Assembly (NCBI RefSeq): GCF_963921235.1
Contig: NC_086097.1
Coordinates: 167,650,001-167,714,000, forward strand
Length of the DNA stretch: 64,000 nucleotides
Source: Mobula hypostoma
Lineage: Eukaryota
Direction of reading: 5' to 3'
The notes under the pieces were generated by a model. That model worked only from the letters and a program-made list of their open reading frames with translations, did no database searches and had not been told where the DNA came from. Below, piece after piece: positions 1 to 64,000 of this stretch. Positions within the stretch are counted from its first letter, which is position 1. Every line of letters begins with the position of its first letter. The translations under genes and the position numbers were made by a program.

Positions 1-789
1 CGTTAGCACTTGCACTCATTCTGATTATATTGCAAAAGTTCTGCAAAACTAATGATACTCCATCAACTATATTAAAACATTGCTGCAAAGTTAGGCCTTT
101 CCGTGCTGAGCTGACAATTTTGAACTTTTCCTATTTTTCAGTAATGTCAGTCATAAGGATTAGACATCACTTGAAGGGGAAAACAATTAGTAAGTTCTTT
201 TAACTTTTGAACAAGCATTGATCAAAGATTCTTTCTATATTACATACAATGCCAATCGTTCAAGAGTACTTTTGGTTGTAAATGGCTTTGAGGTGTCATG
301 AAAGCTTCATTCTTTTTTTTCTTTCTGAAGTATAGTGTATGCAATGACACATCTGCACCCTCTGCAATTGAATGAAGGTCAGACTGGTGTCTGGGTTGAA
401 CAAGTTGATGCCCTAGTGTTCTCTTCATAAGCTAAGAAATGTTTGACTTTCCTTTGCCCCCTAAAATTTACAACTTACAGCCTTGATGAGCACTTTGTGA
501 CACTGAGGTGTTAAATGTCAGCCATAAAAACTAGCTATCCTTATTTCCTTGAGGTACTAAAGCGTACTTCATAGATACCTCCTTTATGCATGTTATAAGC
601 AGCCGTTCCTTCACGTGGATTTGCCCAAGCTTATTCTATATATTTGTTTTGCTTCCCATTATTTTGATTCTTCCTTGCCACACAGAAGATCAATCAGCCC
701 ATCTGGTCTATACCAACTTGCGGAACAATCCCATCTCCCTAAAACCTATCCTCCCTATAGTCTCAGCAGCTGCCCCTTCTTCTTTAAAA

Positions 790-1130
790 AATTTCCTCTC
801 ATCTACACACTAGTGACGTTGTTTATTGACCAATTAACCTATCAGACTGCACAACTTTAGGACATGGGAGGAAATGGGAGCACCAGGAGGTTGCAGGGAG
901 GCATGACTAGTAGAGGATCAATCCTGACTTTGGAAGCTCTCTGTGCGTGGTTTGTGTGTTCCTTCTGTGACTGCTAGAGCTTCTGGGTGCTCCAATTTCC
1001 TCCCACATCTCAAAGATGACAAGTTACGCAGGTTAATTGACTGCTGCATATTGTTACTAGTGTGTGGGTGAATGTTGATATCTGGGAATGGGGATATTAC
1101 TGGGAATAAAAGGAAAATAAAATGATTCAG
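790..1130. mobile_element. Two degraded, oppositely oriented V-SINE/HE1-like SINE fragments
   Basis: The + strand has gggtgctccaatttcctcccacatctcaaagat...ggttaattgac, resembling the V-SINE core. A reverse-oriented match (caattaacct...gggaggaaatgggagcacc) lies at about 830-885. Confidence 0.45.
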
Positions 1131-1419
1131 ATATGAATTGTATGAGGTTTTGGACCATCTGTAATTTGTGAGGGAGCTGATAGTTTTACTCAAGGAACTT
1201 TCCTTACACGGAGGAGTCTCCATATTGAAAACAACCTTCTGCCACAATAAAGCCACAAATAGTTGTGCAGATTATTCATCAGGTTATGCATTTTGAAAAG
1301 ATGTGCACGGAACCTAGACCATGGCATTGAAATGGACTTTTTCCACATTCTAGAAACTTCATGCTTAGACAATGAAGCCCTTAAACCAATAGTGGGAACA
1401 TCTAGGACCAGAGATCACA

Positions 1420-2335
1420 GCCACAGAAGATGTAGGATCGGTTCATCCCAAAGAAGAAGAAGAAGCCTTATAAAGGGAGGATGAGGCAATGTGGTTCACA
1501 AGGAAAATCAAAGTCAGCATAAAAGCAAAAGAGAGGGCATAAAATATAGCAAAAATTAGTGGGAAGTTAAATGATTGGGAATCTTAAAAAAAATCAACAG
1601 AAGGCAATTAAAAAAGCAATAAGGACAGAAAAGATGAAATACGAATGTTATCTAGACAATAATATAAAAGAGCATCCCAAAAGTTTATTTTCAGTTATGT
1701 GTAAGGTAAAGAGAGGGGTAGAAATGGGGAACAAAGAATTGGCAGATGAACTGAACAAGTATTTTTGTCAGTTTTCACTGTGGAAGACACCAGCAGTATG
1801 AACAAATTTGGTAATTGGGGGTAGGAGAGAGTGTTGTTGCTATTACCAATGAGAAGGTGCTTGCGAAGTTGAAAAGGTCTGAAGGTAGATAAAGAGGTGG
1901 CTAAAGAGATTGTGGAGGCATGAGTAGTGATCTTTCAAGCATCACTGGATCCTGGAATGGTTCCAAAGGACTGGTAAATTTGAGATATCACTCCAATCTT
2001 TAAGAAGGGAGGGAGGCAAAAGACTGGAAATTGTAGGCAAGTTAGCCTGCTTCAGTGGTGGGCAAAATGTTGGAGTCCATTATTGAGGATGAGGGTTTGA
2101 GGTACTAGGAGGCACATGGTAAAACACGCTAAAGTTAGCATGGTTTCCTTGAGGGAAAATCTGTCTGACAAATCAGTTGGAACCCTTTGAGGAAATAACA
2201 GACAGGATAGACAAAGGAGAGTCAGTGGGTTTTGTTTACTTGGTCTTAAAGAAGGACTTTAACAAGATGCCACACATGGCGCTACTGAAATAAGAAATCC
2301 TGGTATTATCAAAAAGATACTAGCACGGACAGAAG
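1420..2335 (+). mobile_element. Old CR1 LINE ORF2 fragment (5' part of a copy split by a younger CR1)
   Basis: ORF 1571-1801 (KKAIRTEKMKYE...ELADELNKYF) matches the CR1 linker seen in ORF 39952. Degraded RT-entry sequence follows. Confidence 0.8.
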
Positions 2336-3200
2336 ATGGACAGGTGCATTGAAATGCAACTTCTTAGGGACTGCGTTAGGGAACTGGAGATGCAGCTCGA
2401 TGACCTTCATCTGGTCAGGGAGAGTGAGGAGGTGATAGAGAGGAGTGATGGGCAGGTAGTCACACCAGGTCCTGGGGAGACAGATAAGTGGGTAACAGTC
2501 AGGAGAGGGAAGGGCAGGTGTGAGAGGCTAGAGAGTACCCCTGTGGTTGTACCCCTTGATAAAAAGTACTCCTGCTTGAGTATTGTTGCGGGGGGGTGGG
2601 GGGATGGCCTGCCTAGGGGAAGCAACAGTGGCCACAGCTCTGGCACAGAGTCTGGCCCTGTGGCTCAGAAGGGTAGGGAAAGGAAGAGGATGGCAGCAGT
2701 GATAGGGGACTTCATAGTTAGGGGGTCAGACAGGTGATTCTGTGGACGCAGGAAAGAAGCACAGATGGTAGTTTCCTACCCAGCTGCCAGAGTCCGGGAT
2801 GTTTCTGATCGCGTCTACGATATCCAGAAGTGGGAAGCAGAACAGCCAGAGGTTGAGGTACATATTGGTTCCAATGACATAGGCAGGAAAAGGGAGGAGG
2901 TCCTGAAAGCAGACTACAGGGAGTTAGGAAGGAAGTTAGGAAACAGGACCACAAAAGTAGTCATCTCGGGATTTCTGCCTGTGCCACGCGACAGTGAGTA
3001 CAGGAATAGAGTGAGGTGGAGGATAAATGCGTGGCTGAGGGATTGGAGCAGGGGGCAGGGATTCAGATTTCTGGATCATTGGGACCTCTTTTGGGGCAGG
3101 AGTGACCTGTATAAAAAGGATGTGTTGCACTTGAATCTCAGGGGGACCAAAACCCTGTCGGGGAGGTTTGCTAAGGCTTATTGGGGAGAGTTTAAACTAG
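2336..3200 (+). pseudogene. CR1 ORF1 remnant (coiled coil + SGNH/GDSL-type esterase)
   Basis: ORFs 2336-2737 and the first part of 2765-3451. The ancestral ORF1 stop is inferred at TAG 3198-3200 by alignment to the 22557 copy. Confidence 0.85.
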
Positions 3201-3222
3201 GATTGCTGGGGGTTGGGAGCCA
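3183..3222 (+). promoter_or_regulatory. Second copy of the candidate -1 frameshift signal (diverged CR1 subfamily)
   Basis: ggggagagTTTAAACtaggattgctGGGGGttGGGagcca has the same heptamer, stop and spacing as the 22560 copy. Confidence 0.6.
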
Positions 3223-5818
3223 AACTGAAGAGACTGGGGAAGAGGAGGTTGGCTCACAAATAGAGAAAGCTTGGAGACAGTGCGAGAGGGAGGAGAGGCA
3301 GGTTATAGAGAAGGGACACACTCAGGCCAATGATTTGAGATGTGTCTATTTTAATGCAAGGTGTATTATGAACAAAGCAGATGAGCTTAGAGCGTGGATC
3401 AGTACTTGGAGCTATGATGTTGTGGCCATTACCGAGACTTGGATGGCTTAGGGGCAGGAATGGTTACTTCGAGTGCCAGGCTTTGGATGTTTCAGAAAGG
3501 ACAGGGAGGGAGGCAAAAGAGGTGGGGGTGTGGCACTGTATATCAGAGATAGTGTCACGGCTGCAGAAAAGGAGGAAGTCATGGAGAGGTTGTCTATGGA
3601 GTCTCTGTGGGTGGAAGTTAGGAAGAGGAAGGGGTCAATAACTCTACTGGGTGGTTTTTATAGACCACCCAGTAGTAACAGGGACACTGAGAAGCAGATA
3701 GGGAGACAGATTCTGGAAAAATGTAATAATATCAGGGTTGTCGTGGTGAGAGATTTTAATTTCCCAACTATCGATTGGCATCTCCCTAGAGTGAGGGGTT
3801 TAGATGGGATGGAGTTTGTTAGGTGTGTTCAGGAAGGTTTCTTGACACAATATGTAGATAAGACTACAAGAGGAGAGGCTGTACTTGATCTGTTATTGGG
3901 AAATGAACCTGGTCAGGTGTCAGATCCCTCAGTGGGAGAGCACTTTGGAGATGGTGACCTCAATTCTATCTCCTTTCCAATACCATTGGAGAGGGATAAG
4001 AATAGACAAGTTAGGAAAGCGTTTAATTGGAGTAAGGGGAAATGTAAGGCTATCAGGCAAGAACTTGGAAGCATAAATTCGGAATTGATGTTCTCCGGGA
4101 AACATATGGAAGAAATGTGGCAAATGTTTAAGGGATATTTGCGTGGAGTTCTGCATAAGTACGTTCAAATGAGGCAGGAAAAGATTGGTAGAGTAGAGGA
4201 ACCGTGGTGTACAAAGGCTGTTGTAAATCTAGTCAAGAAGAAAAGAACTTACGAAAGGTTCAAACAACTAGGTTATGATAGAGATCTAGAAGATTATAAG
4301 GCTAGCAGGAAGGAGCTTAAGAATGAAATTAGGAGAGCCAGAAGGGGCCATGAGAAGCCCTTGGCGGGCAGGATTAAGGAAAACCCCAAGGCATTCTACA
4401 AGTATGTGAAGAGCAAGAGGATAAGATGAGAGAAAATAGGACCAATCAAGTGTGACAGTGGAAAAGTGTGTATGGAACTGGAAGAGATAGCAGAGGTAAT
4501 TAATGAGTATACTGCTTCAGCATTCACTACGGAAAAGTATCTTGGCAATTGTGGGGATGAGTTACAGTGAACTGAAAAGCTTGAGCATGCAGATATTAAG
4601 AAAGAGGATGTGCTGGAGCTTTTGGAAAGCATCAAGTTGGATAAGTCACCGGGACAGGATGAGATGTACCCCAGGCTACTGTGGGAGGTGAAGGAGGAGA
4701 TTGCTGAGCCTTTGGCACTGATCTTTGCATCATCAATGGGGACGGAAGAAGTTCCGGAGGATTGGAAGGTTGCAGATGTTGTTTCCTTATTCAAGAAAGG
4801 GAGTAGGGATAGCTCAGGAAATTATAGGCTAGTGAGTCTTACTTCAGTGGTTGGTAAGTTGAGAAGATCCTGAGAGGCAGGATCCATGAACATTTGGAGA
4901 GGCATAATATAATTAAGAATAGTCAGCATGGCTTTGTGAAAGGCAGGTCATGCCTTACTAGCCTGATTGAATGTTTTGAGGATGTGACTAAACACATTGA
5001 CGAAGGTGGAGCAGTAGATGTAGTGTATATGGATTTCAGCAAGGCATTTGACAAGGTACCCCATGCAAGGCTTATTGAGAAAGTAAGGAGGCATGGGATC
5101 CAAGGGGACCTGGCTTTGTGGATCCAGAACTGGCTTGCCCACAGAAGGCAAAAAATGGTTGTAGACGGGTCATATTCTGCATGGAGGTCGGTCACCAGTG
5201 GTGTGCATCAGGGACCTGTTCTGGGACCCCTACTCTACGTGATTTTTATAAATGATTCGGATGAAGAAGTAGAGGGATGTGTTAGTAAATTTGCTGATGA
5301 CACAAAGGTTGGAGGTGTTGTGGATAGCGTGGAGGGCTGTCAGAGGTTACAATGGGACATTGATAGGATGCAAAATTGGGCAGAGAAGTGGCAGATGGAG
5401 TTCAACCCAGATAAATTGTGAGGTCGTTCATTCTGGTAGGTCAAATATGATGGCAGAATTTAGTATTAATGGTAAGACTCTTGGCAGTGTGGAGGATCAG
5501 AGGGATCTTGGGGTCCGAGTCCATAAGGCACTCAAAGCTGCTGCGCAGGTTAACTCTGTGGTTAAGAAAGCATACAGTGCATTGGCCGTTATCAATTGTG
5601 GGATTGAGTTTAGGAGCCAAGAGGTAATGTTGCAGCTATATGGGACCCTGGTCGGACCCCACTTGGAGTACTGTGCTCAGTTCTGCTTGCCTCACTACAG
5701 GAAGGATGTGGAAACCATAGAAAGGGTGCAGAGGAGATTTACAAGGATGTTGCCTGGATTGGGGAGCATGCCTTATGAGAATAGGTTGAGTGAACTCGGC
5801 CTATTTTCCTTGGAGTGA
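3191..5818 (+). pseudogene. CR1 ORF2 remnant (APE endonuclease + reverse transcriptase)
   Basis: ORF pieces 2765-3451 (3' part), 3473-4429, 4610-4873, 4894-5421 and 5279-5818 carry EN and RT motifs. Confidence 0.9.
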
Positions 5819-6015
5819 CAGAGGATGAGAGGTGACCTGATAGAGGTATATGAGATGATGAGAGGCATTGATCATGTGATCAGAGGCTTTTCCCCAGGGC
5901 TGAAATGGCTAGCACGAGAGGGCACAGTTTTAAGGTGCTTGGAAGCAGGTACAGAGGAGATGTCAGAGGTAAGTTTTTTACATAGAGAGTGGTGAGTGCG
6001 TGGAATAGGTTGCCA

Positions 6016-7205
6016 GGAACTATTAACTGACTGGAAGGAGGCAAAACGTGGGAATAAAAGGGGCCTTGTCTGGTTGGCTGCCAGGGACTAGTGGTGTACC
6101 ACAGGAGTCTGTGTTGGGTATGCTTCTTTTCACGTTATAAGTTAATGATATAGACGAGGGAATTGATTACTTTGTGGCCAAGTTTGTGCGTGTTACAAAT
6201 ATATGTGAAGTGGCAAGCAGTGTTAAGGAAGCAGGGAGAGTGCAAGATAGCTTGGACAGATTAGGAGAATGGAAAAGATGTGGCAGATGATATACAGTAT
6301 AGGAAAGTGTATGGTCATACTCTTAGAAGGAATAAAGGCATAGACTATTTTCTAAATGGGGAGTGAATTCAGAAATTGGAGATGCAAAGGGACTTTGAGT
6401 TCTAAGGCAACACACTCAAAGTACTAGAGGAACGCAGCAGGGCAGGCAGCATCTATGGAAATGAATGTATAGTCAACATTTCAGGCCAAGACCATTCATC
6501 AGGATTGATGGGGAGTCCAAGTATAGGATTCCCTGAAGGTTAACTTGCAAGTTGAGTCAGTGGAAAGGAAGGCAACTGCAATATTAGCATTCATTTCAAG
6601 AGGTCGAGAATATAAAAGCAAGGATATAGTGCTGAGGCTTTTGTCTGACAGCATTTGTAGTATTGTGAGCAGTTTTGGTCTTTGTATCAAAGGAGGAATT
6701 TTTTAGTATTGGAGAGGGTCCAGAGCAGGTTCACAAGAATTATCCCGGATATGAAAGTATTATTGTATGAAGAGCATTGGATGGCTCTGGGCCGAGAGTC
6801 AGTGGAGTTTAGAAGAATGAGTTGGGATCTCATTGAAACCTACTGAAAATTGAAAGGTGTAAACAGATGGATGTGAAGAGGATGTTTCCAATTGTGAAGG
6901 GATCTAGGACCAGAGGGCAGAACATCAGAATAGAAGGAGGTCCCTTTATAATAGAGATGAGGAGGAATTTCATGATCCAGCAGGTGATGAATCTGTGAAA
7001 TTCATTGTTACAGATGGCTGTGGAGGCCAAATCATTGGGAAGAGTTAAAGTGAAGGTTAATAGGTTTTTGATTAGCAAGGGCATGAGAAATTATAGGGAG
7101 AATGCAGGAATGGAGATGAGATGGAAAATAAATCGGCCATGATTGAGTGGCACAGCAGAGTCAATGGGCTGAATGGCTTAATTCTGTGCCTGAGTCCTAT
7201 GATCT
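6016..7205 (+). mobile_element. 3' continuation of the old CR1 interrupted at 2335
   Basis: RT sequence resumes (gactagtggtgtaccacagg, gccaagtttg) and ends in a CR1-like 3' tail (atgggctgaatggcttaattctgtgcct...ctatgatctt). Confidence 0.8.
6408..6506 (-). mobile_element. Penelope-derived short element with degenerate hammerhead core, inserted in CR1
   Basis: aacacac...gaggaacgcagcagggcaggcagcatctatggaa...agtcaacatttcaggccaagaccattcatcagg matches the family at 14030-14128. Confidence 0.7.
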
Positions 7206-8091
7206 TGAATGGGTGTTGGGCAATTGGCAAGACTGAGTGGACTGAAGGGCTTGCTTCCATGCTGTTCTCTTCCCTGCCTGTGGAATCATTTGATCACACA
7301 CAGCAGCAGAGGTCAGTATTGAACCCAGGTTGTCGGAGTGGTGATGCAGCTTCGTGCAGCATAACAGATGCAGAAAATGAAAGTAATCGAGACAGAAGTC
7401 TCAGACTCAAAGTTTGGGTTTAACTTGTTGAAATTATGTAGGTAGTTGTATTCGTAGAAAGCCCAAACCAAAGCTAAACCAAAGGGAACATGATTTATTG
7501 TAAACACCATTAAATAATTGGAGATGCCTAGTGTAAGTCTTCACCACTAGTTCACCATCATATCTGCTAACAAAGTCAAATGATAGTGGTCTCCAATATA
7601 TCTGGTGCTAGGATAATGTGGCAATCAGGTTAATCTTGAGACAAGGGAAAGCATTGTCACATCCTGCTTGTTAGAGTTTTTATTAAGAACACTGTGTCTC
7701 TGTCTCTGGTGTTTTTTTTTCTTGTAGCATGCATCACTGTTTTTATTCAGAATTGGAAATGGTTTATCATCGTCACATGTACTGAAATATAGTGAAAAGC
7801 TTGCCTTGCATATTGTTCATACAGATCAGATCATTACACGATGCATTGAGGTAGAGCAAGGTAAAATAATAATGCAGAATAAAATGTAATAGCTACAGAT
7901 AAAATGTAGTGCAGGTAGACAATAAAGTGCATGATCATAATGAGGGTGATGTTGGTCAAGAGTCCAATTTTTCATTCTAGAGAACTACTACTAGTCCTAG
8001 CAAGTGAGATAGAAGCTGTCCTTGAGCCTGTGGGCATCATTAGCAAGGATGAGATTAATGGTCAATCTCCCAATTGCTGCATTTCTTTTAG

Positions 8092-8330
8092 ACCATAAGA
8101 TCTAGATGCAGTATTAAGCCATTCTGCCCATTTGAATCATCTCCACAATTCAGTCATGGCTGATTATCTTTTTCTCAATTCCATTCTCCCACCTTTTACC
8201 CATAACCTTTAACCTCCTTTCCAATCAAGAACTTTTCAATCATCTGCCTTAAATAAACCCAATGACTTGGCCTTCATAGCTGGAATTCCACAAATTCACC
8301 ACCCCCTAGCACCCCCTGTTGGTGAAGATG
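8092..8330 (-). mobile_element. CR1 3'-end fragment
   Basis: gaccataagat...gcagtattaagccattc and ctgccttaaataaacccaatgacttggcc match the CR1 3' end at 48157-48400. Confidence 0.65.
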
Positions 8331-9818
8331 CTCCCAGTGTGTTGTTGGGGAAGGGGGTTTCTTGAGCAGATTTGCTCCTGATTCCAGTATTTTCAGTCTC
8401 TTGTGTCTCTATCATTCACAGATGCTGGGACAACAAGGGCATCACAAAGCTGATGTTCCATTTCCAAAACTGTATGCACAGTAAACCAGATCCCAAAATA
8501 TACAACTGTGCTAATGCCCAGAATCTCTACAGGGTGAGGAAGCTTAAAGTAACATTAACTCAGTGTCTTACATACACATAATGTGACTATTGATAAATTC
8601 ACTGAATCTTCACCAATTGTTCCATAATCCCAGGTGACATTGGAACTAGCTTTACAAAAGATAACTATTCTCTCAATAATATTTTTGCTAGAGGTCCAAT
8701 AATTCTTCTGCCAACATCTTCTCAATGTGCGCTTTTCAATTAGACATTTTAAGGGAAGTAAGTTTTCTGTGATATGTCAATATAATATGTAATTATATCA
8801 GTCTGCCCCAGCTTGACAGAAAAGTGTAGTGAATTCACATAGGAATTTTCACCATAATCACTTTTCTTTGACCTATTGCCAAAGGCACCTACAGCAATTA
8901 ATTGAAACACTTCTTCGAGCTCGTTCCCAAATGGTTTCCTGGCTGCTTGATTTAGTGTTTTCTGTCCATTGTCAAGCAATATGGCCAAGGTTTTATGTTA
9001 TTATATCATTTGAATATCTATCCAATTCAAATTCTGTTTAACTGAAACTTGTTGCTTAAATAGATTTCAGTTTCAGGAACATTGCCAATTGGTCATCCAA
9101 TTGAATCCTCATGGATCTTGATGTAACTTCAGATTCTGGCCAGTGAAGTTATGGCTCAGTAGGAAATGCCAAATTCTCAATCGAATTGTTCCCACTTACT
9201 TTTATGTGTTAGGTTAACAAGCACAGTGGGTCAACTGCTATCACAAGGAGATATGGTGAAAGTTGACATCAGTTAGCATTACCCTTGTTTTAAAAAGTGG
9301 AGCAATTGATTAGATTCGATTTAATAGTCACATCAGCATTAAAACATATAGTGCAATACATTGTTTGCACTAACAACAAACTGTCTGAGGATTCGTTGGG
9401 GCAGCCTCCAAGTGTCATCATGCTTCCAGGGCCAACATAGCATGCCTTCAATGTTCGGCAAAATAACACACAGCCAAAGTACAACACAACAGACACATTC
9501 CACCCCTCAACACCATCATCGGGAATCACTGGGGCTTGTCTTCAGGGCCTGCCAACTGCAGTCCTTGATCTCAGGGGATCACGTCTTTATCCTCAATGGC
9601 TGCTGACTGTACCTCTGCCCACAGATGGACAATTCATTGCTGGTAAAGGTAAACAGTTCAGCATGGTATCATGCTTTTTTTTACTCTAGCACGTAACCTT
9701 CAATAATGTCAATAGTTTTAGTGATGAGCCCTACTCTTTATGCAGTTTCTCCTCTTGTTGGATAGTTTGGAAATTCTTTTCCCAGTGAATCGATAAGGTC
9801 AATCATTGCTGAAATTCC

Positions 9819-9882
9819 TGTCAGTGGCCTTCCAAGTCTTCCCCTTGACAAACTCAGGGAAAGACTTGGAAGGCCACTGACA
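9819..9882. repeat. 64-nt inverted repeat (hairpin) with a 22-bp perfect stem
   Basis: tgtcagtggccttccaagtctt (9819-9840) is the exact reverse complement of aagacttggaaggccactgaca (9861-9882). Imperfect pairing extends inward to a short loop. Confidence 0.9.
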
Positions 9883-10384
9883 CGAGGCAGAAACAGCTCA
9901 GCTGATCTCATGAATGCTCAAGCAATCCAGGTGCTGGCCAAAGAAAAAAATATGTTCACGTGGAGACACAGGAGACTGCAGATGCTAAAAATCTGGAGCA
10001 AAGTGGAGGCTTCTCGTGACCTTGGGTGTTGGTAAAGTTCCTAACAATCAGTGAAGAACTTTTAAAATGTGGTGAATTTCATAACGCTGAGTTCCCATTT
10101 GTATACAGAAAGCTCCCATATACAGGAACGTGATGAAACTACTGACCAACCTCACAATGATTTTGAAGGAGTTGTCTGAACTATCAAAGGCTTGGTTACA
10201 AAACATACAGGCCCAGTTGAATTTTGTACCTGGTGGTGGCTTTTTTTAAACTTAGCTGGTTGTCTTCAGTGTGAAATCTTCAAAAACATCTTGGCATCCG
10301 GATTTTGGAGGGTTGTTTCTTTACCAATGCAAGTAAACCAATAGGGTCAGGTTTTGTCTTACACACTGAGGCTTTGCTCACTTG

Positions 10385-10490
10385 GTCATTTTGATGAAGG
10401 TTTCCGGCCCAAAACATCAACTGATCGTTTCCACGGATGCTGCCCGACCTGCTGAGTTCCTCCAGCATGTTGTGAGTGTCATTTTGATGA
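10385..10490 (+). mobile_element. Penelope-derived short element with a 13-bp target-site duplication
   Basis: tgatgaaggtttccggcccaaaacatcaactg...gatgctgcccgacctgctgagttcctccagc is flanked by gtcattttgatga at 10385-10397 and 10478-10490. Confidence 0.8.
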
Positions 10491-10829
10491 GTGCTTCCTC
10501 AGGCTGGTACTTCTCCCCTTTTCAGAGTTGGAAGATCCTGAGGTAGCAGGCTTGCCTATTCTTGCTGCACTGACCATCAAGCACACAGTGCACCTACTCC
10601 CGATATTCCCATCAATTGATCAAAGTCAGTCCACTGGTGGACCGTCATCCATTCTGCTAGTTATAACCTTATAGTGAATTCTTCACTTCTGACCTCCATC
10701 TGCATTGCAAATAATTTTTATTTTAGAGTTCTAAACTTGGTTTTAAACAATCCACCGTCATTGTTTTAAAAACATTCTAAATTGGAAGCAGACTAGGCAA
10801 TCTGTCTGAAAAAAGTTATAGTTTCCTGT

Positions 10830-11390
10830 AGTAAAAAAACTTCTTGGTTAGGCTAAATTCAGGATATTGTATACAGTTCTAGTCACTCCATAGCAGGTAG
10901 GATATGGAGGCTTCAGAAAGGATACAGAAGAGATTTACCAGGATGTGGAGGCTTCAGAAAGGATACAGAAGAAATTTACCAGGATGCTGCTTGCATTAGA
11001 AGGTCTGAGCTGTAAGAAGAAATTGGACGAATGTAGATTTTTTCCTCTGGCTGAAGGGAAGCATGACAGAAGTTTACAAAATTATGAGAGTCCTAGATAG
11101 GGGCAACTATCAGCAGAATATTTTTTTTCCGAAGTTAGAAATGTTAAATACTGGAGGACATGGATTTAAGATGAGAGAGAAAAAGTTTAAAGGAGATGTG
11201 TAGGGCAAGGTTTTTAAACAGAGATGCCTGGGAATTGACTGCCAAGTCTTTTAGATATACACATGAATATTTTGAAAATGGAGGGTAATTGATCATATGC
11301 AAGCAGAAGATATCAGAGCTAATTTGTCGTCATGTTTGGTGCAGACATTGTGGGCTGAAGTGCCCCTTGTGCTGTACTGTTCTATGTTTT
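10830..11390 (+). mobile_element. Degraded CR1 3' fragment containing a 41-bp tandem duplication (10905-10986)
   Basis: tggaggcttcagaaaggatacagaagaRatttaccaggatg occurs twice. The segment ends in the CR1 tail tgggctgaag...gtgctgtactgttctatg. Confidence 0.8.
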
Positions 11391-12449
11391 ATGCCATCCA
11401 CCCTGACTGCTCTCAGTGTATTCCACTGTGGCTGTGTTCTATGATCTTTCATTCACAATAAATACACTTTTTCTTTTTTTTTTCTTGCAATTCTTGTGCT
11501 CTCATCATTATCCTGTTGACCATTGGTAAAGATATTCACTACTACGTTACCGTAAGGTCCTCTCGTCTTGTGAAATATGTTCTGCATTTACCAATCTCGC
11601 CTCATAGAGTGACCTCTCATCAGTCTGAACAGTGAACTCCTTTGTGATATTGTCTCAGAGAAACTGTGCAGTGTAATTTGCATTGATTTTGTATCTTGTG
11701 CATAATGGGATATTCAGAGCTGAATCCACTGCACCTACTAAAGACTTGTCCAATCGGACAATCAATATGTCCTTTAATTCTAGGAAATCCATCTCTCTAT
11801 TTTGAGTTAGTTAGCAGGTTCTGAAGTGTGTGATAATTAATAGTTAAATATATTAGTCTCAAGACCTTGCAAGAACACAACATCAATACTGATAAACTTG
11901 GGAGTCCCAAGACGGCTCAAACTTGAGAAACAGGCTAGTTGTACTTTCTGAGGAAAAGCGAAGGAATATATGTCAGTTCAACCAACCGCCCACTCCTCCA
12001 CCACGCACTGATTCTGCCAAACACTACTTGGTCCACCTCTGATGAAGTCTGCAGATAGTGAATTAGCTTTCTTTTAACCCTTTGATCTCACAGAAGCCAA
12101 GGATTCCCTGATTTCAAGAAAAGAAAATGTTGGCTGGAATGCCATTTGGGTAGCTGGCTAGCCTCTTTACCCCTATCAGATGCCTTCTCAATTGACTCCA
12201 TCATTCAATGAAGGTCATACCACATCTCTTACCTCAACATCACTTTCCCACAATCAGGTAAATCTGCATCACCTGATTTCCTGAATATTTTACTCAATGT
12301 CATTATCCCAGTGTTACTTCCAATTGGCATAAATCAAATTTTAAGTTAGAGTAATACTATATTGCATTAACTGTGATTCTGTGAATAAACGTTACCAATT
12401 TTTGTGGCTGTCTGTTCAAGGTGATTCAGAGAATTTGAATCAAAATCAG

Positions 12450-12665
12450 TACACACGATATGCTGGAGGAACTCAGCAGACCAGACAGCATTTATGGAAA
12501 AGAGTAAACGGTCGATGTTTCAGTCCAAGACACTTCATCAGGTCCTGTGGGGGATCTCGGCCTGAAACATCAACTATTTATTCTTTTCCATAGATGCTGC
12601 CTGACCTGTTCAGTTCCATCAGCATTTTGTGTGTGTTGATTTGGATTTCCACCATCTGCAGATTT
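12450..12665. mobile_element. Palindromic (head-to-head) Penelope-derived element
   Basis: The left arm tgctggaggaactcagcag...cttcatcagg is mirrored by tctcggcctgaaacatcaact...gatgctgcctgacctgttcagttccatcagcattttgtgtgt. Confidence 0.8.
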
Positions 12666-12679
12666 TTTTCAAGTTTGGG

Positions 12680-13060
12680 AATCAAAGTCAGGCTTATTTT
12701 TACTGACGGTGTCATTAAATTTCTTGTTTAACAGCAGAAGTACAGTTCAATACGTTAAAAAAAATAACATTAAGAAATATATGTACAAATAAATGTCATG
12801 CAAGAGGAGAGCGAAATAATGAGGGAGTGGTCATGCATTCATGAGCCGTTAGAAATCTGTTCCTAAAACGTGTGTGCATCCACAGGCTCCTGTACCTCAT
12901 CCCTGATGGAGTAATGAGAAAAGTGCATTTCCTGGATGGTGAGGGCCTTAATGGTGAATGCCACCTTATTTGTGCCCCACCTTTTGAAGATACCTTGAAG
13001 ATGGGAGGCTAGTTCCCACGATGGAGCTGGCTGAATCTTCAACACTCAGCAGCTTTCTCC
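12680..13060 (-). mobile_element. Rex1/Babar-like LINE 3' fragment (degraded)
   Basis: caggctcctgtacctcatccctgatgg...gagaaaagtgcatttcctggatggtgaggg matches the Rex-type tails at 27120 and 55850. Confidence 0.55.
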
Positions 13061-13994
13061 AATCGCATCGATGGACAATAGTGCATGGAAATGCAGCAAT
13101 GAAAAGCAACAGAATCCCTTTTGTATCTGCGTAGTTAAACACTCGCACTCTGTGTCCTGTTGACTTTTTGCTTGAAAAAGAATTTCAGCTTCATCGTGAA
13201 TTGAGCTGGTTTTATTGGACAGTTTGGAGTACTCAGTTTGCAACAACGTCTCGAAGCATGCTTCATGCCAAGTAAACCCCAAAGGGAAATAAACTAAAAG
13301 AAAATCCTCTAGGTGCCAAATAACTATAAGATAAAAATAGACATTGCTGGAATACTCAGCAGTCATGCAGCATTTGTTAAAAAATTAAAATGGATTAGAG
13401 TTACTGGCTGAAGACTCTCAACCAGTCATCAAGCTGAAATATTCGCAATTTCTCTTTCCACAGCCCAGCTGCTCAGTGTTTCCACTCCTGAGTGTTTCAA
13501 CATTTTCTTTATCCCTAGCTCCTCAGATGTACCATATTTCTATCCACAGTCTACCTTGCCGTAGCTTTGCATTTTATGGTTTACCTGCACTGTACTTTTT
13601 CTGTGACCATAATATTTTATTCTGTATTCGGTTATTGCTTCTCCATTGTACTGCCTGCATGTACTGATGTAATGACATGATCTGTATGGATAGCATTTAA
13701 AATCAAGTTGTCCACTGTACCTTGATATATGTGACTGTAACTAATTATTTACCAATAAAGAAATTAATGGTCAATCTGATTGTAACCTCAGCTCTAGTAG
13801 TCGAGGCAGGTACAATGAAAAAACACTTAAAAGGCACTTGGACAGGTACATGGATAGGAAAGGTTTTGAGAGAAGTGGATCAAATGCAGGCAAAAAGGAC
13901 TGACTTAGGTGGATAATGATATAGGAGCAGAATTTGGCCATTCAGCCCATCAAGTCTGATCTGCCATTCAATCATGGCTGATTTGTTAAGCCCT

Positions 13995-14715
13995 CATAAA
14001 CACAAAATAATCTGCAGATGCTGGGATCAAAGCAACACTCACCACACGCTGGAGGAACTCAGCAGGTCGGGCAGCATCCGTGGAAAAGATCAGTCAACGT
14101 TTCGGGCCGGAACCCTTCGTCAGGACTGTAGAGGGAAGGGGCAGAGGCCCTATAAAGAAGGTGGGGGGAGGGTGGGAAGGAGAAGGCTGGTAGGTTCCAG
14201 GTGAAAAACCAGTAAGGGGAAAGATAAAGGGGTGGGGGAGGGGAAGCAGGGAGGTGATAGGCAGGAAAGGTGAAGAAAGAATAGGGGAAAACACAATGGG
14301 TAGTAGGAGGAGGCGGAACTATGAGGGAGGTGATAGGCAGCTGGGGGAGGGGGCAGAGTGAAATAGGGATAGAGGAAGGGAGGGAATTACTGGAAGTTGG
14401 AGAACGGTATATGAGGTGTTGCCGCAACAGACAGGATCTCCCGGTAGCCACCCACTTCAACTCTGCTTCCCATTCCCATTCCCATTCAGATATGTCCATA
14501 CATGGCCTCCTCTACTGCCATGATGAGGCTAAACTCAGGTTGGAGGAGCAACACCTCATATACCGTCTAGGTAGTCTCCAGCCCCTTGGTATGAACATAG
14601 AATTCTCCAACTTCCGGTAATTCCCTCCCCCTCCCTTCCCCTATCCCTATGTCACTCTACCCCCTCCCCCAGCTGTCTATCACCTCCCTCATGGTTCTAC
14701 CTCCTTCTTCTACCT
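13995..14715. mobile_element. Penelope-like element remnant: GIY-YIG endonuclease C-terminus flanked by inverted repeats, with hammerhead
   Basis: ORF 14321-14620 contains DLPVATHFNSASHSHS..MSIHGL..C..EAKLRLEEQHLIYRLGSLQPLGMNIEF, typical of PLE GIY-YIG ends. 14298-14404 is the reverse complement of about 14582-14714. Confidence 0.85.
14091..14128 (-). ncRNA. Minimal type I hammerhead ribozyme (predicted)
   Basis: Minus strand reads CAGUC-CUGACGA-A-GGGU(UCCG)GCCC-GAAA-CG-UU-GACUG: intact core, 5-bp stem I, 4-bp stem II, palindromic ACGU stem III and a GUU cleavage triplet. Confidence 0.75.
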
Positions 14716-14729
14716 ATCTGTACGGATAT

Positions 14730-17370
14730 CTCAGGGAGGCCAGCAGAGATATTCAAAATATCCCTCTGTTCTACCGAGCTCCTCTGTATTACCACTTACC
14801 ATGTAAGACCTACCCTGCATGGTCCTCCCAAAGTGCAACTCCTCACACTTACCTGCATTAAATTCCGTCTTTCATTTTTCAGCCCACTTTTCCAGCTGGT
14901 CTAGATCCTATTGCAAGTTTTGACAGTCTTCCTAACTGTCTACTACACCCCCAATCTTGGTGTCATCTGCAAATTTACTGATCCAGTTTACCAAATCACC
15001 CAGATCGCTGATATACAGTGCCTTGGAAAAAAAAAGTATTTACCCCCACCCTTTGTTCACATAAATGAGTATTGCAACCAGGGAATTTGCTCAATTTTTA
15101 CTGAGAATATTTATTTTGAATCGCATGCTGCTTTTTTCACAGTAGAGCCCAAAGAACAGGGAAAATCGTGTGGCATGAGAAACTAAAACTTCAGGAACTG
15201 AAATGTCAGCAATTCAGAAGTATTCATCCCACTTTGCTCAGTACTTAGTTGAGCCACCTCTTGCAGCTATTACAGCCAGTAATCTTTTTGGATAAGTCCG
15301 TATTAACTTTACACAATGTGATGGCCCATTCACCTTTGCAAAATTGCTCAAGTTGTGCCAGGTTGGTTGGACAGCAATCTTGAGGTCTTGCCAGAGATGT
15401 TCGATTGGGTTAAGGTCAGGACTCTGACTGGGCCACTCAAGGACATCAATTTTCTTCATTTGAAGCCACTCCATTGTTGCTCTGGCGGTGTGCTTTGGGT
15501 CATTGTCCTGCTGAAAGACAAACTTCCTCCCCAGTTCAAGCCTTCTGGCAGAGGCTAGCAGGTTTTTATCCTGCATCTCACTGCACTTACTAGTATTCAT
15601 CTCCCCATCTATCCTAACTGGAGTTCCAGTCCCTGCTGCTGAAAAGCATCCCTAAAGCATGATGCTACTTCCACCATACTTTACAGTGGGCGTAGTATTA
15701 GCTGTCTGATGTGTAATATTTGACTTACACCACCCCTACTGCTGGCTGTTGAGACAGAAAAGTTCCACTTTAGTCTCTCACCACAAGACTTTCTTGCACA
15801 TGTTTACAGTACCTTCTAATTGACACTTTGCAAAGTCTTATGGGCAAAGATTTGCTTTTTTTAGCCAGGGCTTCTTCCTTGCCGCTCTTCCATATACTCT
15901 GTTTGTGTAAGACCTTAGAAATTGTGGATCCATCAAATGGAGATTGCTGCAGCTCACTCAGAAGGACTGGCTGTGCCTCTTATACGTGCCTTTCTTCTCC
16001 AGTGACTATGTTCAGAGGGGTGGCCTGATATAGGCAGTTTGGCTATGGTTTCATATTTTTCCCACTTTTTCCACATTGGACTACACTGAACTCTGAGGTC
16101 TGTTCAGTGCCTTAGATGGTCTTGTACCCTTCCCCAGAATTGTGCCTCTCTATTATAATTTCCCTGAATTGTCTTGAATGCTCTTTTGTCTTCATTTCAC
16201 TGTGATCTGTTGAAAATCTACCATACATCTCAATCTTACGGAGATTGGGGTATTTATTCAGGTGATCTGCCAATATTTTACATCAACAAATTGAGTGAGT
16301 TGGTAAGGTAATATTGCACCTGAGGAATGATAGCTTAGTAATTACAAAGAGAATGAATAATTTTTCAGCTTCACAACTTTGTTTTTTAATTTTCAGTAAA
16401 TTAGGATTAGGTTTTAGAATTTTTCTATATATTTGAATTGACATGATGCATAGTGCTTTGTAGATTAGCTCAAAATATCCTACCTCAATACATTTCAAAT
16501 TTAGAAGATGAGACAGTAAAAGGTGAATATATTTGTGGGGGCCGAATACTTTTACAAAGCACTGTAGATGACAAACAACAATGGACCCAGCACCGATCCC
16601 TGTGGCACATCACTAGTCACAGGCCCACGGTCAGAGAGGCAGTTATCTACAGCCACTCTGGCTTCTTCTGCGAAGCCAATGTCTAATCCAATTTGCTACC
16701 TCATCTTGAATGCCAAGTGACTGAATATTCTTGACCAACATCCCATGCGGGACCTTGTCAAAGGTTTTGCTGAAGTCCACGTAGACAACACCGATTGCCT
16801 TGCTTCATCAACTTCCTGGTAACTTGCTCGAAAAACTCTATAAGATTGGTTAGACATGACTTACCACACACAAAGCCATACTGACTATCCCTAATCAGTC
16901 CATGTCTATCCAAATACACATGTATCTGGTCCCTTAGAATACCGTCCAGTAACTTTCCCACTACTGATGTCAGGCTCACTGGCCTATTATTTCCTGGTTT
17001 ATTCTTAGAGCCTCACCTCACCGTAGCTAAGGATTTTTTTGAATATCTCTGCTGAGATATCTGTACTAGCTTCCCATGGGGTCCAAGGGAACACATTGTC
17101 AGGTCCTGGGGATTTATCCACCCTAACTTGCCCCAAAATAGTAAACACCTCCTCCACTGTAATCTGTATAGGGTCCAAACCTCACTGCTGCATTATGTCA
17201 CAACTATAGACTCTGTGACTGTCTTCTGTGTAAATACAGATTCAAAAAAATCCATTTAAGATCTCCCCTATCTCCTTCAGCTTCATGCAAACATTACCAC
17301 TCTGATCTTCCAGAGGACCAATTGTGCCCCTTGCAATCCTTTTGCTCTTAATATATCTGTAGAAGCCCTT
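14730..17370 (-). mobile_element. CR1 ORF2 fragment split by the Tc1 insertion
   Basis: ORF 16758-16979 reads SLTSVVGKLL..GKSCLTNLIEFF. The flanks of the Tc1 rejoin to CR1 sequence gatcattgatatagatgacaaa (compare 20505-20526). Confidence 0.85.
15016..16564 (-). mobile_element. Tc1-family DNA transposon (DD34E), both ends present, transposase disrupted
   Basis: TA|cagtgccttggaaaaaaaagtattt ... aatacttttacaaagcactg|TA give TIRs with a TA TSD. ORF 15238-15600 reads FQQDNDPKH...WPSQSPDLNPIEHLW, with 34 residues between D and E. Confidence 0.92.
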
Positions 17371-17591
17371 CAAATTCAAGATTAAAGTACATCTTTTATC
17401 AGAGTGTTTAAGTTATACAACTTGAGATTTGTCTGCTTATTGGCAGCCACAAAGCAAGAAACCCGAGAACCCAATTAAAGAAAAGACCAACCCCCAGAAT
17501 GCAAACAATAGAAGAGAGCAACAACAACAGCACTCTGAAGCAAATTGAGTACTTGGATCCAATTGCCTGGAGTAGGCCCAAAGCTTCAGTA

Positions 17592-18325
17592 CAGGTTTCC
17601 CCCGCCATCCGAAGGTAGAGCATGCCTATGAAATGGTTCGTAAGCCGGAATGTCGTAAAGTGAAGAAGCAATTACCATTTATTTATATGGGGAAAATTTG
17701 TGAGCATTCACAGACCCAAAAAAATAACCTACCAAATCATGCCAAATAACACATAAAACCTAAAATAACAGTAACATAAAGTAAAAGCAGGAATGATATG
17801 ATAAATACACAGCCTATATAAAGTAGAAATACTTTATCATATCGGCAATTGCCTCTGATCTGGGCCAACACTTACATGCCAGGCAGCACCTAATTAATTA
17901 GTTTGTTTATTTGGGCTTTTTTTTCTTAAAGATGTGCTGGGTGCGTCCCGGCTACTGCTGCACCAATGCATGTTTCGCGGCACTGTATTGTTCCATGGCC
18001 CGGCGGTTGGGGTGGTGGGACACTGAGGTGTCATCTCATCGTCGTCTGTTTCTATCAGAGCAGGCAGATCATCTTCTTCTATGTCTGCCTGCCTCGATGT
18101 CGAAGGTCGAGGTTTGTCGTCTGCTGTGGCTGATGTGGAAGGCTTGAAAAACCTATATACTTGACTGCTTGGCCTTGCACATTTTTCCATCATACAGTTC
18201 TTTGTAAGCACTCAAACCATCCTGCAAATATGCCCTAAACCGACGTACCCTTTCAAAATTAAAGTCGTACTTTTTCTGCAATCATTGCAGCGAAAATCTC
18301 ACACAGTTGCTTCACGTTCAGTTTC
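17592..18325 (-). mobile_element. Tigger/pogo-like DNA transposon terminal fragment
   Basis: TA|caggtttcccccgccatccgaagg terminus. The minus strand encodes a degenerate transposase-like C-terminus (YDFNFERVRRFRAYLQDGLSAYKELY...FFKPSTS, acidic tail). Confidence 0.6.
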
Positions 18326-19035
18326 TGGATCAGAGGGATTTTGGGGTCCAAGTCCATAGGACACTCAAAGTTGTTACACAGGTTGACTCTATGGTTAAGA
18401 AGGCATACAGTGCATTGGCCTTCATCAACCATGGGATTGAATTCAGAGCTGAGAGGTAATATTGCAGCTATATAGGACCCTAGTCAGACCCCACTTGGAG
18501 TACTGTGCTCAGTTCTGGTCACCTCACTACAGGAAGGATGTGGAAGCTGTAGAAAGGGTGCAGAGGAGATTTACAAGGATGTTGCCTGGATTGGGAAGCA
18601 TGCCTTACGAGAACAGGTTGAGTGAACTTGGCCTTTTTTCCTTGGAGCGACAGAGGATGAGAGGTGAGCTGATAAAGATGTATAAGATGATGAGAGGCAT
18701 TAATCATGTTGATAGTCAGAGGCTTTTTCCCAGAGCTTAAATGGCTAACATGAGAGGGCACAGTTTTAAGCTGCTTGGGTACAGAGGAGATGTCAGGGGT
18801 ATGTGTTTTTTTTTAAAAAAACACAGAGAGTGGCAGGTTCGTGGAATGGGCTGTCGACGATGGTGGTGGAGGTGGATACAACAGGGTCTTTTAAGAGTCT
18901 CCTGGATAGGTAGATGAAGCTCAGAAAAATAAAGGTCTATGGGTAACCCTAGGTAATTTCTAAAGTAAGTACATGTTCAGCACAGCATTGTGGGCCGAAG
19001 GGCCTGTATTGTGCTGTAGGTTTTCTATGTTTCTA
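18325..19035 (+). mobile_element. CR1 3' fragment
   Basis: ORF 18462-18740 reads LYRTLVRPHLEYCAQFWSPHYRKDV. The tail is tgggccgaagggcctgtattgtgctgtaggttttctatgtttcta. Confidence 0.9.
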
Positions 19036-19746
19036 TTAATCCAAATCATGTTAAGGTGGACTTTTGGTCTCGCAGTCTGCCTCGTTATGATCTTGCATTT
19101 TATCAGTTACCTGCACTGTACCTTCTCTGTATCTTTGACACTTGATTCTGCTTTGTTGTTGTTTGACCTTATTTTAGTTCAATACACAATACATTTGCTG
19201 TGTATGAATAATATGCACTTCATCTTGGTACGTATTGGTATTGATACTAATACCAGAGGGCCCTGATACAGCCCAGATTCACATCCTGAAGCAGACATCC
19301 CACCCTGCAAAAACTCATTTCAGGGAGGTAGCACCATCAATTTGCGGGAGACTTCCGGGAGAGGTGGGATGTCCGCAATAGAGTAGCTCCTTAGCAGCTA
19401 ACCAGCTAGTTTAAACAACGTTAGCTATGCTAATGAACGAATGACACCTGTTAAACTCACCTCAACATGTCTTTTACAGTCTTAACCCACCATGGGCAAT
19501 AGAAAAGTCACTGTTGCAAACAGTGCAGCGAGCAACACTGTCATTATTTTTGACCCTTAGAACCATAGAAACTACAGCACAGAAACAGGCCTTTTGGCCC
19601 TTCTTGGCTGTGCCGAACCATTTTCTGCGTAGTCCCACTGACCTGCACACGGACCATATCCCTCCCTACACCTCCCATCCATCTATCTGTCCAATTTATT
19701 CTTAAATGTTAAAAAGGAACCCGCATTTACCACCTCGTCTGGCAGC

Positions 19747-22566
19747 TCATTCCACACTCCCACCACTCTCTGTGTGAAGAAGCCCCCCCCTAATGTTCCC
19801 TTTAAACTTTTCCCCCCTCACCCTTAACCCATGTCCTCTGGTTTTTTTCTCCCCTTGCCTCAGTGGAAAAAGCCTGCTTGCATTCACTCTATCTATACCC
19901 ATCATAATTTTATATACCTCTATCAAATCTCCCCTCATTCTTCTACGCTCCAGGGAATAAAGTCCTAACCTATTCAACCTTCCTCTGTAACTCAGTTTCT
20001 CAAGTCCCGGCAACATCCTTGTAAACCTTCTCTGCACTCTTTCAACCTTACTTATATCCTTCCTGTAATTTGGTGACCAAAACTGAACACAATTCTCCAG
20101 ATTCGGCCTTACCAATGCCTTATACAACCTCATCATAACATTCCAGCTCTTATACTCAATACTTCGATTAATAAAGGCCAATGTACCAAAAGCTCTCTTT
20201 ACGACCCTATCTACCTATGATGACACTTTTAGGGAATTTTGTATCTGTATTCCCAGATCCCTCTGTTCCACTGCACTCCTCAGTGCCTTACCATTAACCC
20301 TGTATGTTCTACGTTAGTTTGTCCTTCTAACGTGCAATACCTCACACTTGTCAGTATTAAACTCCATCTGCCATTTTTCAGCCCATTTTTCCAGATGGTC
20401 CAAGTCCCTCTGCAGGCTCTGAAAACCTTCCTCACTGTCTGCTACACCTCCAATCTTTGTATCATCAGCAAACTTTCTGATCCAATTTATCACATTATCA
20501 TCCAGATCATTGATATAGATGACAAATAACAATGGACCCAGCACTGATCCCTGTGGCACACCACTAGTCACAGGCCTCCACGCAGAGAAACAATTCTCTA
20601 CCACCACTCTCTGGCTTCTTCCATCGAGCCAATGTCTAATCCAATTTACCACCTCTCCATGTATACCTAGCAACTGAATTTTCCTAACTAACCTCCCATG
20701 CGGGACCTTGTCAAAGGCCTTACTGAAGTCCATGTAGACAATATCCACTGCCTTCCCTTCATCCACTTTCCTGGTAACCTCCTCGAAAAACTCCAACAGA
20801 TTGGTCAAACATGACCTACCACTCACAAAGCCATGTTGACTCTCCCTAATAAACCCCTGTCTATCCAAATGCTTGTATATTCTGTCTCTTAGTACTCCCT
20901 CCAATAACTTACCTACTACTGATGTTAAACTCACCGGCCTATAATTTCCCGGATTACTTTTCGATCCTTTTTTAAACAACGGAACAACATGAGCCACTCT
21001 CCAATCCTCCGGCACTTCACCCGTAGACAGTGACATTTTAAATATTTCTGCTAGGGCCCCCGCAATTTCAACACTAGTCTCCTTCAAGGTCCGAGGGAAC
21101 ACTCTGTCAGGTCCCGGGGATTTATCCACTTTAATTTTTCTCAAGACAGCAAGCACCTCCTCCTTTTCAATCTGTACAGTTTCCATGGTCTCACTACTTG
21201 ATTCCCTCAATTCCATAGATTTCATGCCAGCTTCCTTCGTAAATATAGACGCAAAAAACCTATTTAAGATCTCCCCCATTTCCTTTGGTTCCGCACAAAG
21301 CCGACCACTGATCTTCGAGAGGACCAATTTTATCCCTTACAATCCTTTTGCTCTTAATATACTTGTAAAAGCTGTTTGGATTATCCTTCACTTTGACTGC
21401 CAAGGCAACCTCATGTCTTCTTTTAGCCCTCCTGATTTCTTTCTTAAGTATTGTCTTGCACTTCTTATACTCCTCAAGCACCTGATTTACCCCCTGTTTC
21501 CTATACATTTCATACAACTCCCTCTTCTTCTTTATCAGAGTTGCAATATCCCTTGAGAACCAAGGTTCCTTATTCCTATTCAATTTGCCTTTAATCCTGA
21601 CAGGAACATACAACTCTGCACTCTCAAAATTTCCCCTTTGAAGGCTTCCCACCTACCAATCACACCTTTGCCAGAGAACAACCTGTCCCAATCCACGCTT
21701 TTTAGATCCTTTCTCATTTCTTCAAATTTGGCCTTCTTCCAGTTCAGAACCTCAACCCTAGGTCCAGATCTATCCTTGTCCATGATCAAATTGAAACTAA
21801 TGGTGTTATGATCACTGGAACCAAAGTGCTCCCCTACACAGACTTCTGTCACTTGCCCTAATTCATTACCAAACAGGAGATCCAATATTGCATCCCCTCT
21901 AGTTGGTCCCTCTATATATTGATTTAGAAAACTTTCCTGAACACATTTTACAAACTCTAAACCATCTAGACCCCTAACAGTATGGGAGTCCCAATCAATG
22001 TATGGAAAATTAAAATCCCCTACCACCACAACTTTATGTTTCCTGCAGTTGCCTGCTATCTCTCTGCAGATTTGCTCTTCCAAGTCTCGTTGACTATTGG
22101 ATGGTCTGTAATACAATCCCACTAATGTGGCCATACCTTTCCTGTTTCTCAGCTCCACCCATAAGGACTCAGTAGACAAGCCCTCTAATCTGTCCTGCCT
22201 GAGCACTGCTGTAATATTTTCCCTAACAAGCAATGCTACTCCCCCACCTTTCATTCCTCTGCCTCGATCACATCTGAAACATCGGAACCCTGGAATATTA
22301 AGCTGCCAGTCCTGACCTTCCTGTAGCCAAGTTTCACTAATTGCTACAACATCATAATTCCACGTGTCAATCCACGCCCTCAACTCATCCGCCTTCCCCG
22401 CAATACTCCTGGCATTGAAATATATACACCTCAGAAGATTTTTACCACCACTCACAACCTTTCTATCAGCGGATTTGCTTAAACTTTCAACATCATTTAT
22501 TTTCACCCCAGCCACACTGTCAGCTCTGGCACTCTGGTTCCCATCCCCCTGCAAATCTAGTTTAAA
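19747..22566 (-). pseudogene. CR1 ORF2 (APE endonuclease + RT), a few frameshifts and a stop
   Basis: ORFs 21580-22554, 21260-21652, 20314-21327 and 19747-20181. Confidence 0.92.
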
Positions 22567-22575
22567 GCCTCCCCA
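22535..22575 (-). promoter_or_regulatory. Candidate -1 programmed ribosomal frameshift signal at the CR1 ORF1/ORF2 junction
   Basis: ORF1 frame GCT TTA AAC TAG gives heptamer T_TTA_AAC (22566-22560). The -1 frame TTT AAA CTA GAT TTG CAG is ORF2. GGGGG-AT-GGG lies 10 nt downstream. Confidence 0.6.
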
Positions 22576-23515
22576 CTAGCACTAACAAACCTCCCTGAAA
22601 GGATAGTGATCCCCCTGTGGTTCAAGTGTAACCCGTCTCTCTTGTACAGGTCCCACCTGCCCCAGAAGAGGTCCCAATGATCCTGAAATCTGAAACCCTG
22701 CCCCCTACACCAGTTCCTCAGGCACTTGTTCCTCCTCCAGAGCATCCTATTCCTACCCTCACTGGCACCTAGCACAGGTAGCAATCCTGAGATTACCACC
22801 CTCGAGGTCCTGCTTTTCAACTTCCTACCAAGCTCTCTATACTCACTGTCCAGGACCTCTTCACTCTTCCTTGCTATGTCATTGGTACCGATGTGCACCA
22901 CGACATCTGGCTGATCACCCTCCCACTTCAGAATGTCATGCAATCGATCAGAGACATCCTTGACCCTGGCATCCGGGAGGCAACAAACCATCCTGGATTC
23001 TCTGTCACGACCACAGAACCTTCTATCTGCACCTCTAACTATCGAGTCCCCTATCACTACCGCTCTCCTCTTTTCCCCCCTCCCTTCTGCACTGCAGAGC
23101 CAGACTCAGTGCCAGAGATCCGGCTACTGCAGCTTGTCCCAGGTAAGTCATCCCCCGCAACAGTATCCAATGCGGTATACTTGTTGAGGTGAAAGGCCAC
23201 AGGGGAACCCTGCTCTGCCTGCCCTTTCCTCTTCCCTCGCCTGACAGTGACCCAATTTTCTGTCCTCTGCTCCTTTGGCGTAACTACCTCCCTGTAGCTA
23301 CGATCTATAATCTCCTCATTCTCCCGAATGATCCGCAGGTCATCCAGCTCGTGCTCCAGTTCCCTAACGCGGTTTGTCAGGAGCTGCAGCTGGATGCACT
23401 TCTTGCAGGTGTCGTTGTCAGGGACACCGGAGGGCTCCCTGACTTCCCACATCCTGCAAGAGGAGCATTCCAACATCCTGCCTGGCATTCTCACTGCACT
23501 AAACAATCTGAACAA
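22557..23515 (-). pseudogene. CR1 ORF1 (zinc finger/coiled coil + SGNH esterase), one frameshift near 23060
   Basis: ORFs 23057-23515 and 22557-23057. The equivalent region is continuous in the + copy at 2660-2735. Confidence 0.88.
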
Positions 23516-25589
23516 AAAACTTACCAGAACCTACCCTGGCCTCTGCCTGTTCTCGCCGAAGCCTGTTTGAGCCAAAGCCGTCCCACTCTGACACAGTCCA
23601 CTCTGACTCAGTCCACTCCAATGATGGCCGCTGTATATGGTGGTCTGCTTTTTAAACCTTTGCGCGCTACGTCACGCGCCTGCGCAGTGCAGACCCTTCT
23701 CCCCGAGCAGTGTTTTAAAAAAAAAATGACTTTTTCTCTCCGATTTCTTCACTCCTTCTCAGCTGCTTGCTATTAGGCAGCCTATTAGGCAGGGGTACAC
23801 TTTAGGGTAGTCTGGGCTGACGTACATTTTATATTTTCTTTTTTTGGAACACTTTGCCACTCTGACATTTTTTGGAACTCTCTCGCTCTTGTTCTCTCTC
23901 TATTGCGCGTGCGCGCGCTCTCTCGCTCATGGTCGCTCTCACTCGCGCTCGCTCTCGCGCGCTCTCTCACGCTCGCTTTCAAAAAAAATCAATTTCCGGG
24001 ACATTGTATATAATTTGCGGGCATCAGGGAGCCACTATTAATATGCGGGAGACTCCCGGACCTTCCGGGAGAGGTGGGATGTCTGCTAAAGGGAGCATGT
24101 TAGGACAGCCTACTACCTTCCTTGAAGGTGAACCATATCATTAATCCAGATCAGTATTTAAAAACATAGATAAGCAACGGTCCAGTGCTTTCCTTATCAA
24201 TACCAGCCAATACCAGTTTCCCTTTGTAACTCATTCTCCAGCCTTATTTTAAATTTCTCTGCTGTGCTGGAGGGGGAAGGGGTAGATAGGAGTCTGGTCT
24301 CTATTGTAAGTCCAGGCCTCTGTTTGCAACCCCATGTCACCATTTTTCAGGTTACGGAAATAAACCCTTGTAGAATTCACAGATCACTGCCCCTCAATTT
24401 GAGATGCAGAATAGAAAGAGTTCTAATGGGATCTGTGTGAGAAAAGTGTAAATAAATAAACACTATATTTATTGTTCTTTAACTTTCATTTCTTGATGCA
24501 TGCACAAACGGCACAGTTTAGTGTTCCAGAAAATTGCAATATGGACCATTTCCTAGGGGTGCAATACCCCCACTGTGCAGGGGTCACCTGTAGTGTCGTG
24601 ATTTTGGTTGAAACATTGAAGTGCAATTCTGAAGGGTCTCATTGGGGTGGATGAGGAGAGGATAGTTTCTCTTATGGGAGAATTTAGAACTAGGGTCAAC
24701 CTTTTAAAAATAGGGGCGGCCCTTTTAATTCAGAATTGTGATTTCTTTCTCTCTCAGAGGTTGGTGCTGTTGTGTATCAAATATTTCAGTAATATTGTAA
24801 GTGCACAGCATTCTTCCCTCAATATCAACAACATATTTACGATATTATTCAAATATTAATGAAATATTAAATACACAAAAGATAAGACTTTGGGATTCTG
24901 TTCCTCAAGGACCATTGGAAGCAGAGCCCTTTAATATTGTTATGCATTAGTACTTGATGGTCAAGGAATTAACTGTTACTGTGAGCAAGATGGAACAGAG
25001 GTTACCAACAATTGAACTATGGCAAAGCGGCATTGAGGGAGTGAGAGACCTGCCTATAGATTTGCGTGTCACGCTTTAGCTACTGCATTTGCTTGTTCAC
25101 AACACTGTACCCTGTTGAGAGCCACTACGATCTTATCCAGAACACAAGAGGAATTTGTTTATTAGAACAGCAGGAGAAGAGTATGGAAAGATAAAATTTA
25201 TTTAAACTTTGGCAGTGAGTGCCTAATAGAATTCATTTTTGATGCAGCAGAGGCACCTGGTGGACAAATTCAGTCATTAAACCATGAGACATTTACAGAG
25301 GGAAGCTGTAGACAGCAGCAGTAGACAGCTGCAGACAGAGTTCAGTTGTATTAAAAAACAGGAGGTGGTTACAGGCAGAGTTCAGTCGTTAAACAGAGGG
25401 ACATAGTTACAGACAGAGTTCAGTCATTAAACAGCAGGAACTAGTTACAGGCAGAGTTCAGTCATTAAATAGTAGGGGATGATTACAGCAAGAGTTCTGT
25501 CATTAAACAGCGCGAGTCCTTTACAAAGCAGTTCAAGTCACTGAGAGCACCAGTTACATTGGGTCTCACCGATATACAAGAGACCACAC

Positions 25590-26490
25590 CGGGAGCACAC
25601 CCTGACCATTTCTGTGTTCCACAGGGATCGCTCCCTACGCGACTCCCTTTCCATTCATACTTCCCAACTGATCTCCCTTCTGGCACTTAACCTTGCAAGC
25701 GGAACAAGTGTACACCTGCTCCTACACCATTCAGGGCCCCAAACAGTCCTTCCAGGTGAGGTGACACTTCATCTGTGAGTCTGTTGAAGTCACCTACTGT
25801 AGTTAGTGCTCCCAGTGTAGCCTCTTGTGTATCGGTGAGACCTGATGTAGATTGGGAGATGGCTTCACTGAGCACCTACGCTCTGTCCACCAGAAAAAGC
25901 AGGATCTCCCAGTGGCCACCCATTTTAGTTCCACTTCCCATTCCCATTCCAATATGTCAATCCATAGCCGCTTCTATTGTCGTGATGAGGCCACACTCAG
26001 GCTGGAGGCACAATGCCTTATACTCTGTCTGGGTAGCCTCCAACTGGATAGCATGAATATCAATTTCTCAGACTTTCAGTAATGAATTCCCCCCTCCTTC
26101 TCTATTCCCCATCCTTTTTTCTCTCTCTCTCACCTTATCTCCTTGCTTGCCCATCACCTCCCTCTGGTGCTCTTCCCTCTTTTTCTTTTCGTGGCTTTCT
26201 GTCCTCTCCTATTAGACGCCCTGTTCTCCAGCCCTGTATCTCTTTCACCAATCAACTTCCCAGCTCTTTACCCTCCAAGTTTCACCTATCGCCTTGTGTT
26301 TCTTCCTCCCCTCCCGCCACTTTCTAATTATGACTCCTCATATTTATTTCTCTCCAGTCCTGATGAAGGGTCTTGGCTCGAAACACCGACTGTACTCTTT
26401 TCCATAGATGCTGCCTGGCCTGCTGAGTTCCTCAAGCAATTTGTGTGTGTTGCTTGGATTTCCAGCATCTGCAGACTTTCTCTTGTTAGT
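25590..26490 (+). mobile_element. Penelope-like element 3' fragment: GIY-YIG domain, pyrimidine-rich UTR, degenerate hammerhead
   Basis: ORF 25852-26082 reads FTEHLRSV..DLPVATHF..EATLRLEAQCLILCLGSLQ. cagtcCTGATGAagggtcttggctcGAAACaccgactg lies at 26355-26392. Confidence 0.85.
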
Positions 26491-26799
26491 GTACAACTCC
26501 TCTTGCCTGTTCTGACATGTATTCAGATCACAACTAATCTTTTACCGCCATGCTACTTTCCTGCATTAATCCCACATCCCCTAATTTGCTTAACCAAAAT
26601 ATCTACTCATCTTTGAGAGACTGAACTCCCACAGACAACTTCTACCCATTTACTACCCTCTGGCTGAGGAAGTGTCTTCTTAGCTGTGTCCTTAGTAGCT
26701 GACTGCTGATATATTGCCAGTAAGCCCTCCTTATTCCACTCCCCAGGCACAGGAACCATTATCTCTGCATTGCTCTATCAAGCCCCAGAGAAACTTTAC

Positions 26800-27985
26800 A
26801 GTTCAAAGTAAATTTATTATCAAAGTACATATATGTCACCATATACAACCTTGAGATTCATTTTCTAGCAGGCAGACTCAATAAATCCATAATAGATTAA
26901 TAACCGTAATAGAATCAATGAAAGACAGTTCCAACTTGGGCATTGAACCAGAGAGCAAAAGAGAACAAACTGCAAATACAAAAAGAAAGAATAATAATAA
27001 ATAAATAAGCAATAAATATCAAGGACATGAGATGAAGAGTCCTTAAAAGTGTATCCATAGGTTTTGGGAACATTTGGTTGAGGGGTAATAACTGTTTCTA
27101 AATTTGGTGGTGTGAGTCCTGAGGCTCCTGTACCTTCTTCCTGATGGCAGCAGTGGGAAGAGAGCATGACTTAGGTGGTGGGGTACCTGATGACAACTGC
27201 TGCTTTCCTGTGACAACACTCCATGTCGATGTGCTCAATGATGGGAAGGGCTTTACCTGTGATGGACTGAGCCACATCCACTACTTTTTGTAGGATTTTC
27301 TGTTCAGGGGCATTGGTGTTTCCATACCAGGCTGTGAAGCAGCCACGAGGAAATCTGCAGATCCTGGAAATTCAAGCAACACACATAAAAAATGCTGGTG
27401 AATGTAGCAGGCCAGGCAGCATCTATAAGTAGAGGTACAGTGGACATTTTGGGCCGAGACACTTCGCCAGGACACGGGGTCTGATGAAGGGTCTCGGCCC
27501 GAAACATGGACTGTACCTCTTCCTATAGATGCTGCCTGGCCTGCTGCCTTCACCAGCATTTTTCATGTGTAATGCAGTCAGTCAATATCTATACATCTAT
27601 AGAAGTTTGTCAAAGTTTTAGATATCATCCCAATTCTCCATAAACTCCTAAGAGGAGATGCCGTGCTTTCTTTGTAATTGCACTTATGTGCTGGACACAG
27701 GACAGGTCCTCTGAAATGATATCACAGAGGAATTTAAAGTCGCTGACCCTCTCCACCTCTGATCGTCCAATGAGGATTGCTCCATGGACCTGTGGTTTCC
27801 TCATCTTGAAGTCAATAATCAGCTCCTTGATCTTGCTGACATTGAGTAAGAGGTTGTTTTTATGGCACCACTCAGCCAGATTTTCAATCTCCCTCTGAAA
27901 TGATTTATCAGCACCTTTGATTCAGCCTACAACATTGGTGTCATCAGCAAACTTGAATATGGCATTGGAGCTGTGCTTAGCCACA
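26800..27985 (-). mobile_element. Rex1/Babar-type LINE 3' fragment (RT end + tail)
   Basis: The minus strand has aagtttgctgatgacacc (KFADDT) and the shared tail ending in ataataaatttactttgaac. Confidence 0.75.
27350..27570. mobile_element. Palindromic Penelope-derived element with hammerhead-like cores
   Basis: The left arm aatgctggtgaatgtagcaggccaggcagcatctata is mirrored by tatagatgctgcctggcctgctgccttcaccagcatt. CTGATGAagggtctcggcccGAAAC lies at 27481-27505. Confidence 0.85.
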
Positions 27986-28129
27986 CATTTACACAGTAAG
28001 TGTAAAGCGATTTGGTTGATATGGCTTCATTATTGGTATTGGTTCATTATTGTCACATGTACCAAGAAAAGCTTGTTTTACATACTGCTCATACAGATCA
28101 AAGCATTAGACAGTGCATTGAGCTCGTGC

Positions 28130-28800
28130 GGCCACTCAAGTCGGGTATGATATTCTGTTAAGTGGTTGTCAATTGGTGGGTCCTCAGGAGACTGAAGAGG
28201 TCGATCTAGGATTCACGTATTCTGGTGCTGAGTGGACACGAGTACGTGGTGGCTGTGGTTAGTGGTTGGGTCTTTTTGTTGTTCAGTCTCTCCTTTCGCA
28301 GCTGTCATTTGTTCTCAGTGGCACACTGGACGTCATTCTCATGTAGTACAGCTTTCTCTTAAACAGATTTCCCCCAGCTGTATCTTTCGAGTGCAATGTC
28401 TTCCCAGTTTTTAGATGTAATGTCGAATTTCTTGAGGCTGATTTTGATGTTATCTTTGAAATGTTTCCTTTGCCCTTCAGGGTCTCCCTGAACCTCCTTC
28501 AACTGGGAGTAAAGGATCTCCTTGGGGAGAGACCAGTTAAGCATTTGGATGACATGACCTTTCCAACAGTTAATAATGATTTATTGTGGTGGAGATGCTG
28601 CCAGTATGTAAGAACCTTTGGTGATATTGTTCCAGGGCTTTAAGGTGTCTACTGGAGGTGGTCTGCGATTTAGCTCCATACAGTAATGTAGGACAGATGA
28701 CTGTTATATAAATCAAAAGATTTGTCTGGACCTACCTGTAGGTCGTAGTCTCCAAAAACACTTTTCCTTAATCCTACATAGCCTTCACTATCACCACGCA
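28130..28800 (-). mobile_element. RTE-clade LINE 3' fragment
   Basis: ORF 28359-28544 (LPKEILYSQL...GQRKHFKDNIKISLKKFDI...WEDIALERYSW) resembles the RTE ORF C-terminus. Confidence 0.75.
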
Positions 28801-29299
28801 GGCTAGTACTCACTCAGTCGTGTGAGTAGTAACTGAACTGGAATAAGGTAAAACAATAACAAGTGTAAAAGCTATTGAAAGAGTGTAGTGCAGGTAAATG
28901 ATAAAATGTAAGATCATAATGAGGTAGATTGTGAGACCAAGGGCCATCTAATACAAGAGTCTGATAACAGTGGGATAAAAGCTGGCCTTGACCCTGCTGG
29001 CTATACATTAAGATATCTCATTCTCTGATAACCAAGTTTTGACCCACTCGTGTTTAATCTGTCCTCACTATTTGGCTCCTTGTTCCAGGAACTAATCTGC
29101 AGAAACTTTGTTGCACACTCTCTAATCCAAGTCCAATGGATTTGTTGGCTTTCAGTCCCACTATTTTTATCCCATAATTTTTTTTTTACTTTCTGTCTCT
29201 CAATCTGAGGCTGATAGCCCTCCAATATTTTTGTGAAGGTTTTAGTGAAGACTATGCAGAATTTAGTGAATTGGTAGGTAAAAGACTAGTGGTCTGTAA

Positions 29300-30510
29300 G
29301 TAAAGAGGAGGAATTTGATGCCTTGCCACGCTCAAAGACTGATAAATCCTCAGGACCAGACGGGATTGATCACAGGTTGCTTCAGGAGGCAAGGGAAGAG
29401 ATTCACAAAGACGAGAAAATCTTCAGATGCTGGAAATCCGAGCAACACACCCAAAATGCTGGGGGATCTCAGCAGGCCAGGCAGCACCTATTAAACATTC
29501 AACGTTCTGGGCCGTGACCCTTCATCAGGGAAGAGATTGTTGGGGTCCTGGCTGAAGTTTTTTTAAATTTTTCTGAACAGAAGTAAGATACCAGATGAAT
29601 GGAGGACAACAAAAGTGGTCCCTCTTTTCAAGAAAAGCAGCAAGGAAAAGCCTAGTAACTAAGGAGACATGAAACAGGAAATGCTGGTATGTAGATCAAA
29701 AAGATTAAGGTGCTGGAGAAACTGAGCAGACCAGGCAGCATCTGTGGAGGGAAATGAACAAGTGACATTTCAGGTCAAGTCCAGAAAGTAAGAGGGAAGG
29801 TAGGCAGCATAAAGAGGTGAGGGGTAGGGATGGAACAAGTGCTGCAAATAATAGTTGGATCCAGATGAGGAGAGGTTGATTGGTAGATGAGTCAGATGAG
29901 CAAGGGAATGGAGGAGATACTGATGACAGTCTGGAAGGTGATAGATGGAGGAAATACAGAAGCGTTGCACTTTCTTGTCTCCACCACTCTTGTCCCAAAT
30001 GCTGCCACCGTTTCCATCCTTCCCTTCATATTTGCCTTTGTCAATTGGGACATTGAATACAGAAGCAGGGCGATTATGCTGGAAAACCCATACTCAATAA
30101 GTTAGAAACAACTTCTTCCCCCTCTGCCATCAGATTTCTGAATGGCCCATTATTCTTCTTTTGCACTATCTATTAATAATTGTGCTTACAGTAGTTTTTT
30201 ATATGCACTGTACTGCTGCCACAAAACAAAGCACATATGTCAGTGATAATAAAGCTGATCTTGAAATTTATAAAAACTTTGGTCAGACTGCAGCTTGAGC
30301 ATTGCACACTGTTTTGATCATTAACATCTAAGAAGCACTGGAGAGGATTCAGTGCTGAAGTTTAGTTATGAGGAGAGACTGGACGATCTAGATCTTTTTT
30401 CCCTAGAGTGGTGGATGTTATAAAGGGACAAGATTGAGGTGTATGAAATGATGTGGGGATAGAAAATTATAAAGAGTACAAATAGAGTAGGGTGCAACAA
30501 ATCTTTCCCC
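29300..30510 (+). mobile_element. Highly degraded CR1 ORF2 pieces with nested Penelope-derived and Rex-like inserts
   Basis: DKSSGPDGIDHRLLQEAREEI at 29340-29403, followed by scattered CR1 3' motifs. Confidence 0.6.
29392..29538 (-). mobile_element. Penelope-derived short element with a 12-bp TSD
   Basis: agggaagagatt at 29392-29403 and 29527-29538 flanks cagatgctggaaatccgagcaacacac...cccttcatcag. Confidence 0.8.
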
Positions 30511-30974
30511 AGATTGGTAAGTGATTATAATTAATTAACCCCTTCATATTGCACAAAATTAAATCTAAAAGTCTTTTAACACAAACAGTACAAGAAACTT
30601 GATGACAGAATTCATTTCCAAATGGAGTAGGAGATGGCTGCAGGAAAATTTAATTATTAAAACAGCGTGACACAGTTACTGGGAGAAATCTTTTTGTTAA
30701 AACAGTGAGTGATAGTTAATGAGTGAATTTATTTATAGCAACAAATGTAGTCAGTGATCAGAACATTTCATAAATTAAAAACTGATAATTATTGGGAGAA
30801 ATCATATACAGAGATTTGGGGACAATCCTGAGAGAATTCATGTATGAAAACAAGTGGGAGATAGTTCTTGGAAAAAAAACGATTAGCAGTGGGAGATAAT
30901 AGAAGAATTCATTTACTAATGGAGTCATGGATGGTTCAAAGATTCAAAGTCTATTTGTTATCAAAGTATGTATA

Positions 30975-31375
30975 CGATAATCAAGGACAAGACCCACCTA
31001 GCCAACACACTTTTTGTCCCTTTTCCCTCCGGGAGAAGGTTCAGGAGCTTGAAGACTCATATGGCCAGATTTGGGAACAGCTTCTTTCCAACTGTGATAA
31101 GACTGCGAAACAGATCCTGACCCGGATCTGGGCCGTAACTTCCAAATATCCGGACCTGCCTCTCGGGTTTTTTTTTGCACTACCTTACTTCCCATTTTTC
31201 TATTTTCTATTTATGATTTATAATTTAACTCTTTAATATTTACTAATAACTATTTTTAATATTTGTAATATTTAATATTTGTAATCCAGGGAGTGTGAAG
31301 CGCAGAATCAAATATCGCTGTGATGATTGTACGTTCTAGTACCAATTGTTTGGCAACAATAAAGTATAAAGTATA
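30975..31375 (+). mobile_element. Rex1/Babar-type LINE 3' end
   Basis: ataatcaaggacaagacccacctagcc...ccctccgggagaaggttcaggagcttgaagactc, ending in a repetitive tail aataaagtataaagtata. Confidence 0.6.
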
Positions 31376-33429
31376 CAACCCAGAGTTCTGTCCTCCCACA
31401 GGCAGCTGTGAAACAAAGAAATACCAAGGAATCCATGTAAAGAAAATATTAAACACTCAACACATGAACAAAAAAGAATGGCAGAAAATGAGCAAATAAC
31501 ACACAGCATATTAAACTTCAAACTGCAGAGACCTCAGAACAGTTTAAGAGTGTTCAGTTCAGTGTCACTCATTGACTGTAGGTCACAGAGCCAGTCCACG
31601 CTGAAGTGCCCCACTCAAATGGTGCAAAGTAGGAGAAAATAAGTAACTAGAAACTAGAAACCCATGTAACTTGAACTACAGTGTCCTCCAAAAATAATTT
31701 CACAGCCGCAAGCAGTGCCACTCAAACCTCGCAGCACAGGATCCAAGGTTCCTACACATTGCTGCGGAAGCATCAAGCAAGAGGGAGAGTGCAGGCAGAC
31801 AGTACTGAACACCCACTCTCCTTCCGTTCTCATCCTCGCCAATTTCAGTCTTGTTTGGCGCTTTAATCGGCAAGATCGACAGTGAGTAATGGAGCCGATC
31901 ATGGGTTTGTGCTCCACCATTAGGCTACACACTTTGCTCTCAACCTTATCAAATTCTCCCAGAGGCAGTAAAAGTGCCAGATTGTTCAGTCAGTCTAAAA
32001 AAAAGCAGATGATCAAAATGTAAATGACAGGCTCCAGTCATGCAGTTTAGTAGCAGAAGCATGTTTAAAAGAAGTAGTAGGTTTGTGAACTGTCTGAAGG
32101 TGGTCACCATTGGTCACTGGTGCCAACTTGTAGTGTATATTCTTGGAAGAATTCAGTTATTGAAACTTTTGTAGACAGCAGAAGAATTCAATTTTTCAAA
32201 ATGCTGGAGAGAAATGAGGAGAGTGTATCAAAAAACCAGCTGGAGAATATTACTGGAGGAATTCAGTTATTAAGTCAGTGGTAGACAGTTACCTGAAGAA
32301 TTCAGATATTAAATCAGTGGTAGACGGGAGAATTCAGCTTGCGAGGCAGCTAGAGGAGAATTCAGTTGTTAAGCAACAAGAACACTGGAAGAATTAATCA
32401 TTATTCTAGAGAAAGGCTTCATTGACTAAGTCAGCAGGAGGCAGTTACTACGGCCATTCATTTAATAAAACAATGGGCAACAATTGCTTGGAGACTTAAT
32501 TCTTTAAATCAATAGGAGATGTTACTGGGTGAATTAATTTATTAAAACAGCCAGAGATTGTTGTTGGGAAATTTCCATTATTTGAGCAACAGGAGACAAT
32601 TACAGGACAAATTCATTTATTAAAAACAATGGAAAACGCAACCCCAGAGAGTGCTCATTCATTAAAACTGTGGAGACACAAAAACAGTAGGAAATAGGTG
32701 CAGGCGTAGGCCATTGGGCCCCTCAAGCCTGCCCTACCATTCAATAGTCTTGGTTGTTCTGCCCTAGGCATCATCTCCTCTTCTGTGACACATCCCCGTA
32801 GCCCTCAATGCTCCAATTATCTGCCTGCAATTTAAATACATCTAATGATCCAGCACAACAGCTCTCTGGGGTAGAATTCTCTGTGAGCAAAAAATAATTA
32901 CATACTTACATTTTAAAATGACCAATCCCTTATCTTATACCTGAAAATACCAAAATACCATTAGACACCCTGACCACCCACTTCATCTGCCTGCTCACTC
33001 CTTGTGATCTGTGCACTATAACCTAGGTCCTTTGCAAAGTTCAAAGTAAATTGGTTATCAAAGTACATATATGTAACCATATACAACTCCAATCATTTTT
33101 TTGCCTGTATACACAGTAAATCCAAGAGACATAGAATCAATAAAAGACTGCACCCAACAGGATGGACAAACAATCAATGTGCAAAAGACAACAAATTGTG
33201 CAAATAGAAAACAGAGAATCATATAAATAAATAAGCGATGAATATTGAGAACATGAGATGTAGAGTCCTTGAAAGTGAGTCCATAGGTTGTGGGAACAGT
33301 TCAGTAATGGGGGCAAGTGACATTGAGTGAATGTTATCCCCACTCGTTCAAAAGCCTAATGGTTGAAGATTAGATTCATTAGATTGAACTTTATTGTCAT
33401 TGTGCCGAATACAGATACAAAGCCAATGA

Positions 33430-35078
33430 GAAGGAACTTGACGGTGAGGACAATATGAGTGAGGTTGATGTTCTGGAGCATGTTGATATTAAGGGAGAGG
33501 AGGTGTTGGAGTTATTAAAATACATTGGGATGGATAAGTCCCTGGGACCTGACGGAATATTCCCCAGGCTGCTCCATGAGGCAAGGGAAGAGATTGCTGA
33601 GCCTCTGGCTAGAATCTTTATGTCCTCGTTGTCTACGGGAATGGTACCGGAGGATTGGAGGGAGACGAATGTTGTCCCCTTGTTCAAAAAAGGTAGACGG
33701 GATAGTCCGGGTAATTATAGACCAGTGAGCCTTACATCTGTGGTGGGAAAGCTGTTGGAAAAGATTCTTAGAGGTAAGATCTATGGGCATTTAGAGAATC
33801 ATGGTCTGATCAGGGACATTCAGCATGGCTTTGTGAAGGGCAGATCATGTCTAACAAGCCTGATAGAGTTCTTTGAGGAGGTGACCAGGCATATAGATGA
33901 GGGTAGTGCACTGGATGTGATCTACATGGATTTTAGTAAGGCATTTGACAAGGTTCCACACGGTAGGCTTATCCAGAAAGTCAGAAGGCATGGAATCCAG
34001 GGAAGTTTGGCCAGGTGGATTCAGAATTGGCTTGACTGCAGAAGGCAGAGGGTTGTAGTGGAGGGAGTACATTTGGATTGGAGGATTGTGACTAGTGGTG
34101 TCCCACAAGGATCTGTTCTGGGACCTCTATTTTTCGTGATTTTTATTAACGACCTGGATGTGGGGGTAGAAGGGTGGGTTGGCAAGTTTGCAGACGACAC
34201 AAAGGTTGGTGGTGTTGTAGATAGTATAGAGGATTGTCGAAGATTGCAGAGAGACATTGATAGGATGCAGAAGTGGGCTGAGAAGTGGCAGATGGAGTTC
34301 AACCTGAAGAAGTGTGAGGTGGTACACTTTGGAAGGACAAACTCCAAGGCAGAGTACAAAGTAAATGGCAGAAAACTTTGTAGTGTGGAGGAGCACAGGG
34401 ATCTGGGGGTACATGTCCACAGATCCCTGAAAGTTGCCTCACAGGTGGATAGGGTAGTTAAGATAGCTTATGGGGTGTTAGCTTTCATAAGTCGAGGGAT
34501 AGAGTTTAAGAGTCGTGATGTAATGATGCAGCTCTATAAAACTCTGGTTAGGCCACACTTGGAGTACTGTGTCCAGTTCTGGTCGCCTCACTATAGGAAG
34601 GATGTGGAAGCATTGGAAAGGGTACAGAGGAGATTTACCAGGATGCTGCCTGGTTTAGAGAGTATGGATTATGATCAGAGATTAAGAGAGTTAGGGTTTT
34701 ACTCTTTGTAGAGAAGGAGGATGAGAGGAGACATGATAGAGGTATATAAGATATTAAGAGGAATAGATAGAGTGGATAGCCAGCCCCTCTTCCCCAGGGC
34801 ACTACTGCTCAATACAAGAGGACATGGCTTTAAGGTAAGGGGTGGGAATTTCAAGGGGGATATTAGAGGAAGGATTTTCACTCAAAGAGGGGTTGGTGCA
34901 TGGAATGCACTGCCTGAGTCAGTGGTGGAGGCAGATACACTAGTGAAATTTAAGAGACTACTAGACAGGTATATGGAGGAACTTAAGGTGGGGGGTTATA
35001 TGGGAGGCAGGGTTTGAGGGTCGGCACAACAATGTGGGCCGAAGGGCCTGTACTGTGCTGTACAATTCTATGTTCTAT
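33430..35078 (+). mobile_element. 5'-truncated CR1 with a long open RT frame (33455-34711, 418 aa)
   Basis: Motifs NYRPVSLTS, YMDFSKAFDKVPH, SGVPQGSVLGP and KFADDTK. The tail ends ttctatgttctatg. Confidence 0.95.
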
Positions 35079-35079
35079 G

Positions 35080-36000
35080 AAATACAATGACCAGAACTGC
35101 AAAGAATATTGTTACTTATAAAATAACTGCGAATAAAAAGTGCTACAGCACACAAATATAGAAGTACTGAGACAGTACAATATGGATGCAATACTGCTTA
35201 GCACTGTGATGTGAGTTTCAGCGGGGTCACAGCCTTAGGGAAGAAGCTCTTCCTGTGCCTGCTGGTGCGGAAGCAGAGGCTCCTATAGCGCCTGCCGGAT
35301 GGGAGGAGAGTAAAAAGTCCATGGTTAAGGTGAGATGTATCTTTGATAATGCTTTTCACCCTGCCCAGGCAGTGGTTATGGTAGATGTTCTCAATAGTGG
35401 GCAATTATTCCTGAACCTGGTGGTGTGTGGATGGCGGCAGCAAGAAGAGAGCATGTCCTGGGTGGTGGGGGTCTTTGATGATGGATGCTGCTTTCATGTG
35501 ACAGCGCTCCATGTAGATTTGCTCAATGATGGGGAGGTCTTTACCTGTGATGAACTGAGCTGTATCCACTACCTTTTGTAGGATTTTCATTCAATGACAT
35601 TGGTGTTTCCATACCAGTCCATGATGCAACAAGTCCACCACACATCTTTCGAAGTTTGACAAAGTTTTAGATGTCATGCCGAATCTTCACAGACTTCTAA
35701 GGAAGTAGAGGTGTTGCCGTGCTTTTTTGTAATTGCATTTATGTGCTTGGTCCAGGACAGATCCTCTGAAATGATAACACCAAGGAACTTAAAGTTGCTG
35801 ACTCTCTCCACCTCTGGCTCATGGACCTCCGGTTTCCTCCTACCGAAGTCAATAGTCAGCTCCTTAGTCTTGCTGACATTGTGTGAGAGGTGGTTGTTTT
35901 GGCACCACTCAGCCAGATTTTCAATGCTCCTCCTATGTGCTGATTCATCATTACCTCTGATTTCACCAATGACAGTGGAGTCATCAGCAAACTTAAATGT
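35080..36000 (-). mobile_element. Rex1/Babar-type LINE fragments
   Basis: ORF 35674-36093 reads FKFADDSTVIG..NLAEWCQNNHL..NVSKTKELTIDF..FKFLGV. ORFs 35198-35404 and 35405-35590 contain SIIKD..H.HGLF.LLPSGRRYRS. Confidence 0.8.
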
Positions 36001-36224
36001 GGTAACTTCATTCACTTGCGGTCTCTCTCCGTTCAGATAATAATCTGCTCTTGGATTCCTTGAACTGAAGTGGATGACCTCACACTTCCCCATATTAATC
36101 TCCAGGTGACAAGTGTTTACATAATCATACTATCTATATAACATTGCAAAATCACAATTTCCTCATTGCAATATGCTCCCACTGACTTTTGTGGCATTGG
36201 CAAACTTGGGTCAGTAACTCAATG

Positions 36225-36657
36225 AGTAAAAGCATGGAGGCGTGCTCAAGAGTTTCAGTTGTTATTCAGACCAAACATCAGAGTGGGGAAGAAGTGTAAT
36301 CTAAGTGACTTTGTCCATGGCATAATTGTTGATGCCAGACATAGTGGCTTGAGTATCTCAAAAACTGCTGATTTCACGGGATTTTCACAGACCACCACCT
36401 GTAGAGTCTACAGAGAGTGTTGCGGTCAACAAAAAGTATCCATCGAGTGGCAGTTCTGTGAGTGAAAACGCTTTGTCTGAGGAGAATGGACAGACTGTTC
36501 AAGCTGACAGGAAGACAGCAGGAACTCAAATAACCACATGTTAGAACTGAAATGTACGGAAGAGCATTTCTGAACACACATGTTGAAACTTGGAGTGGAT
36601 AGGCTACAGCGCCGAAAGACCACGAACATAGGTACCAAATAAAGTGACCTCTGAGTG
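36225..36657 (+). mobile_element. Non-autonomous Tc1-like element (transposase N-terminal HTH remnant + right end)
   Basis: ORF 36259-36465 reads GKKCNLSDFVHGIIVDARHSGLSISKTADFTGFSQTTTCRVYRE. The element ends aataaagtgacctctgagtg|TA. Confidence 0.7.
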
Positions 36658-36989
36658 TAAATAGTAAATGCTTGAAGGACCAAGTACTCTAGGGTTTTCA
36701 ACTACTTACAATCTTACAACCCAATAAAAGACCTATTTAGTCCAACTCCTTGTTTTCCATATGATAACCAGTTTTCCATCCACACTAACACACTTCCTAA
36801 AACATATGCATCAGCCTCTTAAGTGGCATCTTGATAAATGCCGTTTGAAATCCAAATAAACTACATCAGCAGGATCCCCTTTCCCTACTCTGGGCATTGC
36901 AGGAAGAATTCAATGTTAAACACAATTTGAGACTGTCACAGGGAGAATTCATATAATTGAACAGTAGGGATCATTTATTTCTAATAGGT

Positions 36990-37330
36990 GATATTTTGGG
37001 CCAAGATCCTTCATCAGGACTGGAAAGGAAGGCAGCAGAAGCCAGAATGAGAGGGTGGGGAATGGGGAGCTTCTCACTTTATCCCCCCTCACTCACCCAT
37101 CCATCCCCCCCCCACCTACCTTCCCCTATCACCTGCCATCTTGTACTCCTTTCCCTCCCTCCCCCACCTTCTTATTCTGGCTTCTTACCCCTTCCTTTCC
37201 AGTCCTGATGAAGGGTCTCCGCTTGAAATTCTGACTGTTTATTCCTCTCCATAGATGCTGTCTGACCTGCCAAGTTGTTCTAGCATTTTGTGAGTGTTAT
37301 TCTGGATTTTCAGCATCTGCAGAATCTCTT
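36990..37330. mobile_element. Penelope-derived element with inverted arms and degenerate hammerhead
   Basis: ccttcatcaggactggaaagg at about 37010 is mirrored by cctttccagtcctgatgaaggg at about 37195-37215. Confidence 0.7.
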
Positions 37331-39774
37331 ACATTTGCATAGGTTGAATAGGTTGGAACTTTATTCCTAAAACATAGAAGATTGAGGGGAGATTTGTTAG
37401 AGATGTACAAAATTATGGGTATAGATAGGGTACCTGATAATTTCGACAGACAACCGAAGAGAAGCAGGCTTTTGCTACTGAGGTTCGTTGAGACTAGAAC
37501 TAGAGGTCATAGGTTAAGGGTGAAAGGTGAAATGTTTAAGGGGAAATCAGGGAGAGCTTCTTCACTCAGAGGGTGATGAGAGTGGGGAATGATTGACACA
37601 GGTTCAATTTCAGCATTTAAAAGCAATTTCAATAGATTAGATAGGCCAGGTGGCTGTTTCTATGCTGTAGGTTTCTATGATTCTATGATTTTATCATTTA
37701 TTTCTAAAATGCATTTATTACATCAATGTGGGTCAGGACAAGAAATTATTTCTTAAAGCAGCTTGAGTATTATGTGTATTTCTGGTTTCTTAATCTAAGG
37801 ATAAGTATTCTTTCTTGAAAATAGTGCAGTAAAGGATCACCAGACTGAATTATGGGTTGGCAGGACTGATGCATGAAGAATGATTGGGTTATAGTCACTG
37901 TAATTTAGAGATTAGATACATCATAGGCACATCTATCCCCACCATCACTAGTATCTGCAGAACATGCAGCTTTAGAAGACAAAATCCATCATCAAAGATC
38001 CCCACCATCCAGGTCTGCCATCTTTCATAGCTACCATCAGGTAGGGGTTACAGGAGCCTGAAGCACCACCTCACCAGGTTCCTGCACAGCTACTTCCCTT
38101 CAACTGCTCAGTTCTGGAACCAACTGACTTCTTCCCAAATTGTGTTCTTTCTTGTAAAACCTGTGTATAATTTATGGTTAATTTTTGTTTACTTGTGAAT
38201 GTTACTTGTGTGATGTTACAAGCCAGTGATCAGAATCAGGTTTATTATCACCGGCATATAGCATGAAATTTGTTGTTTTGCGACAGCAAGTAAGTTTTCG
38301 TTGCATCTGTAATTACATGTACTGGTGCATATGACAGTAAACTCAACATTGACTTTGAGAGGAGCTCTCATTGAAATGTATGAGATCAACCTGGGACTAG
38401 TCAGAAAGGATGTCCCACAGATCGGGGAATCCAGAACAAGGGATCACAGCCTGAGAAGACAGATAAACCATTTATGACTGGAATGAGGAGAAATTTCTTC
38501 TCCCAGAGGGTGAGGAAGCTGTGTAATTCTCTATCACTGGAAGTAATTGACAGTAAGTTATTGAATGTATTTTGGTGTGGTTCTTATGGCTAAAGATTCC
38601 AAGAGACTTCAGGAGAATGCTTTGTTTTGGTTTTCTTTCATTTTGTTTTAATTGTGTCATTTCTTGTATAATTTTTATATAATTTATGTACAATTTATGT
38701 TTCTCTTGTGTATCTAATAGTAGGTGCCAGCAGTGCAGCTGCTAGTAGTTTTTCATTGCACCTGCGCATAAGTTAATAGTGCACATGATATTCAATCCGA
38801 CTCAAAAGCAGGAACAGCGCACAGAACGTGGACAATCAGCCAGGATTGTACTGAATAAGGTAGCAGGCTCTACTTGCCAACAAGACCATTCCTGCCTCAG
38901 TTGTCAGTAATTCTATACTTCCAGGCATCAACCAAGTGAATATTGTCTGCACTGCCTCAGCACAAGCATATCCTTCCTTAAACATTCAAAAAAAACTGTA
39001 TATGGTATTCCAGTTGCACCTCACCCACCAGAATCTGTGGAACCTTAGTAGATTACAATCAACTAACAAAGACATTTGCATTTACAAGTACAGTTATATC
39101 CACTGTGTAACCATTTCCTTTTAGACCTCAGATGTAAGGCACCAGCCACAACTTTAGCTCCATTAATTTGCTTATCCTTTTCTTCTAAAGATTGTGATTG
39201 TTTTATGCTTCCCTTCTATATAGATGTTTGATTGTATATTATAGGACCATAAGACATAGGAGTAGAATTAGGCTATTCAGCCCATTGAGTCTGCTCTGCC
39301 ATTTGTGCATAACAGGTTTATTATTACTGGGATGACTTTAATGTCCACCACTTTGAAGAATGATCATTTGTGAAGGCAATTACTTTGATCATTTATTTCT
39401 TAAAACATAGTTACTGGGAGAATTCAGGGAATTAAACAACATGACATAGTAACTACGTGAATTCCTTTATTAAATATTAGGAGAGGATTCTGGAAGAATT
39501 CTGCTATTAAAACAGAGCGAGTGCTCCTGGGAGAGTTTGTTTATTACAACGGTGTATAGCAATTAATGCGAAGATATCTTCACAACACAATTACCATGAG
39601 GTACCATTTGCTTTGTTGGAGCAGTATAAAATTTAAGGGAGAACTTGATTAATATAATATTGAGACTGAGAGAATTTATTTATTAAATCACTGGGGCACA
39701 GTGGCTAGTAAATTCATATGTTATAACTGTGCAATAGTCATTGGGAAAATTAATTTGTAAAGACAGTAGGAGAT

Positions 39775-42409
39775 GAATTGCCTGGGAAATGAATATTCAA
39801 GGGTATACGTCCTATCGAAAGGACAGACTGATGGGCAGAGGGGGTGGGGTGGCTCTGTTGGTGAGGAATGATATTCAGTCCCTTGTGAGGGGGGACATAG
39901 ATTCAGGAGACGTAGATAGAACTGAGAAATTCTAAGGGTAGAAAGACCCTAATGGGAGTTATCTACAGGCCTCCAAACAGTCGTCTGGATGTAGGGTGTA
40001 AGTTGAAACAAGTGTTAAAATTGGCATGTCGCAAAGGTAATGCTACAGTTGTTATGGGGGACTTCAACATGCAGGTAGACTGGAGGAATCAGGTTGGTAC
40101 TGGACCCCAAGAAAGGGAGTTTGTGGAGTCCCTCCGAGATGGATTCTTAGAACAGCTTGTACTGGAGCCTACCAGAGAGAACGCAATTCTAGATTTAGTG
40201 TTGTGCAATAAACCAGATTTGATCAGGGACCTCGAGGTAAAGGAGCCATTAGGAGGTAGTGACCATAATATGATAAATTTTAATCTACAATTTGAGAGGG
40301 AGAAGGGAAACTCGGAAGTGTCAGTATTACAGTTGAACAAAGGGAACTATGGTGCTATGAGGGAGGAGCTGGCCAAAGTTCAATGGAACAATACTCTAGC
40401 AGGGATGACAGTGGAACAGCAATGGCAAGTGTTTCTGGGAATAATGCGGAAGGTGCAGGATCAGTTCATTCCAAAGAGGAAGAAAGATTCTAAGGGGAGT
40501 AAGGGGAGGCCATGGCTGACAAGGGAAGTAATGGACAGTATAAAAATAAAAGAGAAGAAGTATAACATAGCAAAGACGAGTGGGAAGCCGGAGGATTGGG
40601 AAACTTTTAAAGAGCAACAGAAGGTAACTAAAAATGCAATACGTGGAGAAAAAATGAAGTACGAAGGTAAACTAGCCAAGAATATAAAGGAGGATAGTAA
40701 AAGCTTCTTTAGGTATGTGAGAAGGAAAAAAATAGTTAAGACCAAAATTGGGCCCTTGAAGACAGAAGCGGGTGAATTTATTATGGGGAACAAGGAAATG
40801 GCAGACGAGTTGAACAGGTACTTTGGATCTGTCTTCACTAGGGAAGACACAAACAATCTCCCAGATGTAATAGTGGTCAAAGAACCTAGGGTAATGGATG
40901 AACTGAAGGAAATTTATATTAGGCAGGAAATGGTGTTGGATAGGCTGTTGGGTCTGAAGGCTGATAAGTCCCCGGGACCTGATGGTCTGCATCCCAGGGT
41001 ACTTAAGGAGGTGGCTTTAGAAATCGTGGACGCATTGGTAATCATTTTCCAATGTTCTATAGATTCAGGATCAGTTCCTGCGGGTTGGAGGTGGCCAATG
41101 TTGTCCCTCTCAGACGGGATTGGTCTGAGTCAGCATGGATTTACGAAGGGGAAATCGTGCTTGACTAATCTTCTGGAATTTTTTGAGGATGTAACTATGA
41201 AAATGGACAAGGGACAGTCAGTGGATGTGGTGTACCTGGACTTTCAGAAAGCCTTTGATAAAGTCCCACATAGGAGAGTAATGGGCAAAATTAGGGCACA
41301 TGGTATTGGGGGCAGAGTACTGACATGGATTGAAAAATGGCTGGCTGACAGAAAACAAAGAGTAGCGATTAACGGGTCCCTTTTGGAATGGCAGGCGGTG
41401 ACCAGTGGGGTACCGCAGAGATCAGTGCTGGGACCGCAGCTGTTTACAATATATATTAATGATTTAGATGAAGGAATTAAAAGTAACATTAGCAAATTTG
41501 CTAATGACACAAAGTTGGGTGGCAGTGTGAAATGTGAGGAGGATGTTATGAGAATGCAGGGTGACTTGGACAGGCTGGGTGATTGGGCAGATGCAGTTTA
41601 ATGTGGATAAATGTGAGGTTATCCACTTTGGTGGTAAGAACGGGAAGGCAGATTATTATCTAAATGGAGTCAAGTTAAGAAAAGGGGAAGTACAATGAAA
41701 TCTAGGTGTCCTTGTTCATCAGTCACTGAAAGTAAGCATGCAGGTACAGCAGGCAGTGAAGAAAGCTAATGGCATGCTGGCCTTCATAACAAGGGGAATT
41801 GAGTTTAAGAGCAAAGAGGTCCTTCTGCAGCTGTACAGGGCCCTGGTGAGACCACACCTGGAGTACCGTGTGCAGTTTTGGTCTCCAAATTTGAGGAAAG
41901 ACATACTTGCTATTGAGGGAGTGCAGCGTAGGTTCACAAGGTTAATTCCAGGGATGGCGGGACTGTCATATGTTGAAAGATTGGAGCGACTGGGCTTGTA
42001 TACTCTGGAATTTAGAAGGCTGAGAGGTGATCTTATTGAAACATATAAGCTTATTGGACGCGCTGGAGGCAGGAAGCATGTTCCCACTGATGGGTGAGTC
42101 CAGAACCAGAGGCCACAGTTTAAGAATAAGGGGTAGGCCATTTAGAACTGAGTTGAGGAAATACTTTTTCACCCAGAGAGTGGTGGATATATGGAATGAT
42201 CTGCCCCAGAAGGCTGTGGAGGCCAAGTCTCTGGATGCTTCCAAGAAAGAGATGGATAGAGCTCTTAAATATAGCGGAATCAAAGGTTATGGGGATAAGG
42301 CAGGAACTGGGTACTGATTGTGGATGATCAGCCATGATCACAGTGAATGGCGGTGCTGGCTCGAAGGGCCGAATGGCCTACTGCTGCACCTATTGTCTAT
42401 TGCCTATTG
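39775..42409 (+). mobile_element. CR1 ORF2 copy (549-aa open frame, internal deletion near 41100) inserted into the 39-bp array
   Basis: ORF 39952-41601 has IYRPP, GDFN, GSDHN, YLDFQKAFDKVPH and KFANDTK. The tail is ctattgtctattgcctattg. Array units flank both sides. Confidence 0.93.
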
Positions 42410-43525
42410 ATATAGTTCTGGGAGGATTTACCTTTTAAATCAGCAGGGAATAGTTATGGGAGAAATCATATTAAATCTGCAAGGAGCAGCTTCTGGGAAA
42501 ATTCATATTAAATCATTGAGATAGTTACTGGAAGAATTCATCTATTGAAGCACAAAGGCATAGTTTGTCTTTAAGTAAGCAGGAGACAGTTACAGAGAGA
42601 ATTTCCCTATTAGATCAGCAAGGGACAGTTATTGGCAGAATTTATTACATGAGCAGGAGACAGTTACTGGGAGAACGGGCCTTTTAAATCAGCAGAAGAT
42701 AGTTATGGGGAGAATTCATCGATTAAATCGACAAGAGACGCTGATCAGGAGAATCTATCGTTTAATTCAGCAGGACCTGGTTACTGGGAGAATTCATTTA
42801 AATCCACAGGCAAGAGTTACTGGGAAAATTTATTAAATCAGCGGGGACAGTTACTGGAAAAAAAACCATACACTTAATCAGCAAGAGATGGATATTTTGA
42901 GAATTCATTTGTTATAAAAGTGGCAGGTAATTACATAGAGGATTGAGTTATTAAAACAACAGGGAACAGTTACTGGCAGAACTCCTGTATTAAACCATTG
43001 GGAGACTTTTATTAGGATAATTATATTGTGAAACAGATTGAACCAGTTTCTACAATTCGTCTGTTACTGCCAGAATTACTTTTTCTTAACAGGAGTATTA
43101 TTTTTGGGATAATGTACTTATTAAATAATGGAATATAGTTACCGAGATAACTAATTTTTATAACAGCAGGATATAGTTTTGGGAAAATTCAGCTGTAAAA
43201 CAATGGAGGACTGTTGCTCAAATAATTTGTTTAGCAAAACACCAACTGAATGTTGTTTTAAAATTTAATTTATTTAAATAGAAGGCAACTTCTAGAAGAA
43301 TTTATTCATTAAAACAGTGGGAACATTTATTGGGAGAATTCAGTTATTAAATCAGTTTGGAAGTTAGTTACTGTGGGGAATTTATCAACATTTTTGGAAG
43401 AATACGTTTATTGTCATAGCAGCAGGCAATTTATGGGAGAAATAAATCATTAATTTATCAGAAGAACATTTTTGGGCAAATTCATGTATTATAACAGAAG
43501 GAGACAGTTATATGGAGAATTAATT

Positions 43526-43974
43526 GCTTTTTTCTTTTTTTTCTTTTTAAATCTTTTTATTAAATAAGTATACAAAAAGGTAAGCCATATAGACACTAAT
43601 ACACTGTTAGAATATAATAAAATTACAGAAGATATTAATACAAAAAAAATACTACAAACAATGTAATTTAAACATAACATACCAAGGTAACATAATAGTA
43701 TACTAATTTTATATATATATCAATAGAGAAAAGGAAAAAAACCCCCCCAAAAAAAACCCACCGTGCAACTAACTAAAAGCAAAGCAAAGCAATGGGCTAA
43801 CTTGAAACCAAACAGAGTTAAGCTTAAAATCACGTCCTCAATCCCGACCTCCATTAAAAACAGTAAAAAAAAAACAAGAAGGGTATATATTACATTAAAT
43901 GAAAATATTGAGTAAAAGATCTCCAAGTCTGTTCAAATTTAAATGAGGAGTCATAAAGATTGCTTCTAATTTTC
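43526..43974 (-). mobile_element. 5'-truncated L1/Tx1-clade LINE 3' end, same family as 61191-64000
   Basis: Close match to 61200-61640, with an A-rich tail on the minus strand. Likely TSD gagaattaatt(g/t)ctt at 43515-43529 and 43977-43991. Confidence 0.88.
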
Positions 43975-45692
43975 AAGAGAATTAATTTCTTATCATAGAT
44001 GGAGATGCTTTTGAGGGAATTTATTTATTAAAATATCAGGAGACTATGCAAGGAGGTCCGATTTATATAAGTGGCAGGACACTGTCACTGAGCGTTCAGT
44101 TATTAAAACAGAGATATACAGTTCATCTGAGATCTTAAAACTAGAAAGCATTTAATGGAAAACTTAGATGTAGATAGATACTGAGAGAATTCATGTATTG
44201 AAACAACAGGAGACAAATGCCAGAAGAATACATTAAATAAAAGATAGGCAAATTGATTTGTTGTTAAAGCTTTGGTGGACAATTACTAGCACACAAAAAG
44301 GAAAACTGCTTCTTGGAGAACTGGAATATTGTGACAAGGGATTTAACGTATTTGCTAAGAGCAGGGTACAGCAGTTCACAGTTACTTTGAGAAATCATCA
44401 GCTAAACTGTGGGAGCATTCAGTTGCTAAAGAGAGCCGCTGGGAGAATTAACTTACTGAAATGTAAGTGGAGGAACTTAGAAGGAAAATAAATGTATTCA
44501 AAAAACAGGAGACAGTTGTTGGGAGAATTTGACTATAAGAATAGTGGAAGAAAGTTACTGAGAGAATTCAGTTGTTCAATCACTAGGAGAGAGTTACCAG
44601 AATTTGTTTATTTATGCAGCCAGAACAGGAAGAATTTATTCTATTAAGAAATACAGCAAATATTCAGAAGACAATCAAAGGGAGAAATCATCAGGAGATG
44701 GTTACTGGGAAATTTCAGTGATGAAAACTTGAGAGTTATTGGGTGATTAATTTATTGAAACATTGGGAGGCAATTATTAGTAGAATTCAGTTATTATAAC
44801 AACAGGGAAGTGTCACTCAGAGACTACATTTACAAAAGTGCTGGGACATTGCATATGTCAAATTCAGATAATAAACTACTGGAAATGGGTACTGAGAACC
44901 TCACAAATAAAAAGTACAAGAGGTCAGTGAGAGAATTCAGTTATTTAAGAATTACTAGGAGAATTATGTTATTGCAACAATCGTGGACAGTAACTGAGAG
45001 AAGGTGTTTATTAAAATAAGAATTCTCATATCAAAACGGCATACTGAGAGAATGCATGTATTGAAATAGTGGGAACCAGTTATTGATAGAATTCTGTTAT
45101 CCAAACAGCAAGCCATAGTTACTGGGAAAAGAAATCCTTTAATATAACTGCCGGAGAAGGTTAACTATGTTCATTTCTTAAAACAGAGGTGGGTTAGGGA
45201 AAGTTCTGTTATTGAAACTGCAGGAGACAGTTTCTGTAAGGAAGTGGGAGTCAGTAAATGGGAGAAATCCCTTAGCAAAACAGCAGGGGGCTGTTACTGA
45301 CAGAATTCAGTTAATAAAGCAGTTACTGGGAGCATTCAATAATTAAAACCATGGTAGACAGTTACAGGGAGAATTAATTTATTGAAATAACTGGGAACAG
45401 ATGCAGAGAGATTTCATTTCTTAAAATAGTGAGAGACAATTACTGGAGAAATTCCTTAATAGAACATCAGAGCAGGTATTGGGAGAAGTCAGTAATTAAA
45501 ACAGTGAAAGACAGTTACTGCAAGAGTTTAGTTGGTTAAAAAGCAAGAGACAGTGACTGGGAGAGATCAGTTGTTATAACTGTGGGTGCAGTAATTGGGA
45601 GAAACCCTTTATTTAAACAGTTGGAGACAGTGACTGGGAGAGTTCAGTTATCTAATCAGAATGAGAGTTACTGAGAGAAAGTTCATAAAAGG

Positions 45693-46137
45693 GATACAGA
45701 AGACTACAGATGCTTGAACCTGGAGCAACAAACAATCTGCTGGAGGAACTCAGCAGATTGAGCAGCATCTTGGAGGAAAGGAATTGTCAATGTTTTGGGT
45801 GGAAACCCTGCATCAGGACTGAGAGGGGAGATGGCCAGTATAGAGAGGAGAAGGTGGGTGTCAAGGAAGTACTCTGAGGTGGTTGGTGGACTGAGAAGGG
45901 GTGTAAGAAGGTAGTGCCAGGTAGGGGAGGGGAATAGAGGTAGAGTTGGGAGAGAGTGGCAGGTGTGTGATAGGTGGAAGCATCCAAAGAGGGAAAGAGA
46001 GGAAAATATGGAGAGGCAGGTGCAGCAAGTTGTGGAGAGAGAAGGTTGAAAATTAGAGAAAGCTGCTCAACTCCTATCCAAAACAATGACAATTCCTTCC
46101 CTTCTTCAGATACTTCTTGAGTTCCCCCAGCAGATTT
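45693..46137. mobile_element. Penelope-derived element with inverted termini
   Basis: aatctgctggaggaactcag...gaattgtcaatgttttgggtggaaaccctgcatcaggact is mirrored by gacaattcc...tgagttcccccagcagatt. Confidence 0.65.
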
Positions 46138-46479
46138 CATTTCTTACAAGAGTGGAAGACAGAAGTAGAAATCATCCTAAAATGGTGGGAGACAGTTACT
46201 GTGAGAATTAAATTATTTATGTTACAGGAGCCAATTATTGGGACTTATCGTTTATTTAAGCGGTGGGAGGCTGATTCCAGAAGAATTCATTTCTTTAAAA
46301 AGGTGGGAGGGTGTTACTGGGAGATTTCAGTTACTGAAGCAGTGACTCACAAACTACTGGGAGAATTCTAATACTTAAACAGCAGGAAACTGTTACTCAA
46401 AATTCATGTATTAAAACTCCAAGAGACAGTTTGGGGAGAATTCAGTTATTGATACAGTAGGAGACAGTTACTGGGAGCA

Positions 46480-48930
46480 TTTGTGGCATACAACATAAAA
46501 GCACGTCCTTTGCTCCGCTATGCCCCAATGACCATCAAGTGTCAATCTATAACTATCCTATTTACCAGCACTTAACAATTACCTTCACAGTTCAAATCCT
46601 CGTGAATGAAGAGAGGCAACGTACCCTCGGGTCCAACTCATTTGTGCTGATCATGGCATCCGCCAAGCTAGTCCCACTTGCCTATGTATGACCCATATCC
46701 CTCTAAACCTTTCCTATTCATGCCTTTTTAATGTTATTATTATACATGCCTCAACCACTTCCTTTGGCAACTCCTTCCATATATGTGGCACCCTCTTCAT
46801 GAGGAAGTTCCCATCAGGTCATTTTTAAGTCTTTCCCTTTTCATCTTAAACCTATTAACGCTAGTTTCTCATTCCTTTTCTCTTGGGTTAAGACTATGTG
46901 TGCTCAGCCTATTTATATCTATCATCATTTCATACACTTCCATAAGGTCACCCCAACCTCCTTCATTCCTAGCTGACCCTTTAAGTCCTATCTCTCTCTA
47001 TAACTCAGGTTCTCGACTCCTGGCAGCATTCTTAAACTGTAAATCTCTTCTGCAGTCTCTCCAGTTTAATGGTTTCTTTCCTATAATAGGGTAACCAACA
47101 CTACACAATCCACACCAATGTTTTGTACAATTCAAAGTCCAAGTTTTAGTTTATTGTTATATGCACAGGTGCAATGAAAATCCTTCTTGCAGCAGCATGG
47201 CAGGCAGAAAGCATCTGATACACAACATTCAGAACAAAAACATAAATTAGACAAAGTTATTTGAAATGATACAAGAAAGAACACAGTTAGAACAAAACCA
47301 AAATCTAGTTAATTTTTAATGTTGTGAAAACCTGTGCTCTTCCATCCCTCTGGCAGTGTGTTCGGATTGTAACCTTTTTTCTGGTGAAAAAATTCTTCCT
47401 CGCATTCCTTCTAATTGACTTACTCACTGCCTTAAACCCACACCCTCCTGTCTTAAACACCTCTACTCTAGTGATAAGTTTCTTTTTATCTACCCTATCT
47501 ATGTCCCTTGTGATTTTGTATACCTCAGCCACATCCCACGTCTTCCCTCCGGGTACAAGGAAAACAAATGCAAGATATCTGGTCTTGTCTCATATCCGAA
47601 TTGGTGTATACCAGGCAACATCATGGTGAATATCCTCTGCATCCTCTCCAGTATAATAACCTCTTTTCTTTGGTGTGGTGACCAGAACACACAATGCTCC
47701 AGCTGTAGTCTAGCCATCATTTCGTAAAGTTGTATAAAGCTTCACTATCCTTACAGTCAGTGCCCTAGCCAATGAAGGGAACTATCCTGATTGTCATCTA
47801 ATATGTCTGTGTTGCTACCTTTAAGGTTTCTTGGACTTGTATGACCCCATCCTCAGTACTCCATTGTCCTACACTTATTAGTCCTTCCAAAGTGTTATCT
47901 GCTTGGAATTACCAGGATTAAACTCCCTCAGCCATTGTTGCACCCATTTTTGCAACTCATTGTATATAGGCAAATGCCCACAATGACCCTCCGATAAACA
48001 ATGCTATTTGTATGTCATCTGCAAGCACATTATTCATACTTCCTATATTCATGAGAAAATGGTTACTGCATATTACAAATGTCGCAGGTCCCAGCAGTGG
48101 TCCCTGTAGTACACCACTGCTCATAGATCTCCAATTGCAAAATCAGCCGTCTGTCCTAAGACCATACGATATAGGAGCAGAATTAGGCCACTTAGCCCAC
48201 TGAGTTTGCTCCACTATTTTTTTATGGCTGATCCATTTTTCCTCCCAGCCCCAGTTTCCTACCTTCTCACCATAAACTTTCATGCCTTGACTAATCAAGA
48301 ATCTATCAATCTCTGCCTTAAATATACCCAATGACTTGATTTCCACAGCTACCTGTGGCAATGAATTCCACAGATTCACCACTCGCTAGCTAAAAAAATT
48401 CCTCCTCATCTGTTCCAAATGGACATCCCTCTATTCTGAGGCTGTGTCCTGTAGTCCTAGACTCCGTCACCAGAGGAAACATCTTCTCCACATCTATTCT
48501 ATCAAGGCCTTTAAACATTCAATTGGTTGCAACAAGATTCCCTCCACCGCCCCTCCCCCATTCTTCTGAATTCCAGTACAGGCCCGGAGCCATCAAATGC
48601 TCCTCGTGTGATAAGCCTTTCAATCCTGAAATCATGTTCATAACCTCCTTTGAAACCTCTTCAAAGTTAGCACATCCTTTCTTAGAGAAGGGGCTCAAAG
48701 GTGCTTATCACGTTCTGCCTCGTGTTACAAGGCCAATTCTGGAACAAACATGCCAACTTGTTTTGAATTCCATAAAGTCTGACCTTGTGGAACAGTCTCT
48801 CAAGTGGGACTTTATCGAAGGCTAACTGAGGTCTATGTAGACTACGTCAACTGCACTGACTTCATCAGTACACTTTGTTGCCTCTCCAAAAGATTCAAAC
48901 AAATTAGTTAGACCGGATTTGAGATGGAGA
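46480..48930 (-). mobile_element. Cluster of degraded, nested CR1 fragments
   Basis: ORFs 47499-47720 (LEHCVFWSPHQRK), 48143-48382 (VNLWNSLPQ) and 48822-49028 (LTNLFESF..AVDVVYID). Confidence 0.75.
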
Positions 48931-50216
48931 GCGTTCTGCCTGGTCTGAACACTCCAATGTGCAGGATCAAGAGAGGCTGTAGAGAGTTGTAGAGCTCCAG
49001 CTCCATCACAGGTACAACCCTGACACATTCGACTGTATTTTCAAAAGACAGTGCCTCAAGAAGGCAGCATCCATGTTAAGACCCTTACCATCTCCTGAAC
49101 ACTACCTCACTGTTCCTCTTTGGCACGATTTGTTTTTTTAAACTTATGGAAATTTTAATGTTTTGTACTGTCACAAAACAGTAAACTTCATGTCAATTGT
49201 AATAAACCTGATTTTTATTCCGATTCTGAGTAAAGTCATGCTGATTAACTTTGATCATCCTTGCTTTTTAAGTCTAGATTAATCCTGTTCTCAGATTTGT
49301 CCCAATAGTTTCCCTGCCTTTGGCATCTGCTTTCGTCTTCCTGATTGTCGAACAACAGTGTCCATCTCCTTAATGAACATAGATCAAAGGAATTAATGTA
49401 AGATCCCGGCAATAGTGGTGGAGGCGGATACGATAGGGTCTTGTAAGAGACTTTTGGATAGGTACATGGAGCTTAGAAAAATAGAGGGCTATAGGTAAGC
49501 CTAGTAATTTCTAAGGTAGGGACATGTAAGGCACAACTTTGTGGGCCGAAGGGCCTGTATTGTGCTGTAGGTTTATTATGTTTCTATCCCACCTCTATCC
49601 TCTGACTCCAATAATACATTTAACCTATAGCAGACATTTACGAGAAGAATTCAGTTATTGAAAAAGTGGAAAGCAGTGACTGAGAACAGTAGTGGTACAT
49701 GACTGGGAAATTTAATTTATAAATGGTGGGACACAGTTATTGAGAGAAATCACTTATTTATACAACAGAAATTAGTTACTGGGAGAACTCAGTTAAACAA
49801 TAAGAGACAGTTCCTGGGAGAATTTAGCTATTAGAACATGAAGACTGTCCCTGGTAAAATTCGCTTGGTAAAACAGTGGGAAACCACTGCTAGGAATAAG
49901 ATAATGCTTATTAGAACAGTGTAAAAGTTTGTTGGGTGAGTTTAGATATTCAACTAACAAAAGTTACTGAGAATTAAATTTTTAAAACCATATTCAATAA
50001 TTGAAACAATGGGAAACAATTACTGGAAGAATTATTTATAAAATATAGGGAGAGAGTTACTACTAGAATCCTATTATTAAAATAATAGGAGACAAACATT
50101 GAAAGAGCTCATATTAATAGAGAAGGTAGTTATTGGCAGAAACCCCTAGTTAACTAAGTGGAAGATAGTTATTGGGTGAAGTTCCTAATTAAATTTGCAG
50201 ACAATATGCCTGCAGT

Positions 50217-50373
50217 ACACACAAAATGCTGGAGGAACTCAGCATAATAAAGGGTTTCAGCCCAAAACCTTGGCTGTTTATTCCCCTCCATAGATGCTGC
50301 CTGACCTGCTGAGTTCCTCCAGTATTTTGTGTTTGTTGTTCAAGATATTCAGCTTTTGCAGAATCTCTTGTGT
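50217..50373. mobile_element. Palindromic Penelope-derived short element
   Basis: acacacaaaatgctggaggaactcagca is mirrored by tgctgagttcctccagtattttgtgt. Confidence 0.75.
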
Positions 50374-50593
50374 CGAGAATTTGCTGAAGAACTCGATCAT
50401 TAAAACAGTGGCAGAAGACTATTATTATGGGAAATGCAAGACTATACGTAGTAGACTTCATTTATTAAAATGGTGAGCTGTTTCTGGGAGAATTAAGTCA
50501 TTTAGATGGCAGGAGACCAGTGGAGAATTTAGTTATTAAAACAGCAATGTTCAAAGTTAAAGTATTATCAAAGAACATACATGTTACCATAGA

Positions 50594-50660
50594 CAGTACT
50601 GTGTAAAAGTCTTAGGCACATATATATAGCTAAGGTGCCTAAGACTTTTGCACAATACTG
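50594..50660. mobile_element. 67-bp Tc1/mariner-type MITE (almost entirely TIR)
   Basis: cagtactgtgtaaaagtcttaggcac ... gtgcctaagacttttgcacaatactg|TA, inserted in a Rex-type tail. Confidence 0.8.
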
Positions 50661-51538
50661 TAGAACTCTGAGATTCATTTTCTTGCGGGCATTCACAGGA
50701 ACACAAAGAAGTACACTAGGATCAATGAAAATTACACATAAATGAAACAATTACTGGGAAATTGATTCATTAAAACAGATTCCAGGAAATTCAGGTTGAG
50801 TTATGGGCACGGACTGATTTATTTTACAAAAACATGGGAGACAGTAAGCAGGAAAATTATGGTTATTAAACAACAGGAGACAATTCATGAACTAGTGTTA
50901 GACAGTTATTTTCAGAATTAGTTTATCAAAATTGTGGGATACAGTTACTTGGAGAGCTTGACATTAAAGAGAAGTGTGAGGAAGACATTTGGAGAATTCA
51001 TTTGTTGAAAGAGTGTGTCACAGTTTCTGGCAGATTTCACTTACTAGATCAGTGGGAATCATCTTGTGGAATAATACAGATGATAAAAATAGTGGAAGCT
51101 ATTTACCTGGAGAATTTGGTGATTAAAACAGCAGGATATAGTTACTAGTCTAAATCCTTAATTGTAACAGTGGGGTCGGTGGAAGAATTCTTTTATTAAA
51201 ATTAATGGAGACTGTTACTTGGAGAATTGAGTTCTAAAATACTAGGAGGCAGTCACTGGGAGGAATTCACAGATTATATCAGTTCAAAGTAAATTTATTA
51301 TCAAAGTACATATATGCCATCATATATTACCTTGAGATTTATTTTCTTGCAGGCATTGACAGTAGAACAAAGAAATATGATATAATCACAGTCATTGAAA
51401 AACTACACACAAACCAAGACTGACAAAATAATGTCCGAAAGGAGACAAACCGTCCAATAAATAGATACATACAAACAAACAAATAAGTAAATAAGAGTGA
51501 GAACATAAGCTGTAGAGTCCTCAAAATTGGGTCCATAA

Positions 51539-54500
51539 TGTGGTGTATTTAATATCTCAATAATATTTGAGATATATTGTAAATATATTGTTTGATTTAG
51601 TATTCTTTGTTTACATAATTCATTATGGGTTATATGTAATAGGTATATTCATGGCACAGAGTATGTCATTACACCAACATGTAATATGTGAGAGTCTTAC
51701 TAAAAGAAAAGGAAAGAAATACTAAGTAGACAAAACATATCCCTTCTCCTGTGTTTTTCTTTCAATTAGTTTCTGCAGTTACAAAATGTAACAATAGCAA
51801 CAAGATTGTTTTAAAATGAACCCAAGACGACGACCTACGTGTTGAAGAGCAGCACGTTTTTCTTCGGGGGGGGGGAGAGAGGGAGAGGCATTCAAGTTAA
51901 AAAAAAAGGCAGAAAATGAACAAAATTAACAAGCAGTAAGTATGGCCGCAGGCTCATACACAGTGAGTACCAGCTGATAATAATAAATAAATAAAAGCAG
52001 AAATGGCTGGCTACACTGGAAAGACAGAGATGATTGATTGCACAACAGATAACTGGATAATGTATATTGAACAAATTAAGCAGTATCTTGCAATAAATGA
52101 AATAACCAAAGAAAAACAAGTTCCAGTGTTGTGAGTGCAGTGGGTGGAAAGGTGTACAGTTTGCTTAGAGGTTTTAACTATTCTAATCAAACCAGCCAAA
52201 GTGAGCGTTGCTGATATCATGAGTGTAATGCAGGAACATTTAGAACTGAAACCATTGTTGATGCAGAGCACTTTAGGTTTCATAAGTGAAATCAAAAGGA
52301 TGATGAGTCCGTTTCAGCTTACACGGCTAAATTGAAGAAATTGAATGAGCATTGTCAGTTCAGTGACGCTTTGAGGGATTATTTGCTTTGTGGAATCATT
52401 CAAAATGACTCCTAACTGAAGTATAACTCAAGTTTAAAAGAGAAGTTGAAATCAGTTTATCAATGGAAACAGCAGACATGCATTTGAGTTGCAGTCAGGA
52501 ATGAAAGTGAGTTTGAACAATATTTTTCAAACAGAAAGCAGCCTGGCTAAACAAATATTGTTACTGCAGTGACTGGAGCTCACGTACACCAGAAGAATGC
52601 AGGTTTAAAGGTCAAACTGTCAGAAAATAACACATACTCAGAGCATGTCAGGCAGACAAAAATAAAAGGACTGCACAGGAAAGAGAAAAAGATAAAAAGT
52701 CAATATGCAGTTTCATAAAGAGCAGTAATCTGCATGCTGTCGATGAAAAATCTGATGATGAGAGTAGCACAGGACTATGTAGCCATGAGAATTATAATGT
52801 GAAAGCTAACAATAGTCAAGCATTGTGGCTTATACCAGAAGTAAACAGCAAATTAATTAAAATGGAATTGTACACTGGTTCGTCATTCCACAATATGAGT
52901 TTGAATGGCATTTCAAAGAGAGGAAACTGAAGCCTGCAGATATCCAACTAAAAACTTATTCTGGAGAAAATTTATTCCTATGGGAATGACATTCGTAACA
53001 GTGAAATGCAACAGCCTACAAGGCACAGTTGGCTTCTATGGGGTAAAAACAGAAGGGGCAGCATTGTGGGGCTGTGATTGGATAAGACAACAACAACTTA
53101 ATTGGACATTCATCCACTATTTGCATGTCACATCCCCTGCAATAGGGACAAGTGAAAGCAAATTAAGAAAGGTATTGGATGATGCCACTGCAGTGTTCAA
53201 GAATGGTATTGGAAAATTCAGACGTATCAAGGGTAGAATAACGTTAAATGAAAATGCCACACCTAAGTTTTTCAAAGCGCGTCTAGTTGCTTATCAGTGA
53301 TAAAGTAACCAATGAGCTGGATTGCATGGAAGCTCAACAAATTCTTTCCAATGTGGAGTGGAGTCCATGGGCAACACCAGTGGTCACAGTAGCCAAGAAG
53401 GATGGGTCTGTCAGGACCTGTGGTGATTTTAAGGTCACCAACAACCCAGTACTAAAAGTAAGAAATCATCCTCAGCAATCCACCCTTATGTGAGGATTGA
53501 AAGTTGTTGTACCACCCAAGCTGAGAGATAAAGTGTTGGAGGAGCTACATGCCGATTGTCTAGGTGTGGTCAAAATGAATGTATTGGCTTGCAGTTTTGT
53601 ATGGTGTCCTGGGATAGATCAGTTTGAGCAGCTTGCCATGCACTGTTCGGGATCTCAACACATCCAAAAGATGCCAGAAGCAGCGCCTGTCCATCCCTGG
53701 GAATGCCATGCACCCTGGCAGAAGATTCATGTGGATTTTGCCAGACCATTTATAGGCACAAATTTCTTGGTAGTAGTGGATGCAGCTACAAAGTGGCCAG
53801 TAGTTTTCCCAATAGCCTCCACTACAGCCACACACGCTGTTGGTGTGTTGAAAAGCCTCTTCACAAGGACTGGTGTTCCAGGACATTTAGGCAGTGACAA
53901 TGGATCACAGTTTGTGACATCTGCACCATACCATCCAACTACAAATAGCTTAGTGAAAGGGTTTTCCTAGAGTCTAAAGAACACACTGCGATCAATGTCA
54001 GCAGAACACACTACACTAACATTGAATCATAAGCTTGCATATCGCAATGTAGCACACTCTGCAACCACAACTCACCGGCTAGGGTGTTCCTGGGACACCC
54101 CTTATGCTCACATTTGGATCTCAAACAAAATCTCAGAAGGAGTGTGCAGGGCAAACAGCTGAGACAAACTGAGGTTTGATGTTTCAGTCCTGGACAAGCA
54201 GCCCAGGCGAGGGACTGTAGAGGTGATCAGAAAAGGGTACTTGGAAAGACTAAGGACAGAGCTGAAACACTCACCAACTCAGCGGAGATTGTGTTTGATG
54301 TCATCCGTAGATGACACATCATTTGAAGAGAGCAGTGTTAATGGTTAGAGAAGAAAGGTGCCCAGAGCTTTCAGAACCACCTCCTGCAGTCCCAGAGTCA
54401 ACTTCTTCAGACACCACAGAGGAGGCCCCAGAACCTGGGATTGCTTCACAGCCACAAGTCTCACCTGCCAAGCAGAGTGACCCCCCCCCCCCCACCACCA

Positions 54501-55733
54501 CTGTCAGGAAGGATGCGATCTCACAAGAAATCATCCTCAGCAATTAAATCTTCAGGCCTGAATGGGACAATTTAAAATTAACTATGCTGTAGATGTCTTG
54601 ATAGTAGTTTTTTTTAATACAGTGTATTGTGTGTATATGTCTATCTACCTACATATATATGACTAGAGAGCAATATGTTACATATTTGAGTTGAGATACT
54701 TTCTATATTGAGTTAGAGTTTATAGCTAAGCAGGGAGGAATGTAGTGTATATAATATTTCAGTAATATTGGAGTAAGATTGTAAATATATTGTTTGATAA
54801 AGCATTCCTTGTTTACATAATTTAGAAACATAGAGAACATACAGCACAATACTGGCCCCTCGCCCACAAAGCTGTGCCAAACACATCCATACCTTAGAAC
54901 TACCTAGACTTCACCCATAGCCCTCTATTTTTCTAAGCTCCATGTAGCCATCCAGGAGTCTCTTAAAAGACACTATTGTTTCCGCCTCCACCATCGCCGC
55001 CTGCAGCCCATTCGACACACTCACCACTCTCTGCATAAAAAGACTTTCCCCTGACATCTCCTCTGTACCTGCTTCCAAGCACCTTAAAACTATGCCTTCT
55101 CGCCCTTGGCATTTCAGCCCTGAGGAAAAGCCTCTGACTATTCACAAAATCAATGCCTCTCATTATCTTATACACCTCTATCAAGTCACCTCTCATCCTC
55201 CGTCACTCCAAGGGGAAAAGGCTGAGTTCACTCAATCCATTCTCATAAGGCATGCTCCCCAATCCAGGCAACATCCTTGTATATCTCCTCTGCACCCTTT
55301 CTATGGCTTCCACATCCTTCCTGTAGTGAGGCGACCAGAAATGAGCACAGTACTCCAGGTGGGGTCTGACCAGGGTCCTATATAGCTGCAACATTACCTC
55401 TCAGCTCCTAAACCCAATCCCATGATTGATAAAGGCCAATGCACCATATGCTTTCTTAACTGCACAATCAACCTGCGTAGCAGCTTTGAGTGTCCTATGG
55501 ACTCGGACCCCAAGATCACTCTGATCCTCCACACTGCCAAGAGTCTTACCATTAATGCTATATTCTGCCAACAGATTTATTATGGGTTATATGTAAGAAG
55601 CATATGTCACTAAGCCAGCACATCATGTGTGACCGCCTCACTAAAGAAAAGGAAAGAAAAACTAAGTAGACAAAACAAATCCCAACTCCTGTGTTTTTCT
55701 TTTGATTAATTTCTAGAGTTACAAAGCATAACA
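51539..55733 (+). mobile_element. Decayed Gypsy LTR retrotransposon with two LTRs and an internal RT/RNase H deletion
   Basis: 5' LTR TG..CA at 51539-51793. 3' LTR at 54741-55733, interrupted by CR1. PPT aagcagggaggaa precedes 54741. RT start SPWATPVVTVAKKDGSVRTCGDFK; integrase LEELH..PGID..C..WQKIHVDFARPF..SDNGSQF..SAPYHP. Flanks cataa/gatag suggest a 5-bp TSD CATAG. Confidence 0.9.
54822..55572 (-). mobile_element. CR1 3' fragment inserted in the Gypsy 3' LTR
   Basis: ORFs 55203-55394 and 54963-55196 (LYRTLVRPHLEYC.., RGDLIEVYKIMRG). Confidence 0.9.
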
Positions 55734-56340
55734 GATAGGTTGTGTAGTCAGTTCAGAGTTGAGGTTATTCATGCTGGTTTAGTGATCTGATGGTTGAAGG
55801 GTAATAACTAGTAATAACTATTCCTAAATCTGGTGGTGTGTGACCAAAGACACTCGAGGCCAGTGGCAGCAGCGAGAAGAGAGCATGGCCTGGACGGTGA
55901 GGGTTCTTGATGATGGATACTGCTTTTTTTGTAGCAGCATTCCTTGTAAATGCATTCATTTGTAGGGAGGGTGTTGCCTGTAATGGACAGGACTGTATCC
56001 ACCACTTTTTGTAGGATTTTCCATTTTTTGGGTATTGGCGTTTCCATATCAAACCGTTACCTTCCACTGTGCATCTATAGAAGTTTGTCAGAGTTTTAGA
56101 TTACATGCCAAGTGACCACACACTTCTAAGAAAGTAGAGGTGCTGTCATGCCTGCTTTGTAATGGCACATATGTGCTGATCCCAGAACAGATCCTCTGAT
56201 ATGACAATGTCCAGGAATCTAGTGACTGACTCTCTTTGTCTTTGATCCCCGAATGATGACTGGCTCATGGATATCTGGTTTCCTCCTCATGTGGTCAAAA
56301 ATCAGCTCTGTAGTTCTGCTGATGTTGAGTGAGAGGTTGT
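55734..56340 (-). mobile_element. Rex1/Babar-type LINE fragment, continuous with the tail at 51280-51538 before the Gypsy insertion
   Basis: The host sequence gtccataggttgtg is rejoined across the LTR element. Motifs KILQKVVDT and SIIKNPHRPGHALFSLLP. Confidence 0.75.
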
Positions 56341-56656
56341 TGGCCAAATGTCTTTTAAACTTCATAACTGGGCATAGCTCTACCATTTCCTTTGGTGGCT
56401 TATTCCATCTACATACTACACTCTGACTCTCAGATCTCCTTTTAAGTTTTTGCCCTCTCACTTTAAACTTTTGCTCTGTCATGTGGCAATGCACTTCTTA
56501 ATCAGTGGAAGATTGTTACTGGGAGAATTTGGTTATTACAATAGTAGGGGTCAGTTGCAGGTAAAATTCAGAATTCAATTTTGAATTTACAAAGAATAAT
56601 CAATGACAAAACTGAAGTAGACAGAAAATTCATTTTCTTCAGCTAGTGGGGGCTGA

Positions 56657-57500
56657 GTGGGCCATAACAACAACCTCTTACTCAGCGTCAGCCAGACCCA
56701 TGAGCTGATTATTGACTTCAGGAGAAAGAAACCAGAGGCCTATGACCCAGTACTCATCGGGGGATCAGAGGTAGAGAGGGTCTGCAACTTTAAGTTCCTC
56801 TGTGTTATAATTTTGGAGGGCCCATTCTGGGCCCAGCATGTAAGTGCATTTATGAAGAAAGCACAGCAGCGCCTCTACTTCCTTAGGAGTTTGTAAAGAT
56901 TCGGCATGACATCTAAAGCTTTGACAAACTTCTATAGATGTGTAGTGGAGGATATATTGACTGGCTGTATCACAGCCTGGTGTGGCAACAGCAATACCCT
57001 TGAATGGCCCAGTCCATATTGGGTAAAGCCTTCTTCACCATTGAGCACATCTGCATGAAACGCTGTCACAGGAGAGCAGCATACATCTTCAGGGACGCTC
57101 ACTACACTTCTCACTGCTGCCATCAGGAAGAAGGTAAAGGAGCCTCAGGACTCACACCACCAGTTTCAGGAACAGTTATTACCCCTCAACCATCAGGTTC
57201 TCGAACCAAAGGAGATAAGTTCACTCAACTTCACTCACCCCATCACTGAACTGTTTCCACAACCAATTGATTCAATTTCAAGAACTCTTCATCTCATGCT
57301 CTCAATATTTATTGCTTATTCATTAATTATTATTATTTCTTTCTGTAGTTGCATAATTTGTTGTCTTTTGCACACTGGTTTAACATCCAAGTTGCTGCAG
57401 TCTTTCTTTGATTCTTTTATGGTTATTATTCAACAGATTTACTGAGTATGCTCACAAGAAAATGAATCTCAGGGTTGTATATGATGATTTACTTTGAAAG
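56657..57500 (+). mobile_element. Rex1/Babar-type LINE 3' fragment
   Basis: ORF 56657-56896 reads NNLLLSVSQTHELIIDFRR...KKAQQRLYFLRSL, followed by the shared Rex tail. Confidence 0.8.
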
Positions 57501-58134
57501 TTGAATTAAAGGATCTGTTAGTGACGTTTTGTTCCACAACTTAGCAGCCTGTCATTCCTTTCATAGTACCCGCTACACTTTATATATGCCTGTTATGCCT
57601 TCCTTGTTTTCCCGTTTCTACACTTATCCGAACACTCTCTTCCCAGTGCTGAGAAAGGGCCCTGACACAAAATGTTATTTGGTTTCTCTTTCTGCACCTG
57701 CTGCTTGACTGACCGAGTTCTTCCAGCATTTTCAGTTTCTCCGTTTTTGTTTGTATATGTTTTATTTTTATTTTTCTAAATGTATCCAACCCTTAATATC
57801 CCCTGACATCCAAGCTTCTTTGAAGGGGAACATGTTGGTCCTCAGTTCGCAGTGTTTCAATTTTGTCAGATGTGGATTAGAAGTTTCTGCTCCTGTTCCA
57901 CTTTGGCTGGAGATTCAGATATAGAACTGCACTCAATGACTGTAACCATGTTGTGGCTTTGGAAAGGGTGCTGAAGACGATATCCGCATGCTGTCTGGAT
58001 GAGACAGCATCTGTAATTATGTGAGGTTGGATAAATATGGGTTGTTTTCAGGGCATTTTCAGGCAGGATACACTGTTTAAATGGTAAGATATTGAAAATC
58101 CTGGTGTTTAGAGTAACCTGAACAACAACAAGAG

Positions 58135-58290
58135 CAGATATCTCACCTCTCCCAGAAGTTCCAGGAGTCTCCCGCATATCGATAGTGGCTCCCTGACACC
58201 CGGAAATTATATACAATATCCCAGAAAGTGATTTTTTTGAGCGGGAAAGGGAGAGAGAGAGCAAGCATCCTGATTGGATTCTGTTCGTGC
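58135..58290 (-). mobile_element. Terminal fragment of the same hAT-like MITE family as 19292-24085
   Basis: cagatatctcacctctcccagaag..ggagtctcccgcatatcgatagtggctccctga is the reverse complement of about 23985-24085. Confidence 0.8.
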
Positions 58291-58292
58291 TA

Positions 58293-58460
58293 AGAGTGGT
58301 CCCCATCCACCGGGCCGCGAGGAAATGATATGATTTGGCAATATGAAATGATATGAGTCAGCTGCACTTTTCCTCATTCCCTGTCACGCACTGTTGAACG
58401 AGCGCACGCAAGGTCATTACGCACGCGTCATCCATGTCAGCGCGGGAAGAAGATCAACTT
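58293..58460 (+). mobile_element. hAT-Charlie-like terminal fragment
   Basis: agtggtccccatccaccgggccgcg resembles Charlie-type CAGTGGTCCCCAACC termini. No partner end was found. Confidence 0.45.
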
Positions 58461-59087
58461 CAGGGAAGTGTACAGGGAAGATTCGCTAGATCGATTGGGG
58501 GAATATTGTGCATTGGTCTGTCTCTCTATCCATAGAGGGTTGGCTAAAATGACTCTCGGGATGGTGGGTGTGTTGTGTGAGCAGAGATTAAGCAATGGAT
58601 GTACAATTATTAGGGATTACATTTGCACGTGGAGACACGAGAGACTTACAGATACTGTCATCTGGAGAAGAGAAATCTGCTGGAGCAGCTCAGCAGGTTG
58701 AGCAGAGGGAAAAGAATCACTGGCATTTCAAACTGAGCCAAGAGTGCGGAGGAAAGGCCGCTAGTACAAAGGGGAGAAGGAGAGAGATGAGCCGGTAGGT
58801 GACTGGTAGCCTGAGGGGTGAGGGACATGTTGAAATGCAGAGGAAGGTGGGTGATCAGTGGAAGCATGTAAGCGAGCAGAAGCGAGGGAGGACAACTGGA
58901 ACTGGGAGAAGGTGGGATGCTGAAGGTGGAGACAGGGGCTGGCGGGTAATAAATGGAGACAAAAAAGGCTACAAGTGCTGGAATTGATTATCAAGGAAGT
59001 TGATAATGGGGACCACGATGGGAGAGGTCATTGGCAGATGGAACCAGAGGAATGGGGTCTCAAGGGAAATGCTAGAAATCAGAGTAA

Positions 59088-59184
59088 TGCACACAAAATG
59101 CTGGAGAAACTCAGCAGGCCAGGCAGCATCTATGGAAAAGAGTAAAGAGTCGACGTTTCGGGCCGAGACCTCTCATCAGGAATG
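59088..59184 (-). mobile_element. Penelope-derived short element with hammerhead core (GUC triplet)
   Basis: Minus strand reads cattcCTGATGAgaggtctcggcccGAAACGTCgactc. Confidence 0.8.
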
Positions 59185-59329
59185 AAATCTGGTGAATAAA
59201 GTGTTGGGGGGGGGGGTGTTGTAGGTGAATAAAGGAGATAAAAGCATGGCTGTAAACAGCACTGGGGATTGTATTGGCTCCCTTCCGGTTTCCACTGTAT
59301 ATCTTGCACTTTAAATACAATACTGAGTC

Positions 59330-59745
59330 ATGTCTCATCTGCAAGAATTCTCTGATGACTCAGCAATAGTTGGGTGTATAAAGGGAGGACGGGAAGATGA
59401 ATACAGAGCCCTGGTGAATGACTTTATCAAATGATGCAAACTGAATCCTCTGCAGCTCAACATCAGTAAAACGATGGAGATGCTGATGGACTTTAGGAAG
59501 GCTAAGTCTACACTGCTCCCTGTTACTAGTGATAGCAAAGCCATGGATGTGATGAGGACCTACAAATACTTGGGAGTGCACCTGGATGACAGACTTGAGT
59601 GGAGCACCAACCCAGAGACAGTGTACAAGAAGGGCCAGAGTCGCCTCTACATCCTGAGGAGACTGGAAAATGCAGGCCTCTTCTTCACATGTTCTTGCAG
59701 TCTGCTGTCGCCAGCACAGTATTCTATGTAGTGGTGTGCTGGGGA
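59330..59745 (+). mobile_element. Rex1/Babar-type RT C-terminal fragment
   Basis: EFSDDSAIVGCI..LQLNISKTMEMLMDFRK..YKYLGVHLDDRLEWS..KKGQSRLYILRRL. Confidence 0.8.
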
Positions 59746-61190
59746 TATAAGATGGCACCATGTACGGCAGTCGTGTTGCGAGCTCCATTCCAACTTTACA
59801 GTGTACTGCAAACTTCTGTGATTTCCTTCGCATTTCTTGTTCAAGTAGCTGATAGTCACATCAGATATGATCGACTGACTCTTCTGAACATTGGGACGAT
59901 GGCATTTACACACTACGGCCTTTCCTACACTGGGAACCCCTGCTTGCATGGTCCATGGGAGGCTCATCATCTATTATACGCTGCTACCTCAGAAGTGGCG
60001 TCGGAGGTGAGGGAGAAGGGCTGCCTCCTGGTGAGGTTGAGATGGCGTGCTAATCAGCTGCTGCTCCCTGGCATACTCCTGGCTGACGTTCAATCCTGGA
60101 CAATAGCTTTGTGAACTAAGGACCAGAATCTCCTATCCGCGGGAAACAAAGGAATATAACATTTTGTGCTTCGTGGAGACCTGGCTGACAGAGGAGATAC
60201 CGGATCACGCCATTGACCCCTCGGGGTTCTCCCTGTTCCAAGCGGACAGGTCTAAGAACCTCTCTGGGAAGAGTGAAGGAGGTAGGGTATGCTTCGTGGT
60301 CAATAATGCTGGTGCGACCCCTGGAATGTGCATGCACTCAAATCCTTTTGTTCCCCAGATCTGGAGTACCTTGTGCAGCTGTGTAGACCTGTCTGGCTGC
60401 CTAGGGAGTTCACAGCGGTGTATATTCCGCCCCTGGCTGATACTGACCTGGCTCTCAAGGAACTGTATGAAACCCTCAGCGCCCTGGAGACTGCCCACCC
60501 AGAGGTTGCCTTCATCGTCGCCGGTGACTTGAATAGAGCGTCACTGTCTAAAGTCTCTCCGAAGTTTTGCCAGGTGAGCACACAGGGAAATAGCACACTC
60601 AACCACTGCTACTCTCCCTTCTGCAACACTTGCAAAGTGCTCCTCTGCCAGCTATTTGGAAAGCTGGATCACTCCTCCACCTTGCTGCTGCTGAGGTACA
60701 GCTATAAGCTGAAACAAGAGGCGGCCATTGTTAAAACCGTCCACTGTTGGTCTGACCAATCAGCCTCCATGCTACAGGACTGCTTTGATGACGTCAACTG
60801 GAACGTCTATCATGATGAGGATGTCTCCGGGTTCATGGAAGGAGTCACAAGTTTCATCCGGAAGTGCATCGAAGATGTTGTCCCCCAGAACTCGGTCAGG
60901 GTGTTTCCAGACCAGAAACCCTGGATCAACAGTTCCATGCGAGCAGTACTTACCGCGCAAGACAGAGCTTCCATTGCCAGTGACCAACAGGAACTCAAGA
61001 AATGCGGCTACGATCTGCACAAAGTCATCAAGGCAGTGAAACGACAATACAGGGACAAGATCCAGGCACAACTCTCCACCAACAACACACGCAGCTTATG
61101 GCAAGGTCTGCACGCCATCGCAGACTTCAAAGCTGAAAGAAGTGGCGTTTCCACCATTGCTGCTTCTCTCCCAGATGAGCTAAATCTTTT
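59746..61190 (+). mobile_element. Rex1/Babar-type LINE 5' portion (leader + APE endonuclease), cut by the L1 insertion
   Basis: Starts near aagatggcacc. Motifs IRYDRLTLLNI, CFVETWL, SFCSPDLEYL..CRP.WLPREFT.AVYIPP, AGDLN, LDHS and PDQKPWIN. Confidence 0.82.
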
Positions 61191-64000
61191 TTACTCTTTC
61201 TTTCTTTTTAAATCTTTTTATTGAGTAAGTATACAAAAAAGGTAAGCCATATAAACATTAATACAATGTTAAAGTATAATAAAATTCCAAAAGGTAACAA
61301 TACCAAAAAGAAAATACTACAAACAATGTAATTTAAGCATAAGAAACCAAGATAACATAATAGTATACTAGATTTTATATATATCAATGGAAAAAAAGAA
61401 AAAAAAACCCCCAAAAAAAACCCACCGTGCAACTAACTAAAAGCAAAGCAAAGCAATGGGCTAACTTGAAACCAAACAGAGTTAAACTTAAAATCACGTC
61501 CTCAATCCCGACCTCCATTAAAACAGTGAAAAAAAACAAGAAGGGTAAATATTACATTAAATGAAAATATCGAATAAAAGGTCCCCAAATCTGTTCAAAT
61601 TTAAATGAAGAATCATAAAGGTTACTTCTAATTTTCTCCAGATTCAAACATAAAATCGTCTGAGAAAACCAAAAAAAGGTAGTTGGAGCATTAAGCTCTT
61701 TCCAATGTTGTAAAATACATCTTTTCGCCATTAAAGTAAGAAATGCAATCATTCTACGGGCTGAAGGGGAAAGATTACTAGAAATTTTAGGTAGTCCAAA
61801 GATAGCAGTAATAGGGTGAGGAGAGATATCTATATTTAATACCTTAGAAATAATATTGAAAATATCTCTCCAAAAAGTTTCCAAAGTAGGGCAAGACCAA
61901 AACATATGAGTTAAAGAGGCTATCTGCCCCGAACATCTATCACAGAAAGGATTAATATGCGAGTAAAAACGCGCTAACTTATCTTTGGACATATGTGCTC
62001 TATGCACCACTTTAAATTGAATTAGGGAATGTTTAGCACAAATAGAGGAAGTATTAACTAATTGTAAAATCTGCCCCCAATCATCCACAGAAATGGTAAG
62101 CCCCAATTCCTGTTCCCAATCTACCCTAATCTTATCAAATGGAGCTTTCCTGAGTTTCATAATAATATTATAAATCATAGCCGATGCACCTTTCTGACAT
62201 GGATTAAGGTTAATTATCGAATCTAAAATATATATAGGAGGAAGCATTGGAAAGGAAGGAAGTATAGTACTTAGAAAATTTCTAACTTGTAAATATCTAA
62301 AAAAATGTATTCTTGATAGGTTATATTTATTAGATAATTGTTCAAAAGACATAAGGGAACCATCTAAAAATAAATCCAAAAACCGTAAAATACCCTTAGT
62401 CTTCCAAGTTTGAAAAGCGCGATCCGTAAAAGAGGGAGGAAAAAATATGTTACCTAAAATAGGAATCGCTAACCCGAATTGATTAAGATCAAAAAATTTT
62501 CTGAATTGAAACCAAATACGCAAAGCATATTTAACGATCGGGTTAGAGACCTGCTTAAGGCGTTTCGAATCAAAAGGAAGAGATGAACCTAAAATAGAAC
62601 CAAGTGTATAACCCTGAACAGATTGTAATTCCAATGCTACCCATTTAGGAATAGATAGTATATCCCGGTCAAGTAACCAAAATTTCATATGTCGAATATT
62701 AATAGCCCAATAATAAAATCTAAAGTTAGGTAATGCTAAACCTCCATCTCTCTTAGCTTTCTGTAAATGTATTTTACCCAGTCTCGGATTCTTATTCTGC
62801 CAAATAAATGAAGAAATTTTAGAGTCGACTTTATCAAAAAAAGATTTAGGAACGAAAATTGGTAATGCCTGAAACACATATAAAAATTTTGGCAAAAAAA
62901 ACATCTTAACTGCATTAATACGACCAATCAAAGTTAAATATAAAGGAAACCATTTAGATGAAAGTTGAGTAATATGGTCTATTAATGGTAAAAAGTTAGT
63001 CTTAAATAAATCTTTATGTTTACAAGTAATTTTAATCCCAAGATATGAAAGGTAATTATTAATCAATTTAAATGGAAATTTATAATATAAGGGAAGATGT
63101 TTATTAATCGGAAAAAGTTCACTCTTACTAAGATTTAATTTATAACCTGAGAAAAGACCAAATTGTGCTAATAACTCTAAAACAGCAGGAATAGATCTCT
63201 CAGGATTAGAAATATATAAAAGTAAATCATCAGCATAGAGTGATAATTTATGGGACTTTAATCCCCGAGTTATCCCAGTAATATTTGAAGATTCTCGAAT
63301 AGCAATTGCAAGAGGTTCTAATGCAATATCAAATAATAGGGAACTAAAAGGACAGCCTTGTCGAGTACCACGAAAGAGAGGAAAAAAAGGTGAGTTTAAA
63401 GAGTTAGTACGAACCGAGGCTACAGGGGAGTGATATAACAGTTTAATCCAGGATATAAATTTCAGGCTAAAATTAAACATTTCAAGCACCTTAAATAAAT
63501 AAGGCCATTCTACTCTATCAAAAGCTTTCTCGGCATCTAAAGAAATAACACACTCAGGAACATTTTGTGAGGGAGTATAAACGATATTTAACAATGTACG
63601 AATATTATAAAAAGAGTAACGACCTTTAATAAAACCCGTTTGGTCTTCCGAAATAATAGAAGGAAGTACTTTTTCTAGTCTATTTGCTAATAACTTAGAA
63701 AAAACTTTAGAATCAACATTTAATAAAGATATTGGTCTATAAGATGCACATTGAGCAGGGTCTTTATCCTTCTTTAGTATTAAAGAAATTGATGCTCTAT
63801 TAAAAGATTCCGGAAGTTTACCAAGTTTCAAAGAAGCCTCAAAAACCTTATAGAGCCAAGGAATCAATAAAGAAGCAAAACATTTATAAAATTCAACGGT
63901 AAACCCATCAGGGCCAGGAGCTTTCCCCAGATTCATAGAAAAAATAACATTCTTAATCTCATCCATTGTAATGGAAGTATCTAATAAAGAAGACATATCC
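61191..64000 (-). mobile_element. Young L1/Tx1-clade LINE (3' part; continues beyond the window)
   Basis: Uninterrupted ORF2 segment, a 3'UTR of about 350 nt and an A-rich tail. A sister fragment lies at 43526. Confidence 0.93.
61552..63996 (-). CDS. L1-type ORF2 reverse transcriptase with C-terminal Cys/His motif (5'-partial)
   Basis: 814 codons without a stop. Motifs KAPGPDGF, YRPISLLN.D.K, SLDAEKAFDRVEW, RGTRQGCP, LYADD, YLGI and CDRC..HMFWSC. Confidence 0.92.
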   Translation of the reverse strand: MSSLLDTSITMDEIKNVIFSMNLGKAPGPDGFTVEFYKCFASLLIPWLYKVFEASLKLGKLPESFNRASISLILKKDKDPAQCASYRPISLLNVDSKVFSKLLANRLEKVLPSIISEDQTGFIKGRYSFYNIRTLLNIVYTPSQNVPECVISLDAEKAFDRVEWPYLFKVLEMFNFSLKFISWIKLLYHSPVASVRTNSLNSPFFPLFRGTRQGCPFSSLLFDIALEPLAIAIRESSNITGITRGLKSHKLSLYADDLLLYISNPERSIPAVLELLAQFGLFSGYKLNLSKSELFPINKHLPLYYKFPFKLINNYLSYLGIKITCKHKDLFKTNFLPLIDHITQLSSKWFPLYLTLIGRINAVKMFFLPKFLYVFQALPIFVPKSFFDKVDSKISSFIWQNKNPRLGKIHLQKAKRDGGLALPNFRFYYWAINIRHMKFWLLDRDILSIPKWVALELQSVQGYTLGSILGSSLPFDSKRLKQVSNPIVKYALRIWFQFRKFFDLNQFGLAIPILGNIFFPPSFTDRAFQTWKTKGILRFLDLFLDGSLMSFEQLSNKYNLSRIHFFRYLQVRNFLSTILPSFPMLPPIYILDSIINLNPCQKGASAMIYNIIMKLRKAPFDKIRVDWEQELGLTISVDDWGQILQLVNTSSICAKHSLIQFKVVHRAHMSKDKLARFYSHINPFCDRCSGQIASLTHMFWSCPTLETFWRDIFNIISKVLNIDISPHPITAIFGLPKISSNLSPSARRMIAFLTLMAKRCILQHWKELNAPTTFFWFSQTILCLNLEKIRSNLYDSSFKFEQIWGPFIRYFHLM

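Follow-up and report, generated by a model that had tools for sequence, protein, structure and literature searches.

In retroviral gag-pol, nidovirus ORF1a/1b and PEG10, as presented in a 2016 review (PMC5009743), a shift-prone heptamer ends the structural ORF and a polymerase ORF without its own start codon lies in the -1 frame; U_UUA_AAC and G_GGA_AAC are listed there among the most shift-prone heptamers. The same source describes the PRRSV nsp2 frameshift, in which nsp1beta/PCBP stimulate the shift via CCCANCUCC, 11 nt 3' of the site. Frameshifting is also described in retroelements without LTRs: ORF2 of the Dictyostelium elements TRE5-A and TRE3-A is stated to require a -1 frameshift (PMC5911963), the site of two-ORF Penelope-like elements is drawn with a pseudoknot (PMC8557442), and HeT-A shifts within gag (PMC5009743). 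How bicistronic non-LTR elements translate their second ORF is stated not to be clear (PMC3708506); where the process has been worked out, in L1 and SART1, it points to reinitiation and a free ORF2p (PMC3708506, PMC1965478).

We analyzed a 64,000-nt stretch of the Mobula hypostoma genome (hereafter, the window), for which an initial annotation had proposed that one CR1 lineage fuses ORF1 to ORF2 by -1 frameshifting. The CR1 junction shares the arrangement of the gag-pol, nidovirus and PEG10 sites, but CR1 is a non-LTR host element, the stop codon directly follows the heptamer in every CR1 lineage, neither a stem nor a pseudoknot is conserved 5-9 nt downstream, and no protease domain was found that would cleave the fusion. 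As in PRRSV, the place of a structure is taken by a short homopolymer-rich motif, unstructured and about 10 nt past the site; the CR1 motif, however, is G-rich and a candidate stimulator only, and the CR1 shift would be -1 only. TRE5-A and TRE3-A are likewise APE-type non-LTR elements, but of another clade and with another ORF1. The likeness of Penelope-like elements and HeT-A to CR1 would be frameshifting in a retroelement without LTRs, whereas CR1 has no conserved pseudoknot and its putative shift lies at the end of ORF1, not within gag. SART1 and L1 resemble CR1 in having a bicistronic LINE RNA whose ORF2 is tied to the ORF1 terminus (PMC3708506, PMC2881922, PMC1965478), but they yield free ORF2p without a slippery site, and in most of the CR1 families studied here the junction lacks an AUG. 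We found no earlier report of a CR1 frameshift in the literature searched, which left out older CR1 papers.

The CR1 copies in the window

The window contains a family A copy on the minus strand and the junction of a divergent family B copy on the plus strand, with the following features.

19562..23736, minus strand: CR1-clade LINE copy, family A, full-length but dead (comparison with the unbroken sister copy L250)
22557..23488, minus strand: ORF1, with Cys-rich N-terminus, predicted coiled coil and SGNH esterase, broken by a 1-nt loss near 23074 (domain search, L250 comparison)
22576..22578, minus strand: upstream TAG closing the -1 frame, private to this copy, 4 codons before the heptamer (the family stop is at 22584..22582)
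22560..22566, minus strand: slippery heptamer U_UUA_AAC, formed by the last base of an Ala codon, Leu and Asn (invariant in 10/10 families)
22557..22559, minus strand: ORF1 stop immediately 3' of the heptamer, TAG in this copy
19629..22566, minus strand: ORF2, -1 frame, encoding APE endonuclease and reverse transcriptase; disrupted here, 3' end approximate (PF03372, PF14529, PF00078)
22540..22549, minus strand: G5-N2-G3 motif, 11-20 nt past the heptamer, candidate unstructured stimulator (cross-family conservation)
22417..22566, minus strand: 50 codons of open, AUG-free linker in the -1 frame, joining the heptamer to the NARS motif of the endonuclease (open in 31/31 family A copies with the motif)
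22252..22254, minus strand: earliest AUG in the ORF2 frame, within the endonuclease domain, 104 codons past the heptamer and beyond YFNARS and ETW
3191..3200, plus strand: heptamer and stop in the second, divergent CR1 copy (family B)

The family A copy had been called near-intact, which did not survive comparison with L250 (96.3% identity over 4191 aligned nt): frame-breaking indels lie near 23074 in ORF1 and near 21611 and 21307 in ORF2, and ORF2 contains in-frame stops at 20316, 20217 and 19749. The description of its junction was accurate. On the minus strand the letters read GAG GCT TTA AAC TAG, the frame one base 5' (TTT AAA CTA GAT TTG CAG GGG) is that of the endonuclease, and no ORF2 AUG occurs until deep in the APE domain. 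The TAG said to close the -1 frame four codons upstream does so in this copy but is not a family feature, since the upstream stop lies at -4 codons in 2, at -6 in 24 and at -47 in 1 of the 27 family A copies scored. A first look across the Mobula hypostoma genome gave 1968 candidates for the family A junction. Sister copies terminate in TTTCTATG-like or CTATTGT short tandem repeats, with no poly(A); we take these repeats to resemble the CR1 octamer.

An ORF2 with APE endonuclease and reverse transcriptase and an ORF1 of the esterase type (PF13472; PDB 4c1b, E 5.8e-25, in the C-terminal part) are as in CR1-clade LINEs, and ORF1 is predicted, by analogy with PMC3905857, to carry a coiled coil. 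The esterase is the only ORF1 type given for vertebrate CR1 and L2 in PMC13343379, which gives chondrichthyan L2 as lacking ORF1. Trees of the reverse transcriptase and endonuclease, built without a named Repbase reference, split a heptamer group that includes bird-type loci from an in-frame-stop group at 100/100. In sister L2-type loci ORF2 lies in frame behind TGA, which suggests that these elements reach ORF2 by UGA readthrough, the other classic fusion route.

Related sequence was also seen in RNA contigs from four other organisms (four guessed runs), and 52 RNA contigs of one run diverge at 22566, the 5' edge of the heptamer; as contigs carry no strand, level or translation information, these observations are given little weight.

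Conservation of the heptamer and stop codon

The heptamer and the ORF1 stop codon form a unit that is conserved and that covaries across CR1. All ten families sampled from this genome read NNT TTA AAC TAR with no synonymous change in the heptamer, although shared ancestry means that these are not ten independent events. Codon -3 of ORF1 is GCT, AGT, TGT, GGT, ACT or GAT, encoding six different residues with a third base that is always T. Codon -2 is TTA in 10/10 families; TTA accounts for 9% of ORF1 Leu codons, and each of the remaining three invariant Leu columns draws on 3-4 codons. Codon -1 is AAC in 10/10. The third base is also invariant in 6 of the other 43 ORF1 codon columns (an all-Trp column set aside). 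The stop itself varies, being TAG in five families, TAA in five and TGA in two metagenome loci.

Because the site was part of the query in most copy searches, counts made per copy carry an upward bias. In blindly chosen DNA, 11 of 13 CR1 junctions matched NNT TTA AAC TAR within 2 mismatches, 7 of them exactly, and TTTAAAC followed by a stop occurred 17 times in 800 kb (both strands), 7 times at CR1 ORF1 ends. The heptamer-stop unit at the ends of CR1 ORF1s is not a product of chance.

Nucleotide-level conservation, which the initial annotation had set as a test of its proposal, proved real, and the signal extends far beyond the lineage in which it was first noticed. A heptamer is present in 12/12 CR1-type metagenome junctions; in the distant loci L172 (CAG GGA AAC TAG) and L173 (GCG GGA AAC TAG) it has switched as a unit to G_GGA_AAC, which may have a single origin, and in L178 it is G_UUA_AAC. 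Named ORF1 proteins from rays, sharks, frogs, coelacanth, a teleost, lizards, turtles and birds terminate in x-L-N-stop. Across 98 distinct protein tails, the residue before the terminal L-N is one whose codons cannot end in T in a single case, against 47 for the same class one position further upstream and 38 two positions upstream; at helix positions -6 and -9, too, K/Q/E/M/W are rare (5/98 and 7/98). Gln precedes the terminal G-N in 9/10 proteins ending that way and never precedes L-N. Scans of viral contigs and prokaryote genome contigs found no related loci.

The -1 frame and the start of ORF2

ORF2 lies in the -1 frame behind an open linker. The 31 family A copies with the NARS motif have 0 linker stops in the -1 frame; their remaining frames hold 157 and 187. 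Modal linker lengths vary between families (147, 150, 162, 204, 231 and 330 nt), all preserving the -1 frame, and in L172 and L178 this frame stays open for more than 830 codons, starting at the heptamer and covering the endonuclease and reverse transcriptase. Family C copies divided 14, 18 and 8 between the -1, 0 and +1 frames; the decayed families C, E and H gave no clean frame count, owing to an unstable G-run and to the retrieval of 25 loci with a query that already carries an in-frame fusion.

Several families, including the youngest, have no usable ORF2 AUG. Young family F is represented by 127 near-identical ORF1s, and 7 of 10 fetched copies combine a 311-aa ORF1 with a 1004-codon -1 frame, i.e., an intact ORF2. 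A stop closes the -1 frame 3 codons upstream of the family F heptamer, and the first ORF2 AUG of intact copies is preceded by 206 codons (171 in one copy) that include NARS, ETW and GGGVA. The expectation that intact copies have no AUG before the endonuclease therefore holds for these young copies but not for families C, D, E, G and H and several bird-type loci, where an in-frame AUG precedes the endonuclease at unshared positions. With ORF2 one base back and often without a usable start codon, a fusion produced by slippage is likely.

A G-rich motif in place of structure

The canonical companion of a -1 site, a stem-loop or pseudoknot 5-9 nt downstream, is not conserved, and a G5-N2-G3 motif conserved 10 nt downstream is present instead. 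We folded 15 junctions and ran scans for stems and for long-range duplexes in 6 elements; no conserved stem or pseudoknot emerged, and the scans gave no shared stem 3-17 nt past the heptamer and no shared long-range partner. Only one of 29 folds had a z below -2.1, and the junction had no Rfam match. Offsets 11-15 past the heptamer are G in 10/10 families, though the flanking codons change residue, and bird-type loci carry the G-rich motif at the same offset. Sequence conservation supports the proposed fusion by -1 frameshifting, but the usual pseudoknot stimulator is missing.

Competing routes to ORF2

Taken together, we consider it likely that the CR1 junction is a programmed -1 frameshift site giving an ORF1p-ORF2p fusion. 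A reading that overlaps with this one, and that we would give a modest share of belief, adds reinitiation to an ancestral frameshift in lineages with an AUG beside the stop, so that both fused and free ORF2p would be made. An AUG at codon 4 or 5 does recur alongside the kept heptamer, overlapping the stop (UAAUG) in 15/15 copies of family G and lying 2 nt past the stop in 4/9 amniote-type loci, bird-type loci being among those with such an AUG. At codon 5, however, the residue is mostly bulky (L, W, M, V), so that Met there may simply have replaced another residue of a protein motif.

Less probable again is termination-reinitiation as the sole route, in the -1 frame beside the ORF1 stop and at an AUG, a near-cognate or any codon, releasing free ORF2p as in SART1 and L1. 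SART1 is reported to employ UAAUG (PMC3708506), the overlap seen in family G, and any sense codon is reported to replace the L1 ORF2 AUG (PMC1965478); the amniote-type AUGs and a UUG two nt past the stop in families A, B, D and I fit the same scheme, which likewise predicts an open linker. Yet reinitiation leaves unexplained the T before TTA AAC, the absence of synonymous change and the switch to G_GGA_AAC. An AUG at or next to the stop occurs in 1/10 families, with none at codons 4-6 in A, B, C, D, E, F, H, I and J, and these codons share no start-like codon or position: AGT AGT GGG (C), AAT AGT AGG (E), GAT ACA AGG (J), GGT TCG AAG (L198). A conserved UUG start two nt past the stop, suggested by families A and B, fails in C, E, F, G, H and J.

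That L-N-stop is retained for the esterase protein, with the heptamer an inherited by-product, we regard as very improbable. Relatedness of the families and the other invariant third positions speak for it, but the terminus shifts, from 24 to 39 residues past the DxxH block, while always ending in N, L2-type esterases have no terminal L-N, and intact young copies would be left with no route to ORF2. Least credible is an RNA-processing or transcription signal yielding a separate ORF2 mRNA (a splice acceptor C-U-A-G or a TATA-like TTTAAA): CTAG resembles a 3' splice-site end in the TAG families, but we rejected the acceptor because its AG is not kept, given TAA in 5/10 families and TGA in 2 loci, and upstream pyrimidine content is only 40-50%, while the GGGAAAC variants have no TTTAAA, families A, B, F, I and J would still have no AUG on such an mRNA, and, as a weak point from contigs only, 15 of 167 joints listed (four contig sets) include no splice-type joint into 22557.

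Proposed mechanism and implications

Under programmed frameshifting, a minority of ribosomes would slip back one base at the heptamer, tRNA-Leu and tRNA-Asn re-pairing from UUA AAC to UUU AAA, and proceed into ORF2 to make a fusion reading ...EALN-LDLQGDGN... across the junction. Most ribosomes would stop and release ORF1p, leaving it in excess of the reverse transcriptase, and the fusion could enter the RNP via the dimerisation coil of ORF1p. More speculatively, and with the chances roughly balanced, the pause would arise, with no pseudoknot involved, from the adjacent stop codon together with the G-rich motif, which would sit at the mRNA entry channel and be either protein-bound or folded as a weak two-tier G-quadruplex.

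CR1 is described as the dominant retrotransposon group in most vertebrates (PMC13343379), and natural use of a G-quadruplex in frameshifting was not known as of the 2016 review (PMC5009743). We tentatively suggest, short of an even chance, that in CR1, the LINE clade that dominates non-mammalian vertebrates, the reverse transcriptase is a Gag-Pol-like ORF1p-ORF2p fusion made by an ancient structure-free -1 shift that relies on the adjacent stop and a G-rich motif as a natural protein- or G-quadruplex-stimulated signal, and that its L2 sister uses UGA readthrough, which would place the retroviral frameshift/readthrough pair inside non-LTR elements. The conserved shift site allows a direct, cheap test of how ORF2 is translated. 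If the frameshift is true, it would explain the apparently missing ORF2 start in intact CR1s, widen the range of known -1 signals to one that lacks structure and has a G-rich element, and redefine CR1 ORF2p as a fusion bearing an esterase and a coiled coil.

The ORF1/ORF2 junction of the window element

The junction between the two ORFs of CR1 elements carries a real and conserved signal, which is most probably a programmed -1 frameshift. ORF1 of the main window element encodes an SGNH esterase (match to PDB 4c1b) and, as the initial annotation had it, ends in the slippery heptamer U_UUA_AAC (TTTAAAC) followed by TAG, on the minus strand at 22566..22557. ORF2 was likewise correctly placed in the -1 frame: read one base back from the heptamer, FKLDLQGDGNQ... 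continues into the endonuclease (EN), and the first AUG, also noted as lying well inside that domain, comes 104 codons past the heptamer. The copy had been described as near-intact, but it is dead, with frame-breaking indels near 23074, 21611 and 21307 and three in-frame stops. The TAG said to close the -1 frame four codons upstream is present in this copy but is not a family trait, as that stop lies at -4 codons in only 2 of 27 scored family-A sisters and at -6 in 24. Heptamer and TAG are kept in all 30 fetched sisters.

CR1 and other LINE features of the window
about 23736..19562, minus strand: CR1 element, family A, 96.3% identical to an unbroken sister
22566..22560, minus strand: slippery heptamer U_UUA_AAC at the end of ORF1 (GAG GCT TTA AAC TAG)
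22559..22557, minus strand: ORF1 stop TAG, directly 3' of the heptamer
2342-5861, plus strand: second, older CR1 copy (family B), a heptamer copy with a junction insertion
14760-17370, 33410-34784, 39783-41592, 47917-48971 and 63310-63993: other LINE ORF2 fragments, 5'-truncated or decayed

Because of the insertion in the family-B copy, 1 nt just 5' of the heptamer, esterase and ORF2 share one frame there; this is private decay (2 of 20 family-B loci). A third TTTAAACTAG at 19406-19415 (minus), just past the 3' end of the family-A element, has no esterase or endonuclease match nearby and was taken as chance.

Conservation of the heptamer among ten CR1 families

Genome searches gave 195 loci, of which 192 were placed by the esterase DGLHL-block anchor, ignoring the last 10 codons; three pairs are a single place fetched twice. 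TTTAAAC stood at the expected place in 158, was shifted by a nearby indel in 12, had one mismatch in 16 and was otherwise in 6, counts that are biased upward because the search queries contained the heptamer site. A blind check of 80 evenly spaced 10-kb stretches of the genome yielded 13 esterase anchors, with an exact heptamer at 7, at most two mismatches at 4 and no junction at 2.

Once the loci were sorted by hand into ten families (A to J), alignment bore out the expected nucleotide-level conservation of TTTAAAC plus stop in all ten. Codon -2, counting back from the ORF1 stop, is always TTA and codon -1 always AAC, while codon -3 always ends in T (GCT, AGT, TGT, GGT, GCT, ACT, GAT, GGT, GGT, GAT); the stop is TAG in five families and TAA in five. 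TTA makes up 9% of Leu codons in ORF1, and each of the other three invariant Leu columns uses 3-4 codons. Part of this invariance is due to shared ancestry, since a single third base is also kept in 6 of the other 43 codon columns (all-Trp column excluded), including the G of codon -4. That G (window 22569, minus) is present in 10/10 families and 10/12 metagenome loci despite a varying residue, and may belong to the sequence context 5' of the heptamer that affects the shift.

Covarying heptamers in other animals

Among 264 protein matches, 190 terminate 20-45 residues past the DxxH block; of these ORF1 proteins, 120 end in L-N, 10 in G-N, 2 in K-N and 52 in a residue other than N. Named L-N enders are from rays, skates, sharks, Xenopus, Leptobrachium, Hyla, Latimeria, Paramormyrops, Zootoca, Varanus, Macrochelys, Chrysemys, Gopherus, Hirundo and Tauraco. 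Residues with no T-ending codon (K, Q, E, M or W) precede L-N in 1 of 98 distinct tails, and occur in 47 and 38 at the two positions just before; they are also scarce at positions -6 and -9 (5 and 7 of 98), so helix periodicity contributes to the bias. Gln precedes G-N in 9 of 10 tails and L-N in 0 of 98.

Six unnamed, distant ORF1 proteins (P0227, P0294, P0216, P0248, P0260, P0295) end in S-K-N, S-N or E-N; judged from protein sequences, the first could encode A_AAA_AAC, whereas no strict heptamer can underlie the other two. CR1 ORF1 sequence also lies within proteins annotated as ray or shark host gene isoforms (P0002, P0005, P0008, P0011, P0067, P0069), by exonisation or annotation error. 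The CR1 ORF1-like proteins P0033 and P0076, assigned in the database to Pseudomonas aeruginosa and Proteus mirabilis, probably stem from host DNA in bacterial assemblies. In P0004, P0005 and P0076 the esterase reads straight into the FKL-linker(-endonuclease), as annotated copies with a junction indel.

A metagenome scan returned 43 loci: 12 CR1-type, 8 TGA-ending without the heptamer, 21 short of or unmatched to the ORF1 end and 2 ambiguous. All 12 CR1-type loci have a heptamer and stop. Nine read T_TTA_AAC (7 TAG, 2 TGA) and are bird/turtle-like by ORF1 likeness. L172 and L173, which may have a single origin, read G_GGA_AAC, and L178 reads G_TTA_AAC; the first triplet thus varies jointly with the second codon, as is predicted by a slippery site and not by reinitiation. 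The -1 frame of L172 and L178 is open for >830 codons from the heptamer, across EN and RT.

Entry into ORF2

The modal distance from heptamer to the EN motif NARS is 150 nt (A), 162 (B), 330 (D), 231 (F), 204 (G) and 147 (I, J). In family A this linker is open in the -1 frame in 31/31 copies with NARS, with 0 stops vs 157 and 187 in the other two frames. Frame counts are not clean in C (14, 18 and 8 in frames -1, 0 and +1), E and H, because the G-run varies in length among old copies and the query that retrieved 25 of the loci was already fused in frame. The proposed absence of an in-frame AUG before EN holds for families A, F and J and for most copies of B and I; it fails for C, D, E, G and H, where AUGs occur at positions unrelated between families.

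Family F is very young, with 127 matches at 98-100% identity across ORF1, and 7 of 10 copies fetched whole combine an ORF1 of 311 aa with a -1 frame of 1004 codons that includes EN and RT. In these seven a stop closes the -1 frame 3 codons 5' of the heptamer, and the first AUG of that frame is reached only after 206 codons (171 in one copy), past NARS, ETW and GGGVA and immediately 5' of GDFN. Translation of ORF2 must therefore begin without an AUG, no more than a few codons from where ORF1 stops. Family F (L227-L248), with its many copies free of breaks and at least 127 nearly identical ORF1s, is probably still active.

The downstream region

No structure was shared across 15 folded junctions (z below -2.1 in only 1 of 29 scores), and no shared stem, shared distant pairing partner or Rfam match was found at the junctions. 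G is kept at offsets 11-15 past the heptamer in all ten families and at offsets 18-20 in nine or all ten, and codons flanking the central GGG switch residue but retain the run-extending G. A run of at least 4 G starts 8-13 nt past the heptamer in 11/12 CR1-type metagenome loci. GGG is 30% of Gly codons in ORF2, and a Gly-x-Gly protein motif could account for part of this conservation; a two-tier G-quadruplex over the motif is predicted in only 6/15 junctions. Passages of the frameshift review PMC5009743 give 5-9 nt as the usual spacer from heptamer to stimulator, 11 nt for a protein-bound motif in PRRSV, and a plant-virus shift requiring a nearby stop codon. With these precedents, the kept G motif and the lack of shared structure lead us to infer, tentatively, a ribosome pause from the adjacent stop codon and G-rich motif. 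The site would work like a gag-pol shift site, but without the canonical 3' structure.

Alternatives and precedents

Reinitiation, by itself or alongside frameshifting, is possible. In all 15 family-G copies (L141-L155), which also carry the heptamer, the stop overlaps an AUG as UAAUG, as it does in SART1; an AUG lies two nt past the ORF1 stop in 4/9 amniote-type loci, as does a UUG in families A, B, D and I, and L1 is reported to accept any sense codon at its ORF2 start (PMC1965478). However, no start-like codon stands beside the stop in C, E, J or L198, and reinitiation leaves the heptamer without explanation. Splicing is rejected, as the AG is not kept (TAA/TGA stops in other families and loci). 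The -1 frameshift proposed initially is favoured on sequence by the conserved heptamer, open -1 linker and covarying variants.

Among the papers reached by full-text literature searches, none reports a CR1 shift site; the first descriptions of CR1 (Burch 1993, Haas 1997, Kajikawa 1997, Kapitonov and Jurka 2003) or its Repbase entries may already mention one. By term look-up 'frameshift' is absent from PMC13343379, PMC3708506, PMC3894237, PMC2881922, PMC3905857, PMC2734521 and PMC8665684; 'CR1' was not found in the portion of PMC5009743 covered, and excerpts of PMC4255032, PMC4176376 and PMC5006619 hold nothing on such a site. Precedents appear in passages on TRE5-A and TRE3-A, which 'require a -1 frameshift' (PMC5911963), Paramecium non-LTR elements, with a proposed +1 shift or readthrough (PMC5405496), HeT-A (PMC5009743) and Penelope-like elements (PMC8557442).

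The L2-type sister clade

The TGA-ending loci are L2-type; L182 ORF1 matches the esterase structure of ZfL2-1, an element named in a passage of PMC3905857. The three L2-type loci with RT form a clade separate from the heptamer group (support 100/100).

TGA-ending L2-type junctions (locus:position)
L175:1082
L176:1316
L177:1818
L182:1260
L184:1260
L213:2651
L206:1408
L180:2924

ORF2 follows directly behind the TGA, with its endonuclease in frame 0, in 7/8 loci (L180 is decayed), Met is absent 5' of the endonuclease in 5 of these 7, and the base after TGA is C in 7/8. UGA-C is a leaky stop context. This arrangement suggests stop-codon readthrough giving a candidate fusion, and an ORF2 lying in frame behind TGA supports the idea that such elements aim at fusion.
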